A DNA stretch of 64,000 nt from an uncultured virus (IMG/VR IMGVR_UViG_3300007541_000015) (taxonomy: Duplodnaviria; Heunggongvirae; Uroviricota; Caudoviricetes): IMG/VR virus record IMGVR_UViG_3300007541_000015. One strand, given 5' to 3'. The notes under the pieces were generated by a model that was not told the DNA's origin, ran no database searches, and saw nothing but the letters and a program-made list of their open reading frames with translations. The translations under genes were made by a program, and so were the position numbers. Shown piece after piece: positions 1 through 64,000 of this stretch. Positions within the stretch are counted from its first letter, which is position 1, and each line of letters starts with the position of its first letter.

Positions 1-24
1 GTGAGCGGGAAAAGCGGGGCTAGG

Positions 25-186
25 TCAACCCCAACCCCCTTAAAACCCTCCAAAGGCGTTTTCGTTAACCATCTAAATGTTTTACCCCCCCCCCCCTTTT
101 TTGTCCCCTCCCCCCCCCCCCCTGTGTTTCTCTCTCCCTGTGTAGTAGTAGTAGTAGTAGTATAATAATAATAAATATATAATAAT
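25..186. repeat. Low-complexity non-coding region: poly-C tracts, (GTA)n and (ATA)n microsatellites
   Basis: C runs at about 85-96 and 110-123, gtagtagtagtagtagtag at about 142-160, ataataataa at about 164-186. Confidence 0.9.
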
Positions 187-437
187 GAAGAAACTCCTAC
201 CTACTGTTGCACTACCCTCCTGTTTTGGGCGGTTTCTATTATTCTAGCCCCCCTGCCCGCCTTAGAAACATCAATTTGCATAGTTATAGGTATAGCATAT
301 GAATATACATCATAGGTATAGGTGCAATTGAAACGACCCATATGAAATGGAGTCTATTTTGCAGGATAATATTTCATACCTAAACTGACATAGGCAGGGG
401 AGAGCATCTAAGCCACTTTCATTCTATTCCGCCTTTC

Positions 438-456
438 CATATGGTATGGTTCTTTG
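438..456. repeat. Cassette-boundary site 1 (half-site: CATATG-N8-CTTTG, right arm only)
   Basis: catatggtatggttctttg; matches the right half of the downstream palindromic sites. Confidence 0.75.
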
Positions 457-494
457 TCCAAATACCCTAAGAATACAGATTTTCGGGTTTTAGC

Positions 495-800
495 ATGAAC
501 GTAGCAACCGTGGGGCTTTGTGCAGGACGCCATGAAATCAAGACCAACGATGGACAACCCGTTGAACAATTCATTTTCCAAGAGATTGAGAATCCCTTGG
601 ACTTTGAATACCTTCGGAGCGTTTCCATCGCTTTCAACGCTGCACTCGATGTTTTCGGTGCTGATGTTTTGCACCTTTACGTCACCGGCCTTACTTCTGC
701 TTTGACCGCTTTTCTGGCGGTTTGCAGCACTCCCGACAGCGTGATTTTGATGCACTTCAACCGCGAAACGGGTAAATATGAGCCTCAGGTCTTTTACTGA
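495..800 (+). CDS. Cassette 1 protein (101 aa), small alpha/beta protein, possibly SAVED/Csx3-like fold
   Basis: Leaderless ATG 31 nt after ACCCTA box; GRH...LHLYVTGLT...MHFNRETGKY motifs; followed by hairpins. Confidence 0.75.
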   Translation: MNVATVGLCAGRHEIKTNDGQPVEQFIFQEIENPLDFEYLRSVSIAFNAALDVFGADVLHLYVTGLTSALTAFLAVCSTPDSVILMHFNRETGKYEPQVFY

Positions 801-807
801 GGTCATA

Positions 808-829
808 GGGCGAAAGCCCCCCTTCGGGG
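808..829 (+). terminator. Tandem tetraloop hairpins (GGGC-GAAA-GCCC, CCC-TTCG-GGG)
   Basis: Directly after the cassette 1 stop codon and before site 2. Confidence 0.6.
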
Positions 830-835
830 TCTATC

Positions 836-866
836 CCAAAGTAAGACCATATGGTAGCAACTTTGG
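836..866. repeat. Cassette-boundary site 2 (CCAAAG-N6-CATATG-N7-CTTTGG)
   Basis: ccaaagtaagaccatatggtagcaactttgg; first 20 bp identical to 1309-1328. Confidence 0.9.
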
Positions 867-904
867 TTGACTAACCCTATGAATCTGATTATCCGGTTTA
901 GGGT

Positions 905-1114
905 ATGATGACCCGAAAGGATTTCGAGAAGTTTGCATGGTCTTTTGCTCGAATTGTGGCGAGGCACTCTAACACAGAATACACCCTTTACGGGGTCTAT
1001 GATTTGATTTATGCCTTTTGCGACACCTGCAAGCAAATCAACCCGCGTTTTGATGCTGAGCGTTTTATGGCGCAAATTGAGAAGGACGCAGAAAACTTTC
1101 CTGCGGAGGGATGA
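905..1114 (+). CDS. Cassette 2 protein A (69 aa hypothetical)
   Basis: Leaderless ATG 31 nt after ACCCTA box; MTRKDF...NPRFDAERF pattern typical of small phage proteins. Confidence 0.75.
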   Translation: MMTRKDFEKFAWSFARIVARHSNTEYTLYGVYDLIYAFCDTCKQINPRFDAERFMAQIEKDAENFPAEG

Positions 1115-1116
1115 AT

Positions 1117-1257
1117 ATGGACAACTGTAAATACTGCAAAAGCGAAAGATGCGGAACGTCAATCCGTTACTGCCGGACTTGTTCCGGTGTGACTGAAATG
1201 CGAGCGTGTGATGAGCGAGCAGATGATGAAAGATGGTGCAACGGGAGGCGGTGTTAA
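1117..1257 (+). CDS. Cassette 2 protein B, Cys-rich 46 aa (MDNCKYCKSERCGTSIRYCRTC...)
   Basis: Translated by hand; GGAGGG RBS upstream; two CxxC pairs; followed by hairpin 1277-1294. Confidence 0.6.
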   Translation: MDNCKYCKSERCGTSIRYCRTCSGVTEMRACDERADDERWCNGRRC

Positions 1258-1308
1258 GCCCAAAACGACCAATGACCCACCCTTTAGGGGGTGGCGAGGT
1301 CATTTAGA

Positions 1309-1339
1309 CCAAAGTAAGACCATATGGTTGTTATCTTTG
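1309..1339. repeat. Cassette-boundary site 3
   Basis: ccaaagtaagaccatatggttgttatctttg. Confidence 0.9.
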
Positions 1340-1407
1340 TTGAACAACCGTAAGAATACCGACAATTCGGCATGGGTGCTGAAATAGGCACAAAATGAGG
1401 TATAACG

Positions 1408-1683
1408 ATGAAATACGAGACATACTGCAATTATTGCGGCTACGACATTGTGATTGAAGGGGTTGTAATCAACAATTTCGACCCTGAGGAAATTTTTTGC
1501 GAGGAATGCGGTGAGGAACCGTTGTCCGAGGAAGAGAAAGCCCGAAAAGCCGAGGAACGGCGAACCTGCGACATTGAATGGCTTAGGTCAATTTCGCACC
1601 ACTTCGACACCGAGGCCATGAAAAAAATCGTCGCCTTGCCCGGTTATGCCGACAAAGGCATCACAATGGCCGACCTCGCTTGA
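1408..1683 (+). CDS. Cassette 3 zinc-ribbon protein (91 aa)
   Basis: CNYC...CEEC; GAGGT RBS; hairpin at 1725-1756. Confidence 0.75.
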   Translation: MKYETYCNYCGYDIVIEGVVINNFDPEEIFCEECGEEPLSEEEKARKAEERRTCDIEWLRSISHHFDTEAMKKIVALPGYADKGITMADLA

Positions 1684-1724
1684 ATTGCGAGCAATCGGAA
1701 CAACTCACGGCAAACGCCGAGGCC

Positions 1725-1756
1725 GGACGGGAGGGGGCTGCGGCCCCTTCTCGTCC
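1725..1756 (+). terminator. GC-rich stem-loop at end of cassette 3
   Basis: ggacgggagggggc-tgcg-gccccttctcgtcc. Confidence 0.6.
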
Positions 1757-1774
1757 TCATCGGGTAATTGAAGC

Positions 1775-1807
1775 CCAAAGTATCAAACCATATGGTTTAT
1801 TGCTTTG
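1775..1807. repeat. Cassette-boundary site 4
   Basis: ccaaagtatcaaaccatatggtttattgctttg. Confidence 0.9.
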
Positions 1808-1903
1808 TTAAATGAAATGATAAACCCCATATACCTTCTTTTGGTCGTTTAGGTGTCGAAGGGGGACACAAAACCGGAGACACAACCTAACGAGGTGAAC
1901 ATC

Positions 1904-2422
1904 ATGGAAAAAGATACAGAATATTGGACTTCAAAGGTCCAAACGGTGAATGCATGGATGGAGCAGAATGACGCGGGCAGTATGTCTGAAGTCTTGAGGC
2001 TCCAAAACGACCTGTTGGCGGCTAACGTCGCAAATCCTACCGAGGCGGAACGTCTTTGGACGGCAATTCGCGCCATTGGCGCTATGCTCCCAAATACGTT
2101 TGTCAAGCGCGGTCGCGGCTCGACTCTCTCACCGGAGATTCAGGCCGCTGTGGATTCTGTGGCGAATGCGGTCGAAACTGCCTTTGCGGGCTTTTATGAG
2201 GCGAATTGGGCTCTTCTTTCGGGAATTGTCCTTCCTCACGGAAAGACGGGCGGTTCTTACGCTTCGGCTCAAGATGCCGCAAAGAACGAAGGAGCGCGTG
2301 TTTCGCGTGTTCTGAAGACGGCTCTCAAGGAGGACCGTTGGGATGGCTCCGCTCAAGACGGAATGCCGCTCAACCTGATTCCTCCAATGGCCTCTGAAAC
2401 GGAGGGCGATGAAGAGGAGTGA
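1904..2422 (+). CDS. Cassette 4 protein (172 aa), paralog of 3558-4043
   Basis: GAGGTGA RBS before ATG 1904; shares AWMxxNDAGxM, RLWxAIRAIxAMLPN, GRGS and HGKxGG with the 3558-4043 product. Confidence 0.85.
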   Translation: MEKDTEYWTSKVQTVNAWMEQNDAGSMSEVLRLQNDLLAANVANPTEAERLWTAIRAIGAMLPNTFVKRGRGSTLSPEIQAAVDSVANAVETAFAGFYEANWALLSGIVLPHGKTGGSYASAQDAAKNEGARVSRVLKTALKEDRWDGSAQDGMPLNLIPPMASETEGDEEE

Positions 2423-2454
2423 TTTTCGGGATTGTGTCCCCCTTTGGCCCCTTT

Positions 2455-2470
2455 GCCCCCTTCGGGGGGC
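2455..2470 (+). terminator. UUCG-tetraloop hairpin ending cassette 4
   Basis: gccccc-ttcg-gggggc. Confidence 0.6.
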
Positions 2471-2492
2471 ATTGGGGTTCATTGCAAGCAAT

Positions 2493-2523
2493 CAAAGTCT
2501 AGAACCATATGGTATGGCCTTTG
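2493..2523. repeat. Cassette-boundary site 5
   Basis: caaagtctagaaccatatggtatggcctttg. Confidence 0.9.
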
Positions 2524-2560
2524 AATGAAATATACCTTAATCATCTTTAACTGCCGGTTA

Positions 2561-2938
2561 GGGATGGTTAGTATTTTCCATTCCCTCCCCGGTATTCGTG
2601 ACTGAACGGGTGAAATAAAATAACCGTTTTCCTCAGACGTAGCGAGGCGCGTGGAAGTTGTGTCGAAACTCCTGCTTTAACCCAGCACAAGGCAACATTA
2701 AGCAAAGCACCCCCGCATTGCTTGAAATAAATTATGAGTTGGTGGTGATGCCTAAGTCACATTATGTGGCCCATGATTCCCTATTCCAATGGTTTAGGGA
2801 TAGTGCGTCAAAAAAGGCCTCATAATTGGTCCATTAAGCCGATGCCCTAAAATAATTAAGCGAATTGAATAGAAATCTGAATTGCGCTACCGCCGGGGCA
2901 AATCATCCTTAATTGGATGATTTTGGGGGTAGCGTTTT
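2561..2938 (+). ncRNA. Putative structured non-coding RNA occupying cassette 5
   Basis: Promoter-like ACCTTAATCA at 2534; no ORF of 60 aa or more; multiple helices incl. AATTATGAG(2730-38)/CTCATAATT(2819-27) and a long terminal hairpin 2885-2934. Confidence 0.5.
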
Positions 2939-2946
2939 AACAAACT

Positions 2947-2977
2947 CAAAGACTACTACCATATGGTTCGCACTTTG
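2947..2977. repeat. Cassette-boundary site 6
   Basis: caaagactactaccatatggttcgcactttg. Confidence 0.9.
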
Positions 2978-3042
2978 GTTTATGCAGAACCTCGCCTCCC
3001 TGCCCCTAAGGGCAGGAAGGGTCATTGGTTCCCGTTTTCCCC

Positions 3043-3348
3043 TCATTCATCGTAGTGAATCATCTTTCGCAGCGTGTTGATGGTGTCGAGGCATTCACGC
3101 AAACGCCTCAATTCGTCGCGCTGGTTCTGCCAATAACCATGATATTCATCACGCTTCTTTTGGGTTTGACGCAAAGCGTCCTGTGTCTGTTCAGCCACTT
3201 GCATCAAGTCAATGAGAGCAGTTAGGGTGTTCTCGCTGAGGTCTTCTGTCTTCGTCACTTTTTCAAGCGTTTTTGCGAGTTTTAGAGCATGATTGACGCT
3301 CACAAGCCCACAATTCGTCAGGTTCCTGATTTTCTGTTCTGTTACCAT
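3043..3348 (-). CDS. Cassette 6 coiled-coil protein (about 101 aa, MVTEQKIRNL...)
   Basis: GGAGG RBS before ATG 3348; hairpin 2999-3016 downstream; ACCCCA promoter box at 3398 (-). Confidence 0.75.
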   Translation of the reverse strand: MVTEQKIRNLTNCGLVSVNHALKLAKTLEKVTKTEDLSENTLTALIDLMQVAEQTQDALRQTQKKRDEYHGYWQNQRDELRRLRECLDTINTLRKMIHYDE

Positions 3349-3407
3349 GTTTTTTGCCTCCTTGGACACCCAAAGGTAACAATTACGGTTTATGGGGTAG
3401 CCAATAG

Positions 3408-3439
3408 CCAAAGTAGGCTACCATATGGTTTGGACTTTG
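3408..3439. repeat. Cassette-boundary site 7
   Basis: ccaaagtaggctaccatatggtttggactttg; 3419-3439 is the exact reverse complement of 4135-4155. Confidence 0.9.
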
Positions 3440-3557
3440 CATTGTAAATGAAACCCTATTATTATTTTTTCTTTTGGCGACTTACATGAACATTCCCGTC
3501 CTACGGGGGTCAATGCGCCTAAGAAAAATTGGGGCCTCATGGGGAGATTTGACACAA

Positions 3558-4043
3558 TCACTCTTCCTCGTTCACCTCCTGAACGGGGAAAATCTGAGAA
3601 TACAGCCCTTCGCGGGTTCCATCCCAGATTTCGTCGTTGTATCGCTTCTTCAGGTCAGAAGCCATTTTCGCCGCATGGGTTTCAATGACTTCATCCTGAT
3701 TGGCGAAAAGACCGCCACCGCTCTTTCCGTGCTTTCGCATCAAATAGCGGTTTTCTGCGGCATTCCACGCCAGACCCATTTCAACGCCGTAATCGTGAGA
3801 AATGGCATCAATGAGGGTTTGGACCTCAACAGGCAGGGAAGAACCACGGCCCTTCTTGATTGGCGAATTGGGCAGCATTGCTGCAATTGCCCTGATTGCT
3901 TGCCAAAGGCGGTCGCGGTCTTGTTCGGTTTCGGCAGGGAGGGCCATTTGTGCTTCAAGCACTTGAGCCATCGCGCCAGCGTCGTTTTCGTTCATCCACG
4001 CACGAACTTTTTGAAGGTTCTTTGCATACTTTTCTTGTTCCAT
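3558..4043 (-). CDS. Cassette 7 protein (161 aa), paralog of 1904-2422
   Basis: GAGGTGA RBS; collinear similarity to the cassette 4 product, incl. acidic EEE C-terminus. Confidence 0.85.
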   Translation of the reverse strand: MEQEKYAKNLQKVRAWMNENDAGAMAQVLEAQMALPAETEQDRDRLWQAIRAIAAMLPNSPIKKGRGSSLPVEVQTLIDAISHDYGVEMGLAWNAAENRYLMRKHGKSGGGLFANQDEVIETHAAKMASDLKKRYNDEIWDGTREGLYSQIFPVQEVNEEE

Positions 4044-4134
4044 GATGTTTCACCTCGTTTTGGTGTCTTGTCTCCCCATGAGACAACTAAGCCTTCAATT
4101 TGGGGACTAATAGGGTTTATTTCATTCTTCAACT

Positions 4135-4163
4135 CAAAGTCCAAACCATATGGTAATGCTTTG
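4135..4163. repeat. Cassette-boundary site 8
   Basis: caaagtccaaaccatatggtaatgctttg. Confidence 0.9.
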
Positions 4164-4208
4164 AATTACCACAAGGGACTTACGGATTAACCTGCCCTTG
4201 TGCCTAAT

Positions 4209-4403
4209 TTAGCACCAATCACCTTCAAAGTCTTCAGAGCCCATCGCTTTCATAAAAGCAACACATTCATAGCACCAATTCCGGTCATACATGAATTTAT
4301 AGCCCCTGATTACAGGATGACGGCTGCATTCATATTTGCCCCTTTCACGAGGCGTTCCGTCTGAGTATGTTCCGCGATTTTTCTCATATGGCTTCTCTTC
4401 CAT
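4209..4403 (-). CDS. Cassette 8 protein (64 aa, Cys/His-containing)
   Basis: Leaderless ATG 31 nt after ACCCTA box (4434, -); CSRH...CYEC; hairpin 4170-4202 downstream. Confidence 0.7.
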   Translation of the reverse strand: MEEKPYEKNRGTYSDGTPRERGKYECSRHPVIRGYKFMYDRNWCYECVAFMKAMGSEDFEGDWC

Positions 4404-4440
4404 GTTGAAAACTCTATTTTGAGGGATTTAGGGTTATTAA

Positions 4441-4465
4441 CCAAAGTTACAACCATATGGCTTTG
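4441..4465. repeat. Cassette-boundary site 9 (left arm intact, right arm collapsed)
   Basis: ccaaagttacaaccatatggctttg. Confidence 0.8.
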
Positions 4466-4604
4466 TTCCAAATTTTTTATTTCAATGTTTATTTTGCAAC
4501 GTTGATTTTATTACTTCAACCATGCTAAATTAACATAAAAACTCGCCATTTTGCGCCATTGGTGTCAATCTGGTAGCAATAGTTTGGCCTACCGGCATGG
4601 TTAT

Positions 4605-4856
4605 ATGCCCTACAAGACTACGACAATACGAGGGAAGCATTTGGCTACTGAAGATTCAGTCAAACAACATCTTAGTGCAGTAGTTGCCTCTATCGAGTCA
4701 TTACTCGCAGACATACAGGGAAACGCTGCTAAAGATAGCAAGCAATCCGATGAAGTCAAACAACTCGTTAAGGAGATACAGAAACAATTAAACACAGTCA
4801 AAAAAGAATTACTTGACTACATGAACCCCAAAACCGTTCAAACAACATTGTTTTGA
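4605..4856 (+). CDS. Coiled-coil hypothetical protein ending in QTTLF (clamp-binding-like motif)
   Basis: ORF from ATG 4605 (MPYKTTT...). Confidence 0.6.
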   Translation: MPYKTTTIRGKHLATEDSVKQHLSAVVASIESLLADIQGNAAKDSKQSDEVKQLVKEIQKQLNTVKKELLDYMNPKTVQTTLF

Positions 4857-4990
4857 TTCGATTGTTTACTTTGCAAATTAAACATTTAAATGTTAACATT
4901 TTTTCGTTAAAATAAAAAAGCGCAGGTTAGAAGATTCAAATTTTAAACTGGAAATACATAAATTAAAATTTAAAAATAAACGCTAGTGCC

Positions 4991-5223
4991 AAAAAAATTC
5001 CGCGCCATTTTTTGAGAAACTTTTTCATTATACAGCATAGGTGAGCAATATGAGTTGGGAAAAAATTGTTAAACAAGAAACACATCTTCTAGATGCAAAA
5101 GAATTCATAGACAGAGCAATTATTAGTCTAGCAAGAACAGGCGAACATGGAGAAGTTCGTATGGAATTAACTCGCATTCTCGATAAACTGTGATAAAAAA
5201 TTCCGCCCCATTTTTTTGAGAAA
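4991..5223 (+). repeat. Two imperfect ~29 bp direct repeats (AAAAAATTCCGCxCCATTTTTTGAGAAA)
   Basis: Copies at 4991-5019 and 5195-5223 flank ORF 5050-5193. Confidence 0.8.
5050..5193 (+). CDS. Small protein (47 aa) with N-terminal MSWEKIVK motif
   Basis: Translated by hand; GGTGA RBS. Confidence 0.7.
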   Translation: MSWEKIVKQETHLLDAKEFIDRAIISLARTGEHGEVRMELTRILDKL

Positions 5224-5238
5224 AACAAGGTGACTAAT

Positions 5239-5493
5239 ATGACTTGGGAAGACGTTATTAAAGAAAATCCAAAATTTAGGATGGGTGGGAGAGTTACTCA
5301 CAGTCCTCAAAAAGCCGCTAGATTTACTGAAAGTATGATTAATGATTTGCTAAAAGAGATTATGGAATTGGAAACAGTTCAAGAATTAGCAAGAAATGAT
5401 AACCTTACTAGAGTTGCACACAGAGCCTTTGCTGATGGGTTAAATAGAATCCTCGGTTATAATGAAGAATTACGTGATATGTTAAAAGAATAA
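5239..5493 (+). CDS. Hypothetical protein, MTWEDVIK motif
   Basis: AGGTGA RBS; shared motif. Confidence 0.75.
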   Translation: MTWEDVIKENPKFRMGGRVTHSPQKAARFTESMINDLLKEIMELETVQELARNDNLTRVAHRAFADGLNRILGYNEELRDMLKE

Positions 5494-5503
5494 GGTGATT
5501 AAT

Positions 5504-5833
5504 ATGACTTGGAAAAACATCATATTAAAAAATGAAGAATTTAAAGACGAGAAATTTTTTATTAGCGAAAATGGTAACAGTTTCATAAGTGGCTCGTTTA
5601 ATACCGCTGACTTAAGATTCGGTTTAAAAGGCTCTACCTTTGGTAAAATTATAGATTTAGCCAAAGGCCACAAAGATGCTTTTAAGTCTTATTCCATTGA
5701 TACAAAAAATGGAGTCATTTTAGATTTTAAGATGGACCCCTATAATGAAAAGATGAATGAGGCATTTGACACGTTAGTGACTGAGATTTATCAATTGTTA
5801 AGAAAATCAAAATATGTGAATCTGTTTGCATGA
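5504..5833 (+). CDS. Hypothetical protein, MTWKNIILK motif
   Basis: AGGTGA RBS; shared motif. Confidence 0.75.
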   Translation: MTWKNIILKNEEFKDEKFFISENGNSFISGSFNTADLRFGLKGSTFGKIIDLAKGHKDAFKSYSIDTKNGVILDFKMDPYNEKMNEAFDTLVTEIYQLLRKSKYVNLFA

Positions 5834-5843
5834 GGTGAGAATT

Positions 5844-6116
5844 ATGACAGACTTCGATTGGTATAACCAAAAAGAATACAGTTTCACAAAAGCCCCTATG
5901 TGCCGCGTTTCAAAGTGCGCGGCGCGATTGTGTGTTTATAACGCAGGTGGAAAATGCACCCTTCCCGAAGTTGAAATCAACTCAAAGGGAAGTTGCGAAT
6001 CTTTTAGGGATGAAGGCGAAAGAGCATTAGGTAGTCTTAATCAAGCAGGAAGAACTCCTAAGATGGACCTTCCAAACCCTCTTAAGAATGTTCAAGACCA
6101 TTTGAAGCGTAGGTGA
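5844..6116 (+). CDS. Cys-rich small protein (DUF1540-like)
   Basis: CAARLCVYNAGGKC...CESF; GAGGTGA RBS. Confidence 0.6.
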   Translation: MTDFDWYNQKEYSFTKAPMCRVSKCAARLCVYNAGGKCTLPEVEINSKGSCESFRDEGERALGSLNQAGRTPKMDLPNPLKNVQDHLKRR

Positions 6117-6120
6117 TATT

Positions 6121-6474
6121 ATGACTTGGTTTGATATCGTAAAGATTCAAACCGCTAATAGTATGTTTTCCGAATTGGCTAATCCGAAGCAAAAGGTAGC
6201 AGAAGTTGAAACATTTGGCGACTCCTGCTGCGAAACTGCTAGAGAACAATTAAAAGACCTTATATTGAATAGTCAAGGTTATCTATTAACAAGAACAGGT
6301 GCTAAATTATACGGTCAAGATGCAGCAAACCACATTGATGGCAAAGATTGTCAATGGTTAAAAAGTTTCATTCAACGAAGGTATGACACAAGAAATCACT
6401 CTAGTGTAAACCCCAGAAATAAAGAAGAAATTGAAAGAATTTATAATGATTGGGAGGAATGTGAACGTGCCTGA
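6121..6474 (+). CDS. Hypothetical protein, MTWFDIVK motif
   Basis: AGGTGA RBS; shared motif. Confidence 0.75.
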   Translation: MTWFDIVKIQTANSMFSELANPKQKVAEVETFGDSCCETAREQLKDLILNSQGYLLTRTGAKLYGQDAANHIDGKDCQWLKSFIQRRYDTRNHSSVNPRNKEEIERIYNDWEECERA

Positions 6475-6859
6475 ATGGTTTGAACTTCTGAAGATGCTTT
6501 TACCGCGTCAGTTTATGGAGAATATCCAAAACGATTACGGTGGTAGTTTCAAGGGTGGAGTAAATAAGAAGGGAGAACCTGATTTTGAACTCGTTTCAGA
6601 TTGGGGAAGAGTTACACTTAAACAGGGATATGACGGAAAGTTACATGTGGTGGTTGTTCTTAGCAATTCAAAAAATATTTCAATTTCCGGCTATAATCTA
6701 AATAAAATGCTAACGCAAGTCAATGCCTTCCTCAACAGAGAGTTAAATAACGAGGACGCTCTCAAGGGAGCAGGAGCGGTAGTTTCAACAACGCCCGGTA
6801 TTCACAACTTAAGATATTCTAAGAGGGATAAGGATGGTAAAGAAGAAACAGACAATTGA
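6467..6859 (+). CDS. Hypothetical protein (GTG start, PEWFELLK motif)
   Basis: GGAGG RBS; shared motif. Confidence 0.65.
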   Translation: MPEWFELLKMLLPRQFMENIQNDYGGSFKGGVNKKGEPDFELVSDWGRVTLKQGYDGKLHVVVVLSNSKNISISGYNLNKMLTQVNAFLNRELNNEDALKGAGAVVSTTPGIHNLRYSKRDKDGKEETDN

Positions 6860-7847
6860 CCACCCGACTCTTCCCGGTGTAAAAATTACCGTTGAAGATT
6901 TAAGAATTTCGCAACCTTTCCTTAATTGGAAGAACAAATGTGAAAGTCTTAGTGGTGATGATATCGGCACTAAGGAAGAATCTGGTAGCCTATACGAGCA
7001 AATTACCCAACACGTCAATGATATGGTTAGACGCCGTGAATCCAAAAATGATGGAACAGACGGAGCATTTATTCTTCTAAATGATATTTCAGATATTTTA
7101 CAAGAACCATATCCTGCTTCAAAAGAAGTTAAGGAATTACGCAGGTTTATTGAAAAATTGGATGAATTTAGAGTAGCAGATTCTACTCTTAATCCTAGAA
7201 ATACCCTATTTAGAGAACATGAAGACTATGCCAAAGTTCGCGGGAAGGTCGTTCCTCGCGGTAAGAAGGTTGAAATTTACGGTCACTATAGAACTCCTCA
7301 ATTTAAAGCAAAAACAGGCGCAGAATGGTCTGCTCCGAGTAGTTGGGCTAGCAGGGAAAAGAACCGTGCAACCCCTCCTTACTATCAAGCCCTCTTTGGA
7401 ACAGGAACAGAAGGTTTGGGGATTACGGGTCTTTACTACATTATTGAACAGGCTATCGAAGATATCGAAGAAGCCGAAGTGGACTTAACTATTACCAATA
7501 TTGGCCTAATTAACAAATTGACAAAATTAAGCACCTTAGGTTCTTATCTTAACAATATTCTTAAGAATCCAGAGTTTTATACTGAAGACTCGCTTGATTC
7601 GGCTAAGATTGCTCGACACTTGAAAGTTACTCCTTTTGAAGTAACAGGAAAGGTAGGCGATGAAGTTGAGCGCATTTTTGGTATTGAAGGAGAAATTAAT
7701 GAAATCTTCTTTGATTTGTCCCCGAAGAACGTAAGAGAATTGTTTAGTCGGGCTGCTAGCAGAAACCCAAAGGTTCCTGAAAATTTTGTTAATCCCAAGA
7801 CTAAGAAAGAAGTTGTCATGAAATGGGATGATGTTCTTAGGGCGTGA
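6834..7847 (+). CDS. Hypothetical protein (337 aa) with C-terminal MKWDDVLRA motif
   Basis: Long ORF in operon. Confidence 0.75.
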   Translation: MVKKKQTIDHPTLPGVKITVEDLRISQPFLNWKNKCESLSGDDIGTKEESGSLYEQITQHVNDMVRRRESKNDGTDGAFILLNDISDILQEPYPASKEVKELRRFIEKLDEFRVADSTLNPRNTLFREHEDYAKVRGKVVPRGKKVEIYGHYRTPQFKAKTGAEWSAPSSWASREKNRATPPYYQALFGTGTEGLGITGLYYIIEQAIEDIEEAEVDLTITNIGLINKLTKLSTLGSYLNNILKNPEFYTEDSLDSAKIARHLKVTPFEVTGKVGDEVERIFGIEGEINEIFFDLSPKNVRELFSRAASRNPKVPENFVNPKTKKEVVMKWDDVLRA

Positions 7848-7851
7848 TTAA

Positions 7852-8109
7852 ATGGATTGGAAAACAATCCTTAAAACATTTACAGAAGAAGATGTAGAAA
7901 AATTCAAAAAAGTAACTGAGGAATTTTTGGGGAAGGAGTATTCAGAAAACGTGTTCAATACTGTAACTCCTAAAAATTTAATGCGGGTAGTTATGGCAGA
8001 AAAAGAAGAAATGTTAGCAAATCTACGGGCTAGCATTATGAGTATTAATGCTGAAGACCTCAAAAATATGCAAGATTACATTTCTGCTCTTGAAGAAATT
8101 ATAGCGTGA
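7852..8109 (+). CDS. Hypothetical protein, MDWKTILK motif
   Basis: ORF; shared motif; N-terminal part resembles 13496-13768. Confidence 0.75.
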   Translation: MDWKTILKTFTEEDVEKFKKVTEEFLGKEYSENVFNTVTPKNLMRVVMAEKEEMLANLRASIMSINAEDLKNMQDYISALEEIIA

Positions 8110-8118
8110 GGTTTTGAT

Positions 8119-8775
8119 ATGGTTATGAGAAAACGCTGTGGGCTGTGTATGCACGAAGACCGCGAAGCGTTGGAGGCCGGATTAGAAACGGGTCGTCTTG
8201 ACCCGAATACGCTCGACAGGGACCAAGATTGGCGAAGCGGAACTGTTGCACAACACTTAAGAAATCACATGGGAGAGTATGAAACAAGTTCAAATCCCCG
8301 TTGTGCGTTATGCACGGACCCATTACGCAAACACTACGAGGTTGCGATTAACGAGGGCAATATCACAACTGAAGCGATTTCTCAAGCGTTGGGGACTACG
8401 AAACAGCAGGTCCAACGCCACATGAAGCACCACTTGACGCCGATAGTGCAGGAATCTGCGGCCACTATCATAGCGAAAAAGGAAGTAAATGAGATTGAAA
8501 TGCTCTCAAAGAACATCCAACGGTTAGATTCTGCGTTAGACGTAGTGTTCGCTGAAGATGACTTTGACCCTAAGGTAGTTGATTCTCTTACCAAACTAGC
8601 AAGAGAGGTTCGAGAGAGCCTAAAATACCTGATGCAATTCAAAGGTGAGTTTGTTAACAAGACTGAGCATACTGTAATTCATAAGCAAATGGAGATTGTT
8701 CAGGAAGTTTTGGCAGAATCTGACCCACAAGTTTGGCTTCGCATCAAAGACCGTTTCCAAAGTGAACTCCAATGA
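8119..8775 (+). CDS. Tandem Zn-finger/HTH protein, candidate terminase small subunit
   Basis: Two CxxC...HxxxH repeats each enclosing an HTH-like segment, then a helical oligomerisation-like region; upstream of terL. Confidence 0.5.
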   Translation: MVMRKRCGLCMHEDREALEAGLETGRLDPNTLDRDQDWRSGTVAQHLRNHMGEYETSSNPRCALCTDPLRKHYEVAINEGNITTEAISQALGTTKQQVQRHMKHHLTPIVQESAATIIAKKEVNEIEMLSKNIQRLDSALDVVFAEDDFDPKVVDSLTKLAREVRESLKYLMQFKGEFVNKTEHTVIHKQMEIVQEVLAESDPQVWLRIKDRFQSELQ

Positions 8776-8786
8776 GGTGATTTGGA

Positions 8787-10616
8787 GTGGGCTTACTTCA
8801 AACTCTCAACCTTATGCCGACTATGAACAAGACGGCACTTGAAGCATGGGCAAAAAGACAAGACCCTAGCAAAAAATCCTCTGGAAAAAGAGAGGAAATG
8901 GAATTTTTATCCGAAGCATTAGAGGGTGAAGACCCTGTTCGCTTCAAAATTAACTTAAAAGAATACATTCGGCAAAAAAATCCTCAAAATGAGGAAGCCG
9001 TTGATGAATTTTTGGAAAATGTTGGTAAATCTATGGGTATGGTTCGTGTCAAAACTGCCCAAAGAAGAGAAATTTACCAACTTTTGTTCGAAAAATCTAA
9101 AATTTACTACGGATTTTTGAAAGAATCTGGCGCAAGGCCTAAAATTTCTGTTCAAGATTTAGCAGAAGAGGAAGATTTGGATAAATTATTGGAAATTTAT
9201 AAAAAATCTACCTTTTCGTTTAAATCCTTAAGTAGAATACCCGCCAAAGATAGAAAACAGACAGTTTTTAATTTAATTCGGTTAGCAAAGGCTTTCCCTG
9301 AAGAGGTTGATTTCTTAAAATTTAAGAGATTTGTTAGATTTACTGTGAAAGGTAAAAAATATGAAACTGAGCCTAAAGAATATCTTCTAAATACGGCAGA
9401 AGGAAAGGCGGCTCAGGATAAAAAACTAACTGAGAGCGAAAAAGAAGAAATCGCTCCTATTATGTTAGATGCGAATATTTTTAGGGAAAAAACAGAATTG
9501 GTTTTAGAGTATTCCCCTGCCTATCAAGCCCTAATGGATGCTGAATATAAATTTGATATCCCTGTCGAGTTAGAAGTTGATTTCGACTATAACCAAGATG
9601 TTCAAGATAGAGACTTGTATAACTTCATGCGTGATGTTGAGAGCAACAAGAAGTTAGTAAAGGATTCTATTGACGTAGTTTTTCCAAAAATTAACGGAAA
9701 AGGCTTGGAAGACATTTACGATAGAGGAAAATTCGTTACTTCTTTCGTAAACCTTTTTTATGATGATTCTATAAACAAAGAACAAATGAAAGATTGGATG
9801 CGTAGGAATATCCTTTCTCCTAAATTGACTGAAATTCTTAGTGTCCAAGCAAAACAAAGTAAACAAGAAGTGGATATTGGTGCAAAATTCATTGAAACCG
9901 TTAGAAGAAAAACTAAGGGAAATGCTCAAACATACCTATATCCAAAAGACATTCCTATGTTTTTAGAAGTCCTAGAGACTGTAAATAAAGAAGGAATTGA
10001 AATGAAAGTGTTGGGAGAAATGGATAATAATTACATTGTTAATATCAGATTCCCTGACCCCTTAAACGAAAATTACAACGAATCAATTATTGATTATTTT
10101 ACTGACGAACAAGTAGAATACGAAGAAGAATATCAATCAGTTGAGCCTTTTGATATTGATGAAGTATCAGATGATGAAATTGAGCAGATTACCAATCTGA
10201 GTTACGCTATTCCTATTTTAGTAGCAAGTGATGAGTTTGAAGATGCAATTACTAGCAAGAACATGACGAAAGGTATTGCCTCTCCCGCAGGATTCTTCGC
10301 TACGTTAGCAATGATTGTTCAAAAGTATAGCGACTATCGAGCAGAAGACGAATGTGATGAATTATTCACCGAGATGGGGGAGGGTTCAAAGGTCGTGTCG
10401 CCATCCGTGCAACAGAAGGCTACGGAAATTGCTGATAAGATGGCTGAGAAACTACTCGAAATCAAAGAAGCATTCGTGGATGGTGTAAAAGACAACTTAG
10501 AATCAATTTCTAAGAATCCATCAGAAAGGAGCATTCTTATGACGAATGAGAAACTTCTTAATATGTTGACTAAGAACAAAATTATCTTAAATCTTGAAAC
10601 GGAGGTAGAAGAATGA
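8787..10616 (+). CDS. Large acidic helical protein (609 aa), possible virion internal protein
   Basis: Long ORF with GAGGTGA RBS; E/K rich. Confidence 0.7.
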   Translation: MGLLQTLNLMPTMNKTALEAWAKRQDPSKKSSGKREEMEFLSEALEGEDPVRFKINLKEYIRQKNPQNEEAVDEFLENVGKSMGMVRVKTAQRREIYQLLFEKSKIYYGFLKESGARPKISVQDLAEEEDLDKLLEIYKKSTFSFKSLSRIPAKDRKQTVFNLIRLAKAFPEEVDFLKFKRFVRFTVKGKKYETEPKEYLLNTAEGKAAQDKKLTESEKEEIAPIMLDANIFREKTELVLEYSPAYQALMDAEYKFDIPVELEVDFDYNQDVQDRDLYNFMRDVESNKKLVKDSIDVVFPKINGKGLEDIYDRGKFVTSFVNLFYDDSINKEQMKDWMRRNILSPKLTEILSVQAKQSKQEVDIGAKFIETVRRKTKGNAQTYLYPKDIPMFLEVLETVNKEGIEMKVLGEMDNNYIVNIRFPDPLNENYNESIIDYFTDEQVEYEEEYQSVEPFDIDEVSDDEIEQITNLSYAIPILVASDEFEDAITSKNMTKGIASPAGFFATLAMIVQKYSDYRAEDECDELFTEMGEGSKVVSPSVQQKATEIADKMAEKLLEIKEAFVDGVKDNLESISKNPSERSILMTNEKLLNMLTKNKIILNLETEVEE

Positions 10617-12910
10617 ACATGGAATATTTTGAAGAAAAATATGGAAAAGAGGATTTGTCCTCTATCGTTCCAGAATATATTAAAATTCTAGGAGAGCAAG
10701 GTGAAAGAAAGGCACTTAGATTTCTTAGAAATTTTATTTCAGAAAGGGCCAATTACGACGCTTCTCAATTAAGGCAAGAATCTAAGGCATTGGCTGATGC
10801 AATAGAAAGTTCTGGCGCAGCGACTACTGAAGAAGGTGGTCTTGAAACCATTGGTGTTAGGCAGTTAGATGATTTCGTGGCTTCATTAAATCAGTATATT
10901 TCTCGACAAGGAGAAAAATATACTGTTGAGAATATTAAGGAATCTGATATTAGAGACCTTACCAGAGGAATTATTCAGATTGGAAGTAATAAGAATATCA
11001 ACCCTCTTAAGAATAAATTAGAGAAAATTCCTGACTTAGACTTCCTTCAACCTGATTTACTTAAAAAGGTAAAGCGTCTATATCAAGAAGCAAAGGAATT
11101 ACACGACAAGAAAAGAATTTCTAGAACTTCTGTAATTGTCAACTTTATGCCTCAACTTCGTAAGCCTTTCAAGTTAGGATTAAAACCTGAACAGAGAGAG
11201 AAAATTTACGATGAGTTTAATAAGATGGTAGGGGATTATAATAAACTCATTGACCTATTTGAAAAGAATGAAAAATTGATTGCAGGAAATGAACATCTTG
11301 AGAAGATGGCAAGTCTTGTTCAAGATATTCAGTTTTTGCATGATTATCCCGTTAAGAGCATACCTTCTTTAGATGAAGTGGGTGCTGCATCCACAATTAT
11401 TGACAGAATTGCTGCAAACTTAGGTGCAGCAATGGCTTTTGACGAATTTGATGAAGAAGAGGGTTCATTAGGTTTAAATATTGCAACTTTAGAAGAAGAT
11501 GTTGAGAGAGACATTAAAGAAGTTGAAAAATTCTTCGATTCAATTTCCTTAGACCCTCTTTCTATTATTCATTTGAGGGCGAACCTGAACTCCTTAGCGA
11601 TTAAAGGTCTTCTTTTCCAAGAAGAAAGTAGAGAAAAGGTTTTGGCTCTAGTTAGGCAAGAGTTTATTGAGCCTGCATTAGAACAAGCAAAGGGAACAGA
11701 AGAATTCCCTGAGTTTAAGGAAAATATCGAAGCGATTTTTGAAGAAATACAAGACAATTTTGAAGAAATGTATGATTCTGACTATACGAAAGAATATACC
11801 TTGCCTGTGTATGCGGCTAATAGTCGCTATCTTCAGGGATTATATGACTTGGACGTAAAAGAGAATGAAACTATTGATTTCTTAGATGCTTTCGTTCAAG
11901 CATTATATGAAGAGCCTCCACAAAAGAGAGGAAGCGTTGAAGTAGCAAACTTGCCGGATAGTCAAACGGGGTTAACTAGAGAATCTTTCTTAGATAGAAA
12001 GTATTATGCTATTGCTGCTGAAGGTAAACAGAAAGAGTTTTCTGGTGAGATGCAGGAATTTATGAATAAACTTTCATCTCTTGTTGAGAAAACTTTCTTC
12101 AAAACACTTACGATTCTAGATAGAATTAACATTTCTCCATTTTACCATGACCATCCATTTAAATATGCAATGAAGAGTTCAAAGACTCTTGAAGGTTCTT
12201 TTGCTTCTAGAAGAGCAGGTAAGAGAGTTCTTCGTAGGAGGACAGTTACTCCCATTCTTCAATTCTTTAATTTGTTTAAGTCAGTAGGTTCCCAGACACC
12301 TGTTAGTGATTACTTAGTTAAGGGAAAGAGAGCAGCAATTGAATTGGCTAGATTCTATGGCTTTAGTAAATCTGATGCTGAGTATAAGAAAATCCTAAAG
12401 GAAGTTGCTTCTCTTATCGGATATCAATTAAGCAAAGTTGGTAGTGCAGCAAAGGATGTTAAATACCCTGAATTTAACAAAACCATTGCTGATATTTATA
12501 ACGAGTTGAAGATTGACCGCCCATCCGATATTGAAGCATTTAGCACAATGCTAAGAATTATTAGTTCGGAGATTGCTCAAGTTGATGAAAATGATGCTAA
12601 GAAACTCATTGAGTTAGGAAGAGCGTTGGGTATTGGTGAGAAAGAAACTACTCGCTTAAACAAGGCTTTACTAGAAGCACATGATATGTTAAAAATAATG
12701 AAAGGGGAGAAAGTATTTATTTCCTATCTGAAATATCAAGAAGTTGATGATATTATCAAGATGCAAGAATATCTGAGCGAAGATAATCTCGACCTTACTG
12801 CACTTGAAATTGAAAACATTGTAAAGGCTGAGGATTCGTATAAGTCTATTGGGTTAGACTATGGTGTTTCATCTGAAGTGGTTTACAAAATTAAGGCTCA
12901 CTTCCGGTGA
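10613..12910 (+). CDS. Large helical protein (765 aa) with C-terminal HTH-like segment
   Basis: ATGA overlap with previous gene; SYKSIGLDYGVSSEVVYKIK HTH-like tail. Confidence 0.7.
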   Translation: MNMEYFEEKYGKEDLSSIVPEYIKILGEQGERKALRFLRNFISERANYDASQLRQESKALADAIESSGAATTEEGGLETIGVRQLDDFVASLNQYISRQGEKYTVENIKESDIRDLTRGIIQIGSNKNINPLKNKLEKIPDLDFLQPDLLKKVKRLYQEAKELHDKKRISRTSVIVNFMPQLRKPFKLGLKPEQREKIYDEFNKMVGDYNKLIDLFEKNEKLIAGNEHLEKMASLVQDIQFLHDYPVKSIPSLDEVGAASTIIDRIAANLGAAMAFDEFDEEEGSLGLNIATLEEDVERDIKEVEKFFDSISLDPLSIIHLRANLNSLAIKGLLFQEESREKVLALVRQEFIEPALEQAKGTEEFPEFKENIEAIFEEIQDNFEEMYDSDYTKEYTLPVYAANSRYLQGLYDLDVKENETIDFLDAFVQALYEEPPQKRGSVEVANLPDSQTGLTRESFLDRKYYAIAAEGKQKEFSGEMQEFMNKLSSLVEKTFFKTLTILDRINISPFYHDHPFKYAMKSSKTLEGSFASRRAGKRVLRRRTVTPILQFFNLFKSVGSQTPVSDYLVKGKRAAIELARFYGFSKSDAEYKKILKEVASLIGYQLSKVGSAAKDVKYPEFNKTIADIYNELKIDRPSDIEAFSTMLRIISSEIAQVDENDAKKLIELGRALGIGEKETTRLNKALLEAHDMLKIMKGEKVFISYLKYQEVDDIIKMQEYLSEDNLDLTALEIENIVKAEDSYKSIGLDYGVSSEVVYKIKAHFR

Positions 12911-12914
12911 TATT

Positions 12915-13223
12915 ATGCCTATTCAGCAACGTAAAGATGGTTGGTATTGGGGCAGCAAAGGCCCTTTTCCTTCCCGTAAAAAGGCGGAAGAAGTAGCGGC
13001 TGCTGCCTATGCAAGCGGTTACGTTAAGAAGTGGGAAGAGGTTCTCAAGAAGAAGTCCACGGTCAATTCAGCGGGCAATTACACGAAGCCTGCTCTCCGT
13101 CGTCGCCTTTTCAATAAAATAAAAAGAGAAGGAAAGGGTGGAAAACCCGGTCAATGGTCTGCTCGAAAAGCCCAAATGTTAGCACAGGCATATAAACGCG
13201 CAGGTGGTGGCTATCGTGACTGA
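12915..13223 (+). CDS. Basic small phage protein (DUF5872-like GKPGQWSARKAQML motif)
   Basis: NYTKP...GGKPGQWSARKAQMLAQAYKRAGGGY; internal WEEVLK motif. Confidence 0.7.
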   Translation: MPIQQRKDGWYWGSKGPFPSRKKAEEVAAAAYASGYVKKWEEVLKKKSTVNSAGNYTKPALRRRLFNKIKREGKGGKPGQWSARKAQMLAQAYKRAGGGYRD

Positions 13224-13491
13224 TTGGAAAGAAGTCTTAAAGGTTATGGCTGAACCTCAAAAAAACCTTAAGAGGTGGACGGAAGAGGAATGGGGAAGTC
13301 AAGCACAACATCGTGCTAAAGAAAAAGGTCAGACCCCACCTGCAACAACTGAAGGTAAAAGAATGTTGCCCGTTAAAACATATAAGGTAACTCCTAAAGA
13401 CAGATTAGATTATCAAGATAGAAAGAAAAAGGAAGGAACCAAGCGAGGAAAGCAGCACGTTCCAACAGGAAAAAAATTCAGTCAAAGGTGA
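13216..13491 (+). CDS. Basic small protein (DWKEVLK motif; QKNLKRWTEEEW)
   Basis: GTG start after GGTGGTGG; resembles the downstream half of DUF5872-like proteins. Confidence 0.65.
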   Translation: MTDWKEVLKVMAEPQKNLKRWTEEEWGSQAQHRAKEKGQTPPATTEGKRMLPVKTYKVTPKDRLDYQDRKKKEGTKRGKQHVPTGKKFSQR

Positions 13492-13495
13492 TTAA

Positions 13496-13768
13496 ATGGA
13501 TTGGAAGACTGTTCTTAAATTTGAAAAAGAGGCAGTTGATAAATTCAAGGAACTTATGTTAGAATGGTATGACGAAGAATACTTCGATGAATTTATACGA
13601 GGAGTTAAAAGAAGTAATCTCCATGCTTATATTGCTCAGGAAATACGGAGTCTTGAAGAACATATAAGATTAATAGATGGCGTCATTAATATGTCTGAAG
13701 AAGAAAAACGAGAAACAATCATGGAATATAGAAAAGGAATAGATGAATTAAAAGAATTAATGGCTTAG
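13496..13768 (+). CDS. Hypothetical protein, MDWKTVLK motif
   Basis: AGGTGA RBS; shared motif. Confidence 0.75.
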   Translation: MDWKTVLKFEKEAVDKFKELMLEWYDEEYFDEFIRGVKRSNLHAYIAQEIRSLEEHIRLIDGVINMSEEEKRETIMEYRKGIDELKELMA

Positions 13769-13777
13769 GTGTTACTC

Positions 13778-14443
13778 ATGAATTGGTTTTCTATATTAAA
13801 AGTAGATATTGACCTTTTTGTGGATTCTGATGAAGCATATAGAGAAATTGGCAGTAGTCAGCCTTTGGCTATTTATAACATACCTTCTGATACTATAAAG
13901 GTCAATTTACCAAATATTGCCAGAAATCTTAGACAAGTTCTAGGAAGAGAACCAACAGATGAAGAAATTGCAAGAGTTTATACTAAATTAATATCACATG
14001 AAAGCGGTCATGCTGCTGATGTAGGATTTGCCAGACTTGATGAATATTTTACGAATCATGAGAGCACCCATGAAGATACTGAATATGTAGCATATTTAAC
14101 ACAATTTGGTAATAATGTTTTCAATGCAATAGGAAGGTATTTACAACATCCATCTGTTAAAAAAAGAGACCCTAATGATAAGTCTATATTTCCAAATAGA
14201 ATTCTAAAAGATAGATACAAAAATTTACTGAAACTATATCAATGGGTTGGGCAAACTGCAAGCACTAACAAATTGCGTAATGAATTAATTCTTATGGAAT
14301 TAGCAGTTCAAAAAAGATTCAAAGGAGAAGCAAAGACTCGTTTCCCAATTAATGCTAGTATGGCTAGGCAAAGATATACAGATTATAACGGTAAGCCTTT
14401 ACCAAAAGCAGGCGAGTTAATCAATAAAATTTGGGGGAAATGA
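13778..14443 (+). CDS. Putative zincin-like metallopeptidase (MNWFSILK motif)
   Basis: HESGH (HExxH) followed by a downstream E. Confidence 0.55.
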   Translation: MNWFSILKVDIDLFVDSDEAYREIGSSQPLAIYNIPSDTIKVNLPNIARNLRQVLGREPTDEEIARVYTKLISHESGHAADVGFARLDEYFTNHESTHEDTEYVAYLTQFGNNVFNAIGRYLQHPSVKKRDPNDKSIFPNRILKDRYKNLLKLYQWVGQTASTNKLRNELILMELAVQKRFKGEAKTRFPINASMARQRYTDYNGKPLPKAGELINKIWGK

Positions 14444-14444
14444 C

Positions 14445-14978
14445 CTGAATTGGAAAGATATTGTTAAGGCTTCCCCGCTAAAAATAGTGGGCTATTGGGG
14501 AAGTTGGGACGACGACATTAAAATGCCTAAGCCAAATTCCGCCACTTATGACGTTGCTTCCGTAGCCGACAGGTTGAAGAGCGCGGATTACATCAGAGGT
14601 TTCAGGGGCAGTTCTGTTTGCCGTATCTGTCAAGAAAGAGTAGGCTCAGGTGAATTAACCAATTATGAATACGTTTTCCCTGAGGGACTTTATCATTACG
14701 TTGAGGAGCATGAAGTAGCATTACCTAATTTCTTAATCGAAAGTCTAATGGAAGAACATGAGACTAATGACATTCAATTAGAAAGTATTAAAAGAATGAA
14801 CGAACATAATTTACCTAAAGATATGATTCATCGGTCAGGTTCAATGATAAATATTTCTATAAGCAGCGAATGGTCACAATGGTTAGAAGAAACGGGACTG
14901 ACTAATGAAGAAGCATTAGAACAATATGATTTAACATACTCAAATAAAAGAAACATAGAAAGGAGGATGGGGCTATGA
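14445..14978 (+). CDS. Hypothetical Zn-binding protein, probable CTG start (MNWKDIVK)
   Basis: RGxSxCRIC...PEGLYHYVEEH; in-frame CTG-AAT-TGG restores the shared motif. Confidence 0.65.
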   Translation: MNWKDIVKASPLKIVGYWGSWDDDIKMPKPNSATYDVASVADRLKSADYIRGFRGSSVCRICQERVGSGELTNYEYVFPEGLYHYVEEHEVALPNFLIESLMEEHETNDIQLESIKRMNEHNLPKDMIHRSGSMINISISSEWSQWLEETGLTNEEALEQYDLTYSNKRNIERRMGL

Positions 14979-15205
14979 CTTGGAAAATTATTTTGAAAGA
15001 AGACTTTGAAGATATTGATTCTTTTATTAAAGAAATGAAAAAAATTAGTCAGATGGCTATGAGTCAATTTAAACATTTCGATTCTAAAACTAACAGCGAA
15101 TTTGATTCTTTGGAAATGAACGATTTAGCAACTGCTATTAGTGATATGGGTAGGGCTGTTACAGTTTTAGAAAGAATGAGAAACACACAAGAGGAATTAC
15201 AATGA
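14975..15205 (+). CDS. Hypothetical protein, MTWKIILK motif
   Basis: ATGA overlap; shared motif. Confidence 0.75.
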   Translation: MTWKIILKEDFEDIDSFIKEMKKISQMAMSQFKHFDSKTNSEFDSLEMNDLATAISDMGRAVTVLERMRNTQEELQ

Positions 15206-15555
15206 GTTGGGAAGATGTCCTTAAAAAGAAACCCAAAAGCGAAAGGTCAAAGGCTTTAGAAAGAGCCAAGGCAAAGGGACTCAAAGGACTAAATAGTCCT
15301 CAAAGATTAAATGATGGTTCAGGTAAATCTCATCACGTTATGGCCTTTGAAGGTGGAAAAGGAAAATACATTAAATTCGGTCAAGCAGGCGTTAAAACAA
15401 ATCAGACAGCAGGACAGCGAGAAGCATTTAAGTCTCGCCATGCTAAGAATATCAAACGAGGAAAAATGTCTGCGGCATGGTGGGCTGATAAAGTAAAGTG
15501 GAGTCCAAGCAAGACTAAAGAGAAAAAGAATAAAAATTGGCGTAAGGGGTCGTGA
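15202..15555 (+). CDS. Highly basic protein, MSWEDVLK motif
   Basis: IKFGQAG...AFKSRH...SAAWWADKVKW, a pattern common in small phage proteins. Confidence 0.7.
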   Translation: MSWEDVLKKKPKSERSKALERAKAKGLKGLNSPQRLNDGSGKSHHVMAFEGGKGKYIKFGQAGVKTNQTAGQREAFKSRHAKNIKRGKMSAAWWADKVKWSPSKTKEKKNKNWRKGS

Positions 15556-15559
15556 TTTT

Positions 15560-16060
15560 ATGAATATCAGCGAAAGAAGTTTCTCTGAACAAGAGACTAA
15601 GAAAATTTTTGCTGATGCAGGGATTGATTGGAAAACCCGCTCCGAAAGATACGTCGGCTTGAAAGATACTGTTTTTGAAAGAGTTTCAGGCCAATGGTGG
15701 ATTGCTTATGACGAAGGAAAACCTGTGGCTTCTTATGGAATAGGAGAAATGGATAACTTTTATTTATCCTTAGGGGCTGTGAGTTATAAACCGGGAGCAG
15801 GCAGTTTAGTAACAAAACACGTAATTGACTCACATGGCGATAAGCCCATCGTAGCGAATGCCGCTTCTCCAGCAGGTAAAAAACTACTTGATAAAATGGG
15901 ATTTAGAGAAATTCAAATTAAAGATGGCTTTATTCAAGATACTGATATCCCAACTGAAATTAAATCTGCATTAGAAGTTGCTAACGAAAGAGGCGGAACC
16001 GTTTTAAGAAAGATGTATCTCTTAATGCCTAAAAATTGGTTTGTTCTTTTAAGGAGGTAA
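15560..16060 (+). CDS. GNAT-like acetyltransferase fold protein
   Basis: Beta-rich core, GAGS acetyl-CoA-loop-like segment, LLDKMGFRE motif B-like; C-terminal NWFVLLR motif. Confidence 0.45.
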   Translation: MNISERSFSEQETKKIFADAGIDWKTRSERYVGLKDTVFERVSGQWWIAYDEGKPVASYGIGEMDNFYLSLGAVSYKPGAGSLVTKHVIDSHGDKPIVANAASPAGKKLLDKMGFREIQIKDGFIQDTDIPTEIKSALEVANERGGTVLRKMYLLMPKNWFVLLRR

Positions 16061-16064
16061 AAAT

Positions 16065-17492
16065 ATGCAAGCCTCTTTTGACCTACAAGAATCAATGGAT
16101 ATGAAATTATCCGCCAATTCTTTTCCTTATTTCTTTCAACAGGTCTTAGGTTTCGATTTCCCTTCTTACATTCAAGAATGGCATGATTTGATGAATGATA
16201 CTCAAAGAACAGTTATCATTTGTTCTCGTGACCACGGTAAATCTGTATTTATGCACAGTTGGGTGGTATGGAACTTAGTTTTCCAAGAGCCTCCGTATCA
16301 AATGCTATACATTTCGTCTAACCAAAAGCAGACTATGGTTCACATGAGAGACATTGATAAAATCTTCACCCATCCTTATCTTCAAAAATTTAAACCTCCT
16401 CGCGGTTGGGCTATCGGAAACATTACCCTCACAAATGGAAACCAAATCCTTGAGCGTTCTGTTGGTTCTCAGATTCGTGGCCTTCACCCTCAAGAAATCA
16501 TTATTGACGACCCTCTAAAAGAATTCAGTATGACCGCTATCCAAAAGGTTACTGATTGGTTCTATGGAGACATGATTCCTACGCTTCACCACACCGCATC
16601 TTTGCGTGTAATTGGAACACCTTTCAGTTATACTGACATTTATCAACAGTTGGCTGAAAATGAAGCCTATACTGTTAGAACCTACCCATGTTTAAATTCT
16701 CTCAATGAACCCTTGTGGCCTGAGCGTTGGAATTACGATGCTCTCATGGCTCGTAAGTCTGAAATTGGAACATTGAAGTTCACAAGAGAATACTTGTGTG
16801 TTCCTATTTCAACAGGTATGAGCCTATTTAATCCAGAATATCTAGACCTTGCTAAGAATAAAGATTTAATTTTGAAACCACTTAAAAGAGAAGGATACAA
16901 ATACTATGTAGGGGTTGACCCTGCAATTTCAACAGATGGTGACTATAACGTAATTACTGTTCTTGAAATGGACGAGAATGAAAATAAGAGCATCGTATAT
17001 ATTGACCGTTCTAAGAATGTAGAGTTTAGAGAGAACATTCAGAAGGTTAAACTCATTAACTCAATGTTTCGTCCTGAAGTTGTTCTTTTTGAAACTAACA
17101 CTTTCGCAAAGTCATTTACTCAGGAGTTACGACAAGTTGCAGATATTAATGTTCACGACTTTAATACCACTAGACGTAAGAAGCAAGAGATTATTCTCAA
17201 CTTACAGATGACCATTGAAAATAAGAAGTTACATTTCCCATATGGCAATGAAGAGAGCAGAAGAGTTACTTCTACTCTAATCGAAGAATTGTCTATGTTT
17301 GCTATTACGGACTCCGGCAAGTTTGAAGGCATCGGGGCGCATGACGATATGGTGATGAGTCTTGCCTTAGCGAATGCAGCCACATATCAAGCCTCAGAAG
17401 CCTTCATTCTGCTCGACGACTTAGACATATTCGGCAACAGTCCGACGGCTACACCGCGTCCACAACGGGGCTTCATAGGTCTTAATTTTTGA
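16065..17492 (+). CDS. terL: Terminase large subunit
   Basis: Walker A SRDHGKS, Walker B IIIDD, GTP coupling motif, nuclease GVDPA...HDDMV. Confidence 0.95.
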   Translation: MQASFDLQESMDMKLSANSFPYFFQQVLGFDFPSYIQEWHDLMNDTQRTVIICSRDHGKSVFMHSWVVWNLVFQEPPYQMLYISSNQKQTMVHMRDIDKIFTHPYLQKFKPPRGWAIGNITLTNGNQILERSVGSQIRGLHPQEIIIDDPLKEFSMTAIQKVTDWFYGDMIPTLHHTASLRVIGTPFSYTDIYQQLAENEAYTVRTYPCLNSLNEPLWPERWNYDALMARKSEIGTLKFTREYLCVPISTGMSLFNPEYLDLAKNKDLILKPLKREGYKYYVGVDPAISTDGDYNVITVLEMDENENKSIVYIDRSKNVEFRENIQKVKLINSMFRPEVVLFETNTFAKSFTQELRQVADINVHDFNTTRRKKQEIILNLQMTIENKKLHFPYGNEESRRVTSTLIEELSMFAITDSGKFEGIGAHDDMVMSLALANAATYQASEAFILLDDLDIFGNSPTATPRPQRGFIGLNF

Positions 17493-17513
17493 GGGAGTAA
17501 TGGGGGTAAGGTC

Positions 17514-18314
17514 ATGGTTAAGAAAATGTTCATCCCAAATTACAAAAAATTAGTATCTAGTGCTAATCCTAATAACTTAATTGTTTTATCTACATTATCT
17601 TTAGAAAGAGCAATTATACATAAAGAATTCAGAGTGCCAAGTGATTTAGGGACTAACTTTAAGCCAAGAGGAGGTTTTTGGTATTCTCATCCTGACGCTG
17701 ATTTATCTTGGTCTGAATGGAATTTTTTGGAAGGGGCGGCAAAGATAAGAGAACCTGCCACTAAACATTTATATGAAATTAAAAGACCTGTTTTACATTC
17801 TTATAGAATTGATACTATAGATAAATTAATAGATTTTACATTAAAATTTGGAATTATTGATGGACGCACAATTTATGATATTGATTGGAATAAAGTTGCT
17901 TTAGAATATGGAATTATAGATTTAGATGCTTTTAGGTTAGGACGAATGTCAAACACCGTTGGTCATGAAATCCCAAAAGACCATCCTAAATGGCAGGCTT
18001 TTAAAGATAAAGATAAAAATAAAACAGAAAGACCGTGGCCGAATTATTATATTTATTGGCATAGAACTTGGGACATTGACGGTGGAGTAATCATTCAGGA
18101 TTTTGATGTTGAAATAGTTAAGGTTTTATATGCACCTAGAAAGGAAATATTAGAATTAATAGAGCAAAATCATGACTTATCAGACAAAATAGTAAGAGTA
18201 TTAGATTTGGATTATTTACCTAATGAGATGGACCCAACAACTGCCGGAACTGAAAGATATCGTTCAGAATGGAAAGAACAGTTAAGGAGGAAGAAAAATG
18301 CCGACAGCAGATGA
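17514..18314 (+). CDS. Hypothetical protein (Trp-rich: KPRGGFWYS, IDWNKV, WDIDG)
   Basis: 266 aa ORF. Confidence 0.65.
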   Translation: MVKKMFIPNYKKLVSSANPNNLIVLSTLSLERAIIHKEFRVPSDLGTNFKPRGGFWYSHPDADLSWSEWNFLEGAAKIREPATKHLYEIKRPVLHSYRIDTIDKLIDFTLKFGIIDGRTIYDIDWNKVALEYGIIDLDAFRLGRMSNTVGHEIPKDHPKWQAFKDKDKNKTERPWPNYYIYWHRTWDIDGGVIIQDFDVEIVKVLYAPRKEILELIEQNHDLSDKIVRVLDLDYLPNEMDPTTAGTERYRSEWKEQLRRKKNADSR

Positions 18315-19893
18315 ATATAGACAAGCATCGGAAACGATGAACAGGCTAGCCGAATTGAAAGACGATGAAGAAGAAGTTAAGGATGAGGCCAAAAGGGTCT
18401 TAGGTGTTGAATTTAATATGTCAGACACTATTGCTACTTCTCTTAACATTGGACCTGTTTTTTCCGAATTAGAAGAAATTAACAAGTTATCTAATGATTT
18501 AAGTATCAACGCTACACAAGCAAGAAAATACCTAGACGTGTTTCCAAAGGAATACATTGTCAAGGAGCAAACTGTCCCTGATTTGATTAAGAGTCTCAGA
18601 AAAGCAAGAAGAGCGTTGAAAGGGGACGATAGAGACAAAATGAGTAAATCTATTGATACTCTTATTGAAGCATACTCAGACCACATCAGCAAGTGTATTG
18701 ATTCAATTTATTGGGTTAGCCCATACCGCTCTGCTCTTATAAAAATGAGATTTAATGAAAAGGACTTACACAAGTTGTATAAGATGAAAGACAAGGAAAT
18801 GCGTCGAGAAGTAGTAGATTCTCTATGCAAGTATTGGGAAGCAGAACAAAATCAAAAAGATATGGCTTATGGTAAAGACTTCGCTTCTCTTCAGAAAACT
18901 ATGAAAGTTGCAAAGAAAGAGTTTAGAGATTGCATTGCTAAAATTTCAGACCAATCAATTACCAAGTCTAAGAAGGAAAGAATCGAAGACTTTATTTTAA
19001 AGGCAGTATGTGATTCTCCCGGAATTAGTGCAGGTCAAATTCATGATTCAATGCCTAGTGTTTTATATAAATCATCAAGCCCTTCATCTATTTCTCAACT
19101 TGTTAGAAAATTAGATGTAGTTAACAGCAATGGTTCTTTATATAAATTTTCTTCGGAAATTAAGAAAAACATTTGGGCATATACGGCTGCCTTTATTGAT
19201 TCAGATGGTTACATTACTATGGATAGAAGCCATAATCCTCGCGTTGGTCTTATTGCTACGGGCGAAAGAGGAAAGGCTTTTATGCAAGAAATGTATAAGA
19301 GCATTGGATTTGGTCGTCTTCACTTAGACCAAAAATCACCACAAGATACCCGACCCGTGAACCGTCTTAACTTCTATTCTCAAGATGATGTGTATAATCT
19401 TTTAACTAAGTGTCTTCCTCATTTTAGAATGAAGAAAGGTAATGCAGAATTACTTCTTGAATTAGTTCGTATGAAGAAATCTCATAAATCTCAGTCTTGG
19501 TATAAAGAGCGTTGTGATGAAATCTTCAAGTTAATGAAGTGGGAGAACCATAAAGACCACGTTGGGTTTGATTTTGCAAAAGAAGGTATTTATGTTGATG
19601 ATATTTCCAAATTTCAAGCCAACAGTAAAATGTCTATGATGGATGAATTGGAAGGTATTGGAACTATTATTAAATTTGATAGAGTAGGTCTTGAACAAAC
19701 TTATCCTGACTTAAGAAAATTACCTGACGAAGCAGTAAGAGAATTTGAAAGGAAGATTAATGATAGATTCAACTCTAAATCTGCTAGCGAAATTATTAGA
19801 GATTTGCTCACTAAATATAGGAACCAACTTAGGTCGTTCCGAAAAAGCGAAGGAGTCAAAGAAAAATTAGAAAAGGGGTTCCGTTATGCCTAA
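18298..19893 (+). CDS. Multidomain protein with LAGLIDADG endonuclease-like domain
   Basis: AYTAAFIDSDGYI motif, LPHFRMKKGNAELL C-terminal LAGLIDADG pattern; preceding wHTH-like segment. Confidence 0.8.
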   Translation: MPTADEYRQASETMNRLAELKDDEEEVKDEAKRVLGVEFNMSDTIATSLNIGPVFSELEEINKLSNDLSINATQARKYLDVFPKEYIVKEQTVPDLIKSLRKARRALKGDDRDKMSKSIDTLIEAYSDHISKCIDSIYWVSPYRSALIKMRFNEKDLHKLYKMKDKEMRREVVDSLCKYWEAEQNQKDMAYGKDFASLQKTMKVAKKEFRDCIAKISDQSITKSKKERIEDFILKAVCDSPGISAGQIHDSMPSVLYKSSSPSSISQLVRKLDVVNSNGSLYKFSSEIKKNIWAYTAAFIDSDGYITMDRSHNPRVGLIATGERGKAFMQEMYKSIGFGRLHLDQKSPQDTRPVNRLNFYSQDDVYNLLTKCLPHFRMKKGNAELLLELVRMKKSHKSQSWYKERCDEIFKLMKWENHKDHVGFDFAKEGIYVDDISKFQANSKMSMMDELEGIGTIIKFDRVGLEQTYPDLRKLPDEAVREFERKINDRFNSKSASEIIRDLLTKYRNQLRSFRKSEGVKEKLEKGFRYA

Positions 19894-20074
19894 TCCCGAT
19901 TGGAAATACAGACATTGCTGTTATAATGCAATGGCTACATATCGTGGTTATCCCCACGGTTTTTGTCGTAAGTGTTGGATAAAATACGGAAAACCTCAAC
20001 CTATGAAGAAGATGCAGAACGTCTATATACGGCGGGTCAAATGGTGGTTCAGGCGGTGGTTCAGAAATGGCTGA
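19886..20074 (+). CDS. Small basic Cys-containing protein
   Basis: Overlaps both neighbours as in an operon; HCC...CRKC. Confidence 0.45.
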   Translation: MPNPDWKYRHCCYNAMATYRGYPHGFCRKCWIKYGKPQPMKKMQNVYIRRVKWWFRRWFRNG

Positions 20075-21713
20075 CGCTCCCCGCCGATTCTCCGTAACTA
20101 ATTTGTTTAGGAGACAAACACCCAAACCTGCCGATAGGCAAGTTTTTAACATGGGCATTCAGGAACGCCATTATCAACACATGATGACGGCCCCTATTAT
20201 TTATGCTCTTCATCAACAATCAGTAATTGTTAGAACCTGCACAACTCAATTAAAACAAGAAGTCTTCCGAAGAGGATATCTTTGGGAGAAAGCATACGAA
20301 GCCAGATGTAAAAGTTGCAATAAGGAACACCAAAAGCCCGTTGAAGAATGTGCTAGGTGTGGTGCTATGGAATTGGAAAAACCTGACCCTAAGCAACTTA
20401 TTTATGCTGAAGAATTCTTGGATGGTTACATTAACAAAGCAGAACAATTATTCATTGATGTTCTCAAGGAATTAGAGGACGACCTCAACATTATGGACGA
20501 CGCATATATCGTTCTTGTTAAGGAATACTTTATTGACGGTAACGGTAAAATCCGAATGCATCGTATTAAAGAAATGTATCGTGGCGACCCTGTAACTATG
20601 CACATTTATTCCGATGAAGATGGGATTCGAGGAACAAAGGGTTTTACCTGTGTTAATCATAGAAGTATGTTATCAACAGAACCACATGAGAATTGCGAAG
20701 CCTGTGGTGGAGTATTACTTCCCGTTCATTATGTAAATAGAGCGCACGGAGAAGACCAACATTTCTTAGAAGGTGAAGTGCTTCATTTCAGTAAATACAG
20801 CCCATCTCGTTTGTATGGTATGTCTCCTATTCTTACTCTTTATAATTTGATTATGACCCTTATTGCTATGGAGAATTACGTCAATTCTTCTTACACTAAG
20901 AGTCGTATGCCTCGCGGTCTTCTTGCTGTTCAAACTAGAAACATGGACTCCATGCGTTCTTTTTGGCGTTCAGTAAAGGAAAAGATGGAAGCCGACCCTC
21001 ACTTTATTCCTGTAATGGGGATTGAAGCAGAAAGTGGAAAGGGAGCAGTTGAGTGGATTAAGTTCATGGATAGTCTAAAAGAAATGGATTATGTCGCAGT
21101 AAAGGACGACTTACGCGACAGAATTTCCGCTTTCTATGGTGTAAGCAAAGTCTTTATGGCTGATAACACAACAAGCGGTGGGCTTAACAACGAAGGTATG
21201 CAAATTCTCGTTACTAACCGTGCAGTTCAAATGGCGCAACGTGTGTATAATGACTACGTTTTTCCATATTTAGTTAAGCAATTCGGTATTACAGATTGGA
21301 AACTTAAACTACCTCCATCCGAGGAGGAAGATGAAATTGCTGTTCTTAGAAAGCGTGAATTAGAAATTAACCTTGCCGCTTCTATGAAAAATATTGGCTT
21401 TGAAGTTGATATGGACGAAGACGGACAATTTACTTTTAAGAAACCTCCACCTGAGCCAAAACCCGAAGAACAAACTAAAGGTGAAGAAGGAGCAAAAACT
21501 GACCCATTAGCAGGTTCTAATTTAGACCAACGCGACCTTGATGAAATGCAGAGAACAATGCTTGAGGGTGGAACTTCTAAGCCCCAAGAGAACCCACCGG
21601 CCACAAGGAATAAAGCACGGAACAGCGTGGGACCGGATAAGAGATTCACAGGATTACCTGAAGATGCGGGTAATCAAAATGTTGATAGAAGAAGTGAAAG
21701 GAGGATTCCTTGA
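20067..21713 (+). CDS. Portal protein
   Basis: Position after terL; HK97-like portal motifs (YGMSP, PRGLL, ISAFYGV); two Cys-cluster insertions. Confidence 0.9.
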   Translation: MADAPRRFSVTNLFRRQTPKPADRQVFNMGIQERHYQHMMTAPIIYALHQQSVIVRTCTTQLKQEVFRRGYLWEKAYEARCKSCNKEHQKPVEECARCGAMELEKPDPKQLIYAEEFLDGYINKAEQLFIDVLKELEDDLNIMDDAYIVLVKEYFIDGNGKIRMHRIKEMYRGDPVTMHIYSDEDGIRGTKGFTCVNHRSMLSTEPHENCEACGGVLLPVHYVNRAHGEDQHFLEGEVLHFSKYSPSRLYGMSPILTLYNLIMTLIAMENYVNSSYTKSRMPRGLLAVQTRNMDSMRSFWRSVKEKMEADPHFIPVMGIEAESGKGAVEWIKFMDSLKEMDYVAVKDDLRDRISAFYGVSKVFMADNTTSGGLNNEGMQILVTNRAVQMAQRVYNDYVFPYLVKQFGITDWKLKLPPSEEEDEIAVLRKRELEINLAASMKNIGFEVDMDEDGQFTFKKPPPEPKPEEQTKGEEGAKTDPLAGSNLDQRDLDEMQRTMLEGGTSKPQENPPATRNKARNSVGPDKRFTGLPEDAGNQNVDRRSERRIP

Positions 21714-22003
21714 TGTGGAAAGATAAACTACTAAAAGCAGAAAAACTACCGGGAACTCCTGATGTTTTAATTTCTCTTGGACAGGTTTTGAAATACTTGG
21801 GTAAATTAATTGATGATGATGATATATTTGGTTTTTTTGAGAAACCTTACAAATATCAACCTGAATATGATACTTTAATAAAGATTGCTGAAAAATATGA
21901 TTTAAGAAGCAGGAATGGAGAACCAAACATTGTGTTATTTATGGATTATGAGAACCCCGAATACAACCAAGAAGCAGTTGATGAAGCAATACGGATGATG
22001 TGA
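21713..22003 (+). CDS. Hypothetical protein, MWKDKLLK motif
   Basis: GGAGG RBS; TGATG overlap. Confidence 0.7.
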   Translation: MWKDKLLKAEKLPGTPDVLISLGQVLKYLGKLIDDDDIFGFFEKPYKYQPEYDTLIKIAEKYDLRSRNGEPNIVLFMDYENPEYNQEAVDEAIRMM

Positions 22004-22007
22004 TATT

Positions 22008-22232
22008 ATGACCGAAGACTTAAAACAAAAAGAGATTAGACTCCGAAAGGAGTTAGCACAAGTTAGAGCGCAGACCGCTATTGATGAACGCCGAATTGAA
22101 AAGAATCGTGACTTCTCAATGGGCGTCCCAACTGATACTTCGCATAAGGCTATCCCGACTTCAAGGGATTCTCCTGATGCAGTATTGCTTCCTTCACATC
22201 GTCGCGGTAAGAAAGAGAATATTCCCTTTTGA
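22008..22232 (+). CDS. Hypothetical protein
   Basis: ORF in operon. Confidence 0.65.
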   Translation: MTEDLKQKEIRLRKELAQVRAQTAIDERRIEKNRDFSMGVPTDTSHKAIPTSRDSPDAVLLPSHRRGKKENIPF

Positions 22233-22243
22233 GGTGATTTCCG

Positions 22244-24292
22244 ATGTGGAAAGACCTTCTTACCAAAGCAAGCGGTAAAACGCTTGATGATGTTGCTAAA
22301 TTCATTCTCGCAAAGAGAGAATATGATAGACTTTCAAAACTTAGCGAATATCAGGAAGGAAAGAATAGAATCATTATCAATGCTCAGGAATATGAGGCTT
22401 GGTTTAATCCTAAGGAAATTCAACCTCGCACTACCCAAACACCTCCAAGTCTTAAAGATGTTCCTAAAACCGGGCAAACCTTTGACTTAAGATATACAAG
22501 TAAACACGGATTAAGAGAGTCTGCTAAATATTGGGCTAAGTATATTAAAAGTGGAGAAAAGACTAAAGAGGAAGCAGTAGAGGCACTTAAACGATATTTC
22601 GATGGTAACGAGGAAAATGCTACAAAATACCTCAATGATATATTAGGGGAAGTTAATAAGGCTATTGAGCCTAAATATGGTAGTAGGAAAATAGATGTTC
22701 TTTCGTATGTAAAGTTTGGCGAATATACTGAAGAACAGCACTTTTGGAACAGTCATTTAGGAAGAGTTAGAGAAGGGCAGCAGCAAATTGATATGATGAT
22801 GCAATCTGCTCTTAGGAAAAATCCAAAAGATGTTAAATTGAAAAACCTAGCAGAAGGTATTGAAAATGCGTTTACTGCTTTCTATGATAATAATAAAAAA
22901 TATAGAGCACAAAGAAGAAAGGAATTGGGTTCCAAGGGTGAAGAAACAGCAAGAGAAACTCCTGAAATTCAACCTGAAATGGAAAGCATTATGGCCGTTC
23001 CTGAAGGCAATATGCTTCTATTAGAATCAATTAATGATTCATTTAAGTCATTAAGAAAAGATATGTCTGATGTTGAAAAATATGAGGTCTTCTCTAAAAT
23101 TTTATCAGACACTCCAGAACTAAAATTCCATTTCTTAAGCCTTCTTATTAAAGGAAATGCTGATGAATTACTTCAATATACCTTTTCGGGTAAAATTTCC
23201 AATGGGGAAATTGTCAGCGGTCGTTTAGTTAAAACTCCCGGCAAAATTAATCCCAACAGTAGGCTTTACAGTAAATATCTAAGCGGTATTAAGTCATTGC
23301 TTAGAAAAATTGACGGATATGATGATGAAGTATTAGACCTTGTTAAATATGCAAGGGAAGCCTTAGGTATTAAAAGAAAAATTCCGGGAGTAAATCTTAC
23401 TCGACTAACTTCTTCTGCTAAATCAAACCTTTCTTCTATTAGACGTGAACGTGTAAAGGAAGTTAGAAGTAAACAAAAGGAGCAAAGCAGAATAAGGATT
23501 GCTTTTGGAAACAGATTGAATTCTTTCAAGGAAGTCATTGAAGACAATTCTGGTGCTATTCCCTACTCTAAGAAAATGAAGGCTCGATATTCTGCTTTTG
23601 AAAACGATTTGAAAGAATTACTTAAAGAAATTCTTGATGATAAGTTTGAGGAAATGTCTCTTGAAGAAAGACGTGCTGTTATTCAAAGAAATATTGAAGA
23701 AGCAAAGAGAGGGACTGTTTCTATTCCTTACAACAGAAGAGTCCGTATGAAAGTGGACGCAGTAGGGACTCAACCATTAACTCAAGCAATTGTTGATAAG
23801 AAATATAATGAACGCTACATGAAACTAATGGATAGATTAGATTCTATGAAAGATGACCTTGTTCTCGATAGAGAGAACCGACTCAACAAATTAATGAAAA
23901 ATTTCACTAACTTCATGGAAGAGTTGGAATACCTTGAATCTATTATGGGAATGCTTTCATCAGAAAACATTCAGTCTAAGTTGAAGGAAATTCAAGAATT
24001 TACTAATGAAAGGCAAGATATCCTAGAAGAGCAAATGGAATTAGCAAAGGAAATCTTAGATGATTATATTGATGATATGGACGAAGAAATTCTTAAGGAA
24101 AAGGACGCCATTGATGGTGTCTTTGAGCAACTAATTAGAAATGAAATAGAGCCAACTGATTTAGATAACGAAGACATTAAGTCAAGTTATGAAGACGCTC
24201 TTGCCCTTAAAAAATACTTAACATATTACGGTAAGTTAATGACTCAGTTAGACCGTATTATTGAAGAAACAGGAGAAGGTGAAGAAGAATGA
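22244..24292 (+). CDS. Large helical protein (682 aa), MWKDLLTK motif
   Basis: GAGGTGA RBS. Confidence 0.75.
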   Translation: MWKDLLTKASGKTLDDVAKFILAKREYDRLSKLSEYQEGKNRIIINAQEYEAWFNPKEIQPRTTQTPPSLKDVPKTGQTFDLRYTSKHGLRESAKYWAKYIKSGEKTKEEAVEALKRYFDGNEENATKYLNDILGEVNKAIEPKYGSRKIDVLSYVKFGEYTEEQHFWNSHLGRVREGQQQIDMMMQSALRKNPKDVKLKNLAEGIENAFTAFYDNNKKYRAQRRKELGSKGEETARETPEIQPEMESIMAVPEGNMLLLESINDSFKSLRKDMSDVEKYEVFSKILSDTPELKFHFLSLLIKGNADELLQYTFSGKISNGEIVSGRLVKTPGKINPNSRLYSKYLSGIKSLLRKIDGYDDEVLDLVKYAREALGIKRKIPGVNLTRLTSSAKSNLSSIRRERVKEVRSKQKEQSRIRIAFGNRLNSFKEVIEDNSGAIPYSKKMKARYSAFENDLKELLKEILDDKFEEMSLEERRAVIQRNIEEAKRGTVSIPYNRRVRMKVDAVGTQPLTQAIVDKKYNERYMKLMDRLDSMKDDLVLDRENRLNKLMKNFTNFMEELEYLESIMGMLSSENIQSKLKEIQEFTNERQDILEEQMELAKEILDDYIDDMDEEILKEKDAIDGVFEQLIRNEIEPTDLDNEDIKSSYEDALALKKYLTYYGKLMTQLDRIIEETGEGEEE

Positions 24293-24657
24293 CGTGGGAC
24301 TATTACGGTGATGGTGAAAACTTCATCTATAAGGCTGAAAGCAAATCAACTAAAGGTCTTCTAGATAGCCTCGATGAAAAACAAAGAAAGAGATTAAAGA
24401 AGGTATTGAGTGCCGCTGAACCCTCTGAGTTTTTCGGTCAGGACTTTACCAAATTAGGCGACCTTATTGAGTTGCTGAAGGATTTAGAGTTAGTCAAAGC
24501 AGACAAGTCCCTTAATAAGAAAATGAAATCAATGGATGATAGGAACATTGATATTGTGGCGACGGCTAGCAAACTCCGTAAGGAGTATGAGTTACTCTAT
24601 CGTCAATTAGATGATTTGGTTTATCCTGTTAAAAAGAAAGGTGATAAAGATGAATGA
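24289..24657 (+). CDS. Hypothetical head-module protein
   Basis: ATGA overlap. Confidence 0.7.
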   Translation: MTWDYYGDGENFIYKAESKSTKGLLDSLDEKQRKRLKKVLSAAEPSEFFGQDFTKLGDLIELLKDLELVKADKSLNKKMKSMDDRNIDIVATASKLRKEYELLYRQLDDLVYPVKKKGDKDE

Positions 24658-24874
24658 AGATGTATTAGAAATTCTAAAGGCTCTTACTGCAAAGATTGAG
24701 TCTCTTGAAAGAGCAGTTTATAATAACGATAATCTCCTTATGAAGTCTGGATTTGTTGTCGTTGAAAGCCCTTCTCCTTCTATGAACATCAAGAAGTCAA
24801 CGGGAGTTCCTGATGTATCTAACATGGAATGGTCTGAAATCCATGAAACTGTAAAGAGACTTGGCGGTGAGTAA
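24650..24874 (+). CDS. Small coiled-coil protein with scaffold-like C-terminus (MEWSEIH...LGG)
   Basis: AGGTGA RBS; C-terminus resembles that of the protease/scaffold. Confidence 0.7.
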   Translation: MNEDVLEILKALTAKIESLERAVYNNDNLLMKSGFVVVESPSPSMNIKKSTGVPDVSNMEWSEIHETVKRLGGE

Positions 24875-25298
24875 ATTGGTTAAATATGATGAAAAAGGTG
24901 AACTGCAAGGAAATGAATCTAGTTGGCATCCAATTGACCCTAAAACAAATTTAGCAGCAGACCAAGAAAAAGATAGAAAAACAGGTCTTCCTAAATATAA
25001 AGGGGGGAAACCACGAGGCATCAATCCGCCAAAACAGGGACCAGCAAACCACCCATTATTGACGGATGCATGGCAAACATTAAACATTGCAATAAATGAC
25101 CTTGCTCACGCTATGCCTGACCTTACCAAAGAACATCCTGAAATTAAGAATTCTGCATCCTTTAAACAAATAACAAAAATATTAGAGAAACTTGCTGAGT
25201 GGTCTAGAGAAGATAGAGAATATGTCCAAAGACGAGCATCATCTCCAGAATTTGAAGAAACAGATTCTAGATGGAGAAGACAGTTAAGAGGTGAGTAA
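24867..25298 (+). CDS. Hypothetical protein
   Basis: ORF; start uncertain (TTG 24861 or GTG 24867). Confidence 0.6.
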   Translation: MSKLVKYDEKGELQGNESSWHPIDPKTNLAADQEKDRKTGLPKYKGGKPRGINPPKQGPANHPLLTDAWQTLNIAINDLAHAMPDLTKEHPEIKNSASFKQITKILEKLAEWSREDREYVQRRASSPEFEETDSRWRRQLRGE

Positions 25299-25299
25299 A

Positions 25300-25782
25300 A
25301 TGCCTGAAAAAGTTACACCTGAAGAAAGATTAGTTAGCCTCGCTATTGAAAAAGCCCGTAAGGTAAAAGAAGCATTAAGCCAACGTGAACCAACTCAAGT
25401 AATTGATGTTGAACATGGCGGTGAAATGGAAAAGGTTAAACGGCCAAAGGCTCAGAATGATACTAGCAAAATTGATATGCAAAAAGAAGAAGGATTTGGA
25501 CTTGGTGGCGCACAAGTAAAGAAAGCCAAGTTTAGCGGGCCACCTAGAGAACACGCAGGTTATCCTTATGCATACGGAGGTCTGCGTGGACTTATTAATA
25601 CAATGAGTATGTATGTTAAAAACCTTAGCAATGACCCTGATTTCAAAGACAATAGCAATGTAACGCAATTAGTCAAACTTATTGAAATGGCAAAGGAAAT
25701 TGAGCATGAAAACCTAAAATATGGTGATTCTGGAGATAGAACCGGCATTAGTAGAACTGATGAAAAACTCGTTCTTGACTAA
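25300..25782 (+). CDS. Hypothetical protein
   Basis: GAGGTGA RBS before ATG 25300. Confidence 0.7.
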   Translation: MPEKVTPEERLVSLAIEKARKVKEALSQREPTQVIDVEHGGEMEKVKRPKAQNDTSKIDMQKEEGFGLGGAQVKKAKFSGPPREHAGYPYAYGGLRGLINTMSMYVKNLSNDPDFKDNSNVTQLVKLIEMAKEIEHENLKYGDSGDRTGISRTDEKLVLD

Positions 25783-25799
25783 CTATTTATGTGATTTAC

Positions 25800-28289
25800 A
25801 TGCCTCTTCTTCTTGATAAAGAAGAATCTCCATCTGAGGAGATTATTCGCTTATTTGAGAAGACTCGCGTAGCGTATCTTTCTGCAAGGGAAGACCCTAA
25901 AGAATACGGTGGACGTTGGCGAAAAGCCATCGAAGATTTACGCTCTGCCTATTCTAAGACAAATGCACTAGGAAGTATTCTTGAAGACTATATTAATAAG
26001 AACGAGTTAGAAAATAAAGAGGCAGCAGACCCGACCTCTCAAATTGCTAGCCGTGTATATGAAAGTGTCAAAACTATGAGACTTTCTGCTGATGAGTCTA
26101 ATGACCCCTTTGTTAGAAAATATAAGGATAAGGTTTTAGAAGTATTACTCGGAGAACCTGAAACGATGGCTAAGTTTGTCCATTATGCTTTAAGAGATTC
26201 TAAAAACGCGCTTCCTGAGAAAGTCTGGAAGATTAAAGACATGGAACCGGACGAAATTACCGCAGGCTTCCACGGCCTTGACTTGGAAGCAGACGACATA
26301 GCCCTGTATATCATCGAGCAATACGGTGATGGAAAGGACTCAAAGAAGGTCGAAGCCGCAGTTGATGAAGCATTTGATATGTTAGAGATGTTTTATCTCT
26401 CACAACACAAAGAAGAGGAATGGGAAGATGTTCAAGAAATTGAGAAAGCAGAAACTAAGTCTGAAGAAGAAAAGGCTCAGTCTGATTTCTTGATTCCAAA
26501 TAAACCAATGTATAGAATTTTTGACATTGAAGATTTGAATGAACTCCGTGGCTTTAGTGGAGATTGGATTATTCAAGAAAAATACGATGGTATGAGAATT
26601 CAAATTCATAAGATTGATAACAACATCAAAATTTATTCATATAATGAAAAGGATATTACTTCAAAATGCAAAGAGCAAGTTGAAGAAATGAAGCAAAAGC
26701 AATACGGGGACTGTATTCTTGATGCTGAACTTATTCTTTTTGATGGTGACGAACCTCTCCATAGAGCAGATACAATCGCTCACATATTTAAGGGTAAATA
26801 TCCCGATGCTAAATTGAGAGCGCACGTATTTGATATTATGCGTCATGAATCCCGCGACCTTGTTGAAGAACCATTGGAAGATAGAATGACTATTTTATTC
26901 AATAACTATTCTGCTAACTCTTCTGAAGCAGTAGCATTCCCTTCAAAGAAAGATACTAGAACGGCTGACAATATTAAAGATATTGAAGCCTATGCAAAGG
27001 AAATTATGGAAATGCCAACATCTGAAGGTGTAGTCATTAAGGATGCAACTTCAACATATTACATTGGAACACGTAAGAATCCAAAGTGGATTAAGTGGAA
27101 AAAATTCGTGGACCTTGACCTCATCGTTCTTGATGTGAAGAAGACCAACAGCAATCTATACTCTTACACCCTCGGAGCAGGGCCAACAGAAGGTGAAGGG
27201 AAATACTTCAAGGAAATAGACGGTCGGACCTATATGGACGTAGGGAAGGCTCTTAACACGAAAATTTCTGCTAAGTTAGGTGACATTATCCGCGTGAAAG
27301 TGGACGAAGTGAAGCCCTCCGATGATAGATTTACCGTTTATTCAGCAAAGGTAATTGAAATTCCTGAAGTTGAAGAACCAGACAAGGTTATTACTTTAGA
27401 GATGTTATCGAAAGACACCAAGAAGTCTTTGAATTATGACGTGTCTGCATTTGAAAAAGGAATCAAGGTTACTGATTTCATTCATGGAGAGGCTACACTT
27501 ATCATTAAATCTTCTATGAACGGATTCAATATTTATGGATTTGAAGAAGACAACTTAATGTCTAAAAATGCTATTGCTGATTTAGATATGTGGAAGTCTC
27601 AAGCAGAAGAAATTATGAAAACAAAACAAGGAGTTTTGGCTACTGCAATTATCAACTACCTTCAAGAGAATGGACCAAAGACAATTAAACAATTACATAA
27701 CTTCTTGAAGAAAACGGTATCTGAATATGAAGATATCTTAGAAAGTAAGGAAACTAAATTACTTGATTGGGCGCAGGAAAGAGATGGCATTTCCTATGAC
27801 CGTGAAGAAAAGAAAATCTATGCTGAAGGAGATAAGGTAGTCAAAGCAGACTACAAAACTCCTGAAGAATATTTAGATGGTAAGTTCAAAATTTACTTAA
27901 GAGATGATGATAATCTAGATTTAAGTATTAAATTGGGTGATGAGAATTTGATTTGGTATATTGAATTAGATTCTGAAGATGCGCTATTTGATTTATTTGG
28001 GAAGGCAGGAAAATATCCTGCTATGGTTGCTAAGACAAAGAGCCGAGGTAAGGTAATTGATTACGGCGATATCAAGTTAGGCATTCAAAGAGATGGCTAT
28101 CACGAATATTTCTTAAAAGGAAATAAATTTGAAACTAAGATGCATCTAAGAGTTGTTCCTGTTAAGGGCAAAAAGATGTGGCTTGCATGGACAGGCTTTA
28201 AGCAGACACCGGCTGATAAAGAAGGTGACGAAGGCAAATGGAACATTTACGAGGACAGGTATAATTCCTTAACCATTCCTGAGGCTTGA
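25800..28289 (+). CDS. lig: ATP-dependent DNA ligase with N- and C-terminal extensions
   Basis: Motif I EKYDGMR, III ILDAEL, IIIa VFDI, IV EGVVIK, V WIKWK, OB domain. Confidence 0.92.
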   Translation: MPLLLDKEESPSEEIIRLFEKTRVAYLSAREDPKEYGGRWRKAIEDLRSAYSKTNALGSILEDYINKNELENKEAADPTSQIASRVYESVKTMRLSADESNDPFVRKYKDKVLEVLLGEPETMAKFVHYALRDSKNALPEKVWKIKDMEPDEITAGFHGLDLEADDIALYIIEQYGDGKDSKKVEAAVDEAFDMLEMFYLSQHKEEEWEDVQEIEKAETKSEEEKAQSDFLIPNKPMYRIFDIEDLNELRGFSGDWIIQEKYDGMRIQIHKIDNNIKIYSYNEKDITSKCKEQVEEMKQKQYGDCILDAELILFDGDEPLHRADTIAHIFKGKYPDAKLRAHVFDIMRHESRDLVEEPLEDRMTILFNNYSANSSEAVAFPSKKDTRTADNIKDIEAYAKEIMEMPTSEGVVIKDATSTYYIGTRKNPKWIKWKKFVDLDLIVLDVKKTNSNLYSYTLGAGPTEGEGKYFKEIDGRTYMDVGKALNTKISAKLGDIIRVKVDEVKPSDDRFTVYSAKVIEIPEVEEPDKVITLEMLSKDTKKSLNYDVSAFEKGIKVTDFIHGEATLIIKSSMNGFNIYGFEEDNLMSKNAIADLDMWKSQAEEIMKTKQGVLATAIINYLQENGPKTIKQLHNFLKKTVSEYEDILESKETKLLDWAQERDGISYDREEKKIYAEGDKVVKADYKTPEEYLDGKFKIYLRDDDNLDLSIKLGDENLIWYIELDSEDALFDLFGKAGKYPAMVAKTKSRGKVIDYGDIKLGIQRDGYHEYFLKGNKFETKMHLRVVPVKGKKMWLAWTGFKQTPADKEGDEGKWNIYEDRYNSLTIPEA

Positions 28290-28299
28290 AGCGAGGTCA

Positions 28300-28308
28300 T
28301 TATATACC
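28300..28308 (+). promoter_or_regulatory. TATA-box-like element upstream of protease/MCP operon
   Basis: TTATATACC about 27 nt before ATG 28327. Confidence 0.5.
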
Positions 28309-28326
28309 CTAAGGAGATGGAAGAAC

Positions 28327-29499
28327 ATGAGAGGAATGCAGACCCTCCTTCAGACCAACGGTGATGATGGAGACTTTATGATTCTCAAAGGAAACGACGA
28401 CTTAATGATTGGCGGATATGCGAGCATTGAAATCGTTGATAAGCAGAACGACTTAATTACACTCAAAGCACTTAACGAAGCAGTTAAGAAATTCATGGAA
28501 CAAAAGTCTTTCAGAAACGTAATGACTAACCATTCAAATGTTCAAGTCGGAGAAGTAGTTGATTCTTACCGTGATAAGTCAGGAAGACTATGGAAAACAG
28601 AAGTTGATGATGTTGGCTTTTTTGTTGTGATTAAACTCCGTGATGATATCGAAAAAGCAAAGGAAATCAATAGAGGGATTAGAAAAGGTTCTCTTCGTTC
28701 ATTTAGCATTGGTGGACAAGCACTACAGAAAGTTAAAAAATCAAATTCTGAATTAGGACAATATAACGAAATTTCAAAATTAGAACTACACGAAGTCACT
28801 ATTTGTGAAAAAGGTATTAACCCAGAAGCAAAATTTGACATCCTTAAACAAGAAAAAGAGGGAAAAAACATGACTGATAAGTTAGAGAAAGCACTAGCGG
28901 AATTGGATTCACTTCTTGCCGAAGTGAACACTCTCCGTAAGGAAGAAGAAGAAATGATGGTGGACGAAATGGAAACCCAAGAGTATGAAGAAGAAATGAT
29001 GGCTTACTCCGATGAAGAGCAAAAAGCCGTTGTTTCGACTCTTGATGGAGCCGGTGTTGAAATCGGTGAGCCTGCTGACCGTGTAGTAATTGACGGCGGT
29101 AAGCCCCGTGCTTCCGACCTACCCGTTGTTAAGGCTTTTAGCAACGATGAGTTACAAACTCTTGACCTTTCGGTTGGGAACATTGAGAAGGCTTACGAGG
29201 CTTTCCGTCAAGAGCAGTTAGAAAAACTTGCTTACGACAATCTCCAAAAGTCCTTTGCTGCTCGTTTTGAGCAAGAAGTTGCTTCCCGCGAGAATGTAAT
29301 CGCAAAGCAGAACTATGATGCTGCTGCTGAGATTGCTTCCCTTAAGGACGAATTTACCGAGTTGCGTAAGTCTCTTACATCTGAGCGCGAAGTAATCGCA
29401 AAGGCTCAAAAAGAGGCTGTTGCTAACATTCCCACGATGGACGATATCGCCAAGATGGATTGGTCTGATGTTCACCGTCTTATCGGAGGAAACCTTTGA
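28327..29499 (+). CDS. Prohead protease fused to scaffold-like coiled coil
   Basis: GYAS..VDKQND, NHS (His), SFSIGG (Ser), LHEVT..GINPEA; HK97-type protease. Confidence 0.9.
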   Translation: MRGMQTLLQTNGDDGDFMILKGNDDLMIGGYASIEIVDKQNDLITLKALNEAVKKFMEQKSFRNVMTNHSNVQVGEVVDSYRDKSGRLWKTEVDDVGFFVVIKLRDDIEKAKEINRGIRKGSLRSFSIGGQALQKVKKSNSELGQYNEISKLELHEVTICEKGINPEAKFDILKQEKEGKNMTDKLEKALAELDSLLAEVNTLRKEEEEMMVDEMETQEYEEEMMAYSDEEQKAVVSTLDGAGVEIGEPADRVVIDGGKPRASDLPVVKAFSNDELQTLDLSVGNIEKAYEAFRQEQLEKLAYDNLQKSFAARFEQEVASRENVIAKQNYDAAAEIASLKDEFTELRKSLTSEREVIAKAQKEAVANIPTMDDIAKMDWSDVHRLIGGNL

Positions 29500-29510
29500 G
29501 GTGATTTAAC

Positions 29511-30854
29511 ATGACAGGTTATATTAACACAATTGCAGACTTAGAAGCACAAACATACGGCGTAGGAAACTTTGGAGCAGGTAATTCTCTCTTAAAGCAA
29601 GCAGGTCTTGTTGGCGGTATTCATACCGGCCACGATACCTCTTTAGGTCTTGGTTCCGCCACAACCGGAATTAGCGACGTTACTGCGCTTTACAACGTAG
29701 TTTACGGACAAAAGGTTTGGTCTATGCTTAACCGTGAATGCAACGCTCTTTCGATGATTTCAAAGCGTCCCTATACTTCTTCCGGTTGGCGTGTCCTTAA
29801 GTCCCGTCCTGCCGGTGGTAGCGGAAATCTCTTTGATGTTGCGAGAAGCGGCACATTGAATGATGCGTTATTGGGTGATGATGCTCCCCGCGCTGATGCT
29901 ATCGGTGGTGTTCCTGAAAATGCGGGTCTTTCAACCGCTGCTGATGGACTTGGGCCAATTGCACCAACATACGCTCAACTCTTCACTTCTCCGAAGGTTA
30001 TTGCTCACCAATTCGACTTCTCTGAGTTGGCTATGGAATTGGCTCAAATTGATGACGGTATTGGCGACATTCGCGCTCAAATGCGTGAAGACATGGGTAA
30101 GCACCATTCTGAAGTTCAGAACAAGATGCTGGTTATGCCTCTTGAAAACTACGGTGAAACTGTCGCAATGCCTCACATTGAGCGAAACTACACATCTTTG
30201 ATGAAGGTCGTTACAAGCCGTGCTGAATTATTAGCACTTGATGGTGGTGTTCTTGCTACTGACGCGCTTTCAACTACTAACAACCTTGGTAAGATTTACG
30301 GTAGTGAGCGAGCAACTGCGGCTTCGTTCTTAGATGCTGAAGTGGACTTTGGTGCTGATTACACCGCAGGTAGTGTTCGCGCATTAACCCTTACTTTGCT
30401 TAACAGCATGATTCGCAACCTGCGTCTTTCGGGTGGTTCGCCAAAGGTCATCTTAACCGGATATGATACAATTCAGTCCATTGCTGACCTTCTGCAAAGC
30501 CAAGAGCGTTTCATGGACCGTAAGGAAATTGTTCCGACTGTGAACGGTGTTCGTGGCGTAAAGGGTCAAGAAGTTGGTTTCCGTGTTTCGACATACTACG
30601 ACATTCCTCTGATTCCGGTCAAGGATATGCCTGCTACATCCGGTGCTTCGACCACAATTACGGATATGCTCTTCCTTGATACCGACCACCTTTGGTTGTC
30701 TGTGATGAAACCCACACAATACTTCGAGGACGGTATTTCCAACGGAAACCCCTTCGGTGTCGGAACCCTCGGCAACCGTGCGCTTTACCGCACAATTGGT
30801 GAAATTGGTTGTTCCTTCTTCAAGGGCCAAGGAAAGATTACCAACCTGCAATGA
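29511..30854 (+). CDS. Major capsid protein (HK97 fold)
   Basis: Follows protease; 447 aa; strongly biased codon usage; archaeal-virus MCP-like motifs. Confidence 0.88.
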   Translation: MTGYINTIADLEAQTYGVGNFGAGNSLLKQAGLVGGIHTGHDTSLGLGSATTGISDVTALYNVVYGQKVWSMLNRECNALSMISKRPYTSSGWRVLKSRPAGGSGNLFDVARSGTLNDALLGDDAPRADAIGGVPENAGLSTAADGLGPIAPTYAQLFTSPKVIAHQFDFSELAMELAQIDDGIGDIRAQMREDMGKHHSEVQNKMLVMPLENYGETVAMPHIERNYTSLMKVVTSRAELLALDGGVLATDALSTTNNLGKIYGSERATAASFLDAEVDFGADYTAGSVRALTLTLLNSMIRNLRLSGGSPKVILTGYDTIQSIADLLQSQERFMDRKEIVPTVNGVRGVKGQEVGFRVSTYYDIPLIPVKDMPATSGASTTITDMLFLDTDHLWLSVMKPTQYFEDGISNGNPFGVGTLGNRALYRTIGEIGCSFFKGQGKITNLQ

Positions 30855-30864
30855 GGTGGATTAG

Positions 30865-31143
30865 TTGGCATTTACAGCAACAACTAGTTCCATTACGGTT
30901 TTTGGTAACAAAAGAATCGTAATTGGTTCTTACACCAATACTGCTGGTTCGTCCGGTGGTGATATTGTGACAGGGCTTCTAAGTGTAGATTTTGTCTCAC
31001 TTACCCCCAATGTGGCGGCAGTTTTACCAACTACCTCAGTAGGAGTAGATGAAACTTTACCGCTATCAGGTGGAACTGTGACAGTTGCTACAGGCACGGA
31101 TGAAAACGGCTATTTCATGCTCGTTGGAACCGGAAGCGCATGA
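30865..31143 (+). CDS. Small virion protein (possible capsid decoration)
   Basis: TTG start with GAGGTG RBS; G/T/S-rich beta protein after MCP. Confidence 0.6.
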   Translation: MAFTATTSSITVFGNKRIVIGSYTNTAGSSGGDIVTGLLSVDFVSLTPNVAAVLPTTSVGVDETLPLSGGTVTVATGTDENGYFMLVGTGSA

Positions 31144-31153
31144 AGGTGATAAA

Positions 31154-31510
31154 GTGGTTCAAGTCAAACTATCCGATAAATCGGTGATGGGAAGACTTGA
31201 GATTGTTGGAACAGACGGGCGGAGCGAAATTACACGCGATGATGCCTGTTCTGTTCCTTCAAATTGGGCTTTAATCAGACTTTCTGACCCAAATTTGATG
31301 TTTACTTTTGAGGAAGAAGATAGAGCAATCTTATCTTCTCTTGAAGGAAAAATGTTAGAGTTGGTTGGAAAGCAATTAGGTTTAGAAACTGCTGAAGCAA
31401 TTGAAGCAGAATTGTTACCTACGGTTAAGAAGTCCAAACTCTCTTCGATTACATCAAAGAAGACTGAACCTGCTCCTAAGGAAGAAGCCTCGGAATCTGA
31501 CGATTCTTGA
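31154..31510 (+). CDS. Hypothetical protein
   Basis: AGGTGA RBS before GTG 31154. Confidence 0.65.
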   Translation: MVQVKLSDKSVMGRLEIVGTDGRSEITRDDACSVPSNWALIRLSDPNLMFTFEEEDRAILSSLEGKMLELVGKQLGLETAEAIEAELLPTVKKSKLSSITSKKTEPAPKEEASESDDS

Positions 31511-31560
31511 AGCACTATTCTTAAGTAGTGGGTTCGCGTAGGATAAATAGAGGCGATAGC

Positions 31561-31845
31561 ATGGGTTCCTTAGGCGCGTGTCGTAGTAGCGGTGTTATGA
31601 CTACATCTCAAACAGTAGTTTCAGGTCGTGCAACATTAGTTAGCATTCATGCTGCTGAAGTTGCCGGTGCTGCGGCAATTGTGAAGATTTGGGATAATAC
31701 CGCTGCTTCAGGAAAAGAATTGGCTAGAATTGTTCTTGCTGCTAATCAAACAATTGAGTTTGATATGCACGGTGTTCTTTGCACTAACGGTATTTACTTT
31801 GAAGAAGATACCGGAGCAGTAGCAGTTTCTGTCGAATATGCGTGA
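31561..31845 (+). CDS. Small beta-rich virion protein
   Basis: IWDNTAASG...NGIY pattern common in phage structural proteins. Confidence 0.65.
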   Translation: MGSLGACRSSGVMTTSQTVVSGRATLVSIHAAEVAGAAAIVKIWDNTAASGKELARIVLAANQTIEFDMHGVLCTNGIYFEEDTGAVAVSVEYA

Positions 31846-31854
31846 GGTGTTATC

Positions 31855-32244
31855 TTGGCTGCATTAAATCAAGATACCCGACTCGTCATGACTATTCTTT
31901 TCTGTGGTTGTCTTAGTGGAGCAAATGTCTTCTTTTATGCAAAGTATGGAATTGATTTTCCATATACCCATCTTGCTCATTCAATTCTTTTTGGATTAGT
32001 TACTGTTGGAGCAATTATGATTATGAAGGCAGTTGGGGATTTATTCCTAAACGAGCGCATCGAGTTGTTCTTGCTTGATAGGAAGATTGAAACCTATTGG
32101 GCTAGAATGAGTCGAGATGAAACCCAAAGAAAGAAACTCATTGAGACTTCCAAACAGTTTAAGAATGATTTTAACCGAACACCTCAATTTTCTTCTTATC
32201 AGGAAAATTCAGTTGGTTCTTCATTTTTAGAGGCACTACAATGA
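31855..32244 (+). CDS. Membrane protein (2 predicted TM helices)
   Basis: Two hydrophobic stretches; TTG start with GAGGTG RBS. Confidence 0.75.
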   Translation: MAALNQDTRLVMTILFCGCLSGANVFFYAKYGIDFPYTHLAHSILFGLVTVGAIMIMKAVGDLFLNERIELFLLDRKIETYWARMSRDETQRKKLIETSKQFKNDFNRTPQFSSYQENSVGSSFLEALQ

Positions 32245-32256
32245 AGGTGATGGAGT

Positions 32257-32472
32257 TTGCTCAATGATTTGTTGGGTATGAATGACATTGACTTTATGTA
32301 TAATCAAAGCCGAGCGCATTCAGCCGACTTGATGTTTCTTAAACTAAAGGCTTGGTTTTACGGAATTACATTTTCTGTAGCCACTTTGTTACTAGGAAAC
32401 ATTGGTGGAGTATTCGGTATAAATATTATGGGATGGATTATTGATAAAATTTTTGGAATTTTTGGTCATTAA
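32257..32472 (+). CDS. Small membrane protein
   Basis: Hydrophobic, Gly-rich C-terminal half. Confidence 0.7.
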   Translation: MLNDLLGMNDIDFMYNQSRAHSADLMFLKLKAWFYGITFSVATLLLGNIGGVFGINIMGWIIDKIFGIFGH

Positions 32473-32487
32473 GGGGGTTTTAGATGA

Positions 32488-33150
32488 ATGTCACTACTGA
32501 CAGGTTTTGCTGTAATTGTGACGGAGGCTGTTTATGCCTTTTACAAAAGAGTCCACGCAATCAATTTTGGAGTCTATGGAGCAACAATGGTTGGAAAGAC
32601 AACACTACATCATCAATTGAGAACTCGTGGTGAAGTCCCTCAAATTAATCATAGAACTGTAGGAAGAGGAAAGGCATCAAGAAAATACGTTAAACTAGAT
32701 GGTGAAGGGCATACTGTTAAAACCTCAGATATCGGTGGAGAAGCAATTTATTGGAAAGAATGGATTAACGATATAAGAGAAAGAGATGTTAAATATATTA
32801 TTTTTATGATTGACCACAGGCATTTAGATAATGATTCTAATATGGACCACCAAGTTGCATGGAAGTTTTTAGTTGATGAATTAACCAAACAATTCTGGCC
32901 GGATGGAAAAAAGAAGAAAGAAACAGATTACCCTATTGCAGTTGGTCTTTGGGCAAACAAATATGACATTTGGGGAGAAAAATACCCAACAAAAGATTCA
33001 ATAGAGAAACATAAAATTTTTGAACCGTTTAAATATGGAATGAGAAAACTTAACGAGAGAGGTATTCCTTGTTACAGATATATTATTTCTGCAAAGTCTG
33101 ACCCTGAAATGGTTTATAGAGGCATATTCACAATGATAAAAGATTACTGA
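32488..33150 (+). CDS. Ras-superfamily (Arf/Sar1-like) small GTPase
   Basis: G1 GATMVGKT, G2 RTVG, G3 DIGG, G4 NKYD, G5 SAK; hydrophobic N-terminal helix. Confidence 0.85.
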   Translation: MSLLTGFAVIVTEAVYAFYKRVHAINFGVYGATMVGKTTLHHQLRTRGEVPQINHRTVGRGKASRKYVKLDGEGHTVKTSDIGGEAIYWKEWINDIRERDVKYIIFMIDHRHLDNDSNMDHQVAWKFLVDELTKQFWPDGKKKKETDYPIAVGLWANKYDIWGEKYPTKDSIEKHKIFEPFKYGMRKLNERGIPCYRYIISAKSDPEMVYRGIFTMIKDY

Positions 33151-33160
33151 GGTGTTAAAG

Positions 33161-33394
33161 ATGTGGTTTGATATACTTAAAAACAAAATGACGAGAGAAG
33201 AGTTTGAAAAAAGAGGAAGGCAGATATTAGAAATGCCTTTTGGTAATGAAACAGATAAAAGAGATGCTCAGAGTCTTTTTAATGGAATGTTAAAAGATGG
33301 AGAAAGTAGATTCTTATCATATGCAAATGCTATAAGAACTATGGAAGACTTTAGGGATGGAAAGATTTTAGATTTAGCACCGGCAGATAGGTGA
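33161..33394 (+). CDS. Hypothetical protein, MWFDILK motif
   Basis: GAGGTG RBS; shared motif. Confidence 0.7.
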   Translation: MWFDILKNKMTREEFEKRGRQILEMPFGNETDKRDAQSLFNGMLKDGESRFLSYANAIRTMEDFRDGKILDLAPADR

Positions 33395-33398
33395 TAAA

Positions 33399-34049
33399 AT
33401 GTATCAACAACCACTATTAGTGGGAATGCATTCTGCTCAGGCTTCTTTAGCCTTTCTTCCGAAGTTACCAATGTATCGTTCTCCCGGTCAAATTGAAGAA
33501 TATAAATATGACCAAATAAAACCTAAGAAGCAACTCAAAGAAATCAGAAAGGTTTTACTTCCTGAGAAAAAGAAGTTCTTTATCTTCCGCTTTGGAAAGA
33601 AGTTTAACCTAAAAGACCGTTGTGTTGTTTGTGGTGTTAATCATTCTTGGGATGCAGGAGATTACTTAAGACCGCCTATTCCCCTAGATGAAGTCCATAA
33701 AGGACGCCCTCTTCGTGGAACATACTGCCCTAAACACGCCGCTATCTTCATGCAAATGGAAATGCTAGAACAACAGATTCTTGCTGAAGAACACGGTCTT
33801 GAGTTTAGAGGATTTAAACCAAAGATGCCTTCTATTGTTAATAAAGGCCCACTTAAAACCTTAACACAAGAAGACGTTATTTCACTTACCGCCGCCGGAT
33901 GGTTGATAAAGGCTCCCTCCCCTGTCGAATCTGAGGAAGGGAAGCAGACCGCTATGAGCCTTTTAGCGGAAATGAATGCCTCAATGCAAAAACTTAACTT
34001 TTTGGTAAATAATGGAGTTGAACTCGATGGGACAGAAAGACGTAATTAG
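33399..34049 (+). CDS. Zn-binding hypothetical protein
   Basis: CVVC...YCPKH. Confidence 0.7.
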   Translation: MYQQPLLVGMHSAQASLAFLPKLPMYRSPGQIEEYKYDQIKPKKQLKEIRKVLLPEKKKFFIFRFGKKFNLKDRCVVCGVNHSWDAGDYLRPPIPLDEVHKGRPLRGTYCPKHAAIFMQMEMLEQQILAEEHGLEFRGFKPKMPSIVNKGPLKTLTQEDVISLTAAGWLIKAPSPVESEEGKQTAMSLLAEMNASMQKLNFLVNNGVELDGTERRN

Positions 34050-34659
34050 TGCGATTACAACGCAAAGCGATACGACCTTTAAAACGGTCAATAACTTGCT
34101 TTCACTTCAAGACAATCATGTTGAAGAATTCTTTCAATATCATGGAAAGCAATTCCTTGAAATGCTTGAAAAGATGATGGAAGACGTAACTGAAAGAGTC
34201 GTTAGTCAAATGCTTGCAAAGTTAGCATTTACTGTTGAAGCAAATAAAATCACAATTGACCCTGATGCTATGCGTGATTTTGAGAAAATAACCAAAGAAA
34301 ACATTGACTTGGATATTGAGAGGATTTTACAATCTGCTTTGAATACAGAAGTGATAAACCAGCGCAAACTTGCGAAGCAACAATACCTTGAATCTCAAGG
34401 CTTTAGTGGTGCTTCTCCATCTGCCGGTGCTTTTGGTGGTGCTATGATGGGTGGTGCTGTTGCCGGTGGCTATCAAATGCAGGGAGCCATGCAAAACGGT
34501 TCAGGATATCCCGTCCCACCTTCGGGAACAGACGGATATGGGCGTCCTTATTGGATTGACCCAAATAACGGACAAATGAGTTATGAACCACCACAAAGCG
34601 GGTTACATTTGATGCAAGTTGCTCAGAAAGGAGCGGCTTGGGCAAAATGGCTAATGTGA
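34027..34659 (+). CDS. Hypothetical protein with Gly/Pro-rich C-terminal region
   Basis: Helical N-terminus, low-complexity GAM-rich linker, amphipathic C-terminus. Confidence 0.7.
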   Translation: MGQKDVISAITTQSDTTFKTVNNLLSLQDNHVEEFFQYHGKQFLEMLEKMMEDVTERVVSQMLAKLAFTVEANKITIDPDAMRDFEKITKENIDLDIERILQSALNTEVINQRKLAKQQYLESQGFSGASPSAGAFGGAMMGGAVAGGYQMQGAMQNGSGYPVPPSGTDGYGRPYWIDPNNGQMSYEPPQSGLHLMQVAQKGAAWAKWLM

Positions 34660-34660
34660 G

Positions 34661-35959
34661 GTGGTATTATTGAAATACTTCAGTCGTTCCGGCCAAAAGC
34701 GACCCGACGATACTGATAGTCTTCAGTTTCGAGAGTTGATTCTTGGTGCTATTGTTTCTGAAGTATTATCTTCAAAGAGCGAAGATTACTCTAATAACCT
34801 CTATAATATTGATGACATTTTTGACCTTACCGAAAATAAGGAAAGTCAAGAGTTTGACGAAGAAGGATTTAAGGCTGAAGCAAAAAGGGTAATTAAAGAA
34901 ATAATGGATGAACCATTGGGTTCTATCTTACCTAATTTGACTTTTCAGAAAGAATACTCCGAGTTTAAAAACTTAACTTTGGCTGAAATTACTGACAGGG
35001 AAAGAGTAAAGGAATTACTTAAAACCAAAAGAGGAGAACGACCTCCTGTTATGGAACCAAGTGAAGACTTTATTTCTCTTGATTATATCAAGAAAAACTT
35101 CGTTAGTGTCGAGGGAATAGATAAAACTAAAAATGATGAGGGTAAAATAGTAAAGGAAGAATACACCGAATATATTTGGGATGAAGCAAAATCACAAAAA
35201 AAGGATGACTACCACCCAGAATCAAAAATAGGCTGGCTTAAAAGGCATCCAGAGTATTCTGCATATTTAACTACTTCTGAATCTTCTAGTCCTGAAGTGA
35301 CTATTGGAATGGGTGCAATTAAAAATAAATCAGATAAGGAAAAACTATTTGATAGAATTAATTCTCTTAAAGAAAAGGAAGACAGTTCTGAATTTAACCA
35401 AATGGTTGATGAAATTGTAGCATACGAACCAAAGGAAGAAGAATCTTCTAAAGATGTTGATAGCGATGATTCATTAGTTGATGATGAAAAGGAAGCCTTC
35501 AAACTTAAGATTCATGAAAAATATCCTAATGAATATATGAAATTATATGACCGAAATTATTTTTATAAAGACAAACAATTATTTGAGCATTTATATAACA
35601 CTTCGCCTTTAGAAGAAGATGAAATTTCGGAAGAAAGGTCCGGCGACCCTGAATTAGTTAAAGAAGCCCATGAAGACCCATTTTCTTACATTAGAAGAAT
35701 TTGGCCGACTGAATGGAATTTATACATAATCAAGTTGAAGTTATACGACAACAAACAGAAATTTAGCATCAAGATTGATAAAACCCATGAGTTGTTCCAA
35801 ACGGGAATTAGAAGAGGAACAGGTTCAGGTGAAGGCTTCAAAACAACCGGAAGCAGAAGGCTCTCACCAATAGAACAAGAATACGACCTCAAACATCTAA
35901 GAAACTTCATTGAAGAAGTTGTCGAAGAATACCGTGATTTGAAGGAATTATTGGGGTGA
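34661..35959 (+). CDS. Acidic hypothetical protein (432 aa)
   Basis: Long ORF; start uncertain. Confidence 0.65.
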   Translation: MVLLKYFSRSGQKRPDDTDSLQFRELILGAIVSEVLSSKSEDYSNNLYNIDDIFDLTENKESQEFDEEGFKAEAKRVIKEIMDEPLGSILPNLTFQKEYSEFKNLTLAEITDRERVKELLKTKRGERPPVMEPSEDFISLDYIKKNFVSVEGIDKTKNDEGKIVKEEYTEYIWDEAKSQKKDDYHPESKIGWLKRHPEYSAYLTTSESSSPEVTIGMGAIKNKSDKEKLFDRINSLKEKEDSSEFNQMVDEIVAYEPKEEESSKDVDSDDSLVDDEKEAFKLKIHEKYPNEYMKLYDRNYFYKDKQLFEHLYNTSPLEEDEISEERSGDPELVKEAHEDPFSYIRRIWPTEWNLYIIKLKLYDNKQKFSIKIDKTHELFQTGIRRGTGSGEGFKTTGSRRLSPIEQEYDLKHLRNFIEEVVEEYRDLKELLG

Positions 35960-35963
35960 GTAA

Positions 35964-37271
35964 ATGCCCGTAGCCTCATCACCAAGCGATTATACTTCAA
36001 TCGCTCCTGACTATGAAAATGGTTACGGGTATTATACTGATGTAGTAGCAGTATCAAATATGCTTCAAATTCCAGAATTTACTGATTTAACTAATCCAAC
36101 AGAAGGGCAGGTTGGTTTAATAATTAAAAGAATTGAAGGCATTGTTGATGATGCAGCAAAGAGGTCATACAGACCAATTGTCTATAAAAATGAAGTTCAT
36201 AATTTTGAATTTACTAGACACCCAATGCATTCCTATTATGGTGGGTATGTCGGTTTTGTTCAGTTAGATACTATGAAAGTAAGAAAGATTGTTTCTCTTA
36301 GAGTTTGGCAAGGCAATCATTATGAAGAGATTGCTTCTGCACAAGCATCAATTACATTTTTAGAAAATTTTAGAGACTTGACTTCAGTTGCTTTGCAGTT
36401 ACCAAACTCAGGAACAGAATTTTCCATTATTGTAAGCACAGATGGAACGCCATTGTCTTCTGAATTTGATGTTAGTTTTGGGAAGAAGACAGCAATTGCT
36501 GAATTAGCCCACGCAGTAAATGAAGAGTTTCCGGCCAACACTTCTCAGTTTACAGGTGCTACGGCTGCAAAAAGCATCAATGTTGGGTCTAGACACATTT
36601 CTGACTACTTCTTCGGCACGAAGGACTCAGAAAACGGGGCGCGTCTGCTCATCTCATCCCTGCTTTCCGGCGAAGACGGCTCCGATTGTGTGCTGAAAGC
36701 GAGCATACAACAGGCCATCACTCATGTAAATGCTAGCACCAACTTAGTAGTTGCAGATAGCAGTAAATTAAAGGTAGGTATGACTATTGTGGATAGCAAC
36801 AATCACATTCCATCTAATACAACTATTACTGCTATTGTTGATTCAACAAATGTAACTATGTCTAATGCGGCAACTCAAAGCGGAAGCGGCACAGCAACAT
36901 TTACTTCTTCAAATGGTATTCCTACTGTTTGTGATGTTGAGATTTTTACTGATAAAGATGACATGCAACGCCTTGGTTCTTATTGGACTATTGGCGATGA
37001 AGGCCGTATTTTTTTCCTTAGAGATTATCCTTATCATACACAAAATTCTGTTATTGTTTCTTATGTTTCAGGTGATGGGAGAGTTCCTGCCGCTATCCAT
37101 GAAGCCACAACAAAATTAGTTTGTGCTGAAATTTTACGACATGACGACCAAACTATTCTTATTGCTGAAACAGGCGGAAACATCAGCACTAAAGAAAAAT
37201 ACGATATTCTTAGAAAGGAAGCATTTGAAATCCTTTCAGGTAAAAGCGACATAGTTTATTTTATTGATTGA
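35964..37271 (+). CDS. Head-tail adaptor-like protein with inserted beta domains
   Basis: N-terminal YTDVVAVS..L and C-terminal VSYVSG..VPAAIHEATTKLV typical of head-completion proteins. Confidence 0.6.
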   Translation: MPVASSPSDYTSIAPDYENGYGYYTDVVAVSNMLQIPEFTDLTNPTEGQVGLIIKRIEGIVDDAAKRSYRPIVYKNEVHNFEFTRHPMHSYYGGYVGFVQLDTMKVRKIVSLRVWQGNHYEEIASAQASITFLENFRDLTSVALQLPNSGTEFSIIVSTDGTPLSSEFDVSFGKKTAIAELAHAVNEEFPANTSQFTGATAAKSINVGSRHISDYFFGTKDSENGARLLISSLLSGEDGSDCVLKASIQQAITHVNASTNLVVADSSKLKVGMTIVDSNNHIPSNTTITAIVDSTNVTMSNAATQSGSGTATFTSSNGIPTVCDVEIFTDKDDMQRLGSYWTIGDEGRIFFLRDYPYHTQNSVIVSYVSGDGRVPAAIHEATTKLVCAEILRHDDQTILIAETGGNISTKEKYDILRKEAFEILSGKSDIVYFID

Positions 37272-37272
37272 C

Positions 37273-37485
37273 ATGGCATTTGAAATTGATATCAGTCATT
37301 TCAAGAAGTTTCTTGAAATCCAAGAAGAAAGACAGAAGGCCATGCTTGAAGTCTCTCAAACTCTTGGTATTGATATCACAATGTCAGATGAAGAAAAAAT
37401 TAAATATGCAGAACAAGATTTTGCTAAATATCTTGAAGAGGCGATTTATAAGGAGGTGGCTGCATGGATGAAGTCAGCCTTATAA
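37273..37485 (+). CDS. Hypothetical neck-region protein
   Basis: ORF in operon. Confidence 0.6.
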   Translation: MAFEIDISHFKKFLEIQEERQKAMLEVSQTLGIDITMSDEEKIKYAEQDFAKYLEEAIYKEVAAWMKSAL

Positions 37486-37973
37486 TTGATATCTTAACTA
37501 ATAATTGGTCTGCATCTGTTACTGCTCTAACAGATGCGGGGGTTATCACCGCAACTCACAATTCAACACCTAATTTTGTTGATGTTAGAACATTGCAGAA
37601 AAATCAAGGTGTTCGCTACGACCTTTCTTCTAAAGATGTAATTATTATCTTTGAAGATTCACAATCTATTCAATATCCAACTATTCATTATGATATGCGT
37701 AATGAGACATATGGTTTCACTATGCACATTCGCACTATACACGATGAAAGGGCAGGGGGGTCAGAAGATTTTGGCCGCGAAAGGCTCAGGGCTTTATACT
37801 TGATTGCTCGTCATGTGCTTGAGGGAGTCCGACGAGGCTACACGGCTACTGATGGCTCCTGTTTTAATCAATTATTCGTTGGTTCGAGAACTGAATCGAA
37901 TGATAGAGCAAAGAGATTATTTGGCTATAAAGTAAGCATTGAAGCAAAGAGATTTGCCCTCACAGTCCCGTAA
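37464..37973 (+). CDS. Putative tail terminator/neck protein
   Basis: Position before tail tube; GGAGGTGG RBS; size and pattern. Confidence 0.55.
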   Translation: MDEVSLIIDILTNNWSASVTALTDAGVITATHNSTPNFVDVRTLQKNQGVRYDLSSKDVIIIFEDSQSIQYPTIHYDMRNETYGFTMHIRTIHDERAGGSEDFGRERLRALYLIARHVLEGVRRGYTATDGSCFNQLFVGSRTESNDRAKRLFGYKVSIEAKRFALTVP

Positions 37974-38000
37974 GTTTGTTTTACGAGGGGGAATTGATTT

Positions 38001-39557
38001 ATGACAGTTTGTAACACCGATATTTTTCTAGGAAGCGGAGCATCGCTTACCTTTGTGCCTGAAAATGATATTTACGTTCCTTTCGCTTCATTGAACGGGG
38101 ACCGAAACACCTTAACTGTAGCAACTGCGTTTTCAAACGCATACAGTTTAGTTAACAATTTATACGTTGGTTGTGTTTTGGAATTCTATGATGATTCTGA
38201 ATCCACTTGCTCTATGCACAGAATTACTGCGAATGATGCAATAACTATTACATTTACTCCTGCACTTCCGGCTTCCCCCGCCGCTGTTGCAGGAACCGAC
38301 TATTTCCATATTCGCGGCTATGGTGCGCCTGTTCCTGCTCCAACATCAACGGCCAAAAGACTCCTTGCTGATGAATGGTTAGGTATTCTTGAATCTGCTA
38401 CATTCCCAACTACTGAAGTGGAAATGAAACAAGTGAATCTTGCTCTTGGTGGTTCAAGAAACTACACTTATCAATATAAGGGTATCGAAACGGCTAGCGG
38501 TGCAAACTTAGGAATTGTTGCTAACCATGCTGCTTGGTTATACTATTTCTTAGGAAAATGCACAGCCGCCACAGGAACAACTGCTACTGAATCCTTAGCC
38601 GCTGGTGATGAATTTACTGCACAAACAAGTGGTGCTGTTTATATTGATAATGGCGCACACGTTGAAACAGGCCCTATTTTCTATCGTTCCATCGGAACCA
38701 CTATTTGTCCTCCAATTTTGAAGGGACAAGATGCTTTAGCCGACATGGATAAATTAACCCTTCCAACTGAAGTGTCTAATGCAATTACTAATTCTATTTC
38801 CTATACCTTTGCTGAACAAGATACTGATAACCTTCCCTCGTTTGCAATTGAGCAGGTTCTTAGTAAGTTACCTTCAACTAACACATATAGAACAGAAAAC
38901 GTTTCGGGTGCGGCTGAAACAAAGAACTTCGTTAAGATTGCAAGAGGAAACCGAGTTAATACCTTAACTCTAACAGCAAATGAGAATGAAGAAATTAAGA
39001 TGACTCTTGACCTTAACTCTCGCGCTGTTCATTCTCTTGAACAGGATGAACTGTATGACGCCAGAAGAGGAGTAACTGATGAAACTACTTTCTTTAACTA
39101 CGGGTCTGCTCCAACTTTCCTTGAGCCATTCTTCTTCTCTCGTGGATATTTTAAGATTTTCGGTCAAACTTACCTGAAGATTAACACTCTTACATTAACT
39201 ATGAACAACAATCTCCAAGACCGCAGATTCATTGGTGTAGGAAATACTTCTATCAAGGAAGGTATTCCTGCCCAACGAACCTATGAATTATCTTTCACAG
39301 GACACGTTACCGATGATTCGCTTTACACAGAATTAGTTAGCCGTAGCGGTGATAACACCGCATCAGACGAATACATTGAATTACACTTCGAGAAGGCAAA
39401 CGGGGAATCCTTTACTCTGAAATTTACAGATTATCAAGTGTCAGCAAACAACTTCCCAATCCCTGATGATAAGGGACCGATTGCAGTTGAAGCAACAGTT
39501 ATGCCGAGAACCCTGCAATCCTGCACCGCAGTAACGCATTGGATTCTTCAGGGGTGA
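38001..39557 (+). CDS. Major tail (tube) protein
   Basis: C-terminal tube-like motifs (TLTMNNNL..RRFIG...RTYELSFTG); precedes chaperone and tape measure. Confidence 0.75.
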   Translation: MTVCNTDIFLGSGASLTFVPENDIYVPFASLNGDRNTLTVATAFSNAYSLVNNLYVGCVLEFYDDSESTCSMHRITANDAITITFTPALPASPAAVAGTDYFHIRGYGAPVPAPTSTAKRLLADEWLGILESATFPTTEVEMKQVNLALGGSRNYTYQYKGIETASGANLGIVANHAAWLYYFLGKCTAATGTTATESLAAGDEFTAQTSGAVYIDNGAHVETGPIFYRSIGTTICPPILKGQDALADMDKLTLPTEVSNAITNSISYTFAEQDTDNLPSFAIEQVLSKLPSTNTYRTENVSGAAETKNFVKIARGNRVNTLTLTANENEEIKMTLDLNSRAVHSLEQDELYDARRGVTDETTFFNYGSAPTFLEPFFFSRGYFKIFGQTYLKINTLTLTMNNNLQDRRFIGVGNTSIKEGIPAQRTYELSFTGHVTDDSLYTELVSRSGDNTASDEYIELHFEKANGESFTLKFTDYQVSANNFPIPDDKGPIAVEATVMPRTLQSCTAVTHWILQG

Positions 39558-39562
39558 AACTC

Positions 39563-39655
39563 TTGGACCGATTCGAGAAGCGCAGACTTAACTTAGAAAA
39601 GGATACTAAGCCAAAACCAAAACCTGCTCCTGTAAAGTCTAAATTACAAGAATGA
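39563..39655 (+). CDS. Possible 30 aa basic peptide (MDRFEKRRLNL...)
   Basis: TTG start after GGGGTGA; translated by hand. Confidence 0.35.
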   Translation: MDRFEKRRLNLEKDTKPKPKPAPVKSKLQE

Positions 39656-39704
39656 TATTCCACCAACATACGTTTGTTTGTTTGTTGGTTATGAAGGTGG
39701 AAAC

Positions 39705-40073
39705 ATGATTACAGATAAGAAAGTAGTAAGTAACAAAGATAGCCTATTTGCAGCGACCGAAAGCCAAGTGCATTACTTAAAAGCACGACCGGACTCTGAT
39801 GAATACCTTAAGGTATGGATTAGAGAACCGACATGGCTTGAGGCTGAAAAGGCTATGAATGCCGTAATGAAGATTGATTCTAAAACTCAATCTTTCGATT
39901 TAGACCTCAATGCTATGTATCGTTACATGGTTGAGAACTTTATCGAGAAAACGGAACCTTCCCTCTCCACACTTGATATGTTAAGGCTCAGTCCTTACAT
40001 TGGAAACCAACTTAAAGAAATCCTCCCGAATCCCATGAATATGCTTCAGGAGGATGAAGCAAAAAACGAGTAA
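39705..40073 (+). CDS. Tail assembly chaperone (gpG-like)
   Basis: Between tail tube and tape measure; ends just after slippery A AAA AAC. Confidence 0.75.
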   Translation: MITDKKVVSNKDSLFAATESQVHYLKARPDSDEYLKVWIREPTWLEAEKAMNAVMKIDSKTQSFDLDLNAMYRYMVENFIEKTEPSLSTLDMLRLSPYIGNQLKEILPNPMNMLQEDEAKNE

Positions 40074-40285
40074 TTCGGCAAGCATTCAAGGGGAAGGTCA
40101 ATGACCCCGAAATTGCTTCCAAATTAGCCGTTTACTATTTGTCGAAAGGATTAGGAATTAGCCCTCTAGAAGTTTATAAAATGCCTGTTTCTATGGTAAA
40201 GGATTTCTTAGCAATTCATAACGAATCGGAAAGATTGCAAGCAGAAGAAATTGAAAAGGTAAAAAGGAGTGCTAAGAATGGCTGA
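40061..40285 (+). CDS. -1 frameshift extension of tail chaperone (gpGT-like)
   Basis: A-AAA-AAC at 40061-40067; -1 frame open for about 72 codons (RVIRQAFKGK...LGISPLEVYKMP...) to TGA 40285. Confidence 0.75.
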   Translation, partial: KKRVIRQAFKGKVNDPEIASKLAVYYLSKGLGISPLEVYKMPVSMVKDFLAIHNESERLQAEEIEKVKRSAKNG

Positions 40286-41906
40286 AGACTTAGCAAGCGT
40301 TACTTCTGACCTCAAGCAACTGATGAGTGTAACCATTTCTGCACAATCGGCATTTGGGGGCTTAGGTAAAGCACTTTCAAGTATTGCTAATGCTTCTTCT
40401 AAATCATCTAAGAATTGGACTATTTTTAGTCGTCTTGTTTCAGGAACTCCTATTTGGGCTATTCAAAACAAAGTAAGAGCATACGTTGATATTCTAGCGC
40501 AAGTTGATGAAAAGCAGAAGTCCAATACTGATAGCAGGAAAGCATATAATAAAGCAATCATTAATGAAATGAAATCATATGATGCAATTAAGGCCCAAAT
40601 GATTGGTGTTTCTACACAATTTGAAAATTATGCTCAGGCTCAAAATTCCTTCGCATCAATGTTTGGTAGTCATGCTGCTACCCTTAGTCACCTTTCTTTA
40701 GAAACTAGAGAATTACTTGAAGCAACTGATTCCTATACTTTAGCAATTAAGGCGGGATATACAGAGTTTGAGGCATATTCTAAAGCAATGGAAGAAGTTA
40801 ATCAACAGTATACTAACCTAGAGAAAAATGCAATAAAGGCACAAAAGACATTAGAGTATGAAAGGAAAATGCAAACAGCGCAAGGAAGAAAGGAAATTAG
40901 AGATGAGGAAAGAAAGCAACTTTCTGAATCTAATATGAACAAACTAAATAAATTTGGTGAAAAAACTTCAGATTTATTAGAAAAAATCTTTCGTCAGAAC
41001 GGACAAACTTGGGAAGTTAGAAAAAAGTTTGCAAAGGGGCAGGAAAAATACGATAAATTTGCAACTAGATTCCAAACAAAAATGCTAGGATTTGCTAATT
41101 TCACTAAAGGCGTCTTCCAATTACTTCAAAAGTATATCATTATGGGTATGTTTGTTGCTATTGGTATTATTGCTGCTATTGGGGTAATTAAACAAATGAG
41201 TGAACAATTAGATTTTAGTGATATAATGGAAAGAATAGGAGGAATTATTGCATTAATTGCTTCAGGCATTGGTGACATAGTTGGATTATTTAGCGCATTG
41301 ATGAGCGGAGATTTGGAAGCGGCTATGGACTATTTGCGTAGCATTTTAGAATCGGTAAATGACATATTAATAGAAACTCTTAAAATTGCTTTATTGGTTG
41401 GCTTTGAATTGCTTGTGGCAACTATTAAATCAATACCAGAACTACTTTCAAATCCAATATATACTGACGCTCTTTATGATATACTTTGGAGAGCATTGGT
41501 AGCATATTCAGTAATAATTGGTGTTAAAATGGTTGCTGTTGCACTATTACAGGTTGCTGCATTATACGCACTACCTGTTATGCTCGGAATCGTTATAGTT
41601 GCTGGATTGGTAGGAGTATTTAAGAGGGTATTTGGAAAAAGGGAAACCGGAGGTATTGTTCGAGGAAACGAATCAATGACCTTAGTTGGAGAAAGAGGCC
41701 CTGAGTTGGTTTCGCTACCAACAGGTTCAAAGGTATATACCAACAACCAAACTAGCAAAATGACAGGTGGTGTAACTAATAACTTCAACATCACAATCCA
41801 CGCCAAGGACACATCTGATGCTGAACTGCGAAGAATTGCTGAAAAACTTGGCGGCATGATTAGCAGCAAAATTAACAGAAGAAATTCTTCAAGCACTATG
41901 AGGTGA
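40278..41906 (+). CDS. Tape measure protein
   Basis: Helical Ala/Gly-rich, hydrophobic middle, C-terminal GG.V...LVGERGPELV motif typical of TMPs. Confidence 0.85.
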   Translation: MAEDLASVTSDLKQLMSVTISAQSAFGGLGKALSSIANASSKSSKNWTIFSRLVSGTPIWAIQNKVRAYVDILAQVDEKQKSNTDSRKAYNKAIINEMKSYDAIKAQMIGVSTQFENYAQAQNSFASMFGSHAATLSHLSLETRELLEATDSYTLAIKAGYTEFEAYSKAMEEVNQQYTNLEKNAIKAQKTLEYERKMQTAQGRKEIRDEERKQLSESNMNKLNKFGEKTSDLLEKIFRQNGQTWEVRKKFAKGQEKYDKFATRFQTKMLGFANFTKGVFQLLQKYIIMGMFVAIGIIAAIGVIKQMSEQLDFSDIMERIGGIIALIASGIGDIVGLFSALMSGDLEAAMDYLRSILESVNDILIETLKIALLVGFELLVATIKSIPELLSNPIYTDALYDILWRALVAYSVIIGVKMVAVALLQVAALYALPVMLGIVIVAGLVGVFKRVFGKRETGGIVRGNESMTLVGERGPELVSLPTGSKVYTNNQTSKMTGGVTNNFNITIHAKDTSDAELRRIAEKLGGMISSKINRRNSSSTMR

Positions 41907-41910
41907 TTTT

Positions 41911-42525
41911 ATGCCTGACTATTACGTTTATCTTAAAACAGGAAAACATGATGAAGGCGATGGTGCTACCATTAACACTATTCCCCTAAGAGTAAATAGT
42001 GTAAGCATTTCCACATCTAAGACTATTCCATCTTTTCCAATCCCTCTTTCAGGATTAGCAACAGGTGAATCATTGACCGCCGCTCTCGATTTGGGTATGG
42101 CTACAAAGAACATTTCACTTAGCGGATTCATTGTTGAAACTAGCATTCAAAGAGAAGACCACTTGGGAAATAATTTAAACGTAACTATGACCCCACAGGA
42201 AATTGCTCAATTAATCCATTCTTCTGTTGATTCGACAGGTCTGGCAGTAAATCAAGCAATTAAGGAACTAGTTATTCTAATTCCATCTAAAGTGAATGAG
42301 TCATATACTGAAGTTACTGAAAGGTTGATTCCTTGGACTTTTCGCGCAAGAGGCAACCCAGACACTTATGATAACGAAGGTGTTCCGGCTTCTAACAATT
42401 TCCCAACATCAGAAAGTAGTCCGGGTTTAGAGGGTTTTGTTAGGTCATTCTCAACAACGCTTGCAGGAGAAACTGTTGAAATTGAATTTAGCCTAGAGTT
42501 TGAAGTTGCATCATTAGCACCTTGA
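41911..42525 (+). CDS. Distal tail/baseplate-like protein
   Basis: Immediately after TMP. Confidence 0.55.
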   Translation: MPDYYVYLKTGKHDEGDGATINTIPLRVNSVSISTSKTIPSFPIPLSGLATGESLTAALDLGMATKNISLSGFIVETSIQREDHLGNNLNVTMTPQEIAQLIHSSVDSTGLAVNQAIKELVILIPSKVNESYTEVTERLIPWTFRARGNPDTYDNEGVPASNNFPTSESSPGLEGFVRSFSTTLAGETVEIEFSLEFEVASLAP

Positions 42526-42534
42526 GGTGATTGA

Positions 42535-43629
42535 ATGTATGACGTTTTGGTAGGAAAACAGCGTTCTCTTGTTTTTCCTGTTATGTGTAACGCATACGTC
42601 AAAATTGACTACGGTAGCAACGTAGCAACAACAGATTACGGTATTTGGGACCATGAAGGTTCTTTTACTTTTGAAGCAATTGTTACACCTTATGATGTAA
42701 ATGGATATTGCCGATTATCAACAGGTGGTTCACTTCCCGTTATTAGAGATTCAAAGAAAATTATGCCGGGATTTGATTCAAGAATTGCAGGGAATTATCA
42801 AAGCAACAAATATCTAAATATTGGAAATCGCCTTGTTCATAAAATGTGTTTGTTTTATAGCACTTCTTTAAAAATCTATTTAGTGAACAGCACACTACAC
42901 AATGAGAATAAACCTGCTGAATATAAAATTCAAGTTGAAATGACCATTGGTGGAACAACTGAAACCTTTACTAGCGGTGCTGTCATTACTTCTAACTTAG
43001 ACCAACAGTTTGACTATTCTGGTTCAGACCTTTCAGGGTTCAATAAATTAGGAAAACTCCAATATGATAAAATTACTCAAGTGAACGGTGACTTTACCGC
43101 TCCGGTGTCGTCGTTTGATGTGGACTCCGCTTCTCGCCTCCATGCTAACGCTCAGACCGTGTATATACGCGACGGATTCAACTTCGTGCCTGTTGGGACC
43201 ATCTCAGGATTATCGGGCCTCACGGTTAGTCTAACGACGCCATATTCGGAAGGCTTAAGCAACAATACCGACCTGTTTCTTGAGGCTTACCGCGAACCTT
43301 CGTATATCAACTCCTTTTATCACATTGCAGTAACATATTCAAAAACTCTCAATACTATCACTTTATACCTAAATGGTCTTCAAGTATTGCAAGATACACA
43401 TTCTAATTCAGGAACTTTTGCGTTTGACCAAGAAGACTTTTATATCGGGGCCAATAATACCGGCTCAAGGGGAGACAATTCAGCATTAGCAAATGAACAA
43501 TTCATGGGAGAATTACATGAATTGTCTATTTCAAATGTTAAAAAGGATACCTTTCAAAGTTATTCTAACTTGATGCCTAATTTAAACAATGCTCTTCTTT
43601 ATTTGAGATTTGAGGAGGTGGATAACTAA
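42535..43629 (+). CDS. Tail protein with LamG/concanavalin-like domain
   Basis: FTFEAIV...YHIAVTY...LYLNG...FYIG...FMGELHEL. Confidence 0.7.
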   Translation: MYDVLVGKQRSLVFPVMCNAYVKIDYGSNVATTDYGIWDHEGSFTFEAIVTPYDVNGYCRLSTGGSLPVIRDSKKIMPGFDSRIAGNYQSNKYLNIGNRLVHKMCLFYSTSLKIYLVNSTLHNENKPAEYKIQVEMTIGGTTETFTSGAVITSNLDQQFDYSGSDLSGFNKLGKLQYDKITQVNGDFTAPVSSFDVDSASRLHANAQTVYIRDGFNFVPVGTISGLSGLTVSLTTPYSEGLSNNTDLFLEAYREPSYINSFYHIAVTYSKTLNTITLYLNGLQVLQDTHSNSGTFAFDQEDFYIGANNTGSRGDNSALANEQFMGELHELSISNVKKDTFQSYSNLMPNLNNALLYLRFEEVDN

Positions 43630-46600
43630 TGTCAACTCTTAGAGTTTTTAACAAAGGAGAAACTAGCGTTTCTTCTGTATTTAATACAAACTGTCCCACC
43701 AATGCAAAACTCACTACTCAATCAACAGGAACAGGACGATTCTTTACTGTTATTCATTCCGATGATTCTCAAAATGCTACCTTTAGTGAAATTAAGGCAA
43801 GCACCGGATTGCTTACTGAGTATTCAAATCAAGCCAATACAGAAGGCTTCAAAATCCGTTGCTATGATAGTGCAGATGATGTAGGTATTCAATTGAATGG
43901 TTTAGATGCTAACGATTATTACTTTGTTCTTATTCATTCTGATAATGAAAACATGCACCATTTTGCTAGGATTACTGAGTTTTTAACAGAAGATGTTGAT
44001 GGTGATGCATTTGAATTTACTCCAAAATTGGGAAACCAAGTAAATAAAAATGTAAAATTTATGCTATTTAAAGGAACAAATATGAACACGGCGATTGCTG
44101 TATCTTGTGGTCTTAAAGAAGGATTACGAGATAATTTAGTTTGTGCTCGTCCTCTTTTCTATTTCCTTAATGGCTTAGATAAGAGTGGTGAATTAAACCA
44201 TAACACGAAATATTACGCGGCAGTTGGATATACTTCAAGTGGTGCTAGCATTACACCAAACACCTTAACTACCACATTCTTAACAGAGCAAGATTATTCA
44301 AATAAAATCGTAGATTATAGTCTGTATTCACTTAACGTGACCCTAACTGATTTAAACAGAGAGGGAGATATCGCGGCAACTCCGGTTGCACAGGAAACCT
44401 ACGTTCTTCCCTCGGCAGATTATACTGACTATGAAGATGTTTTTTACAACGCCAGAAGAGAAACCTCAGATAATGCTACTGTTACGACATTAAGAGGTCC
44501 GACTCGATACGTTCATTATGATTATTCTCCAGACTATTGTAATCTAATGCAAGGTGTTTTTGAGACTGAAATTGAAGACTCGGTTGAAAGCAGGTCCGGT
44601 TTTGCAGAATCAACTGCAATTGATAATAAAAGGATTTATCCAAAGAAGATTAGTGAAGATGAACCATACCGAATCCGCCACATGGTTCACACAGGAACAA
44701 TTGATGAATGGTTTGAATTACAGGCGGAAGTATCTAATTATATTTCTGCCTTTAGGAGATATATTTTTACTTCTGATTACCCTATTAACGATTTGATTGC
44801 AACTAATGACGTTGTTAAATTAAATGGTAGGTTACTAATCGTTACATCAACAAGTGCTGGTAGCATTGATGTTTCAAATTACAGTAGATTAGAAACAGAA
44901 AGTGAATTTACCAATACCTTTACTAATTTTTCTTTATTGACAGGTAGTTTATATCGTCGTGCTTACAGTCAAAGTAAAGGAACATTACTCACTACTTTCC
45001 CTATCATTGAAAGTCGAGATAGCAAAATATTCATTAGATTTATGTCTAACAACTTCGGATTTATTTACGCTAACGTTAGTGATTCAAATAAAGTTCAACA
45101 GACTTTAACGCTATCTTTTTCAGGTGATTCATACCACGGCGAAATGCTAAAATATGTTTCAGGGAAGTATATCATTTTCATTGAAAGGTTTGATGGGGTG
45201 GTGGAATCCTTTGAGAGTTTTAAAGAAAATGGACAAACAATGGCTACTGTTAAGGGCAGAAACAATTTTAGAAAGTTACTTTCCCCAATTGTTAATACTA
45301 ACAAATTATTCTCTAGAGACATTATTTACAGTTCTAGGTCTTTCTATAATAAACTAACAGATACTACAAAAACTGTTGATACTACCAATTCAATAGTTGG
45401 AAATTCTAAAACCTTCGATGTTTCTTCTAGCGGTTTTTCTTTTGTTTCTGGCGATATTGTTTTTGTTAAGTTTGCAAATAATTCCATCGCTTATGTAGGC
45501 ATTGTTGATTCCTACACATACCCGACAGTAACTCTTGAAGATTACCCTAAGTCGTTAGTTGAAGGAGCATCATCTGTTGGACTTTATGTTGCTAGAGATA
45601 AAAATTATATTTTGAACAAGGCTCTCTCTTCAAACGCAAATCTATCCCAAACTGTTTCTTCCCTTAACGGAGCAGCAGGTAAAGGTATTTATTTTGAAGG
45701 TGGGACTAAATTACAGTCTAATGGTTCTGATGGTGAATCTCTAATTGGTTCTTCTTCTGATGATAATGCTAATGCTTTAGGCTATCCTATCTTTGAACCG
45801 GATGAGATTCTTTCGGATTTAGAATTCCAAACAAAACTTAAAGGAACTAGCACATCGGCTGAAACATTTGATACTGTAAATACTCTTATTGATTTTGAGG
45901 TATTGGGTATTAAAAATGAAGAGACATATTCTATTATTGAGTTGGCTCCATATTTACCTTTGACTTTAGGCCGAGTTGATTATCAATATAGTAATACCAC
46001 AGATTCTTCTTTCAGCAATAGAGGTTCCGTTTCAGCAACTACTAACTCTAAGTATTTTACCTGTTCTACAACAACAGCATTAATTTATAATGAACCATTA
46101 TATGTTGATGGTGTATTTATTGGAAAATTTGTTTATCAGGTGACTAATTCTTCAAATGTTTCTGTTGTCTATATTGATAGAAAGGCTACATTTTCTTCTG
46201 GGCAACTGCAAGTTTTAGAAGATAAACAAGCAACATACGCTGAAAAAGAACATCCAATATATTCTATGTCTTTAGTTAATGGAGCACATTTGCATGGTGG
46301 AAAAGCAATTAGTTTATTACATCCATTTACTATTGATAGTGCAACTAATAATCATTTGACTACTTTTAACCCTGTAACCTTTTTTTCTGGTTCTTCATAT
46401 GAAGAGAATTATAATGTCAAATTTGGTTCTCCATATTATAGAATTATGAATTTAGAGTTTGGTAGAGTTGAAAAATATTCTAGCACAATTGCTGATTGGT
46501 CTGACGATTACGATTTAGATTATTATTCAGAAAATCCTAGTTCTATTAAGTATTATGGTGAAGCCTATCGTTTAAATCCGGGCTTTACGTCTTCAGTTGT

Positions 46601-49600
46601 TGCTACAACAGGGGTAGGAAAAACAGGGACTTCGACGTATAATTATCAATGGTTATTTGAAACTAAAGGTATTTTACCTGCTTCGGGTTCTAGATTCTTT
46701 GATGAAATTTTCTTAGAGCAGAATGGAACACAAGATATTATCTTTAAATCAGATATGAATGGTGTATATTCCCCTTATCGAACAAAAGACTTACTTGAAC
46801 AGTTTGACACAAAGGTATCAAGGATGTTCTTATTTGCTAATACTGATTTAGAGCCATATAGCGGAACAAGAAAAGATAATATCTTTGGAAGAGACTTGAC
46901 AAACTATAGTTTGATTCTCAAAAAGAAAGAAAGACTTACAGAATACACTTCTAACTCTGATATTAATGCATCTAAAACCACTTCACTATCTAATATTGAT
47001 AATGATTATGTAAGTTTGCCAATTTTAGAAAACACGACAATACCCGATGACATTCAATTTGGCCTTATGAGATTAACTGAAGTAGTATATGATTGGCATT
47101 TTAATCAAATTGACCCAGAAAACCTACCCTCCACTAAAAGAATAATGCCAAAAACTCCTTTGTTAGTTCATGATTTTGTTGATAGCGGTGACGATATTTC
47201 TAGCATTTCAGGTAACACTATTACATTAACTGCTACTACAACAGGAACAATATCTAATGGTGATTTTGTTTGTGATGATGAAGGAAACTTTATTGGAACT
47301 GTTAGCGGAACTCCTTCAGGAACAACAGTTACTTTGATTTTAGATGCCAAAAAACAGCCGGGAAAATCAACATATTATAATGGAAGAATTTGGGTTGTTC
47401 AAAATACACAATACACTACATTAACAGGGCATGGACCTAAAAATTCTATTCTTTGGGATGAACCTATTCATATGTTAAAATCATTTGTTTATCAGGATGG
47501 TTGGGGAGGTGCTTCTAGTCAATTTAATCAAGCATATGGCTCAACTTTGTATGGTTTAATTGGTAACTACAAAGCAACAGTTTATCCGATTGATTTGGGT
47601 ATATATTTAGACGGAACATATTCTATTCCGTCTAAGGTTCTTGATTTTTATCAAATTTTAAGTAACTCTTCTGCATATGATATTTATTCATTTGATTATC
47701 AATTACTTCCAATTTTGTTAGAAAAATTTGATGTTGATGATGGGACAGGTAATATCACTAAGGGAATGGTTTTGCCTCCTATTAAGAAAATAGAACAAGA
47801 TATACTAACAGGGACTAAAAAATTAAACATCATATCTATTGGATATAATTATTCTTTGGGTAAAAATCCGGGATTATTTGCATATACAGACAAAGGCTAT
47901 AATGCTAATTCTGAAGTTGAACTCGATGGGACATATTTAGGGTTTAAGCCTAGAATTAGAATTGACACTTCACTATCTTCCCAAACAGAAACTGAAATAA
48001 CAAACAAAGTAGGAAACAGAAGTTTCTGGAAATATGAATTAGAGGTATCAAGATGGAGTGGAGGATTTGATTACAGTAATTATATCTTACAATTTATAAA
48101 TTCATTAGATGGATGTTATTTAGTTTCCGAGAAGGCCCAATATACTTTAGAGGAATGGTCTGGAGCAGGACAAGAAACACCTGCCTATAAGGCATTAGAT
48201 AATGTATCTTTAAATGATTCAATTCCAGAAACTATTGCTTATGTCGTTTCTCATGAAGTTAAAACGAATGATACCACTCTAAAACATGTTATCATTACTG
48301 ATAAGCAATTAACTGATGATTACTTTAGGGTTATGCAACCAAACCATACCTGTATGTATGAATTTACTCCTGAGATTAAACTAAATGAAATGAGTTCTAA
48401 ATATACCAAGGTAAACGGAGAAGAAAAAACCTATTCAAATATCAAGGGTTTCAATGTAGCAAGTAGTGGACAAGATAGATACATTTCTTCTTCAACCTCC
48501 ACATTTACTGCAAGTCAGCAATTATACAATAGTGGTGGAGCAGAAGCAGCAATGTCTATGTATGTGGCAGTTGATTTGAATAACAAATCTTCTAGTGAAT
48601 CACATATCGTTTATAGAAATGCTGCTAATTTAGATGACCTTTTACCCGATAGTTCAAATATCATTTATATGTCAGATGGAGAAACTAATAAAAAAACAGA
48701 ATTAACAATATCCGAACATTTTGTAAATTCAAGCACTACAACTAAAAAACTTCAGTTCGGTGAAAAGACAAAATTATTAGGTATTGTTTCAATTACACAA
48801 CCATTTGAAATGATTGTTCCTAAGGATATTTCAGGTGATTACTCACGCGCTATGATTGGCGCGGGCGTATCAGTAGCAAATGAAGCAACTAATATCATCA
48901 ATGATTTACTCGAAGATAACGGAATTCAATTTGAAATTCCTGATATTGCATACTCTCATTACCTTGCACCTAACTTCCAAGGTATTGATTTGTTCTCGGC
49001 AATCAATTATATTCTAACCAAGAAAGATTACTCTCTCGTTGAAGATTCTGGTGTATTCAAGATTAGAGAAGGAACTGACTCTCTTCTATATTCAGGTGTT
49101 CTGATTTCAGATTACGGTGAATATCAAATCTTCGACTTCAGAAAAGAGAAGTCAACATTTGATAGATACAACGAAATTGTCGTTTATGGAAGAAGCCACA
49201 AAGCCGTAAGAAAGGACTTACGTTCCATTCAAAAGTCTGGAAGAAAAACATTAGAATCCTTCCAAAGAGAATTAAACTCACAACAAGACGTTGACCAAAG
49301 AGCAACAGAATTATTCTTACTTCATAACAGATTGAACGAAAAGATTGTTGTTGAAATTGGACACCAAGGCATTTCTCAGATTCAACCCGGCGATATTATT
49401 GAAGTTGAAATCAGAAGAGAAAACATCCCAAGAAGCCAATACAAGGTTATTCAAGTCACGCACAAACTTACAGGCAATCTCGTTCTCCAACTTGGAAGAT
49501 ACTCCAAGAGGCTAGAAGACCAATTCTCTGAGTTATTACTCAATGCTCAAAGAGTTAATTCAGCAATCAGGGAAACCGCATTTAACGAAAATGTAGTAAA

Positions 49601-49766
49601 TTACGACTTCTTGGAAAACCTTAAGGTCAAGCCCCTTCGTCTGCTGATTAGGAAGCGGTCTTCATCAGGAGGCACTTTGGGTTTCGGTATTACCTTAGGT
49701 TTTGGTTCAACCTTTACAGGATTAGGAACAATTACAGAAACTGAGTTAGAGGATGTGGAATATTGA
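43629..49766 (+). CDS. Very large tail/baseplate hub or central fibre protein (2045 aa)
   Basis: S/T-rich beta protein; C-terminal hub-like region (YNEIVVYG...IQPGDII). Confidence 0.7.
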   Translation: MSTLRVFNKGETSVSSVFNTNCPTNAKLTTQSTGTGRFFTVIHSDDSQNATFSEIKASTGLLTEYSNQANTEGFKIRCYDSADDVGIQLNGLDANDYYFVLIHSDNENMHHFARITEFLTEDVDGDAFEFTPKLGNQVNKNVKFMLFKGTNMNTAIAVSCGLKEGLRDNLVCARPLFYFLNGLDKSGELNHNTKYYAAVGYTSSGASITPNTLTTTFLTEQDYSNKIVDYSLYSLNVTLTDLNREGDIAATPVAQETYVLPSADYTDYEDVFYNARRETSDNATVTTLRGPTRYVHYDYSPDYCNLMQGVFETEIEDSVESRSGFAESTAIDNKRIYPKKISEDEPYRIRHMVHTGTIDEWFELQAEVSNYISAFRRYIFTSDYPINDLIATNDVVKLNGRLLIVTSTSAGSIDVSNYSRLETESEFTNTFTNFSLLTGSLYRRAYSQSKGTLLTTFPIIESRDSKIFIRFMSNNFGFIYANVSDSNKVQQTLTLSFSGDSYHGEMLKYVSGKYIIFIERFDGVVESFESFKENGQTMATVKGRNNFRKLLSPIVNTNKLFSRDIIYSSRSFYNKLTDTTKTVDTTNSIVGNSKTFDVSSSGFSFVSGDIVFVKFANNSIAYVGIVDSYTYPTVTLEDYPKSLVEGASSVGLYVARDKNYILNKALSSNANLSQTVSSLNGAAGKGIYFEGGTKLQSNGSDGESLIGSSSDDNANALGYPIFEPDEILSDLEFQTKLKGTSTSAETFDTVNTLIDFEVLGIKNEETYSIIELAPYLPLTLGRVDYQYSNTTDSSFSNRGSVSATTNSKYFTCSTTTALIYNEPLYVDGVFIGKFVYQVTNSSNVSVVYIDRKATFSSGQLQVLEDKQATYAEKEHPIYSMSLVNGAHLHGGKAISLLHPFTIDSATNNHLTTFNPVTFFSGSSYEENYNVKFGSPYYRIMNLEFGRVEKYSSTIADWSDDYDLDYYSENPSSIKYYGEAYRLNPGFTSSVVATTGVGKTGTSTYNYQWLFETKGILPASGSRFFDEIFLEQNGTQDIIFKSDMNGVYSPYRTKDLLEQFDTKVSRMFLFANTDLEPYSGTRKDNIFGRDLTNYSLILKKKERLTEYTSNSDINASKTTSLSNIDNDYVSLPILENTTIPDDIQFGLMRLTEVVYDWHFNQIDPENLPSTKRIMPKTPLLVHDFVDSGDDISSISGNTITLTATTTGTISNGDFVCDDEGNFIGTVSGTPSGTTVTLILDAKKQPGKSTYYNGRIWVVQNTQYTTLTGHGPKNSILWDEPIHMLKSFVYQDGWGGASSQFNQAYGSTLYGLIGNYKATVYPIDLGIYLDGTYSIPSKVLDFYQILSNSSAYDIYSFDYQLLPILLEKFDVDDGTGNITKGMVLPPIKKIEQDILTGTKKLNIISIGYNYSLGKNPGLFAYTDKGYNANSEVELDGTYLGFKPRIRIDTSLSSQTETEITNKVGNRSFWKYELEVSRWSGGFDYSNYILQFINSLDGCYLVSEKAQYTLEEWSGAGQETPAYKALDNVSLNDSIPETIAYVVSHEVKTNDTTLKHVIITDKQLTDDYFRVMQPNHTCMYEFTPEIKLNEMSSKYTKVNGEEKTYSNIKGFNVASSGQDRYISSSTSTFTASQQLYNSGGAEAAMSMYVAVDLNNKSSSESHIVYRNAANLDDLLPDSSNIIYMSDGETNKKTELTISEHFVNSSTTTKKLQFGEKTKLLGIVSITQPFEMIVPKDISGDYSRAMIGAGVSVANEATNIINDLLEDNGIQFEIPDIAYSHYLAPNFQGIDLFSAINYILTKKDYSLVEDSGVFKIREGTDSLLYSGVLISDYGEYQIFDFRKEKSTFDRYNEIVVYGRSHKAVRKDLRSIQKSGRKTLESFQRELNSQQDVDQRATELFLLHNRLNEKIVVEIGHQGISQIQPGDIIEVEIRRENIPRSQYKVIQVTHKLTGNLVLQLGRYSKRLEDQFSELLLNAQRVNSAIRETAFNENVVNYDFLENLKVKPLRLLIRKRSSSGGTLGFGITLGFGSTFTGLGTITETELEDVEY

Positions 49767-50098
49767 TTACAGATACATTAAGAAATACGTTAGCAACGTA
49801 TATTAAAAATAATGTTGATGGTGGTAAAGTAGGTCTTGGTGGTAATTCAACAAGTCCTGCGGCAACAGACTTAGATGTTGAAGTTTCAGTTACACCAACA
49901 GTAACTACTGATATTTCAACGGCTAACGTAGTTGAAGTTAAATTGTCAATCCCCGGCTCTTCTATTTCAGGAAAAGTCATAAGAGAAGCAGGTTTCTTTG
50001 ATGGAACTGATATGTGGGCAAGAGAAGCATTTGAAGGTGTAGGGCCTTTTTCTTCAACAGAAACGCTTGAAATTATCTTTATTTTAGAGGTGGAGTGA
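49763..50098 (+). CDS. Small tail protein
   Basis: IREAGFF pattern typical of tail fibre-base proteins. Confidence 0.6.
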   Translation: MITDTLRNTLATYIKNNVDGGKVGLGGNSTSPAATDLDVEVSVTPTVTTDISTANVVEVKLSIPGSSISGKVIREAGFFDGTDMWAREAFEGVGPFSSTETLEIIFILEVE

Positions 50099-50099
50099 T

Positions 50100-51698
50100 A
50101 TGGTTAGCAATCCCGGATATTTTAGTCAAATGGCTTCAGGTGGAGCCTTAACGCAAGTTGAAGATGGTGTGGATAATCCACACACAGGCTTAATCAAGGC
50201 ATTGAGTTTAGGCATGGGAGGCAATTATCCCATTAGTGGATTTGATGCTACTTCTGTTACTGCAACAACGGCGACGATTGCTAATGGTGTAATTTTTAGA
50301 GATGGTTCTAAAGTATCAATTACAGGCGGAGGAATTACCTTAAGCACCACATACACAACGGGTTATCATTTATTGGTTGCCCGCGCTTCCGGTATTGTTT
50401 TGATTAATCCTACTGCTGTTGATAAAGTTCCTGAATATGCTTCCGGTGATGTAGTTATCGGTATTTTTGCTCACACAGGGACTAATCCTATGAGTATTCA
50501 ATATCTTTCTATTGATAAGACAGCAAACTCATTAAGCATCGGTTATGATTCTTCAGGATATACTGAAGCAGGAACAATTACCGGAAATGCTAATGGCGTT
50601 TTAATTACAGGAACATCAGATGTTACTTTAGACGGAGCAAACGATAGGGTTTACATTAAAGATGCGACTAATAATACGTTAAAAACAGTAACTCCTCAAC
50701 AAATTAGAGATTTAGCACCCACTACTTCGGAAACATTACAGACAGTAACGGATTCGGGAGCAACTACAACTAACAGCATTACCGCAAATAGTTTTGTTAA
50801 GACAGGCGGAACCTCTTCTGAGTTTTTGAAAGCAGATGGTTCTGTTGATTCAAATGTATATCTTACTACTGAAAGCGATACATTGCAAAGTATAACTGAT
50901 AGAGGACGAACTACTACTTGGGATATTACTATTGACGGATTGGTTAATAATGGAAAAACTGTAGTTCCTTCGGTAGACCCAATTACTTCCACTACGGAAT
51001 TAGCAGCGATAAATTATGCTAATTCTATTTATTATATTACCGCTAGTTTAACTTTAGCGGATGGAATGTCTGGACAAGTTATTCAAATTAAAAACGTAGC
51101 CGCTACTCAAGTAACCATTAATACAACTAGTAACGTTGATGGGGCAGGAGCGGCTAGCGACCAAAGAAGAACAGGTGCTACACAAATTACGTTAGAATCA
51201 ATGGAAGGAATTACACTACAATATGTTAATGACGTTGCTACTGTTACGCCCGGTTGGTATATTCTTGATACTGATGTTGATACAGATACAGACACAGGTA
51301 TTACAGATATAGTTGAAGATACTACACCGCAACTTGGTGGTAATTTAGATTTAAACTCTCAAGATATTACAGGAACAGGCAATATTAATATTACAGGCGA
51401 TATTAATTGCGTTACTCTTACTGCTACTAAATTAGCAACTGATACTAAAACCACATCAACATTAACAAGTGCAGATGCCGGTAAATATCTTTTCGTTACT
51501 GCTGCTAGCCAAACAATTACCTTACCCGCTAGTCATTCAGCAGGCGAACAATACAGCATTTTGGCAAACGGTAATGATGTAACCTTAGACGGTAATGGAA
51601 ACAATATGAATGGTTCAGCATCATCAATCACAATTACGGCATATAATGGTGTAACCTGTATTTCTGATGGAACGAATTGGATAGTATTAGGTGCGTGA
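50100..51698 (+). CDS. Tail fibre protein
   Basis: T/G-rich; repeated TLQxxTDxGxTTT; DTTPQLGGNLDLN motif common in marine phage fibres. Confidence 0.75.
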   Translation: MVSNPGYFSQMASGGALTQVEDGVDNPHTGLIKALSLGMGGNYPISGFDATSVTATTATIANGVIFRDGSKVSITGGGITLSTTYTTGYHLLVARASGIVLINPTAVDKVPEYASGDVVIGIFAHTGTNPMSIQYLSIDKTANSLSIGYDSSGYTEAGTITGNANGVLITGTSDVTLDGANDRVYIKDATNNTLKTVTPQQIRDLAPTTSETLQTVTDSGATTTNSITANSFVKTGGTSSEFLKADGSVDSNVYLTTESDTLQSITDRGRTTTWDITIDGLVNNGKTVVPSVDPITSTTELAAINYANSIYYITASLTLADGMSGQVIQIKNVAATQVTINTTSNVDGAGAASDQRRTGATQITLESMEGITLQYVNDVATVTPGWYILDTDVDTDTDTGITDIVEDTTPQLGGNLDLNSQDITGTGNINITGDINCVTLTATKLATDTKTTSTLTSADAGKYLFVTAASQTITLPASHSAGEQYSILANGNDVTLDGNGNNMNGSASSITITAYNGVTCISDGTNWIVLGA

Positions 51699-51702
51699 TT
51701 AA

Positions 51703-52596
51703 ATGTATTTGGCCGTAGCAGGGTCTTGTGCTGAGGATAAAGCAAATAGCGTATCTGAATACGATTTATCTTTATTCTCACTTCCCGCTTCTTCTTCAGC
51801 GAACATAGTAGTAAGTGGTAAAGAAGCAACTGATTTATTTATTGGTGGCGGGACAATTTCATTTGCTATGACTGATGGTTATATCAGACAATATGATTTT
51901 TCTTCAGAAACATTGCCTGTTCCTAGATATGATACGACAAATACTATTTCTACTTTAAATACGGGTGTAACGGCAATCCGTGGTGCAACTTGGGGTAATT
52001 TTGGAACTAAATTAGTATACAGCGGAAGTAATGGAACTGCATACCAAAGAACATCTTCAGCATATACACTTACGGGTATTGGTTCTGCTTCCACGAATTC
52101 GCCCGGACTTGGCGACCTTCAGGGTGTGGCCTTCAATGATACAGGAACTAAAGTATTTTATTGCCGTGCAGGAACAGTAAGTCAGGCTACTTTATCAACA
52201 CCTTGGAACATTCAAACTCGTGGTTCATTTACTTCATTAACCACATCAACAGATACAGATTCAGATGGAGGTTCAATTAACAATCTAACTTGTATTAGAT
52301 TTTCGGCGGATGGGACAAAAATGTTTGTCTCATATAGAGATAGTTTTGGAGATGGAACATCTCCTTTACATTATCCTGCAATTGCCCAATATGAATTGTC
52401 AACAGCATTTGATGTAACAACAGGAACATACTCTAAAAATCTTAAAATGGATATTTCTATCGGAACTTACCCATCTTCTCCTTATGTCGGTTGGATTACA
52501 TTTATTACAGGGTTTGATTGGAACGCAACAGGTGATAAGGTAGTTATTGTCGGAGCGCATCCTGCTGGAAATGGAAATGTTCTTTTATTCTCATAA
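51703..52596 (+). CDS. Beta-propeller-like tail/receptor-binding protein
   Basis: Repeated FNxxGTK(V/M)F...LSTxW/FD blades. Confidence 0.65.
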   Translation: MYLAVAGSCAEDKANSVSEYDLSLFSLPASSSANIVVSGKEATDLFIGGGTISFAMTDGYIRQYDFSSETLPVPRYDTTNTISTLNTGVTAIRGATWGNFGTKLVYSGSNGTAYQRTSSAYTLTGIGSASTNSPGLGDLQGVAFNDTGTKVFYCRAGTVSQATLSTPWNIQTRGSFTSLTTSTDTDSDGGSINNLTCIRFSADGTKMFVSYRDSFGDGTSPLHYPAIAQYELSTAFDVTTGTYSKNLKMDISIGTYPSSPYVGWITFITGFDWNATGDKVVIVGAHPAGNGNVLLFS

Positions 52597-52640
52597 ATAA
52601 ACTAATACGATTAAATTTCGGACCCAAATTCAAAATGCGT

Positions 52641-52681
52641 AAAAAAAATGGGAGGCCGAGGGTTTTACCCCTCGACCCCCC
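52641..52681 (-). terminator. Stem-loop plus T-tract between convergent late and replication operons
   Basis: CGAGGG/CCCTCG stem next to A8 (T8 on - strand). Confidence 0.55.
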
Positions 52682-52823
52682 TTAGTGTCTGATTAGACCA
52701 AATACCCAAGCAATCACGGCATTCCCATAGTTTCACCTGTCCGGGCGAACCTACATAAAAGGCGATTAGCCGCTTCGCTAATGTCTGTTCTGTGCAAAAC
52801 GGACATTGCTGCTTAAGAGCCAT
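52665..52823 (-). CDS. Small zinc-ribbon protein (52 aa, MALKQQCPFC...WECRDC)
   Basis: Translated by hand; two CxxC. Confidence 0.6.
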   Translation of the reverse strand: MALKQQCPFCTEQTLAKRLIAFYVGSPGQVKLWECRDCLGIWSNQTLRGVEG

Positions 52824-52965
52824 CTTTCTCACGCTGATTTACTAACCTAGCCATATACTGCTCAACAGATTCATCGGTGATATTAGAACCACCAAATGCT
52901 GCAAAGAACAGCAATAAAACAACTAGCATAAATAAAATCAGAAAGAAAATTTCCCAACCTGTCAT
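52813..52965 (-). CDS. Small single-pass membrane protein (50 aa)
   Basis: MTGWEIFFLILFMLVVLLLFFAAFGG...; translated by hand; TGATG overlap with upstream gene. Confidence 0.65.
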   Translation of the reverse strand: MTGWEIFFLILFMLVVLLLFFAAFGGSNITDESVEQYMARLVNQREKDGS

Positions 52966-53567
52966 CACCAATCAACTCCTAAATCAACAAACTCTTCTTT
53001 TTCAATAGAGAAAGCCTTCACTATACCATTTTCTTGCCCATACTTCCAAAGTTCATAGACTAATTGGCTATCCTTTAGGCAGTAATCCACGACCGTATCA
53101 TAGTCCCCTGCCTTCCATAAGGCGGGAGCATCGGCTGAATCCATCATCTTAGACGCATCTAAAGAACACTCGACTAAGTTTTGAAGTCTAAAGCGTTCAC
53201 CGTGACCTTTCAGAAGAATCTTGCTAGTATCAATATACTGTTCTTCTTCTAAGAACTTACGAATGCAGTATATGTCCATAGAATCACGCAGGATAGGTAG
53301 GTCAAACGCCGCGATATTGTGGCCTAATAGCAGGCCACCTGCCTTCTGAAAATCGTCAAGGTCATATTTCAGGTCGCGCAGACTTTTGACGATGTGACCG
53401 CCCTTAGCAAAGGTATTCACGGCCTCATCAACATACGCCGTTCCTGTTGAGCCATCCCAAGTGGTTACGGTTGAAACTTGAAACATATGGGTATTACCAA
53501 AGCCACCGATTTCGTGAGACATATTCTTAGTCTCTAAGTCAATAGCCATTACGTTCATTTCACTCAC
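52965..53567 (-). CDS. DEDDy 3'-5' exonuclease (RNase H-like/DnaQ superfamily)
   Basis: AIDLET, GHNIAAFD, YCLKD motifs. Confidence 0.85.
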   Translation of the reverse strand: MSEMNVMAIDLETKNMSHEIGGFGNTHMFQVSTVTTWDGSTGTAYVDEAVNTFAKGGHIVKSLRDLKYDLDDFQKAGGLLLGHNIAAFDLPILRDSMDIYCIRKFLEEEQYIDTSKILLKGHGERFRLQNLVECSLDASKMMDSADAPALWKAGDYDTVVDYCLKDSQLVYELWKYGQENGIVKAFSIEKEEFVDLGVDW

Positions 53568-53778
53568 CAGACCACAGTTTGCTCAACTTTTCTTCTGATT
53601 TGTCTTTTGTTTGTTCTTCTTCGATACGACGCTTAAGAAACACAACAATGTTCTGTCCTGCAACAGTTACCATTGATGAACATTCCCAACCATCAGCACC
53701 GTAAGTATCAAGGGCTTCAATAATTACTTTGGGTCCTTTTGATACTTCAAAAACTTTATATGTGTTTTCCCACTTCAT
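53560..53778 (-). CDS. DUF4177-like small protein
   Basis: KWE..YKV...LDTYGADGWE...VFLKR. Confidence 0.65.
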   Translation of the reverse strand: MKWENTYKVFEVSKGPKVIIEALDTYGADGWECSSMVTVAGQNIVVFLKRRIEEEQTKDKSEEKLSKLWSGE

Positions 53779-55220
53779 TCTTCATCACCTAGTAGTTTAA
53801 TATAGACCGCTCGGCCTTTTTTATCTTCTTTGAATTTATGCTGAATCTTTCTAAAATAATTATATACAGAAGGTTGTGATTTCTTTCCTTTTGTCATAAC
53901 TTCAGAAAGCAAGTCTTTCTTTGAAACGAAGCCGTCTTCGTCCTTTTCCATGTCCGTATAGCATTTAACGAATAAGGGGAACATTGACTTTTCAGAAAGT
54001 GACTGACGCTTGACCCGTAGGCCCTGTTCCAACCAATCAACCAATGTGCTATAACATTGTCGGACAACGCTACCTGCTTGACGGACGTTTCTTGGATTTA
54101 CAATGAACCTTTGGCTTTTATCCTTAATTGATGGGGCTTCTGCAATCGAACACAGAACACTCATCTTCATGAGGATTTTCATCAATCTGGTAGTAAAGTT
54201 TTGCGCTACTTTACGAACTTCGGCGTTTGTGTTGTTAATGTAAGACTCCATGTTTTCGTATTCAAGCATCAAGGCATCCTGAAAAGCCTCGGAGAACCGA
54301 ATTGTTTCAAGAGAATTTCTTCCCGCATCATTGAACCTATCGTATAATGCTTCATAAATCTTAAAAAGAGCATTTACATATTTATCAACGGGTTGGTTAA
54401 CTTCTTCGTATGTTCCCGCTAATTCAATCTGCTTCCTTCTCATGTTTTGTTGGATGTGTTCAGGCGTGTCCCAAACATACAAAAGCATACGCTGAAGAAC
54501 ACCTTTATTCGCAATAACATCACTTAGGTTTTCAGGAGGATACGTCATAGCCATAACAGAACGCTGACTAAAACAATACTTAACTTCATTATCGAATTGA
54601 CGAAGTGCTTTACTAATTACCCAAGACTCACCAGCAAGAGTGTTCATTAGTGTGTTAAGATACACAATAGAAGATTCATTGTGTTGTGTTGGTTTAAACA
54701 CACCTGAATACTCAAACTCGTCCCAATGAGCAAGACCCGCACCTTCTAAATGGCCGGGAACGTGTTCTAATTCAGTTTCTCCATCATCGTTGATTTTCTT
54801 GTTAAAACCACCGATAAGGGTTGCATCCGAGTAATCTGTAAGTGAGAAAATGTCAAAGTTTTGCGGGCGTGTTTCTTCATTCCAAACCATATTTGGGTGT
54901 TGACCCTTCTCATTAATTTTCTTAAAAACTCCCTTTGCTACAGGACCAACAAAATTCCAAAGTGTTGATTTTCCTGTTCCTGAACTCTGAATCCAACAAA
55001 AATGGATTCGGCTATCTTCAATGTTTCGTCCCGCAGGAATACGAACAAAATCCTTTGAGATTTGCCCTAACAAAACAAAAAAAGATACCGCCGCAGGAAC
55101 ATCGTTCATGTGCGATACTTCAAGAGCAGATTTCTGAAACTCTCGCACAACGGCGGGAAGTGATTCAGAAAATGCTGCGGCGCGTTCTTCATAAATTTCA
55201 ACGTAATCTTCATCAGTCAT
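53775..55220 (-). CDS. AAA+ ATPase, putative replicative helicase (MCM-related)
   Basis: Walker A SGTGKS, Walker B HWDEFE, LQR arginine finger, C-terminal wHTH-like region. Confidence 0.7.
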   Translation of the reverse strand: MTDEDYVEIYEERAAAFSESLPAVVREFQKSALEVSHMNDVPAAVSFFVLLGQISKDFVRIPAGRNIEDSRIHFCWIQSSGTGKSTLWNFVGPVAKGVFKKINEKGQHPNMVWNEETRPQNFDIFSLTDYSDATLIGGFNKKINDDGETELEHVPGHLEGAGLAHWDEFEYSGVFKPTQHNESSIVYLNTLMNTLAGESWVISKALRQFDNEVKYCFSQRSVMAMTYPPENLSDVIANKGVLQRMLLYVWDTPEHIQQNMRRKQIELAGTYEEVNQPVDKYVNALFKIYEALYDRFNDAGRNSLETIRFSEAFQDALMLEYENMESYINNTNAEVRKVAQNFTTRLMKILMKMSVLCSIAEAPSIKDKSQRFIVNPRNVRQAGSVVRQCYSTLVDWLEQGLRVKRQSLSEKSMFPLFVKCYTDMEKDEDGFVSKKDLLSEVMTKGKKSQPSVYNYFRKIQHKFKEDKKGRAVYIKLLGDEE

Positions 55221-55912
55221 ATTTTCACCTTCTCTTCAGAGTTGAGGGTATTAACTACCCGTTCAGCGATTGTCGGTCCAATACCTTCAATCTTAGAAAT
55301 TTCAGAGGGCCTTTGCTCTCCAATTTCCATAATAGAACCAAATTCTTCAATCAATTTTGTTGCCTTTGATTCTGAAATGCCCTTTATTGTTGAGAGGACA
55401 TCAATTCTCATATCATCACTACTTAGCCTTTTATGAATTCTTGGCTTGATAGTTGGTCTATCTAACGGTTGCATTTTGCAAACTGCTGCAATAATTTCAG
55501 ATGCTTCTTCTTCAGAAGATACCCACATGGGTTTTGCATCCATATCTAAAACAATTCTGCCGTATGCTCCTAAGAATTTGTTTCTTAGTAAGATTGCTCT
55601 TGTGTGTCTTGGCATATTGTTAGGAGCATTATCAATTACATTATTGATTGCTTCTTCAATCGTTCCGTAAATCAAAACAATGTTTACTGAGTATGCCCTA
55701 TCCATATTATCAATCTGAGTCCACATTCTCTTAGATAGAACAGAACCTAAAAAGTCTGTAGTTGATTTGGCTTCAAAGCAAACATCATTGAAAACATAGT
55801 CTCCAATTTCAAGCCACTTCTTTTCAGTTTTGATGTTAAGCATTCTGGCCTTTTGCTCAACTAGTCTAACTAGTTTTGAACCTTCTTTTTCTCTAGAATC
55901 TATAATCAGCAT
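55217..55912 (-). CDS. ERCC4/XPF-type nuclease with tandem HhH
   Basis: IDSRE, GDY, EAKSxxD, IKGIS/IEGIG HhH motifs. Confidence 0.88.
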   Translation of the reverse strand: MLIIDSREKEGSKLVRLVEQKARMLNIKTEKKWLEIGDYVFNDVCFEAKSTTDFLGSVLSKRMWTQIDNMDRAYSVNIVLIYGTIEEAINNVIDNAPNNMPRHTRAILLRNKFLGAYGRIVLDMDAKPMWVSSEEEASEIIAAVCKMQPLDRPTIKPRIHKRLSSDDMRIDVLSTIKGISESKATKLIEEFGSIMEIGEQRPSEISKIEGIGPTIAERVVNTLNSEEKVKI

Positions 55913-56007
55913 TGTGATATTCCTCCTAATACATTAAATAAAAAGGCAATGCTACCTATTGTGTAAAAAGCGAATCTTGAATAAAAAAGTAAATCATTTC
56001 TTTCCAT
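55906..56007 (-). CDS. Possible 33 aa hydrophobic peptide (MERNDLLFYSRFAFYTIGSIAFLFNVLGGISQC)
   Basis: GGAGG RBS; fills the gap between primase and nuclease; translated by hand. Confidence 0.45.
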   Translation of the reverse strand: MERNDLLFYSRFAFYTIGSIAFLFNVLGGISQC

Positions 56008-57037
56008 TTGGGAACCTCCAGCATTTTCCTACACAATAACCATTGGATATGAGTGTTTCGCACTTAGGAGAATATCTGTTATTTCTAACAATATAACTAA
56101 CGTGCTTAAAAGATTCTCTTTCATTCCAATCTAGCCATATTTCTTCAGAAGAACCGAACACATCATGTAATTCTTCCATTATTCTTTCAGACACTTCCTT
56201 TATTTGTTCTCCATTTAACCTAATACCTGAAGAACCTGTGAGGATATCTCTATACCATTGAACCAAATAAACTCGTGCAAAATGCCCGGGATTCTCAACC
56301 ATAGTGGCGTTGTGCAAACAGGGAAGGATGGGGAGTTTACCGTTGTGTTTAGGCACAGAAACTTCACCCTCCACCATCTCGATAGGGGGTTGTTCGGGGA
56401 AGACGACCCGCTGACTACCCGACTTTTGGAACGGAATAAGTCTTGGACTTCGCGCCATTAGAAGAATGTCTTCAAGGTTCATCGAAAACACGTCCTCATA
56501 GAAAAGCGGGATGCAATACAAAACATTACCTGAACCATCATCAGATGCCATATTTACGGTATTTGGAACCCTTCGCAATCTTGAGGCTTGTCCTACTCTA
56601 TCATCGAGAGAAGAGCCTCCACCATTCTCATACAGATATTGCTTAACCACTTTGAAATAAGCCTGAATATCTCTAATATTGTCTGTGCGGTTTCCTTCAA
56701 TGAATAAATGAAATCCCCTCCCTGAAAAGAACAACGTGTGTATTAAATCTTCATCCTTTACCATCTGCATTACGATTCTTACATCATCCAATGCTTTCTG
56801 TAACCGTTCTCCGTGAGCATCAAAATCAAGAAAGATGCGGTCAAGGATTACAGAAGATTCGATAGCAGTTGTTTCTGAAAATTCTTCAAAATCATACACA
56901 GTTGTATATACATTCGTTCTGTTGTTGTGTGCATTCACAAATTCGGAATACTCACTTTTTGTCAGAACTTTCTTTCTCTTCATCTGAGGGGCGTTTGGAA
57001 TGTGACTCCCCGCCCAAACTAGTCTCGGAAATTTCAT
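55994..57037 (-). CDS. Archaeo-eukaryotic primase, PriS catalytic domain fused to PriL-like Fe-S domain
   Basis: FLDFD, SGRGFH, RLRRVPNT; C-terminal LPC...HFAR...KC...C...C. Confidence 0.85.
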   Translation of the reverse strand: MKFPRLVWAGSHIPNAPQMKRKKVLTKSEYSEFVNAHNNRTNVYTTVYDFEEFSETTAIESSVILDRIFLDFDAHGERLQKALDDVRIVMQMVKDEDLIHTLFFSGRGFHLFIEGNRTDNIRDIQAYFKVVKQYLYENGGGSSLDDRVGQASRLRRVPNTVNMASDDGSGNVLYCIPLFYEDVFSMNLEDILLMARSPRLIPFQKSGSQRVVFPEQPPIEMVEGEVSVPKHNGKLPILPCLHNATMVENPGHFARVYLVQWYRDILTGSSGIRLNGEQIKEVSERIMEELHDVFGSSEEIWLDWNERESFKHVSYIVRNNRYSPKCETLISNGYCVGKCWRFPNGKK

Positions 57038-57323
57038 TATTACCACCAAAATTAACTGTTGCGCTATTTAACATTTCACGGATAATACCGGCTACTTCTG
57101 CCTGTAAAGAAGCCATGATTGCTTCACGCATAGCATCTTCAAATGTGCTTCCAACGAAAGCATCATTTACTCTAACATCTCTAATTAGTTGAAATCTTTC
57201 AGATAGTTTCATCTCGGAATATAGATTATTAGAAAGGGATTCTATTGTTGATTTCAAGTTAGAAATTTCATTGAATGTCCAATTTCTTGCTAGCACTTTT
57301 GACTCTATCAAATCTCTAATCAT
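56952..57323 (-). CDS. Hypothetical protein
   Basis: ORF in operon; 3' end overlaps primase start. Confidence 0.6.
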   Translation of the reverse strand: MIRDLIESKVLARNWTFNEISNLKSTIESLSNNLYSEMKLSERFQLIRDVRVNDAFVGSTFEDAMREAIMASLQAEVAGIIREMLNSATVNFGGNNEISETSLGGESHSKRPSDEEKESSDKK

Positions 57324-58228
57324 CACAACCACGAATCCGTTTGTGCTGCATCACACATTCCGAAGAAAGAACAATGTGTGCATGTTTTATAGTAAAACTT
57401 AGGAGCAAAGGTCTTCTGCTCATAAGCATACAGTAATTTGGCGATACCGTCGGCAACTGAGGTCATAGAGCGTTTCTTGACTTCCTCAACATAGAGGTAG
57501 TTAGAAACGGGGTAATACCATCCCCAATGAGTCACCTTCATGTCTTTAGTCAAGCCGTTTTTGATGAGGACTTCCTCAGGCGCGGATTCAATCATCAATT
57601 GATAGAAGGCCATTTCCTTTCTCATCGTTGTTGTCTTGTAATCCTTCCACGGTCCGGTCTTCAACTCCATAGGAATGAGCGAATTTCCTTCGCGGAATAC
57701 ACGGTCAATGATACCTTGAAGGTGAATTTTGTAGTCACGCTGAAGAGGATATTTTGCGCTCTGATTTTTCTTGAAGGTAATTTCAGCATCAAACTTTCCT
57801 TCGTTCACTATCGGCAAAAACTCATCCAACTTCTTTTCATCCCTGCATTCAATGAAACGCTCGGCTTCTGTTGATGCAATAGTTAGATAAATGTCTAGGT
57901 AATCATCAATCGGGAAAAGGCTTTGACAATAATCTAGAATCTCTGTGTTGTTCATTGTTTCTGCCTTAGCAATATCGAAGTCCCTGAAGAAGTCCTCACG
58001 CGCATTGTGAACAATTGTTCCCTTAAGCATGGCTTCTGTTTGGTCTTGCGGAAGTCTTTGGATATAGGAAAAATCATACTTTTTAGGACACCAATCGTGA
58101 GAACCAAGAGAAGACTTGGTAATCTTCAAGATTGGTTTAGATGGGTCTTCCGACCAATCAGGGTTCCAATCATAAGTGTATTCATCCATTGATTTGATAA
58201 TCGCTTCGTATTTTTCGTCGTTATTCAT
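57323..58228 (-). CDS. Cas4-like/AddB-like PD-(D/E)XK nuclease
   Basis: WCP...GTIVH...GIIDR...ELKTG...CTHCSFFGMC (4-Cys Fe-S arrangement). Confidence 0.85.
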   Translation of the reverse strand: MNNDEKYEAIIKSMDEYTYDWNPDWSEDPSKPILKITKSSLGSHDWCPKKYDFSYIQRLPQDQTEAMLKGTIVHNAREDFFRDFDIAKAETMNNTEILDYCQSLFPIDDYLDIYLTIASTEAERFIECRDEKKLDEFLPIVNEGKFDAEITFKKNQSAKYPLQRDYKIHLQGIIDRVFREGNSLIPMELKTGPWKDYKTTTMRKEMAFYQLMIESAPEEVLIKNGLTKDMKVTHWGWYYPVSNYLYVEEVKKRSMTSVADGIAKLLYAYEQKTFAPKFYYKTCTHCSFFGMCDAAQTDSWL

Positions 58229-58229
58229 T

Positions 58230-59117
58230 TTACCACCACTCATCTAGTGTTAATTGTATTCTATTCGTTCTGATGCTTGAAGTTTCCCACCCCATAGCCT
58301 TATACACAGGTTCTGCTTTTTTAATTACAGACTCAGCATAATACTCATAATCTGCATTCCACTTATCAAACTCTTCATAAGTCGAAGCAGAAACATATTC
58401 CACCGGCTTCTTTTCCTTTGTTAAGGGATGGGTGTAAGTTTTACCCTGTGCATTTACCTTCAAGAAAAGGTAAGAATCATCAAACTCAGTATCTGTGTGT
58501 TCCCAAGCATAAAGAACACCTGCGATACCTTCTTTGATTGAAGGTTTTTTGTATTCTAAGGTAACGAAACTCGATGAATCTTTACCGCACTTTTCGCACC
58601 ATTTTGAATGGAGCATATTTCTCAATTCATGATGTTTTTTACAGTCAGGGCATTTTACTGTCATCCTGTTGTCTTTTAGACGACTTCTCTTGATAATCGA
58701 AGCCAATGGAACATCGCCTTTCAGAACAGATTGATAAGTCTCATAGAGATAAGACGTAATTTCTGCCTGAGATTTTTGAGCAGCCCACATTTTCAGAACA
58801 GTTGTCTGAACTTCCTTCGAGAGTTTTGTTTCGCTAACTCTTTTTGCGGTGTAGCCGGTCATCGTGAATTTTTCTTTGTCTAAAAATACACCATCTTCCC
58901 AAGTAATCATGCCCGCGTTTCGATTCTTAGTTACACCCACACCAAGAGCAGAAAAATACTTCTCAAACTCAAGGACAACGGGGTGTTCATCAAGATTCAT
59001 TACGTTTGGAAAAATCTTACGAACTCGTTCTTGAATAAGAGCAACTTTTTCAAGTGCTTCTTCAACAGAATCAATCTGAACATAGATTGAATCTGTGTGT
59101 CCATAAACTACTTTCAT
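58230..59117 (-). CDS. polB: Family B DNA polymerase, C-terminal half (motif C, thumb)
   Basis: YGHTDS motif C, KNRNAG, G..AKR; Zn-finger insertion; C-terminal QLTLDEWW PIP-like. Confidence 0.88.
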   Translation of the reverse strand: MKVVYGHTDSIYVQIDSVEEALEKVALIQERVRKIFPNVMNLDEHPVVLEFEKYFSALGVGVTKNRNAGMITWEDGVFLDKEKFTMTGYTAKRVSETKLSKEVQTTVLKMWAAQKSQAEITSYLYETYQSVLKGDVPLASIIKRSRLKDNRMTVKCPDCKKHHELRNMLHSKWCEKCGKDSSSFVTLEYKKPSIKEGIAGVLYAWEHTDTEFDDSYLFLKVNAQGKTYTHPLTKEKKPVEYVSASTYEEFDKWNADYEYYAESVIKKAEPVYKAMGWETSSIRTNRIQLTLDEWW

Positions 59118-59332
59118 TTCCACCAACTACCATTTCCATTATAATGCAAGAATTTTGAAGCAGGTGCTTCATGCATTTCTTGGATTTCTCGAATTGCTTC
59201 CCATATAGTTTTGAATCCTTCGATGGCGTTAAGAATATCTTCTCGCTCATCTTCCAATTCATTGATTCTATGAATCGCTTCTTCAAGTCGTTGTTCCAAC
59301 AGATTTATTCTACTTTCATTATCTAGTTTCAT
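59114..59332 (-). CDS. Small coiled-coil protein between polB halves
   Basis: ORF with ATGA overlaps at both ends. Confidence 0.65.
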   Translation of the reverse strand: MKLDNESRINLLEQRLEEAIHRINELEDEREDILNAIEGFKTIWEAIREIQEMHEAPASKFLHYNGNGSWWK

Positions 59333-59532
59333 TCAATTCGCCTCCAAAGTGCTTTTTGTGTTTTAACTACATTCGGGTGTCTGCTAAGAAAAAAAGATAC
59401 CTGTCTTTGATTCTGCACAAACTTTTTCATTATAGGCTTGGACCTTTCCATAAATACATGAGATGAAAATTCCTCACCTACTTTAAATTCACTTTCTAAG
59501 ATATCATTCATTCTTTCTTTTATTGTTATCAT
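59329..59532 (-). CDS. Small wHTH-like protein between polB halves
   Basis: ORF; TAATG overlap with polB N-half. Confidence 0.6.
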   Translation of the reverse strand: MITIKERMNDILESEFKVGEEFSSHVFMERSKPIMKKFVQNQRQVSFFLSRHPNVVKTQKALWRRIE

Positions 59533-61196
59533 TATACCATCTCCTTTGCTGCAAAGGCGGCTTCACGGATTGCTTCTCTCGCAGATGCGGTAATAGAAGC
59601 GGCTAATTCAACATCAGCCCAACCAAATCCTTGATAAGCAACGATGCCGTAAAAAGACGCCATTAGTCGCTTAACTGCCATTTGATTGTTATACCACTTA
59701 CGGTATTCTAATTCATTACCCGCTTCGCGGGACTCTCTCATCCTCCGCTTATAATCATTACGAAGATTCTTCAGATGAAGAACAGAACGTGGAAGAAGAC
59801 CCAATTCATCTGTTTTATAGTAGCGCATTTCAAATACCCTTTCTTCAGAGAAATCACGAGGAGTAAGAATATTTACTCCAAACTCTGTTTCTTCAAATGA
59901 CTTAGTTTCCCAAGAAATGTTCCGAGCAATCATCATTGAAGGATATAGACCTGCGAAGTCAAACGCCGCTACGTTGAGATGCAATCCAAACGTCCCTTCT
60001 GATGTTGGGTCGTAAATCATAGCACCTTCATATTCTTCTCGTTCTCCATCCTTAGAACCTGTTGGGGCCTTCCACCAAGCATTACGCATAAAGTAAATAG
60101 AACCCATGTGGCTCGCAAAGAAACAAGCATCAAAAGGAGCAATAAGAAGTCGTTGAAGTGAAATGATTGCTTCGCTTGTGAAGTTAGTTTCGTCAATCTT
60201 ACGCAGAATATCAACGTCAACAAGAGCATATTGCAAATAAACGTCTGTGTCCTCTAACCATCCACGGCGATAAAACTCGTTAGGGTCTGTAAACTTGGAA
60301 GTCCAAACCTTACCTTGTCCGAAAAGAGTATTTGATACATAGTCAAGAGAAAGACTCGGAAGGGTTCCGCGTTGTGAATCATTCCATTGACGTTCAAAAG
60401 CAAGGTCAAGATTCAAGGTAATACGTCCCTTGATAGGTTGAGAAATAGGAGCGAATCCTTTATCGCCCTTGTAATACTCAAAACCATCACGGGTTTTCTT
60501 AATTCCATCAACTGCATAAACGGGACTCAACTCGTTAGGGTTCAATCCATTAACACAAAGACGGTTCAGCAAAACAGGAAGGTCGAACTTTAGACCAAAC
60601 CAAGCAATCAGCATATCAGGGTCTTTTGCTTGAACGGACTTAACAAACGAAGCAAGCATATTTTTCTCGGAAGAAAAGATAAAGACTTCTGTATCAAATC
60701 CTTCAATCGCAGGATGCACAAACTTAGACTCTTCAGGAAACCAAGTCCAAAGATAGAACCGCTTGTCATAGTTATCATAAACAGAAATAGCAGTAATAAA
60801 ATCGTGGTATTCTCCACCTTGTTGCCATTCCATATCCCAATACCACTTACGCATATCATATTCAGGTAAAGAGTCTAACTCATCAACGCAATACCTAAAG
60901 TGCAAAGGAACATCGGCTTCATATGTTTCGGGAAATAACTTCCTTGCTTCACTAACATCATCAGCCTGTTCAACATAGACCTTAGTTAGAGAAATACCTC
61001 GAAGATTTGTTTCTTCAACATCTTCATATTTGAACTCTCGCTCGATGTATTTAGTTGGTCTATACTTACTAGGCTTCTTTGCATCTGAAGGAATATAGAA
61101 ATACGGGCGAAATTCGACAACTTCTGTCTTTTTCTCTCCGTTTTCTCTCCAAGATTTAAAGATATGAAAACCTGTATTTAATTTGCTAATAATCAT
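59532..61196 (-). CDS. polB: Family B DNA polymerase, N-terminal half (exonuclease, motifs A and B)
   Basis: FRPYFY, WDME ExoI, FDL ExoII, YALVD ExoIII, DFAGLYPS, KRLMASFYG. Confidence 0.92.
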   Translation of the reverse strand: MIISKLNTGFHIFKSWRENGEKKTEVVEFRPYFYIPSDAKKPSKYRPTKYIEREFKYEDVEETNLRGISLTKVYVEQADDVSEARKLFPETYEADVPLHFRYCVDELDSLPEYDMRKWYWDMEWQQGGEYHDFITAISVYDNYDKRFYLWTWFPEESKFVHPAIEGFDTEVFIFSSEKNMLASFVKSVQAKDPDMLIAWFGLKFDLPVLLNRLCVNGLNPNELSPVYAVDGIKKTRDGFEYYKGDKGFAPISQPIKGRITLNLDLAFERQWNDSQRGTLPSLSLDYVSNTLFGQGKVWTSKFTDPNEFYRRGWLEDTDVYLQYALVDVDILRKIDETNFTSEAIISLQRLLIAPFDACFFASHMGSIYFMRNAWWKAPTGSKDGEREEYEGAMIYDPTSEGTFGLHLNVAAFDFAGLYPSMMIARNISWETKSFEETEFGVNILTPRDFSEERVFEMRYYKTDELGLLPRSVLHLKNLRNDYKRRMRESREAGNELEYRKWYNNQMAVKRLMASFYGIVAYQGFGWADVELAASITASAREAIREAAFAAKEMV

Positions 61197-61197
61197 T

Positions 61198-61965
61198 TCA
61201 CACACCCGCTACATACGGAGCCTTAATGATTCTCCTATCGTCAGCAACGACAAATAAAGGAGCCTCATCTAAGACATAAAAGGTAAGCATTTGGTCTTTC
61301 TCAAAGAAGTTATGGATTGGCCCTGAAAACTCAACAGTCGCAGGTTCACCACAACGAAACACCGTTTGGATTGTTTCCTTGTAATTGTTCGTTGTGTTAA
61401 ACGTGCTTGAGAACTCTAAACTTTCTTCCTTAAAATCTAATTTAAAGACACCGGAACCAACTAATTCACAAGAAGAAATCACATCAGAAAATACTGATGC
61501 TTGAACCATAAAGCAACCTTCATACTTAGCAAGACCGACTGTTGGTAGTTTGTCTGCTTCATACTCAATAGATGCTTCATTTATGGCTTTACTCGCTCTC
61601 ATGATTGAAGGTAAAGATGCCCATTCAACTACTCTAGGAAGGGAAGCCTTCTTAGAACCCGAAGAAATACTTAGGAAATCACCTCTTTCTAGGGAAACAA
61701 TATCACCAAATTTCTTCAGGTAGTCAATAATAGGGGCAGACTGTCCAATGTAGTCGCCTGCTTCTAAAACTTCTGCTTCAATAGAAATATTGACAACCAT
61801 TGTTGGATTTCCAGAAAAGAGGGTAAGAGTATCATTCTCTGCCTTCATATAGAAAACATCATCTAGTTTTCCTGAAGAGAGTCCACCCTTATTTACATAC
61901 TTCCCCTTTACTTGAATCTTCTCCAAAGCATTCTTAAGTGTATTTGAATTTACATTTACTTTCAT
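61198..61965 (-). CDS. DNA sliding clamp (PCNA-like)
   Basis: About 255 aa, two-domain alpha/beta pattern, C-terminal ..APL....IKAP; adjacent to polB. Confidence 0.7.
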   Translation of the reverse strand: MKVNVNSNTLKNALEKIQVKGKYVNKGGLSSGKLDDVFYMKAENDTLTLFSGNPTMVVNISIEAEVLEAGDYIGQSAPIIDYLKKFGDIVSLERGDFLSISSGSKKASLPRVVEWASLPSIMRASKAINEASIEYEADKLPTVGLAKYEGCFMVQASVFSDVISSCELVGSGVFKLDFKEESLEFSSTFNTTNNYKETIQTVFRCGEPATVEFSGPIHNFFEKDQMLTFYVLDEAPLFVVADDRRIIKAPYVAGV

Positions 61966-61973
61966 AATATCCC

Positions 61974-62762
61974 TCAAATCTTACGTTCACGCAATTCAGG
62001 AATGCCGTTCCACTTAATGTTCGGTGGTTCGCCTTCCCTAATAACAAACTTTGTTCCAACAAGATTACCGTTGGTCCTACTTCCAACCAATTCAGCAACA
62101 TACTGCAATTCATTCTTAAACTTCTTTCGATAGCAATGAATTTCTTGCTCAAGTTTGCCGCCCCAATCACGCCAATTTGCGACAACTCCTACCGGAGAAT
62201 TATCCACATACTTTTCAGTTTCGTGGGTAATATAAATTACATCGCAAGGCAGACGATAAATAGCCATCATCAAATGCTCAAATGTTTTATTTCTAGCACC
62301 ATATTGAAAAGGCATAATTTTCGTAACAACAGTAGGGTTTGGATTTACCTTTAAAATACACGACTCAAACCAAGAATCAACACCGTCAATAACAAAAATT
62401 GGATTTTTACCGGCTTCCATTTCTTCACGAACATACTTCACAAAATCATGTGAATTATTTTCAGAAGCAGTAATATCCACTACATTGTCTTTGTTCATCT
62501 CGATAGGGCAATAAACAGTAATTCTATCAGTAGCGTTGTGATGTTCAATCCAAGTTGACTCAACACCCATATCCCAATCCAAGACATAAATATCTCGGTC
62601 TGGAAAATCCAATGCAAGACCCGTTTTTCCTGTTTTGGGTTCTCCCCAAATACCTAAACATAACCTTGATTGTCGGGTTTCTCTTGCTTTTGCCTTATGT
62701 GCTTCAAGACGTTCTTTGAAGGAAACAGAAGCATCTGTTGTTTTTCTATCAGTCAATCCCAT
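61974..62762 (-). CDS. RecA-like P-loop ATPase (Sak4/AAA_24-like)
   Basis: GEPKTGKT, VIDG Walker B, YITHE. Confidence 0.8.
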   Translation of the reverse strand: MGLTDRKTTDASVSFKERLEAHKAKARETRQSRLCLGIWGEPKTGKTGLALDFPDRDIYVLDWDMGVESTWIEHHNATDRITVYCPIEMNKDNVVDITASENNSHDFVKYVREEMEAGKNPIFVIDGVDSWFESCILKVNPNPTVVTKIMPFQYGARNKTFEHLMMAIYRLPCDVIYITHETEKYVDNSPVGVVANWRDWGGKLEQEIHCYRKKFKNELQYVAELVGSRTNGNLVGTKFVIREGEPPNIKWNGIPELRERKI

Positions 62763-63013
62763 TCATTAGCACCGCCTAATTCTGATTCATCTATTGAAAT
62801 ATTTTTACCATGCACGGTGGACCATGTATTAATGATATCGGCAACTTCATTTCTGGTAGTTGTCCTATATCGGCATTCTTTCGTTCCAATGTGAAACTTA
62901 ATCCAAAATTCATTCTCCACTTTTTCGTTTTCCTTAAAAGTGATAAAATCAACTGTGATTAAATCCACAATGTAATTATTCTTTAACATAACGTATCTAT
63001 TTTCTAGTAACAT
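62753..63013 (-). CDS. Hypothetical protein
   Basis: GGAGGGAG RBS before ATG 63013. Confidence 0.6.
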   Translation of the reverse strand: MLLENRYVMLKNNYIVDLITVDFITFKENEKVENEFWIKFHIGTKECRYRTTTRNEVADIINTWSTVHGKNISIDESELGGANEWD

Positions 63014-63090
63014 ATAAACTCCCTCCAAAGGGAAAGGCTTCGCACCCTTTTGGCCGTCATTAACGCCAACGACTACACAACGATTGATTC

Positions 63091-63999
63091 TCAGAACCAA
63101 TCGTAGTCTTCTTCAACTGCTTGAGTCACCTCAACTGCCGAACCCTTACGGTCAAGGACATAAAGTCCCGTTACGTTGATTGTTGCAGGTTCCGTTTCGC
63201 CATCAACTGTTCGCTGAGAAGTGTTTCCGATAACGATTACAGATGAACCGATACCGAAATCAATCTCGATATGCGACGGAATCCAACAGGTTACAACACC
63301 GTTTCCTTCATCATAGTCAAACTCAGCATTCAGGTCAGTAATGTTCAGAATGCGGTTTCCGTTTGATGTTGGGGTCATGTTCATGTTGCACACTACACCA
63401 TCAGTAACGATGAAACGGTCGTTGTATGCAAGTGTTTGACGCTTAATGTGAACATCATCCAACTCAACGAGAGGAACGAGGTGGCTTTCAAGATTTGAAA
63501 CGAAGAAATCCTCAAAGTTAAAACTCGACATATCGCGGTAATCTGTGTTTTCTGGGTCAAGTGATGCGTTCAGAATAAGCGAATTCTTCGTAACATCGGT
63601 CATACCATACAGGTTTCCGTTTTCGTTGGGGATAGCAAGGAAATGAACCCATTCAAAAGTATTAGGTTCAAACTCAACTGAGGGTTGGTTCTTGTAAGAG
63701 AACGGCCAAATCTTCATTTCGCCTCCATCAGATGAACCATAGAACAGCCCTTGTCGGCGGTATTGTTCCACAGGAAGAGGCTTCCCATATCCCTTGTTTT
63801 CACCACCATTCATGTATCGCTCGGTATCATCAAGAGGGATGAAGTATTGTCCATCTTCACCTTCTTCAGCACCATTCGGCAAGTTTGCAACTGTCTTCTC
63901 CTGATATTCATTACGGTTATAACGGGAAACAACCCACTTTCCAAGTGCATTCTGAGAAGCGATTGCGACAATACCCTTTTCTAGAGCATTGTCTGCATC
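63091..63999 (-). CDS. Putative OB-fold ssDNA-binding (RPA-like) protein, 5' truncated by window edge
   Basis: Frame stays open to the window end; C-terminal OB-like strand pattern and acidic-aromatic tail EEDYDWF. Confidence 0.6.
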   Translation of the reverse strand, partial: DADNALEKGIVAIASQNALGKWVVSRYNRNEYQEKTVANLPNGAEEGEDGQYFIPLDDTERYMNGGENKGYGKPLPVEQYRRQGLFYGSSDGGEMKIWPFSYKNQPSVEFEPNTFEWVHFLAIPNENGNLYGMTDVTKNSLILNASLDPENTDYRDMSSFNFEDFFVSNLESHLVPLVELDDVHIKRQTLAYNDRFIVTDGVVCNMNMTPTSNGNRILNITDLNAEFDYDEGNGVVTCWIPSHIEIDFGIGSSVIVIGNTSQRTVDGETEPATINVTGLYVLDRKGSAVEVTQAVEEDYDWF

Positions 64000-64000
64000 T

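Follow-up and report, generated by a model that had tools for sequence, protein, structure and literature searches.

Small-gene cassettes joined at palindromic junctions in a magrovirus-like archaeal virus

Organization of the small-gene array

The window analyzed here, a stretch of 64,000 nucleotides from an uncultured member of the Caudoviricetes, contains near its left end nine copies of the core CCATATGG (starting at 437, 847, 1320, 1788, 2505, 2959, 3421, 4146, and 4453), which are spaced 410, 473, 468, 717, 454, 462, 725, and 307 bp apart and divide the region from 437 to 4460 into eight transcription units. A preliminary description of this DNA had given the same spacings, with coordinates for CATATG that equal the core starts plus 1, and its account of the local arrangement holds on the following points. 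The palindrome is nonrandom, with the exact pattern CAAAG-N4-10-CATATG-N4-10-CTTTG present at seven sites and in none of 100 shuffles, and the two outermost sites (437 and 4453) carry the inward arm alone, at its normal spacing. The motif is not repeated elsewhere in the window, where the only further exact CCATATGG, at 17238, lies within coding sequence and has no arms. The block is GC-richer (0.45 to 0.50 over positions 1 to 4000) than most of the remainder (approximately 0.33 to 0.40), units 1 to 5 face right and units 6 to 8 left, and unit 2 comprises two overlapping open reading frames. Most units are followed at their 3′ side by GC hairpins of the terminator type. Another GC-rich stretch of the window lies at 29 to 31 kb. 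The features of the array are listed below, with strands in parentheses.

437..466, junction S1, array end: core CCATATGG 437-444, inner arm CTTTG 452-456, inner hairpin GGTAT...ATACC ending at 466, outer arm absent
464..476 (+), unit 1 promoter-like box ACCCTAAGAATAC, a box type enriched family-wide
495..800 (+), unit 1 gene, 101 aa, no family
808..829 (+), unit 1 terminator-type GC hairpins
837..865, junction S2, full palindrome, head-to-tail
905..1257 (+), unit 2, two overlapping genes without a family: 905-1114 (69 aa) and 1111-1257 (48 aa, Cys-rich)
1267..1301 (+), unit 2 terminator-type hairpin
1310..1339, junction S3, right hairpin GGTTGTT...AACAACC (7 bp)
1408..1683 (+), unit 3 gene, 91 aa, zinc-ribbon matches, all sub-threshold
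1725..1756 (+), unit 3 terminator-type GC hairpin, 14 bp
1776..1807, junction S4, right hairpin GGTTTAT...ATAAACC (7 bp), which ends at promoter box 1823-1835
1904..2422 (+), unit 4 gene, 172 aa, member of cluster 0
2446..2479 (+), unit 4 terminator-type GC hairpin
2493..2523, junction S5
2530..2935 (+), unit 5, candidate noncoding RNA, terminal hairpin 2884-2935
2947..2977, junction S6, tail-to-tail, flanked by terminators, without promoter box
2986..3032 (-), unit 6 terminator-type hairpin
3043..3348 (-), unit 6 gene, 101 aa from the ATG at 3348, coiled-coil-like, no family
3409..3439, junction S7, unit 6 promoter box at its left (about 3387-3398, minus strand)
3558..4043 (-), unit 7 gene, 161 aa
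4135..4163, junction S8
4168..4204 (-), unit 8 terminator-type hairpin
4209..4403 (-), unit 8 gene, 64 aa, no family
4442..4465, junction S9, array end J: inner arm CAAAG 4442-4446, core 4453-4460, CTTTG (4461-4465) directly abutting the core, then an AT-rich stretch
4608..4856 (+), first backbone gene past the array, small coiled-coil protein ending ...QTTLF

None of the cassette proteins, for which early host-takeover or anti-defence roles had been suggested, matched any family in our search. The unit 4 protein belongs to a near-universal cassette family (cluster 0) that is all-helical, carries an acidic C-terminal tail, and matches no known family; the unit 7 protein is its paralogue (38% identity), encoded in the opposite orientation. 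Homologous cassettes of unit 1 (cluster 7) occupy other positions in two related arrays, and the genes beside J in other arrays encode proteins that end in QT(S/T)L. Unit 5 contains no ATG-started reading frame of at least 30 aa and no Rfam match, and its predicted fold is no better than that of shuffles (z = -1.65). A second promoter-like box lies to the right of S7 (3452-3464), with no gene behind it.

The array is a hyperplastic small-gene region, situated between diverging blocks of leftward replication genes and rightward small and structural genes. The capsid protein of the window is nearest to those of haloarchaeal tailed viruses, PolB is split, and a ligase lies within the structural block, three traits described for magroviruses (PMC5434244). 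This fits a magrovirus-like tailed virus of abundant ocean archaea, the setting proposed earlier. In magrovirus-like contigs, the junction was found in 35 of 46 stitched regions, with one array per genome. All five complete relatives, whose capsid proteins are 64 to 73% identical to that of the window, carry one array and no core elsewhere in the genome. No arrays of the junction were detected in the cellular genomes scanned, no Poseidoniales representative genome in the scan had the strict site, and our literature search found no published description of this cassette and junction system.

Full junctions consist of two half-sites with covarying stems

The initial view of the site as a palindrome centered on CATATG stands, but its anatomy needs revision: the sequence logo shows an invariant core of 10 bp, ACCATATGGT, with its flanking T kept in 92% of the 534 half-sites, and the presumed arms are the loops of covarying hairpins. 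A hairpin makes up each half-site: the GGT of the core opens its stem, CTTTG occupies its loop, and the closing ACC adjoins either a terminator or a TATA-like box. The CTTTG arm occurs in 129 promoter-side halves and 118 terminator-side halves, of 132 each, compared with 3% of random 18-nt windows. Stem sequences differ among half-sites while complementarity is kept, and helices of at least 6 bp comprise 19 different stem triplets. The mean perfect helix measures 5.0 bp on the promoter side and 4.2 bp on the terminator side, versus 3.5 and 3.3 bp with swapped partners, and these means were reached by none of 2,000 permutations. Such covariation suggests that the site acts in a single-stranded or cruciform form, for which a plain double-stranded operator has no need.

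The ends of the arrays are distinct, with the outer arm missing from terminal sites in 41 of 55 cases. One end (J), found in 18 arrays, has a conserved special form that lacks the hairpin and recalls the attI site of integrons.

The two sides of the junction also differ in their surroundings: promoter sides are enriched in ACCTTA, ACCCTA, and TATA words, and terminator sides in CCCCGAAGGGG and T runs. The site lies immediately upstream of the TATA-like box, and its center precedes the ATG by a median of 72 nt in 132 units, these being the intervals with clustered reading frames, with genes of the relatives taken from simple ORF calls. In agreement with the self-contained units proposed before, a cassette consists of a half-site, promoter-like box, gene, terminator hairpin, and second half-site. 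Among 72 junctions, 54 are head-to-tail, 11 head-to-head, and 7 tail-to-tail, and the site is present in all three types. Five of the 7 tail-to-tail junctions retain both arms, and S6 in the window has both arms and both 5-bp hairpins intact. Since these junctions have no promoter, a purely regulatory element would be unneeded there.

Relatives exchange whole units at the core

The preliminary description had regarded the cassettes as exchangeable, each with its own terminal inverted half-sites, and it named fixed gene order and a lack of breakpoints at the sites as the contrary outcome. Among the relatives compared, cassette protein clusters recur in arrangements that differ in order and direction, and the switches fall at the core. 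When 18 arrays were oriented on J, cluster 0 (found at positions 1 to 8) pointed toward J in 21 instances and away from it in 8, and homologous cassettes with different neighbors had similar inner half-site spacers (0.47 and 0.56) and outer spacers (0.40 and 0.35) at background (0.35), the sets behind both counts being phylogenetically nonindependent. This spacer pattern implies that half-sites travel with their own cassette. Of the blastn alignment ends, 20% lie no more than 20 nt from a site center, compared with 5.7% of random positions, and whole units have changed places between 3300021958_000021 and 3300037961_002553, their ends lying 5 to 20 nt to either side of the center. Closer to the window, near-identical DNA in contigs from other samples diverges inside S8 (4155) and S9 (4442, 4448, and 4449). 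Beyond 4155, run X10 joins a 99%-identical unit 7 to another half-site and cassette, and at S9 contigs from three runs diverge leftwards at the three positions given. Taken together, these genome comparisons support cassettes that are exchangeable on an evolutionary scale.

Weighing the explanations of the junction

The integron- or shufflon-like interpretation put forward at the outset is partly supported: exchange fits, and membership in either class lacks support. The cassettes have their own promoter-like boxes and lie in both orientations, and neither tyrosine (PF00589) nor serine (PF00239) recombinases nor a Y1 transposase (PF01797) exceeded the cutoff in any of the five complete relatives. 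The scanned reading frames of the window matched no recombinase or transposase family, as the preliminary description had noted for recombinases. An ERCC4 nuclease is present in all five relatives and in the window, which also encodes a ligase and an AAA_24 ATPase. For magroviruses, PMC5434244 lists a RadA-like ATPase, a ligase or two for groups A and B, and a LAGLIDADG nuclease without known role that groups A, B, and D conserve.

We consider it probable, if only modestly so, that the junction is a composite module of terminator, junction, and promoter that doubles as a crossover point and operates with no dedicated integrase. It would resemble the promoter-early stem-loops (PeSLs) of T4-type phages, cassettes described in PMC2839356 and PMC4122927 at which genes are shuffled, presumably via general recombination on short homology or hairpins; a similar motif with TATA and an inverted repeat is reported for the haloarchaeal virus HGTV-1 (PMC3950731). 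Each small gene or RNA would be an autonomous transcription unit, and the predicted order at a junction would be terminator hairpin, CAAAG-loop hairpin, core ACC-ATAT-GGT, CTTTG-loop hairpin, and TATA-like box. As a shared upstream element whose center lies approximately 50 nt upstream of the presumed start of transcription, the junction may allow one factor to switch all cassettes together, with the hairpins and GC stems insulating adjacent units. As the only sequence common to unrelated cassettes, it is also where whole units have been reordered, inverted, gained, and lost, each keeping its half-sites. This crossover role is demonstrated at the comparative level. The exchange itself would most likely be carried out by general recombination and repair proteins of the virus, for which the ERCC4-type nuclease, a PD-(D/E)XK nuclease, the AAA_24 ATPase, the ligase, and the RadA-like ATPase listed for magroviruses are candidates, on short homology or extruded hairpins. 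However, the 10 bp strictly shared between unrelated cassettes offer little for ordinary homologous recombination.

Dedicated site-specific exchange with an integron-like logic, in which the twin-hairpin junction is recognized folded (single-stranded or cruciform), J is the primary acceptor, and cutting and rejoining within ATAT yields excision, insertion, and inversion, appears unlikely. The enzyme would be an unrecognized viral one or a host one (XerA-like, or a nuclease with the viral ligase), and the structure-specific ERCC4 nuclease of all five relatives and the ligase of the window are compatible with this. The presence of the site at every boundary, including the seven tail-to-tail ones, the half-sites that accompany their cassettes, the switch points at the core edge, the covarying stems expected of structure-recognized sites, the armless outer ends and special end J, and the two orientations that a symmetric core allows all agree with it. 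Against it stand the negative recombinase searches, the nonrandom orientation (54 of 72 head-to-tail), the lack of circular cassettes, inversion isomers, and empty sites among the contigs (which cannot reveal rare forms), and the Poseidoniales scan, which gave no sign of a host partner site. A purely regulatory element, at which a single dimeric regulator would control an early regulon through operators or upstream activating sites, strikes us as distinctly improbable, although the narrow distance from site center to TATA-like box and start codon, the promoter side at 65 of 72 junctions (at least one each), and the restriction of the sites to one small-gene block are what it would predict. Ordinary mosaicism would then only seem to stop at the sites, as different cassettes have nothing else that can be aligned; yet strains approximately 99% identical change partner exactly at the core, and new adjacencies that repeatedly coincide with it need a cause. 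Neither the intact tail-to-tail sites nor the stem covariation would be predicted for a sequence-specific double-stranded operator, and the first promoter of the array has a half-site only. Operators of one regulator probably coexist with the crossover role.

The location of the array where leftward and rightward gene blocks diverge could also point to a viral nuclease target or a replication function (recombination-dependent replication or priming), with shuffling as a by-product of repair. A small single-domain LAGLIDADG-like protein, of the type conserved in three magrovirus groups, or the ERCC4 nuclease might make the breaks. LAGLIDADG_3-like frames of 133 to 139 aa occur in three of the five complete relatives, but all are sub-threshold, the other two and the 64-kb window have no counterpart, no nuclease is linked to the site, and CATATG is not avoided outside the block (10 copies in the window), which leaves us giving little credence to this explanation. 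Finally, inverted half-sites on each cassette and a TA/AT core center would be shared by MITE-like nonautonomous transposons with terminal inverted repeats TGGT...CTTTG that insert at TA beside an earlier copy, whereby neighbors would come to share ACCA-TA-TGGT. This is hardly credible given that TA is ubiquitous and the core lies outside the array in none of the five complete genomes, that the searches above found no transposase family, and that solo copies in cellular genomes do not exceed chance expectation.

Transcription of the units

RNA-library contigs fall within units 4, 5, and 7, and none spans a site. Related contigs cover 1868 to 2446 in unit 4 and 3606 to 4068 in unit 7. The contig of unit 5 matches 2530 to 2572 and 2695 to 2927, with the middle replaced, and its depth of 86 exceeds that of every other contig in the block; its start at 2530 lies approximately 30 nt upstream of the start implied by the box at 2531 to 2542.

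Nine structured joints divide the start of the window into cassettes

Within the first 4.5 kb of the window, the palindromic core CCATATGG occurs nine times (positions 437, 847, 1320, 1788, 2505, 2959, 3421, 4146, and 4453), and at seven of the nine cores it is part of the exact pattern CAAAG-N4-10-CATATG-N4-10-CTTTG, for which 100 shuffles gave no match. The nine sites and the core spacings are those of the preliminary description, and its statement that the motif does not recur in the window stands as well: across the 64 kb, just one further exact core was found, an armless copy within coding sequence at 17238. The block had also been called GC-richer, and we find a GC content of 0.45-0.50 versus approximately 0.33-0.40 for most of the window; a second GC-rich stretch, at 29001-31000 (0.46-0.48), overlaps the major capsid gene. 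Judged by open reading frames (ORFs) and visible signals, the block consists of eight units, rightward in units 1-5 and leftward in units 6-8, with two overlapping genes in unit 2 and no credible ORF found in unit 5, which matches the layout first proposed. All nine sites are intergenic and separate independent genes, and every unit carries a promoter-like box of its own together with a hairpin that its sequence predicts to be of the terminator type. The outermost sites, 437 and 4453, carry the inner arm alone at normal spacing, again as originally read, and the nearest record (G001, near-identical to the window) has the identical seven full sites, located at its end. Positions 1-200 of the window are low-complexity DNA, with long C runs followed by (GTA)n and (ATA)n; G001 ends near the point at which the window starts, and contigs of public sequencing runs break there too. 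This DNA may be difficult to assemble or may mark an end of the genome.

Anatomy of the joint

Read outward from its centre, a window site has the GC-rich hairpin of the neighbour's 3' end on one side and an ACC(C/T)TAWAW-type box on the other, with the start codon 25-60 nt past the box. Site 2959 is flanked by putative terminators on both sides and site 3421 by promoter-like boxes on both sides. To the right of the latter (3440-3557), the hairpin is complete and a promoter-like box lies at 3452-3464, but no gene follows up to the 3' end of unit 7; this box could belong to a short transcript, either antisense or orphan, or could be what remains of a lost cassette.

We then took half-sites of related arrays, 129 on the promoter side and 116 on the terminator side, and measured the perfect helix running from the GGT of the core to a closing ACC, with 3' partners swapped between sites in 2000 permutations as the control. 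The mean helix was 5.0 bp on the promoter side, versus 3.5 bp with swapped partners, and 4.2 bp versus 3.3 bp on the terminator side, and the observed means were reached by none of the 2000 permutations. Helices of at least 5 bp were found in 71 promoter-side half-sites (17 expected) and 44 terminator-side half-sites (9.5 expected), with diverse stem sequences (e.g., 19 different triplets). Since the stems are complementary beyond what swapped partners give, the joint reads as hairpin(CAAAG loop)-ACC-ATAT-GGT-hairpin(CTTTG loop). Its core comprises 10 bp, the flanking base being kept in 92% of 534 half-sites, and on the promoter side the closing ACC passes straight into the TATA-like box.

These features were quantified in 132 units with clustered ORFs, leaving out the near-identical G001. 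On 82 of the 132 promoter sides, compared with 23 of the 132 terminator sides, a TATA-like box (ACC[C/T]TAWAW) begins 15-30 nt from the centre, and the median distance from the centre to the ATG is 72 nt. The promoter side is enriched in ACCTTA, ACCCTA, and TATA words and the terminator side in CCCCGAAGGGG words and T runs, while arms are present in 129/132 promoter-side and 118/132 terminator-side halves, compared with 3% of random windows. The GC hairpins found 3' of most window units are, by their structure, likewise candidates for terminators. A scan with bacterial-type promoter and terminator models performed no better than on shuffles; the model is bacterial and the host archaeal. Just to the right of the array, TTCCGCNCCATTTTT is located at 4998-5012 and 5201-5215, upstream of two small AT-rich genes, and appears, from these two exact copies only, to be a promoter class distinct from the cassette boxes.

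Related arrays differ by re-ordered, inverted, and replaced cassettes

To compare arrays, ORFs between neighbouring cores were clustered. One family, cluster 0, is present in nearly every array, often in two copies, and clusters 1, 2, 3, 4, 6, and 7 are recurrent, with differing orders and directions. The 72 junctions that join two clustered cassettes comprise 54 in head-to-tail, 11 in head-to-head, and 7 in tail-to-tail arrangement, with both arms present in 51/54, 11/11, and 5/7, respectively. At the terminal sites, the outer arm is absent in 41 of 55 and the inner arm present in 41 of 55; 13 of the 55 have the form that we call J, the conserved array end represented in the window by site 4453, in which CTTTG and then AT-rich DNA come immediately after CCATATGG. 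When 18 arrays were oriented on J, cluster 0 pointed toward it 21 times and away from it 8 times, at positions 1 to 8, and clusters 1, 2, and 3 were seen in both directions. Past J, most of 20 arrays inspected have a small coiled-coil gene. Its counterpart in the window occupies 4608-4856, directly past J, and in many arrays the product has the C-terminus QT(S/T)L; this protein may act on the array.

Breakpoints between arrays accumulate at the sites. Of 188 blastn alignment ends, 20% fall within 20 nt of a site centre versus 5.7% for random positions, most of them 5-24 nt past the centre. Between records 3300021958_000021 and 3300037961_002553, whole units are permuted, and the alignments end at the centre +/-5 to 20 nt. 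Where cassettes of at least 60% protein identity have different neighbours, the spacer on the cassette side is conserved (0.47 upstream, 0.56 downstream), whereas the one on the far side of the core stays at background level (0.40 and 0.35 versus 0.35). The same switch is visible for the window itself: on a contig from another sample, a copy of unit 7 (8 differences in 725 bp) continues past 4155 into a different half-site, and in three runs the sequence left of 4442, 4448, and 4449 differs, with a common backbone to the right. As judged by these array comparisons, cassettes have been re-ordered, inverted, and replaced in evolution, with switch points at the core, in line with the exchangeable cassettes of the preliminary description, which had named changes of order and orientation between relatives, with breakpoints at the sites, as its test.

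One array per genome in magrovirus-like viruses

A full-pattern scan of IMG/VR gave at least 196 stretches. Loci L005-L086 were stitched to 46 contig regions, 35 of which have 4-17 cores among the matches listed, mostly spaced by a few hundred bp. In five complete relatives (CheckV 100%; capsid 64-73% identical), ACCATATGGT has 7, 9, 7, 5, and 11 copies, and in all five the cores are confined to one cluster of 3-5 kb, with none elsewhere in 92-103 kb. In two relatives, G002 and G003, the array sits between leftward and rightward gene blocks; arrays are usually GC-richer than their flanks. A conserved structured joint lies at every cassette boundary, the units look autonomous, and each of the complete genomes has one array. 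In 596 Gb of species-representative genomes, the strict motif was found in 30 stretches, with approximately 27 expected by chance (own calculation), and in no Poseidoniales among the representative genomes scanned; it is not a cellular element. The sole array in these genomes lies on a 14.7-kb contig (L225/L226) binned with an 'Altibacter' MAG, whose cluster-0 genes share 98% identity with their G002 counterparts. Probably, this contig is a piece of a magrovirus that was wrongly binned with a bacterium.

The window encodes a terminase, a portal, a prohead protease, an HK97-type capsid protein, and a tail tube, together with an AAA_24 ATPase, two nucleases (one ERCC4-HhH, one PD-(D/E)XK), a ligase within the structural block, and a PolB divided between two ORFs; the closest named capsid relatives are haloarchaeal tailed viruses (approximately 25% identity). 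In the published description of magroviruses (PMC5434244), the capsid is halovirus-like, the ligase is embedded within the structural module and, in group B, the polymerase is split. The window fits these published traits in its capsid module, archaeal-type replication genes, ligase, and split PolB, and the setting in an archaeal virus of the magrovirus kind, as first suggested, agrees with that account of their gene content. No account of the motif in magroviruses was found in literature searches or in the main texts of PMC5434244, PMC5332604, PMC11706807, PMC10160649, PMC8651126, and PMC13532342. The ligase domain match is restricted to residues 254-437 of an 832-aa protein (25791-28289) of the structural block, leaving approximately 250 N-terminal and 400 C-terminal residues without a domain match. 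The two PolB ORFs occupy 58233-59126 and 59535-61205 on the minus strand, and a 72-aa ORF (59117-59332) overlaps the start of the downstream one.

Relation to known systems and mode of exchange

By analogy, the closest described system is that of the promoter-early stem-loops (PeSLs), mobile regulatory cassettes of T4-type phages for which promoter, terminator, and mini-circle activity have been demonstrated experimentally (PMC2839356, PMC4122927). As far as these accounts characterize PeSLs, they and the joint are alike in being short, repeated composites of a promoter (in the joint, a promoter-like box) and a stem-loop/terminator motif between small function-unassigned genes of a hyperplastic region, in the insertion, deletion, replacement, and shuffling of genes by which related viruses differ at the motif, and in lacking, for the joint in the genomes searched, a dedicated recombinase. 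The features expected of a PeSL recur in the arrays: stem-loops that, by their structure (GC hairpins, T runs, and twin hairpins), would be able to terminate transcription, a variable region of small genes without a family (one array per genome in 5/5 complete relatives), and genome differences that begin and end at the motif. PeSLs as published have sigma-70 boxes where the joint has an archaeal TATA-like box, and their activities are experimental, whereas those of the joint are predicted. A similar parallel has been drawn for the haloarchaeal myovirus HGTV-1, in which a motif of a TATA-box and an inverted repeat precedes most ORFs of the left part of the genome and was proposed to regulate transcription and to mediate shuffling in a PeSL-like manner (PMC3950731). 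HGTV-1 shares with our viruses that it is an archaeal tailed virus with a repeated TATA-like and inverted-repeat motif upstream of small ORFs; its genome (NC_021328, 143,855 bp), however, has four scattered CCATATGG and no array, and its motif, going by the published description, is of another sequence.

The integron/shufflon-like label of the preliminary description fares less well. The array does resemble an integron in its variable row of small cassettes, its imperfectly palindromic sites conserved in structure, its one distinct end, and a cassette content that varies between close relatives. Integron arrays are built on attI/attC sites and the IntI tyrosine recombinase, whereas IntI or any other tyrosine recombinase (PF00589) was found in none of the five complete relatives (controls matched in 14/14 genomes), and neither was a serine recombinase (controls positive). 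No recombinase family was found among the window ORFs scanned, as had been said at the outset, nor among the Pfam-matching genes beside the G002 and G003 arrays, which encode a UvrD-type helicase, a pyrimidine-dimer glycosylase, and a GNAT acetyltransferase. Moreover, integron cassettes are promoterless, share one orientation, and depend on a common promoter, while the units described here have their own promoter-like boxes and putative terminators and occur in both orientations. Of attC/attI-type features, the covarying hairpins and a distinct end, J, are present, but attC is a single stem and the joint a symmetric twin hairpin round its core. In the shufflon of R64 (Rci/sfx), the Rci recombinase rearranges the 3' end of one gene. 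Shufflons and the array have in common the inversion of DNA segments between short repeats; here, however, whole independent genes are moved, all nine window sites are intergenic, and neither an Rci-type enzyme in the genomes searched nor an inversion isomer in the assembled contigs was found. The Y1 transposase of IS200/IS605-type (HUH) elements, PF01797, exceeded the cut-off in 0/5 relatives (one 66-aa frame reached 15 bits), which speaks against that class. A LAGLIDADG nuclease was also considered and dropped, with sub-threshold matches only, in three of five relatives and none in the window. The LAGLIDADG_3 frames (133-139 aa) are L236 in G005, L237 in G003, and L238 in G004; the presence of the same frame at both ends of G004 (274-417 and 96464-96607) is a sign of terminal redundancy.

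We favour a PeSL-like reading, in which a factor would bind the joint and the cassettes would be co-regulated, the hairpins may form in vivo, and cassettes would be exchanged via general recombination or structure-specific nucleases. Its main rival is a dedicated recombination mechanism at the joint, which we regard as unlikely given the recombinase searches, yet which keeps this place since the joint exceeds PeSLs in its strict symmetric 10-bp palindrome with two covarying hairpins, kept even between two putative terminators; units in both orientations and the restriction to one array per genome, with one end conserved, set the joint apart from PeSLs as well. In one rather improbable version, the joint would be a dedicated structure-guided cassette-exchange site that works without an integrase, with the hairpin-less J as acceptor and an as yet unrecognised viral protein, or the structure-specific ERCC4 nuclease (conserved in 5/5 relatives) together with the ligase, cutting and rejoining extruded hairpins within the ATAT. 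If so, abundant ocean archaeal viruses would actively trade, invert, and re-order ready-to-express genes, and a true recombination site would mean a new cassette-exchange mechanism. If instead the PeSL analogy holds, shuffling at composite promoter/terminator joints would be common to bacterial and archaeal tailed viruses. Few viruses of the surface ocean are more abundant than magroviruses, whose hosts are uncultured. The joint offers a sequence-level handle on their gene exchange, a marker that flags an accessory, probably early, gene set in any magrovirus contig, and a defined DNA on which recombinant viral proteins could be assayed for binding, transcription, and cleavage without a culture.

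Cassette contents and transcript evidence

Evidence from public sequencing was taken from the assembled contigs of four runs. Among these contigs, in which rare forms would not appear, neither an inversion isomer nor a circular cassette was seen, and neither this nor the gaps in cover carry weight. Public runs X1-X8 contain 65-100% of the words sampled from this virus. One metatranscriptome run yielded contigs 90-95% identical to the window over units 4, 5, and 7.

Metatranscriptome contigs placed on the window
1868-2446, unit 4 RNA-library contig
2530-2572 and 2695-2927, unit 5 RNA-library contig, depth 86
3606-4068, unit 7 RNA-library contig

None of the metatranscriptome contigs crosses a joint; their position inside units fits, without proving, separate transcripts. 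The unit 4 and unit 7 contigs start 16-23 nt inside the box-predicted starts, whereas the first position of the unit 5 contig, 2530, falls within the presumed promoter box and precedes the predicted start by approximately 30 nt, at odds with the prediction. In the RNA-library strain, the middle of unit 5 (2572-2695) is replaced by 126 other letters, and a variant form of this unit was also found in contigs of two public runs (X10 and X18). Among the fetched loci, blastn with unit 5 matched that of G001 and, weakly, one other. No Rfam family was found in positions 1-5000, and the predicted fold of unit 5 is not significant.

The nine cassette proteins of the window gave no Pfam or PHROG family. 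For cluster 0, which has 165 representatives and includes the proteins of units 4 and 7, 60 members searched against Pfam gave no family except one chance match, and neither a solved relative by sequence nor a usable match in the protein atlas was found. Its predicted structure is confidently all-helical (pLDDT 94) and matches generic three-helix bundles only. Given no family, no solved relative, and generic fold matches, we assign neither a function nor site binding to cluster 0. One cassette of G002 (L201, 10459-10743) matches the Pfam family Kyano_Gp96 (E 2e-19), which is named for T4-like cyanophages.

What the first reader, a model, noticed from the sequence alone, without database searches (positions are those of the whole stretch)
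2524..2946. One cassette carries no protein gene but a candidate ~375-nt structured RNA
Seen: unit 5 has the same promoter-like box (ACCTTAATCA at 2534), but only a 13-codon ORF at the expected start and no ORF of 60 aa or more. It has many complementary segments: GGGATGG(2561)/CCATTCCC(2578), TTGTG(2658)/CACAA(2686), AAGCAA(2700)/TTGCTT(2718), and a long-range AATTATGAG(2730)/CTCATAATT(2819) pair enclosing TCCCTA(2778)/TAGGGA(2795). It ends in a hairpin CGCTACC..AAATCATCC-loop-GGATGATTT..GGTAGCG (2885-2934) followed by TTTT. Inference: a viral multi-helix ncRNA expressed as an early cassette, such as a decoy or anti-defence RNA, ribozyme or regulator. I could not match it to tRNA, RNase P or hammerhead motifs.
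Basis: partly seen in the sequence, partly recalled or inferred. Interest (0 to 1): 0.7.

Follow-up and report, generated by a model that had tools for sequence, protein, structure and literature searches.

The report
Gene-less RNA cassette in archaeal virus
One unit in a row of small, self-contained gene cassettes at the end of a marine archaeal virus genome carries no protein gene and most likely makes a roughly 380-base folded RNA of a family not described before, whose function is unknown.

Summary
The virus is magrovirus-like (an archaeal virus). Window 1-4500 holds nine CAAAG..CCATATGG..CTTTG palindromes, each followed by an archaeal BRE/TATA-like box and mostly leaderless small genes. 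Unit 2493-2977 keeps this frame but opens only 13 codons.

Only two other DNA lineages carry it (G051/L130 and L200). They share the promoter, one small hairpin block and the 3' ~140 nt. The middle cannot be aligned.

It is not coding. There is no shared ORF, the relatives differ by single-base indels, and it has no protein-level likeness to any other cassette.

In L130 versus L200 (91-93% identical), substitutions preserve predicted plus-strand pairs: 0-4 broken against about 10-12 expected (0-1 of 300-500 permutations). The minus strand and three flanking coding cassettes show no such bias.

A 403-nt contig from an RNA library covers this unit alone, at depth 86 against 11 and 7 for two neighbouring units.

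Against the reading: in the window itself, folding energy is no better than that of coding neighbours, the plus promoter scores weakly, and a strong antisense promoter-like site exists.

Rfam gives no match. manA-type RNAs fill equivalent cassettes in relatives. This scan had already noted such arrays on other DNA.

Verdict: probable new viral ncRNA family, function unknown.

The parts
2493..2523 (.). Left bounding palindrome CAAAG-N6-CCATATGG-N7-CTTTG, shared upstream element of the cassette promoters.
   Evidence: Seven full copies and nine CCATATGG cores lie in window 1-4500, with 0 and 0.58 expected by chance. The same element is clustered in about 100 related viral contigs.
2531..2544 (+). 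BRE/TATA-like box (ATATACCTTAATCA) of the plus-strand promoter.
   Evidence: It lies where the consensus (a)ACCYTAWAWA sits, at -31..-21, in 86 leaderless-class cassettes. The box part scores 6.3 bits, but the whole promoter scores only 1.8-3.6 in the window, against 17.4 in G051 and 14.8 in L200.
2564..2605 (+). Predicted transcription start and a 13-codon ORF at the canonical leaderless position, 59 nt after the CCATATGG start.
   Evidence: Translation. The spacing mode of 55-69 nt holds for 79 of 178 cassettes. manA-type RNAs of relatives start 56-71 nt after the palindrome. The relatives open 20 codons at the same place. L130 and L200 differ there by 4 non-synonymous and 0 synonymous changes (my reading).
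2573..2694 (+). Replaceable 5' segment.
   Evidence: In the RNA-library contig, these 122 nt are replaced by 126 other letters while both flanks match (table 5). The segment cannot be aligned with L130/L200 (28-42% identity in 40-nt windows).
2634..2658 (+). Small conserved hairpin block (ACGUAGCGAGGCGCGUGGAAGU).
   Evidence: It is aligned in A1/A2 and is the only local match of the sister-lineage model R2 within the unit (2635-2653, E about 7). By my reading, 4 of 5 pairs are kept and the loop has changed.
2806..2884 (+). Conserved 3' block, including hairpin 2832-2844 (C-AUU-AAGCC-GAU-G).
   Evidence: 78.7% identical over 75 nt to L130. Two pairs of the 4-bp hairpin changed on both sides and stayed paired (AU to UA, UA to GC). 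A 1-nt indel lies inside the block (CATAATTGG versus CATAG-TGG).
2885..2938 (+). Terminal hairpin plus T-run; probable 3' end of the plus-strand RNA.
   Evidence: The outer stem CTACC/GGTAG is conserved. The inner stem has a different sequence but is paired in both lineages (AAATCATCC/GGATGATTT versus GGTTCATT/AATGGACC). The RNA-library contig ends at 2927.
2896..2929 (-). Antisense promoter-like site: box ACCCCCAAAATCA at 2929-2917, ATG at 2906 (60 nt from the right palindrome) opening 16 codons.
   Evidence: Promoter matrix score 12.1, top 0.04% of window positions. Translation. The site is absent in G051 (-1.0) and L200 (-0.5).
2947..2977 (.). Right bounding palindrome. To its right the cassettes are on the minus strand.
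   Evidence: In G051 the same unit sits in a co-directional array.

Best explanation
The unit 2493-2977 is a stand-alone RNA gene in the cassette array of a magrovirus-like archaeal virus. Like its protein-coding neighbours, it has the upstream palindrome and a BRE/TATA-type box. The predicted start is about 58-60 nt after CCATATGG (about 2564), and a terminal hairpin with a T-run ends it at about 2935. Its product is a roughly 370-380-nt non-coding plus-strand RNA.

The conserved, and therefore probably active, part is the 3' ~140 nt: single-stranded A-rich linkers, a 4-bp hairpin with loop AAGCC, and the terminal hairpin. The 5'/middle part is free to be replaced between lineages.

Shown:
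- the cassette frame;
- the absence of a conserved ORF;
- the conserved blocks;
- strand-specific preservation of structure in the sister lineages;
- presence in an RNA library as a cassette-sized contig.

Inferred:
- the start and end points and the strand in the window;
- that it acts in trans as an abundant RNA that binds or titrates a host or viral factor. This is the decoy or scaffold type, as opposed to an antisense regulator. No complementarity to the rest of the window was found.
For: Cassette frame. The palindromes and box are documented. The ATG at +59 opens only 13 codons.

Not coding.
- The relatives open 20 unrelated codons at the same place.
- A 1-nt indel lies inside the best-conserved block.
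- L130 and L200 differ by four single-base indels within the predicted transcript.
- The 108-aa antisense ORF of L200 is broken in L130.
- All 134 six-frame tblastn hits fall within the unit's own copies. No other locus held is hit at E<=0.01.

Structure, L130 versus L200, plus strand. Pairs were taken from the single-sequence fold of one genome and scored in the other.
- Changed pairs kept/broken: 11/4 and 15/1. Permutation mean broken 11.7 and 11.0. 0 of 500 permutations in each case were as low.
- Repeat on a second alignment: 9/4 and 13/0, with 1 of 300 and 0 of 300.
- Minus strand: 66-314 of 300-500 permutations were as low.
- Three flanking coding cassettes of the same genome pair: 33/300 to 293/300 on either strand.
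- Of 97 consensus pairs, 10 vary and all 10 stay paired: 8 changed on one side, 2 on both.

Window versus L130. The terminal hairpin's inner stem is rebuilt, and hairpin 2832-2844 has two pairs changed on both sides.

Expression. In RNA-library run X1, a 403-nt contig at depth 86 maps to 2530-2572 and 2695-2927 and bridges neither palindrome. Separate contigs cover 1868-2446 (depth 11) and 3606-4068 (depth 7).

Precedent. manA-type RNAs (RF01745) fill equivalent cassettes in 10 of 80 related contigs, and in G051 one lies right beside the homolog of this unit. They start 56-71 nt after the palindrome.
Against: - In the window, the fold is no more stable than shuffles once the terminal hairpin is left out (z -1.50). 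It is also no more stable than the coding neighbours (z -3.64 and -3.02). The L130 unit has z -0.92.
- The 5'/middle fold of the sister lineage (model R2) has no full-length match in the window. The middle ~230 nt are at random-level identity.
- The window-versus-L130 substitution test on the 3' domain is not significant (38/500 and 106/500).
- The comparative signal rests on one genome pair. The tool's own shuffle control has no power with two rows (112/500).
- The window's plus promoter scores only 1.8-3.6, whereas an antisense site scores 12.1.
- The RNA contig starts at 2530, 34 nt upstream of the predicted start. It comes from a variant virus, carries no strand information, and the tool warns that DNA can be present in an RNA library.
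- The family is rare. Model R1 hit 1 of 100 related contigs. Six pattern scans of whole collections found only three DNA lineages.
- The higher identity than the neighbouring cassettes (91-93% against 75-89%) could reflect recent cassette exchange and not stronger constraint.
Confidence: 0.6

Rival explanations
1. Relic cassette. A former protein-coding unit lost its ORF. The promoter, start codon and terminator hairpin survive and are still transcribed, but the RNA has no function.
For: - A canonical leaderless ATG is followed by only 13 or 20 codons.
- The context CCGGTTAGGG-ATG resembles that of coding neighbours (CCGGTTTAGGGTATG at 905).
- The middle is unalignable between lineages and is replaced in the RNA variant.
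- Folding energy is unremarkable.
Against: - The gene-less state and the ~450-nt length are kept in lineages whose coding genes are only 55-67% identical.
- The 3' ~140 nt are conserved right up to the palindrome, whereas the blastn match of the paralog-A cassette stops 33 nt after its stop codon.
- Substitutions between L130 and L200 avoid breaking plus-strand pairs.
- The RNA contig is the deepest of the three that mapped.
Confidence: 0.15
2. In the window lineage the unit is a convergent sense/antisense pair. The plus promoter (start about 2564) and the strong minus promoter on the left flank of the 2959 palindrome (start about 2896-2909) fire into each other. The product is an overlapping RNA duplex or a transcription-collision buffer at the point where the array changes direction.
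For: - The minus-side promoter score of 12.1 is as high as that of working cassette promoters, with an ATG at the canonical +60.
- The RNA contig extends 34 nt left of the plus start and about 20-30 nt right of the minus start. This is what the union of two convergent transcripts would give.
- The unit lies exactly between plus-strand and minus-strand cassettes.
- In G051 one palindrome does serve two divergent RNA cassettes.
Against: - The minus site is absent in G051 and L200 (-1.0 and -0.5), where the unit lies in a co-directional array.
- The structure-preserving substitutions are specific to the plus strand.
- Contigs carry no strand information.
Confidence: 0.12
3. Micro-protein gene. 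The leaderless 13-codon (window) or 20-codon (L130/L200) ORF is the product, and the remaining ~330 nt are a long 3' untranslated region.
For: - The ATG is at the canonical leaderless position in all three lineages.
- The C-terminal ends look alike (SLPGIRD* versus SLKGFR*), with third-position differences in the S, L, G and R codons (my reading).
Against: - The lengths differ and the N-terminal parts are unrelated.
- L130 and L200 differ by 4 non-synonymous and 0 synonymous changes.
- The RNA variant diverges from codon 4 onward.
- In L130/L200 the AUG is paired in the closing helix.
- This reading does not explain the conserved 3' domain.
Confidence: 0.07
4. DNA-level element, such as a recombination, packaging or replication site near the genome end, and not an RNA.
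For: - The unit lies in the terminal ~4.5 kb of the window, among palindromes at which cassettes are reordered and inverted.
- L130/L200 carry a 14-nt perfect palindrome, TGAATCATGATTCA, in the 3' domain.
Against: - Substitutions tolerate G-U only on the plus strand, which points to a single-stranded plus-sense molecule.
- The unit has its own promoter and appears as a cassette-sized contig in an RNA library.
- No iterons or AT-rich unwinding stretch were seen.
Confidence: 0.05

Closest known systems
manA RNA motif (Rfam RF01745; Weinberg et al. 2010, PMC2864571, passages read; cryo-EM preprint 10.64898/2026.07.01.735769, passages read)
   Same: A structured RNA of marine viral DNA. In relatives of this virus it fills whole palindrome-bounded cassettes and starts at the same distance from the palindrome. 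In G051 it is the divergent neighbour of this unit's homolog.
   Different: The unit gives no manA match at E<=10 in the window or in L130 1100-2010, and the conserved motifs differ. manA was described as a candidate cis-regulatory element or riboswitch of bacteria and cyanophages.
PeSL (promoter-early stem-loop) cassettes of the hyperplastic regions of T4-type phages (Arbiol et al. 2010, PMC2839356, abstract read; lead from earlier scan notes)
   Same: Small non-essential genes, each framed by a strong promoter and a stem-loop. Recombination between the repeated frames shuffles the units. Cassette order and orientation differ between the window and G051.
   Different: PeSLs use bacterial sigma-70-type promoters. 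Here the frame is a CCATATGG-centred palindrome plus an archaeal BRE/TATA box with leaderless starts. The abstract read describes HPRs as rich in nonessential genes and names no RNA cargo.
Large phage-borne ncRNAs of unknown function such as GOLLD and ROOL (recalled, not read here)
   Same: Several-hundred-nt multi-helix RNAs carried by viruses, sometimes next to tRNA genes. G051 has tRNAs 4-7 kb away.
   Different: No Rfam family reaches its cut-off anywhere in the window. This RNA is smaller and is known from only three DNA lineages.
Viral decoy RNAs: RNA anti-CRISPRs and pseudo-ToxI antitoxin RNAs (recalled, not read here)
   Same: Non-coding products of variable accessory regions that act by mimicry or titration. 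This is the functional type proposed here.
   Different: No repeat units, no CRISPR-like repeat and no partner gene were seen. The resemblance is one of genomic setting only.

Membership tests
manA RNA (RF01745) | Covariance-model score at or above the gathering score of 55.2 bits. | tested here: not met
   No manA match in window 2300-3200 at E<=10, in window 1-8000 at E<=1, or in the whole window at gathering thresholds. The neighbouring cassette in G051 does match (43.7 bits).
Any Rfam 15 family, tRNA or tmRNA | A match over the family threshold, or an ARAGORN call. | tested here: not met
   0 matches over gathering thresholds in 64 kb. Only chance-level hits outside the unit body in E-value mode. 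0 tRNA or tmRNA genes. The L130 and L200 homologs also give nothing.
Protein-coding cassette of the array | An ORF conserved among homologs, with indels in multiples of three. | tested here: not met
   The longest ORF is 55 aa with a TTG start. The relatives have different ORFs. Single-base indels separate the copies.
Protein-coding cassette of the array | Protein-level similarity to other cassette products. | tested here: not met
   Six-frame tblastn against all loci held gave no hit outside the unit's own copies at E<=0.01. PHROGs gave nothing for the three short ORFs. The large public protein collections were not searched.
Palindrome-bounded cassette of magrovirus arrays | Bounded on both sides by CAAAG..CCATATGG..CTTTG. 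| tested here: met
   2493-2523 and 2947-2977.
Palindrome-bounded cassette of magrovirus arrays | BRE/TATA-like box about 28-38 nt, and a start about 55-66 nt, after CCATATGG. | tested here: inconclusive
   The box ACCTTAATCA and an ATG at +59 are present. The matrix score is only 1.8-3.6 in the window, against 17.4 and 14.8 in the homologs.
Structured non-coding RNA gene | Transcribed as a discrete unit. | tested here: inconclusive
   One RNA-library run holds a cassette-sized contig at depth 86. It consists of contigs only and comes from a variant virus. There is no strand information, no ends can be read, and DNA carry-over cannot be excluded.
Structured non-coding RNA gene | Substitutions that keep base pairs (covariation). 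| tested here: inconclusive
   Met for the sister pair L130/L200 on the plus strand only. Not significant for the window versus L130. Only three DNA lineages exist, so R-scape-type statistics are not possible.
Structured non-coding RNA gene | Folding energy below that of dinucleotide shuffles. | tested here: not met
   z -1.50 to -2.99, depending on whether the terminal hairpin is included. L130 has z -0.92. Coding neighbours have z -3.02 and -3.64.
Magrovirus (virus of Marine Group II archaea) | Head-tail virus of about 90-100 kb with an archaeal-type replication set. Group B has a split family-B DNA polymerase. | tested here: met
   The PolB is split into 557-aa and 298-aa ORFs. An ATP-dependent ligase is present. 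All 11 MCP matches are to archaeal tailed viruses. Related contigs are 92-98 kb, some with terminal repeats. The split DNAP of group B is stated in PMC5434244 (passages read). The host was not tested.

The most novel reading that the evidence does not exclude
Archaeal viruses of the open ocean carry, in a shuffling array of promoter cassettes, stand-alone genes for abundant folded RNAs: manA-type RNAs and this undescribed family. These RNAs would be part of the takeover or counter-defence toolkit, acting as decoys, scaffolds or self-assembling particles. This unit would then be the founding member of a new RNA class with a fixed 3' effector domain and an exchangeable 5' module.
Probability: 0.25. 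Interest if true: 0.75.

Novelty: new member of a known kind. Interest (0 to 1): 0.55.

Why it matters
Non-coding RNA genes of archaeal viruses are almost unexplored. None of the three magrovirus papers that I searched for the words promoter, palindrome, repeat, non-coding or intergenic mentions promoters, palindromes or RNA genes.

If this unit is a functional RNA, the accessory cassette arrays of these abundant ocean viruses carry RNA effectors alongside small proteins. The unit would also be a compact, testable example, with about 140 conserved nucleotides.

The side result has its own interest. manA-type RNAs sit as autonomous cassettes, starting exactly at the predicted transcription start, in viruses that appear to infect archaea. 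manA was proposed as a bacterial or cyanophage cis-regulator, and a 2026 preprint (passages read) reports that it forms RNA cages.

The family is rare, its function is unknown, and the evidence in the window itself is thin. The finding is a lead and not yet a result.

Tried and rejected
Searches that found nothing further:
- blastn of window 1-6000 against the phage collection: no match.
- The genome search with the unit's DNA over 50 related contigs: 0 hits. It did not even find G051, so the method was too insensitive and the result says nothing.
- nhmmer and blastn over all loci: only L130 beyond the unit's own copies. The weak full-length hit in L025 is driven by the two palindromes.
- Model R1 over 100 related contigs: only G051; all others E>0.15.
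- Pattern scans of viral contigs with four further conserved blocks: the same two contigs. A fifth, looser pattern gave 16 other loci, none matching R1 better than E 0.36.
- The metagenome pattern hits L203 and L204 and the genome hit L215 (a Gemmatimonadales MAG) are chance matches.

Models and structural tests:
- Model R2 (sister-lineage 5'/middle domain) on the window: no full-length match.
- Window-versus-L130 substitution test on the 3' domain: not significant.
- Shuffle control of the count of structure pairs: no power with two rows.

Target and family searches:
- Search for an antisense target inside the window: the best match is 12 nt, E>1. No host genome was available to search.
- The L200 antisense 108-aa ORF was considered as a real gene. 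I rejected it because L130, 93% identical, breaks it with single-base indels.
- Pfam and PHROGs on the small neighbouring proteins: nothing above threshold.

RNA run X1:
- Parts of window 1-6000 without cover tell nothing, because the run holds a variant virus.
- The base differences of the covering contig within the unit were not listed. They could therefore not be used for covariation.

The sigma-70 promoter and terminator scan was not run, because the virus is archaeal.
Full report
WHAT THE WINDOW IS

The window is the left part of a head-tail virus of about 95 kb. It encodes a portal, prohead protease, SU10-type capsid protein, terminase, ATP-dependent DNA ligase and a family-B DNA polymerase split into two ORFs, 59532-61205 and 58230-59126, both on the minus strand.
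- The polymerase's best tblastn matches are haloarchaeal tailed viruses at about 25% identity.
- All 11 matches of the capsid protein in the phage collection are archaeal tailed viruses.
- Philosof et al. 2017 (PMC5434244, passages read) describe magroviruses as terminally redundant genomes of about 100 kb. They give a split DNAP as the mark of group B.

I therefore read the virus as magrovirus-like. The host was not tested.

THE ARRAY

Window 1-4500 has 45-50% G+C against about 37% elsewhere. It holds nine CCATATGG cores (0.58 expected), seven of them inside full CAAAG-N-CCATATGG-N-CTTTG palindromes (0 expected).
- Between the palindromes lie single small genes. Five are on the plus strand up to 2422, and three are on the minus strand from 3043.
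- Each gene ends in a GC-rich hairpin.
Many of these contigs are 90-98 kb and carry clusters of the element.

From 224 distinct cassettes with an ORF of 50 aa or more, 86 have the ATG 52-66 nt after the CCATATGG start. Aligned on that ATG they give the following consensus:
- (a)ACCYTAWAWA at -31..-21;
- A or G at -3;
- C or T at -1;
- no Shine-Dalgarno motif.

This is the layout of an archaeal BRE/TATA promoter with a leaderless mRNA. The name for the layout rests on general knowledge, not on a test here. Cassettes of the window with longer spacing carry GAGGTGA or GGAGG before the ATG.

Order and orientation of the cassettes differ between the window and the complete relative G051. This agrees with three earlier notes of this scan on other genomes. 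Those notes compare the arrays with the PeSL cassettes of T4-type phages (Arbiol et al. 2010, abstract read).

THE OBSERVATION

The unit is unusual in having no gene: it has the 4th-lowest ATG-ORF coding fraction among 247 distinct cassettes.

Its self-complementarity is not unusual.
- z = -2.99 with the terminal hairpin.
- z = -1.79 from the predicted start.
- z = -1.50 without the hairpin.
- z = -3.64 and -3.02 for two coding neighbours.
- z = -0.92 for the L130 homolog.

Rfam finds nothing: 0 matches over gathering thresholds in the whole window, and nothing in the unit body at E<=10. ARAGORN finds no tRNA.

RELATIVES OF THE UNIT

Besides identical copies (G001/L038-40, L201), only two other DNA versions were found. 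One is G051 (= L130, L202, L205, L206). The other is the metagenome contig L200, which is 91-93% identical to G051 in this unit.
- A covariance model of the 3' domain (R1) hit 1 of 100 related contigs.
- Five further pattern scans of IMG/VR and one of GTDB genomes added nothing.

Window and G051 share four things:
- the palindrome plus box (97% over 35 nt);
- a short hairpin block at 2634-2658;
- the 3' ~140-170 nt (78.7% over 75 nt, 69.7% over 178 nt), running right up to the next palindrome;
- a middle of ~230 nt that sits at random-level identity.

By contrast, the blastn match of the paralog-A coding cassette stops 33 nt after its stop codon.

NOT CODING

- At the canonical start the window opens 13 codons, and L130 and L200 open 20.
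- The peptides are unrelated except for a short C-terminal resemblance.
- L130 and L200 differ there by four changes, all non-synonymous (my reading).
- The best-conserved block contains a 1-nt indel between the window and L130.
- L130 and L200 differ by four single-base indels inside the predicted transcript. Two of these break the 108-aa antisense ORF seen only in L200.
- Six-frame translations of all three versions hit nothing but themselves among all loci held.
- L130 and L200 are equally alike in all six frames.

STRUCTURE

I folded one of L130 or L200 on its own and asked what the other's substitutions do to those pairs. The control moved the same substitutions to random positions holding the same base.

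| Comparison | Changed pairs kept/broken | Expected broken | Permutations as low |
|---|---|---|---|
| Plus strand, | 11/4 and 15/1 | 11.7 and 11.0 | 0/500 and 0/500 |
| Plus strand, second alignment, | 9/4 and 13/0 | 10.4 and 10.0 | 1/300 and 0/300 |
| Minus strand, | 2-4 / 7-11 | 9.2 to 10.9 | 66/300 to 314/500 |
| Three flanking coding cassettes, either strand, | | | 33/300 to 293/300 |

In the RNAalifold consensus, 10 of 97 pairs vary and all 10 stay paired, spread over six helices. That structure was fitted to the two sequences. The tool's shuffle control has no power with two rows (112/500), so I rest on the single-sequence test.

The consensus closes the molecule by pairing the predicted 5' end with the stretch just before the terminal hairpin.

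Between the window and L130 three features hold up:
- The inner stem of the terminal hairpin has a different sequence but is paired in both.
- Hairpin 2832-2844 has two pairs changed on both sides.
- Block 2634-2658 keeps 4 of 5 pairs (my reading).

The formal test on the 3' domain is not significant (38/500 and 106/500). The sister lineage's 5'/middle domain is not found in the window.

So a selected plus-strand fold is shown for the sister lineage. For the window it is inferred for the 3' domain only.

EXPRESSION

One RNA-library run (X1, Logan contigs) holds related sequence.

| Record | Length | Depth | Window coordinates covered |
|---|---|---|---|
| 3 | 403 nt | 86 | 2530-2572 and 2695-2927, with 126 other letters in place of the 122 nt between them |
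| 1 | 578 nt | 11 | 1868-2446 |
| 4 | 462 nt | 7 | 3606-4068 |

- None of these contigs bridges a palindrome. DNA contigs of the same viruses run across many cassettes.
- Records 1 and 4 begin 13 and 17 nt inside the starts predicted by the promoter matrix (1855 and 4085).
- Record 3 begins 34 nt upstream of the predicted start at 2564.

Possible reasons for that early start are an upstream start, or an antisense RNA from the promoter-like site on the left flank of the 2959 palindrome. That site scores 12.1 and has an ATG at +60 opening 16 codons. It is absent in G051 and L200.

Contigs show neither strand nor ends, and DNA carry-over cannot be excluded. I therefore count this as moderate support for transcription and no support for the strand.

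PRECEDENT IN THE SAME ARRAYS

In G051, the cassette to the left of this unit's homolog matches Rfam manA (43.7 bits, E about 1e-9, below the 55.2-bit cut-off). It lies on the opposite strand and starts 57 nt from the shared palindrome.
- Over 80 related contigs, 10 have a manA match at E<=0.001, and two are over the cut-off at 84.7 and 64.4 bits.
- That search missed G051 at its first look.
- All 10 matches lie inside the arrays and start 56-71 nt after the upstream CCATATGG. Nine of the ten start at 56-60 nt.

RNA cassettes are thus a regular part of these arrays, and their starts support the promoter model. One earlier scan note had also recorded a manA-type RNA in such an array.

HOW IT MOST LIKELY WORKS

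The host's transcription machinery reads the box downstream of the palindrome, starts at about 2564, and stops at the terminal hairpin and T-run near 2935.

The RNA folds with its ends together. Its conserved 3' domain, made of A-rich linkers, the AAGCC-loop hairpin and the terminal hairpin, is the part under selection. The 5' part is exchangeable.

I found no target for base pairing in the window. With low confidence, I therefore favour a protein-binding, titrating or self-associating RNA over an antisense regulator. 'Early' timing is an inference from the position at the genome end and the small unknown genes around it.

NOVELTY AND VERDICT

This is probably a new family of viral non-coding RNA in an archaeal virus. 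It is one more example of a known kind, namely stand-alone folded RNAs of viruses, like the manA cassettes beside it.

In the held library I found no paper on promoters, palindromes or RNA genes of magroviruses:
- a search for 'magrovirus' and term look-ups in PMC5434244, PMC11706807 and PMC10160649;
- manA searches.
Supplements were not read.

The family is rare and the function is unknown. In the window itself the evidence is limited to the cassette frame, the missing ORF, the conserved 3' domain and one RNA-library contig.

Noticed in passing
window 1-4500; related loci L001-L193: An array of nine palindrome-bounded one-gene cassettes at 45-50% G+C, against about 37% in the rest of the genome. 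The consensus is an archaeal BRE/TATA box with leaderless ATGs 55-66 nt after CCATATGG. Cassette order and orientation are scrambled relative to G051. The same kind of array was noted earlier in this scan on other genomes.
   Followed up: partly
L130:1205-1484 (-) = G051 2926-3205; G054 44277-44483; G069 6442-6691; eight more contigs: Rfam manA (RF01745) RNAs occupy whole cassettes of these archaeal-virus arrays: 10 of 80 contigs at E<=0.001, two over the cut-off. They start 56-71 nt after the palindrome. In G051 one palindrome serves manA leftwards and this unit's homolog rightwards. The window has no manA.
   Followed up: partly
window 2896-2929 (-): The left flank of the 2959 palindrome, which is also the 3' arm of the unit's terminal hairpin, reads as a strong minus-strand promoter (score 12.1). 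It has an ATG at the canonical +60 opening 16 codons. The feature is specific to this lineage.
   Followed up: partly
window 1904-2422 (+) and 3558-4043 (-): Two paralogous genes of 172 and 161 aa with no known family lie in opposite orientation on either side of the unit. Both have homologs in G051 and L200 and are covered by RNA-library contigs.
   Followed up: partly
window 58230-61205 (-): The family-B DNA polymerase is split into a 557-aa and a 298-aa ORF, with about 400 nt between them (59127-59531). This is as described for group B magroviruses. The gap was not examined.
   Followed up: no
window 60-200: Long C-runs followed by (GTA)n and (ATA)n simple repeats at the very start of the window, possibly a genome terminus. 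The stretch 120-457 matches G051 6206-6549 in reverse.
   Followed up: no
window 5032-5833: Three tandem small genes (50, 87 and 112 aa) share a 58-nt repeated start region and an N-terminus of the type M-x-N-M-(S/T)-W. They lie just outside the GC-rich array and lack its palindromes.
   Followed up: no
window 43629-49766 (+): A 2045-aa ORF with no Pfam or PHROGs match, among tail genes.
   Followed up: no
L206 7723-7804 and 10196-10270 (G051): Two tRNA genes lie a few kb beyond the array in G051. The window has no tRNA.
   Followed up: no
L002 2446-3013; L181 737-1348; L066 4420-4907; L053 4495-4997; L051 3468-4609: Further cassettes of 300-600 nt in relatives have very low coding fraction and no manA match. 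These are possible additional RNA cassettes. L181 lies in a contig that was not part of the manA search.
   Followed up: no

Follow-up and report, generated by a model that had tools for sequence, protein, structure and literature searches.

What does a tailed archaeal virus do with a small GTPase encoded next to membrane proteins among its late genes? The question is raised by positions 31,855 to 34,659 of a 64,000-nucleotide stretch of viral DNA (hereafter the window, meaning the whole stretch analysed), whose genome is that of a magrovirus, i.e. a tailed virus with Poseidoniales archaea as hosts. Magroviruses are described as third in surface-ocean abundance, after SAR11 phages and cyanophages (PMC5434244). 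Their hosts are uncultured. Every open reading frame listed for this locus in the original prediction proved to be real, and all lie on the + strand. Five of them form a cassette of conserved magrovirus late genes in the order TM1, TM2, small GTPase, Zn protein and G/P protein, which in the window sits between the MCP gene (29511) and the tail tube gene (38001) and shares the strand of the structural genes. We propose that this cassette is a membrane module under GTP control, with egress as its most likely purpose, and give this reading a probability of about 0.4.

The gene at 32488..33150 (+ strand) encodes 220 aa, comprising a hydrophobic helix at residues 2-22, with K20-R21 after it, and a G domain at 24-220. 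All five G motifs that had been predicted in this product are present and invariant in 22 aligned relatives: G1 is GATMVGKT (31-38), G2 is RTVG (56-59, including T57), G3 is DIGG (81-84), G4 is NKYD (157-160) and G5 is SAK (201-203). Across 32 family members, with identity down to 24%, residues G31, G36, K37, D81, G84, D109, N157 and K158 are invariant, and W92, 11 residues past D81, is at least 90% conserved. An AlphaFold model built from a deeper alignment reached a pLDDT of 91.4 and a pTM of 0.87, and it matched small GTPases with Z scores of up to 18.4; judged from this model, the fold match is not due to chance. A Foldseek search with the model gave at least 500 matches at E <= 0.001, and among the matches listed all were small GTPases or G-alpha. 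Motifs and predicted structure together identify the product as a small GTPase with an intact nucleotide-binding site and the canonical G1-G5 order.

The combination of DxGG with a Trp 11 residues past the Asp is typical of Arf, Sar1 and G-alpha, and the protein had been called Arf/Sar1-like. The best VIA-align matches of the model were Arf6 (Z 18.4, rmsd 2.5, 163 aligned residues), Sar1 (17.7) and SRbeta (17.6, rmsd 2.4), with a small structural margin, as a Loki Rag-like GTPase (17.2), a mimivirus Rab (17.0) and G-alpha (16.9) followed within about 1.5 Z. In Foldseek a Rab came first by E-value, and ARF6 (2a5f_A) had the top target-normalised TM-score among the matches listed (TMt 0.81, rmsd 3.5). 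The best Pfam scores of the window GTPase were 17.2 bits for MMR_HSR1 and 15.5 for SRPRB (cut-off 25), every score being below its cut-off; Arf (PF00025) gave no match at E <= 0.1, and the only NCBIfam match was TIGR00231 small_GTP, at 18.9 bits under a cut-off of 42.5. Among the 32 members, MMR_HSR1 (21 members), Roc (16) and Ras (11) were matched more often than Arf (6). A distant group, A4, aligns with the window clade in hhalign at 99.8% (E 1.1e-27, 183 columns), and four of its six members pass the Pfam Arf cut-off of 22.3 bits (P0172 at 57.2, P0185 at 39.5, P0184 at 36.5 and P0163 at 27.2); one A4 member scored 24.7 against SRPRB (PF09439), whose cut-off is 25. The Arf/Sar1-like label held for the DxGG motif, the Trp at +11, the A4 relatives and, by a small margin in Z, the top structures, but not for the window protein's own Pfam scores. 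By way of its divergent relatives and a confident model, the GTPase is placed in the Arf/Sar1/SRbeta group.

With this group it has in common the G-domain fold, DxGG with Trp at +11, and a putatively membrane-binding N-terminal helix. It differs in several respects. Where Arf has a myristoylated Gly2, its residue 2 is Ser; the residue after DxxG in its clade is Glu (Glu85 in the window protein) rather than Gln or His; it has its own IDHRHL signature and a basic insert ahead of G4; and it is virus-encoded, without known GEF, GAP or coat partners. No SRX-type partner of the kind that accompanies SRbeta was identified.

The N-terminal helix had been described as hydrophobic/amphipathic, and its hydrophobic character was borne out. 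Residues 2-22 are hydrophobic and weakly amphipathic (<H> 0.86, muH 0.33), so that with Ser2 the helix is not of the Arf/Sar1 type. A comparable helix was found in 32/32 family members (<H> 0.66-1.10, muH 0.07-0.38), with basic residues after it. From its sequence it looks more like the TM anchor of SRbeta than the amphipathic helix of Arf/Sar1, and membrane anchoring of the GTPase is likely. In several clades the Kyte-Doolittle 19-mer maxima for this helix are 0.2-1.3, under the TM threshold.

Two membrane-protein genes had been noted upstream, and the segment calls, from Kyte-Doolittle 19-mers scoring at least 1.6, agree, with two hydrophobic segments in the first product and one in the second. 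TM1 (31855..32244, + strand) is a protein of 129 aa in which two predicted TM helices, at approximately residues 9-29 and 38-66, are followed by a charged C-terminal tail. It is present in 79/79 eligible clade-1 loci at a median identity of 60%, and many of its positions are invariant, including polar residues within or near the TM helices; no family was found for it in Pfam, PHROGs, NCBIfam or PADLOC. TM2 (32257..32472, + strand; 71 aa) combines a soluble N-terminal part that is conserved (YNQSRAHSADL) with a single C-terminal TM helix bearing overlapping GxxxG motifs (GNIGGVFG), and is likewise present in 79/79 eligible clade-1 loci. In clade 2, the protein at position -1 is of TM2-like size and build (median 82 aa, one TM segment in 58/80 loci) and that at position -2 has one or two TM segments in 74 of 78 loci; small TM proteins also lie upstream in the two clade-3 loci with ORF maps. 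Since neither profile comparison nor iterated HMM searches gave a sequence link for TM1 or TM2 beyond clade 1, their conservation across clades is positional only.

Downstream of the GTPase, the protein encoded at 33399..34049 (+ strand) is basic (216 aa, net charge +8) and contains a Cys...Cys...Cys-Pro-x-His site that is conserved. It had been predicted to bind zinc, in keeping with which C75, C110, P111 and H113 are invariant, with a second Cys nearby; across 17 sequences from two clades, G79, G102 and T108 are invariant as well. The Cys3His arrangement suggests that this is probably a zinc site. Clade-1 and clade-2 versions are related in hhalign (96.7%, E 3.5e-10), and searches of PDB and Pfam returned no match. 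ArfGAP fingers have the form CxxC-x16/17-CxxC with a catalytic Arg. An ArfGAP zinc finger was considered and rejected for this protein, whose spacing is C75-x2-C78 ... C110-P-x-H113 (about 31 residues), with no ArfGap match at E <= 0.1 and no invariant Arg; as some clade-2 versions have Asp in place of R103, a GAP role is unsupported by the sequence.

The last gene of the cassette, at 34012..34659 (+ strand), encodes an acidic, helical G/P protein of 215 aa, or 210 aa from the start at 34027 given in the original prediction, which its relatives and the Atlas record make the most likely one. The G/P-rich tail and amphipathic end described earlier correspond to a region rich in G, M, Q and P and a conserved QKGAAWAKWLM end. 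A WW-like motif (GRPYWID...SYEPP) shows strict conservation throughout clade 1 and is missing from clade 2. Pfam WW was matched at E 0.029-0.095 in 3/13 members, the window protein scoring 13.2 bits against a cut-off of 26.9, and the only PHROG match of the cassette, phrog_14074 to the G/P protein, is at noise level (E 0.0037). Between the GTPase and the Zn protein lies a variable 80-aa ORF (33152..33394, + strand), which had no family match in Pfam, PHROGs or NCBIfam and stands outside the conserved cassette. The Zn gene had been listed as following the GTPase; this is so in the cassette at large, whereas in the window the 80-aa ORF intervenes.

Co-conservation of these genes, on which the original prediction had been made to depend, was addressed as synteny and was upheld: the GTPase, Zn and G/P genes stay adjacent in three clades, down to about 30% GTPase identity. 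In clade 1 the Zn protein is found in 70/70 and the G/P protein in 63/63 eligible loci (G/P identity 68%), and the flanking ORFs are variable (33152 in 2/76, 34661 in 3/57 eligible loci). In iterated HMM searches the Zn protein was always at +1 (75 clade-1, 80/80 clade-2 and 4/4 clade-3 loci) and the G/P protein always at +2 (70 clade-1, 37 clade-2 and 4/4 clade-3 loci). Homology and fixed order of the GTPase, Zn and G/P proteins are thus common to the three clades. Median clade-1 identity is 73.4% for the GTPase, 73.3% for the protease and 69.0% for the MCP. The original prediction had placed the genes inside a virion morphogenesis operon, which is true of the window, where they lie between MCP and tail tube, but not of clade 2, where the cassette is away from capsid and tail genes: a Zn-finger/HTH protein and the terminase are encoded a few kb downstream of it, and in two clade-2 genomes (G002 and G004) it is upstream of the terminase and about 23 kb from the MCP. 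RNA-library contigs of relatives at 85-95% lie at just two places, on TM1 and on the end of the G/P gene, and, with DNA carry-over possible, are weak evidence for expression.

How might such a cassette serve the virus? The GTPase would be anchored through its N-terminal helix to the host membrane, on the cytoplasmic side and possibly complexed with TM1 and TM2, and would alternate between GTP and GDP states. When active it may recruit or free its two soluble partners, with the Zn protein as regulator or effector, and through them govern what the TM proteins do to the membrane. The most likely outcome would be that the host envelope is disrupted or remodelled at a set time to release virions. 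We favour egress because the late operon in the window encodes no small TM proteins other than TM1 and TM2, because no other lysis genes are recognisable and because the players in envelope disruption by archaeal tailed viruses are described in a review as completely uncharacterised (PMC10791045). The earlier remark that no holin or endolysin could be recognised was upheld for the 51 ORFs of the window (Pfam) and for 15 of them (PHROGs); as no lysis family was detected, the case for egress is one of exclusion and analogy. None of ten proteins matched PADLOC defence models at E <= 0.01.

One comparison is with class II phage holins, with which TM1 shares small size, two TM helices, a charged C-terminal tail and the company of late genes, although it matches no holin family in Pfam or PHROGs, has no adjacent endolysin and, unlike typical holins, is strongly conserved in sequence. 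We know of no GTPase-coupled holin system. A bolder form of the egress reading, which we regard as doubtful, would make the cassette the egress machine so far missing for tailed archaeal viruses, with lysis set by a virus-specific, anchored Arf-like GTPase instead of a holin clock. The Zn and G/P proteins would then set the switch, and the switch would fix the moment at which the TM proteins, as they oligomerise, open the host membrane. If true, such GTPase-timed lysis would be the first in any prokaryotic virus and would extend Arf-type membrane control beyond eukaryotes and Asgard archaea.

A second comparison is with ArvA-ArvB-ArvC (OapABC) of Euryarchaeota, to which the original prediction had linked the GTPase. 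In Haloferax, the ArvA operon is reported to combine a small GTPase bearing an N-terminal helix with a Zn-ribbon protein and to drive vesicle formation (PMC10927574). Cassette and ArvABC each combine a small GTPase, hydrophobic in its N-terminal helix, with a Zn-binding protein and a third small protein, and both belong to the euryarchaeal world, ArvABC acting in membrane deformation (PMC10927574). The gene order differs, the Zn protein of the cassette coming directly after the GTPase, and ArvABC lacks the two TM proteins that the cassette adds. Neither OapC/ArvC (PF09845) nor OapB/ArvB (PF09846) was found in any of four magrovirus records, whereas Haloferax volcanii controls were detected. 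The three-protein logic is alike, but with the ArvB and ArvC domains absent the link is one of analogy only. The same likeness, together with the likely anchoring of the GTPase, favours a manipulation of the host membrane for something apart from release, such as a superinfection block, altered vesicle output that mimics or opposes ArvA or a compartment for replication or assembly. We consider this quite unlikely, given the missing PF09845 and PF09846, the place of the window cassette among late and not early genes, and the fact that tailed viruses acquire no envelope.

A role in assembly would fit equally well with where the window cassette stands, among virion genes. The anchored GTPase and its partners might tether or time capsid assembly, packaging or head-tail joining with the membrane left unbreached, for which speak the position between MCP and tail tube on the strand of the structural genes, the neighbourhood of the Zn-finger/HTH protein and terminase in clade 2, and a GTPase conservation equal to that of the MCP. 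Yet the position relative to the head genes differs between clades, PHROG structural families gave no match above noise, and to our knowledge no tailed virus assembles by way of a small GTPase or small TM proteins; on balance an assembly role seems unlikely. Small TM proteins encoded within a structural operon are typical of phage ejection proteins, and the location between capsid and tail genes would also suit a packaging of TM1, TM2 and the soluble partners into the virion, from which they would be ejected to form or control an entry conduit for DNA while the GTPase acts in the host cytoplasm. This is very unlikely, as 40269-41906 already encodes a tape-measure-like protein that has hydrophobic segments, the clade-2 cassette is remote from capsid and tail genes, and we know of no small GTPase among ejection proteins. 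Finally, the GTPase could be a soluble regulator, for example of host translation or signalling, with the TM genes as unrelated neighbours. The predominance of MMR_HSR1 (ribosome-binding GTPases) among the Pfam matches and the sub-threshold helix in several clades would agree with this, but the MMR_HSR1-type matches are confined to the generic P-loop half and mostly fall short of the cut-off, the hydrophobic helix occurs in all 32 members, and TM proteins precede the GTPase in three clades despite rearranged surroundings, which makes such a role highly improbable. We retain the GTP-controlled membrane module for egress as the preferred reading. The parts of the cassette can be expressed and assayed without culture of the host, and they offer a testable candidate for the egress of tailed archaeal viruses.

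Virus-borne small GTPases are also known from giant viruses, e.g. the mimivirus Rab (PDB 5xc5, Z 17.0), and Arf-like GTPases have been described within an MGE-like region in the genome of an Asgard archaeon (PMC11529989). Those proteins closely copy cellular Rab or Arf, whereas the magrovirus family is isolated from cellular GTPases, belongs to a tailed virus of Euryarchaeota and has its own conserved partner genes. Viruses of Euryarchaeota appear to hold Arf-like, membrane-associated GTPases with dedicated partners, a point of interest for how small-GTPase membrane systems arose and spread. A homologue count for the GTPase gave 393. Among 1.84 billion representatives, the family comprised 74 clusters at E <= 0.001, none of which was an ordinary cellular Ras or Arf, and it appears to be restricted to viral contigs. 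We found no mention of a GTPase in the magrovirus papers that we searched. A single GTPase locus was found in 185,579 species genomes, and it carries the full viral cassette. In the databases, relatives of the GTPase carry only automatic labels such as "GTPase SAR1 family protein".

All of the ORFs named in the original prediction were found to be present as described. The 220 aa product of 32488..33150 (+ strand) carries the five G motifs of a small GTPase (GATMVGKT, T57, DIGG, NKYD and SAK), which were invariant in 22 relatives. In a 32-member alignment reaching down to 24% identity, residues G31, G36, K37, D81, G84, D109, N157 and K158 were invariant, and the downstream tryptophan, W92, was at least 90% conserved. 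As judged from its sequence and its structural model, the GTPase appears to be intact. No longer, fused form of the protein was found when one was looked for, although this is weak evidence. A hydrophobic N-terminal helix followed by basic residues was observed in all 32 members (<H> 0.66-1.10, muH 0.07-0.38). This helix had been described as hydrophobic or amphipathic; the first term is borne out in 32/32 members, but the moment is low, and the helix therefore seems closer to an anchor than to an amphipathic switch helix.

In sequence terms, the window protein is an outlier. Its Pfam matches were MMR_HSR1 (17.2 bits) and SRPRB (15.5 bits), each below cut-off, with Arf absent from among them; TIGR00231 scored 18.9 bits, short of its cut-off of 42.5, and a sequence search of solved structures returned Ras as the best match, at E ~0.17. 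Some divergent full-length members of the family do pass the Pfam Arf cut-off of 22.3 bits (P0172, 57.2; P0185, 39.5; P0184, 36.5; P0163, 27.2), and a further divergent member, P0191, scored 24.7 bits against SRPRB. On hhalign, the group to which these belong aligned with the window's clade at 99.8% (E 1.1e-27, 183 columns). The families matched across the 32 members were MMR_HSR1 (21), Roc (16), Ras (11), SRPRB (7) and Arf (6), and the best E-value among them, 1.9e-15, belonged to Arf.

A first model of the GTPase, built from close relatives, was mediocre (pLDDT 67.1), and the one built from a deeper alignment was confident (pLDDT 91.4, pTM 0.87). A structural search against representatives placed Arf6 at the top (Z 18.4, rmsd 2.5, 163 residues), followed by Sar1 (17.7), SRbeta (17.6), a Loki Rag-like GTPase (17.2), a mimivirus Rab (17.0) and G-alpha (16.9). 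With Foldseek, Rab came first by E-value, and ARF6 had the top target-normalised TM-score (0.81) among the matches listed. The predicted Arf-like assignment has moderate support from the divergent relatives and the structural ranking; the window protein itself stays below the Pfam cut-offs, and generic families match more of the members. These findings moderately, but not decisively, favour a virus-specific, deep-branching lineage of the Arf/Sar1/SRbeta group. The window GTPase differs from Arf in missing Gly2, and has Glu85 at a position that is Gln in Arf and His in Sar1 and SRbeta; within the family, the residue there varies among E, Q, H, A, D and F. Some members carry the automatic pipeline label "GTPase SAR1 family protein".

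In order of position, the GTPase gene is preceded by two membrane-protein genes, as predicted: TM1 (31855..32244), with two hydrophobic segments, and TM2 (32257..32472), with one. Downstream lies the Zn protein (33399..34049), in which C75, C110-P-x-H113 and a second nearby Cys are kept across two clades and form a putative zinc site. The protein with a G/P-rich tail also matches its earlier description. Its ORF spans 34012..34659, with a start probably at 34027, and its product combines a helical core with a stretch rich in G, M, Q and P and with a tail that is conserved (GYPxPPxGxDGYGRPYWID..GQMSYEPP..QKGAAWAKWLM). Profiles of the Zn and G/P proteins found nothing significant in the PDB, nor did the protein atlas offer a useful lead on either one. 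Two Pfam matches of the G/P protein were judged to be chance helical similarity and rejected, one to the translocation domain of clostridial neurotoxins (E 0.001; 18.8 bits, cut-off 25; 1/13 members) and the other to Phasin_2. An 80 aa ORF between the GTPase and Zn genes (33152-33394) is poorly conserved, being found in 2/76 eligible clade-1 loci. Directly after the cassette, 34661-35959 encodes a highly acidic, Ser/Asp/Glu-rich protein of 432 aa; this ORF is hypervariable, detectable in 3/57 eligible loci, and the genes flanking it are conserved.

A lack of co-conservation of the cassette genes had been set beforehand as a refuting outcome; co-conservation is strongly supported. Among the 80 viral loci of clade 1, the group that includes the window (GTPase 71-100% identical), TM1 and TM2 were each present in 79/79 eligible loci, the Zn protein in 70/70 and the G/P protein in 63/63. 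The GTPase is as conserved as the capsid protein and the protease, with median identities in clade 1 of 73.4%, 69.0% and 73.3%, respectively. Two further groups of loci were compared, namely clade 2 (80 loci retained from 257 viral stretches; GTPase ~31% identical to the window's) and clade 3 (4 loci). Both share one order, consisting of a 1- or 2-TM protein, a ~75-80 aa protein whose C-terminal part is hydrophobic, the GTPase, a member of the Zn family and a protein rich in G, Q and M. The clade-1 and clade-2 Zn proteins are homologues (hhalign 96.7%, E 3.5e-10), and an iterated HMM found this protein in 75 clade-1, 80/80 clade-2 and 4/4 clade-3 loci, always directly downstream of the GTPase. 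The corresponding search for the G/P protein found it in 70 clade-1, 37 clade-2 and 4/4 clade-3 loci, always second downstream. Alignment of TM1, TM2 and the G/P protein by hhalign with position-defined clade-2 alignments was not significant, and the G/P link between the clades was seen only with iterated searches through clade 3. Neither hhalign nor iterated HMM searches linked the TM proteins by sequence beyond clade 1, so that their conservation across clades is one of position and build only. GTPase, Zn protein and G-rich protein make up a fixed triad, always with small TM proteins upstream.

Clade 2 often has an extra small 2-TM protein at position +3 (two TM segments in 50/80 loci). In one example, L083, a 2-TM protein of ~85 aa (9378-9638) follows the G-rich protein and is itself followed by a ~236 aa protein (9850-10560) with a Cys-rich N-terminus and weak HTH matches, possibly a small terminase or a regulator. 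Outside clade 2, loci L029 and L057 lie on one IMG/VR contig of 184,733 bp, about twice the usual magrovirus length. Their copies of the GTPase locus differ (76% and 73% identical to the window's), and two viruses may have been joined in this contig, as a chimera or a concatenate.

The window is a magrovirus-type tailed virus of archaea. Genes for the terminase (16065), portal (20067), ATP-dependent DNA ligase (25791), prohead protease (28327), HK97-type capsid protein (29511) and tail tube (38001) are all on the + strand, and the replication block, including a split family-B polymerase, is on the - strand. The gene order is terminase, portal, capsid, cassette and tail tube, which agrees with the predicted placement inside the morphogenesis operon. 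This does not extend to clade 2. In G002, a near-complete clade-2 record, the GTPase (~80.1-80.8 kb, - strand) and its cassette lie ~11 kb upstream of the terminase (67.5-68.9 kb) and ~23 kb from the capsid gene (56.3-57.4 kb), and G004 is similar. Since the two clades share 39-48% identity in their capsid and terminase proteins, the viruses are related and the cassette has been relocated. It behaves as an independent unit under strong purifying selection, and its late-operon placement is that of the window.

The ligase gene (25791-28289), with the portal on one side and the prohead protease on the other, encodes 832 aa, of which the ligase domain at residues 254-437 (E 5.5e-31) is the only part assigned. 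The polymerase is split into two ORFs, 58230-59126 and 59532-61205, with a gap of ~400 bp, a feature of magrovirus group B1 according to Philosof et al. (PMC5434244). An ORF of 2045 aa (43629-49766), situated beyond the genes for the tail tube and a tape-measure-like protein, had no Pfam family at E <= 0.001 and may encode a tail fibre or host-recognition protein. The GC content of positions 1-4000 is 0.47-0.50 as against ~0.32-0.44 elsewhere in the window; the two ORFs scanned there (1853-2422 and 3474-4190) had no Pfam family, and the stretch could represent the end of the genome, inserted foreign DNA or a join made during assembly.

The GTPase family appears to be confined to viruses. An exhaustive profile search of 1.84 billion representative proteins returned only 74 matches at E <= 0.001, many of them fragments, with no ordinary cellular small GTPase among them. 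Of 543 candidates, 393 proved to be related to the window GTPase at E <= 0.001, including one from "Poseidoniales virus YSH_150918" (75% identity), and many of the relatives are carried on contigs of ~90 kb. A scan of 185,579 species genomes gave one locus with the GTPase. This locus, L161 (NZMJ01000024.1, 12.2 kb), filed under a Maricaulis sp. MAG, has the full clade-1 cassette with a GTPase 73% identical, and the presence of the whole cassette indicates that the contig is most likely a piece of magrovirus DNA wrongly binned with a bacterium. On tblastn, 50,697 GenBank phage records, a set from which records close to the window may be missing, gave no match to the window GTPase or to its relative P0134. 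Relatives of A4, a distant group of six, and of P0163 were absent from the viral-contig scans, as were relatives of P0138 from viral contigs; P0172 forms a singleton, and the contig that carries it measures 1.6 kb. Another distant query, A7, had no relatives in the cellular-genome scan, and the 12 metagenome loci that it returned (only 24-31% identity) are probably ordinary GTPases.

The closest functional analogue is the ArvA-ArvB-ArvC operon of Haloferax (PMC10927574). It encodes a small GTPase whose N-terminal helix is hydrophobic, together with a SepF-like protein and a Zn-ribbon protein, the last a proposed GAP, and knockouts change vesicle output. Judged by the neighbour domains OapC and OapB, which were found in 0/4 magrovirus records and detected in the Haloferax controls, membership of the cassette in this system is not supported. 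The putative zinc site departs from the ArfGAP finger pattern, and none of the protein's arginines is invariant. PADLOC models matched none of the 10 proteins scanned at E <= 0.01. The word "GTPase" is absent from the main texts of PMC5434244, PMC11706807 and PMC10160649 and from the supplementary material examined, and a literature search, mostly at abstract level, turned up no account of such a gene in a tailed archaeal virus. We class the cassette as a membrane module built on a small GTPase, with partners and a type of host that are new, and as an isolated viral family.

While the observation itself is confirmed, the function of the cassette is something we infer. The GTPase would be held at the cytoplasmic face of a membrane, perhaps complexed specifically with TM1 and TM2, as suggested by the conservation of polar residues in TM1, of GxxxG in TM2 and of G6-F7-A8, E13-A14 and Y19 in the anchor. 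Its nucleotide state would govern the two soluble partners and, through them, the action of the TM proteins on the membrane. The leading reading is that the cassette serves egress. In the 64-kb window, the late operon encodes no small integral membrane proteins besides TM1 and TM2, other lysis genes are not recognisable, and the egress players of tailed archaeal viruses are described as completely uncharacterised (PMC10791045). The earlier failure to recognise a holin or endolysin was reproduced, in that there was no holin family match (TM1 has a holin-like build) and no endolysin among the window ORFs scanned. Since this reading rests on exclusion and analogy, we put it at about 0.4. It competes with three live alternatives, in which the cassette organises assembly, manipulates the host membrane in some other way or supplies ejection proteins. 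A 52 aa ORF at 52813-52971 (- strand), with a strongly hydrophobic N-terminal segment (KD 2.39), is the sole further small TM candidate in the window.

Contigs in the RNA library X23 came from relatives at 85-95% and fell mainly on the protease and capsid genes. On the cassette, one covered TM1 (31996-32228) and one crossed the end of the G/P gene (34537-34745). The GTPase gene itself was uncovered, a gap that is uninformative on its transcription because the contigs come from relatives. As evidence of expression these contigs are weak, with DNA carry-over possible. Near-identical pieces of the region were present in three DNA runs from other studies.
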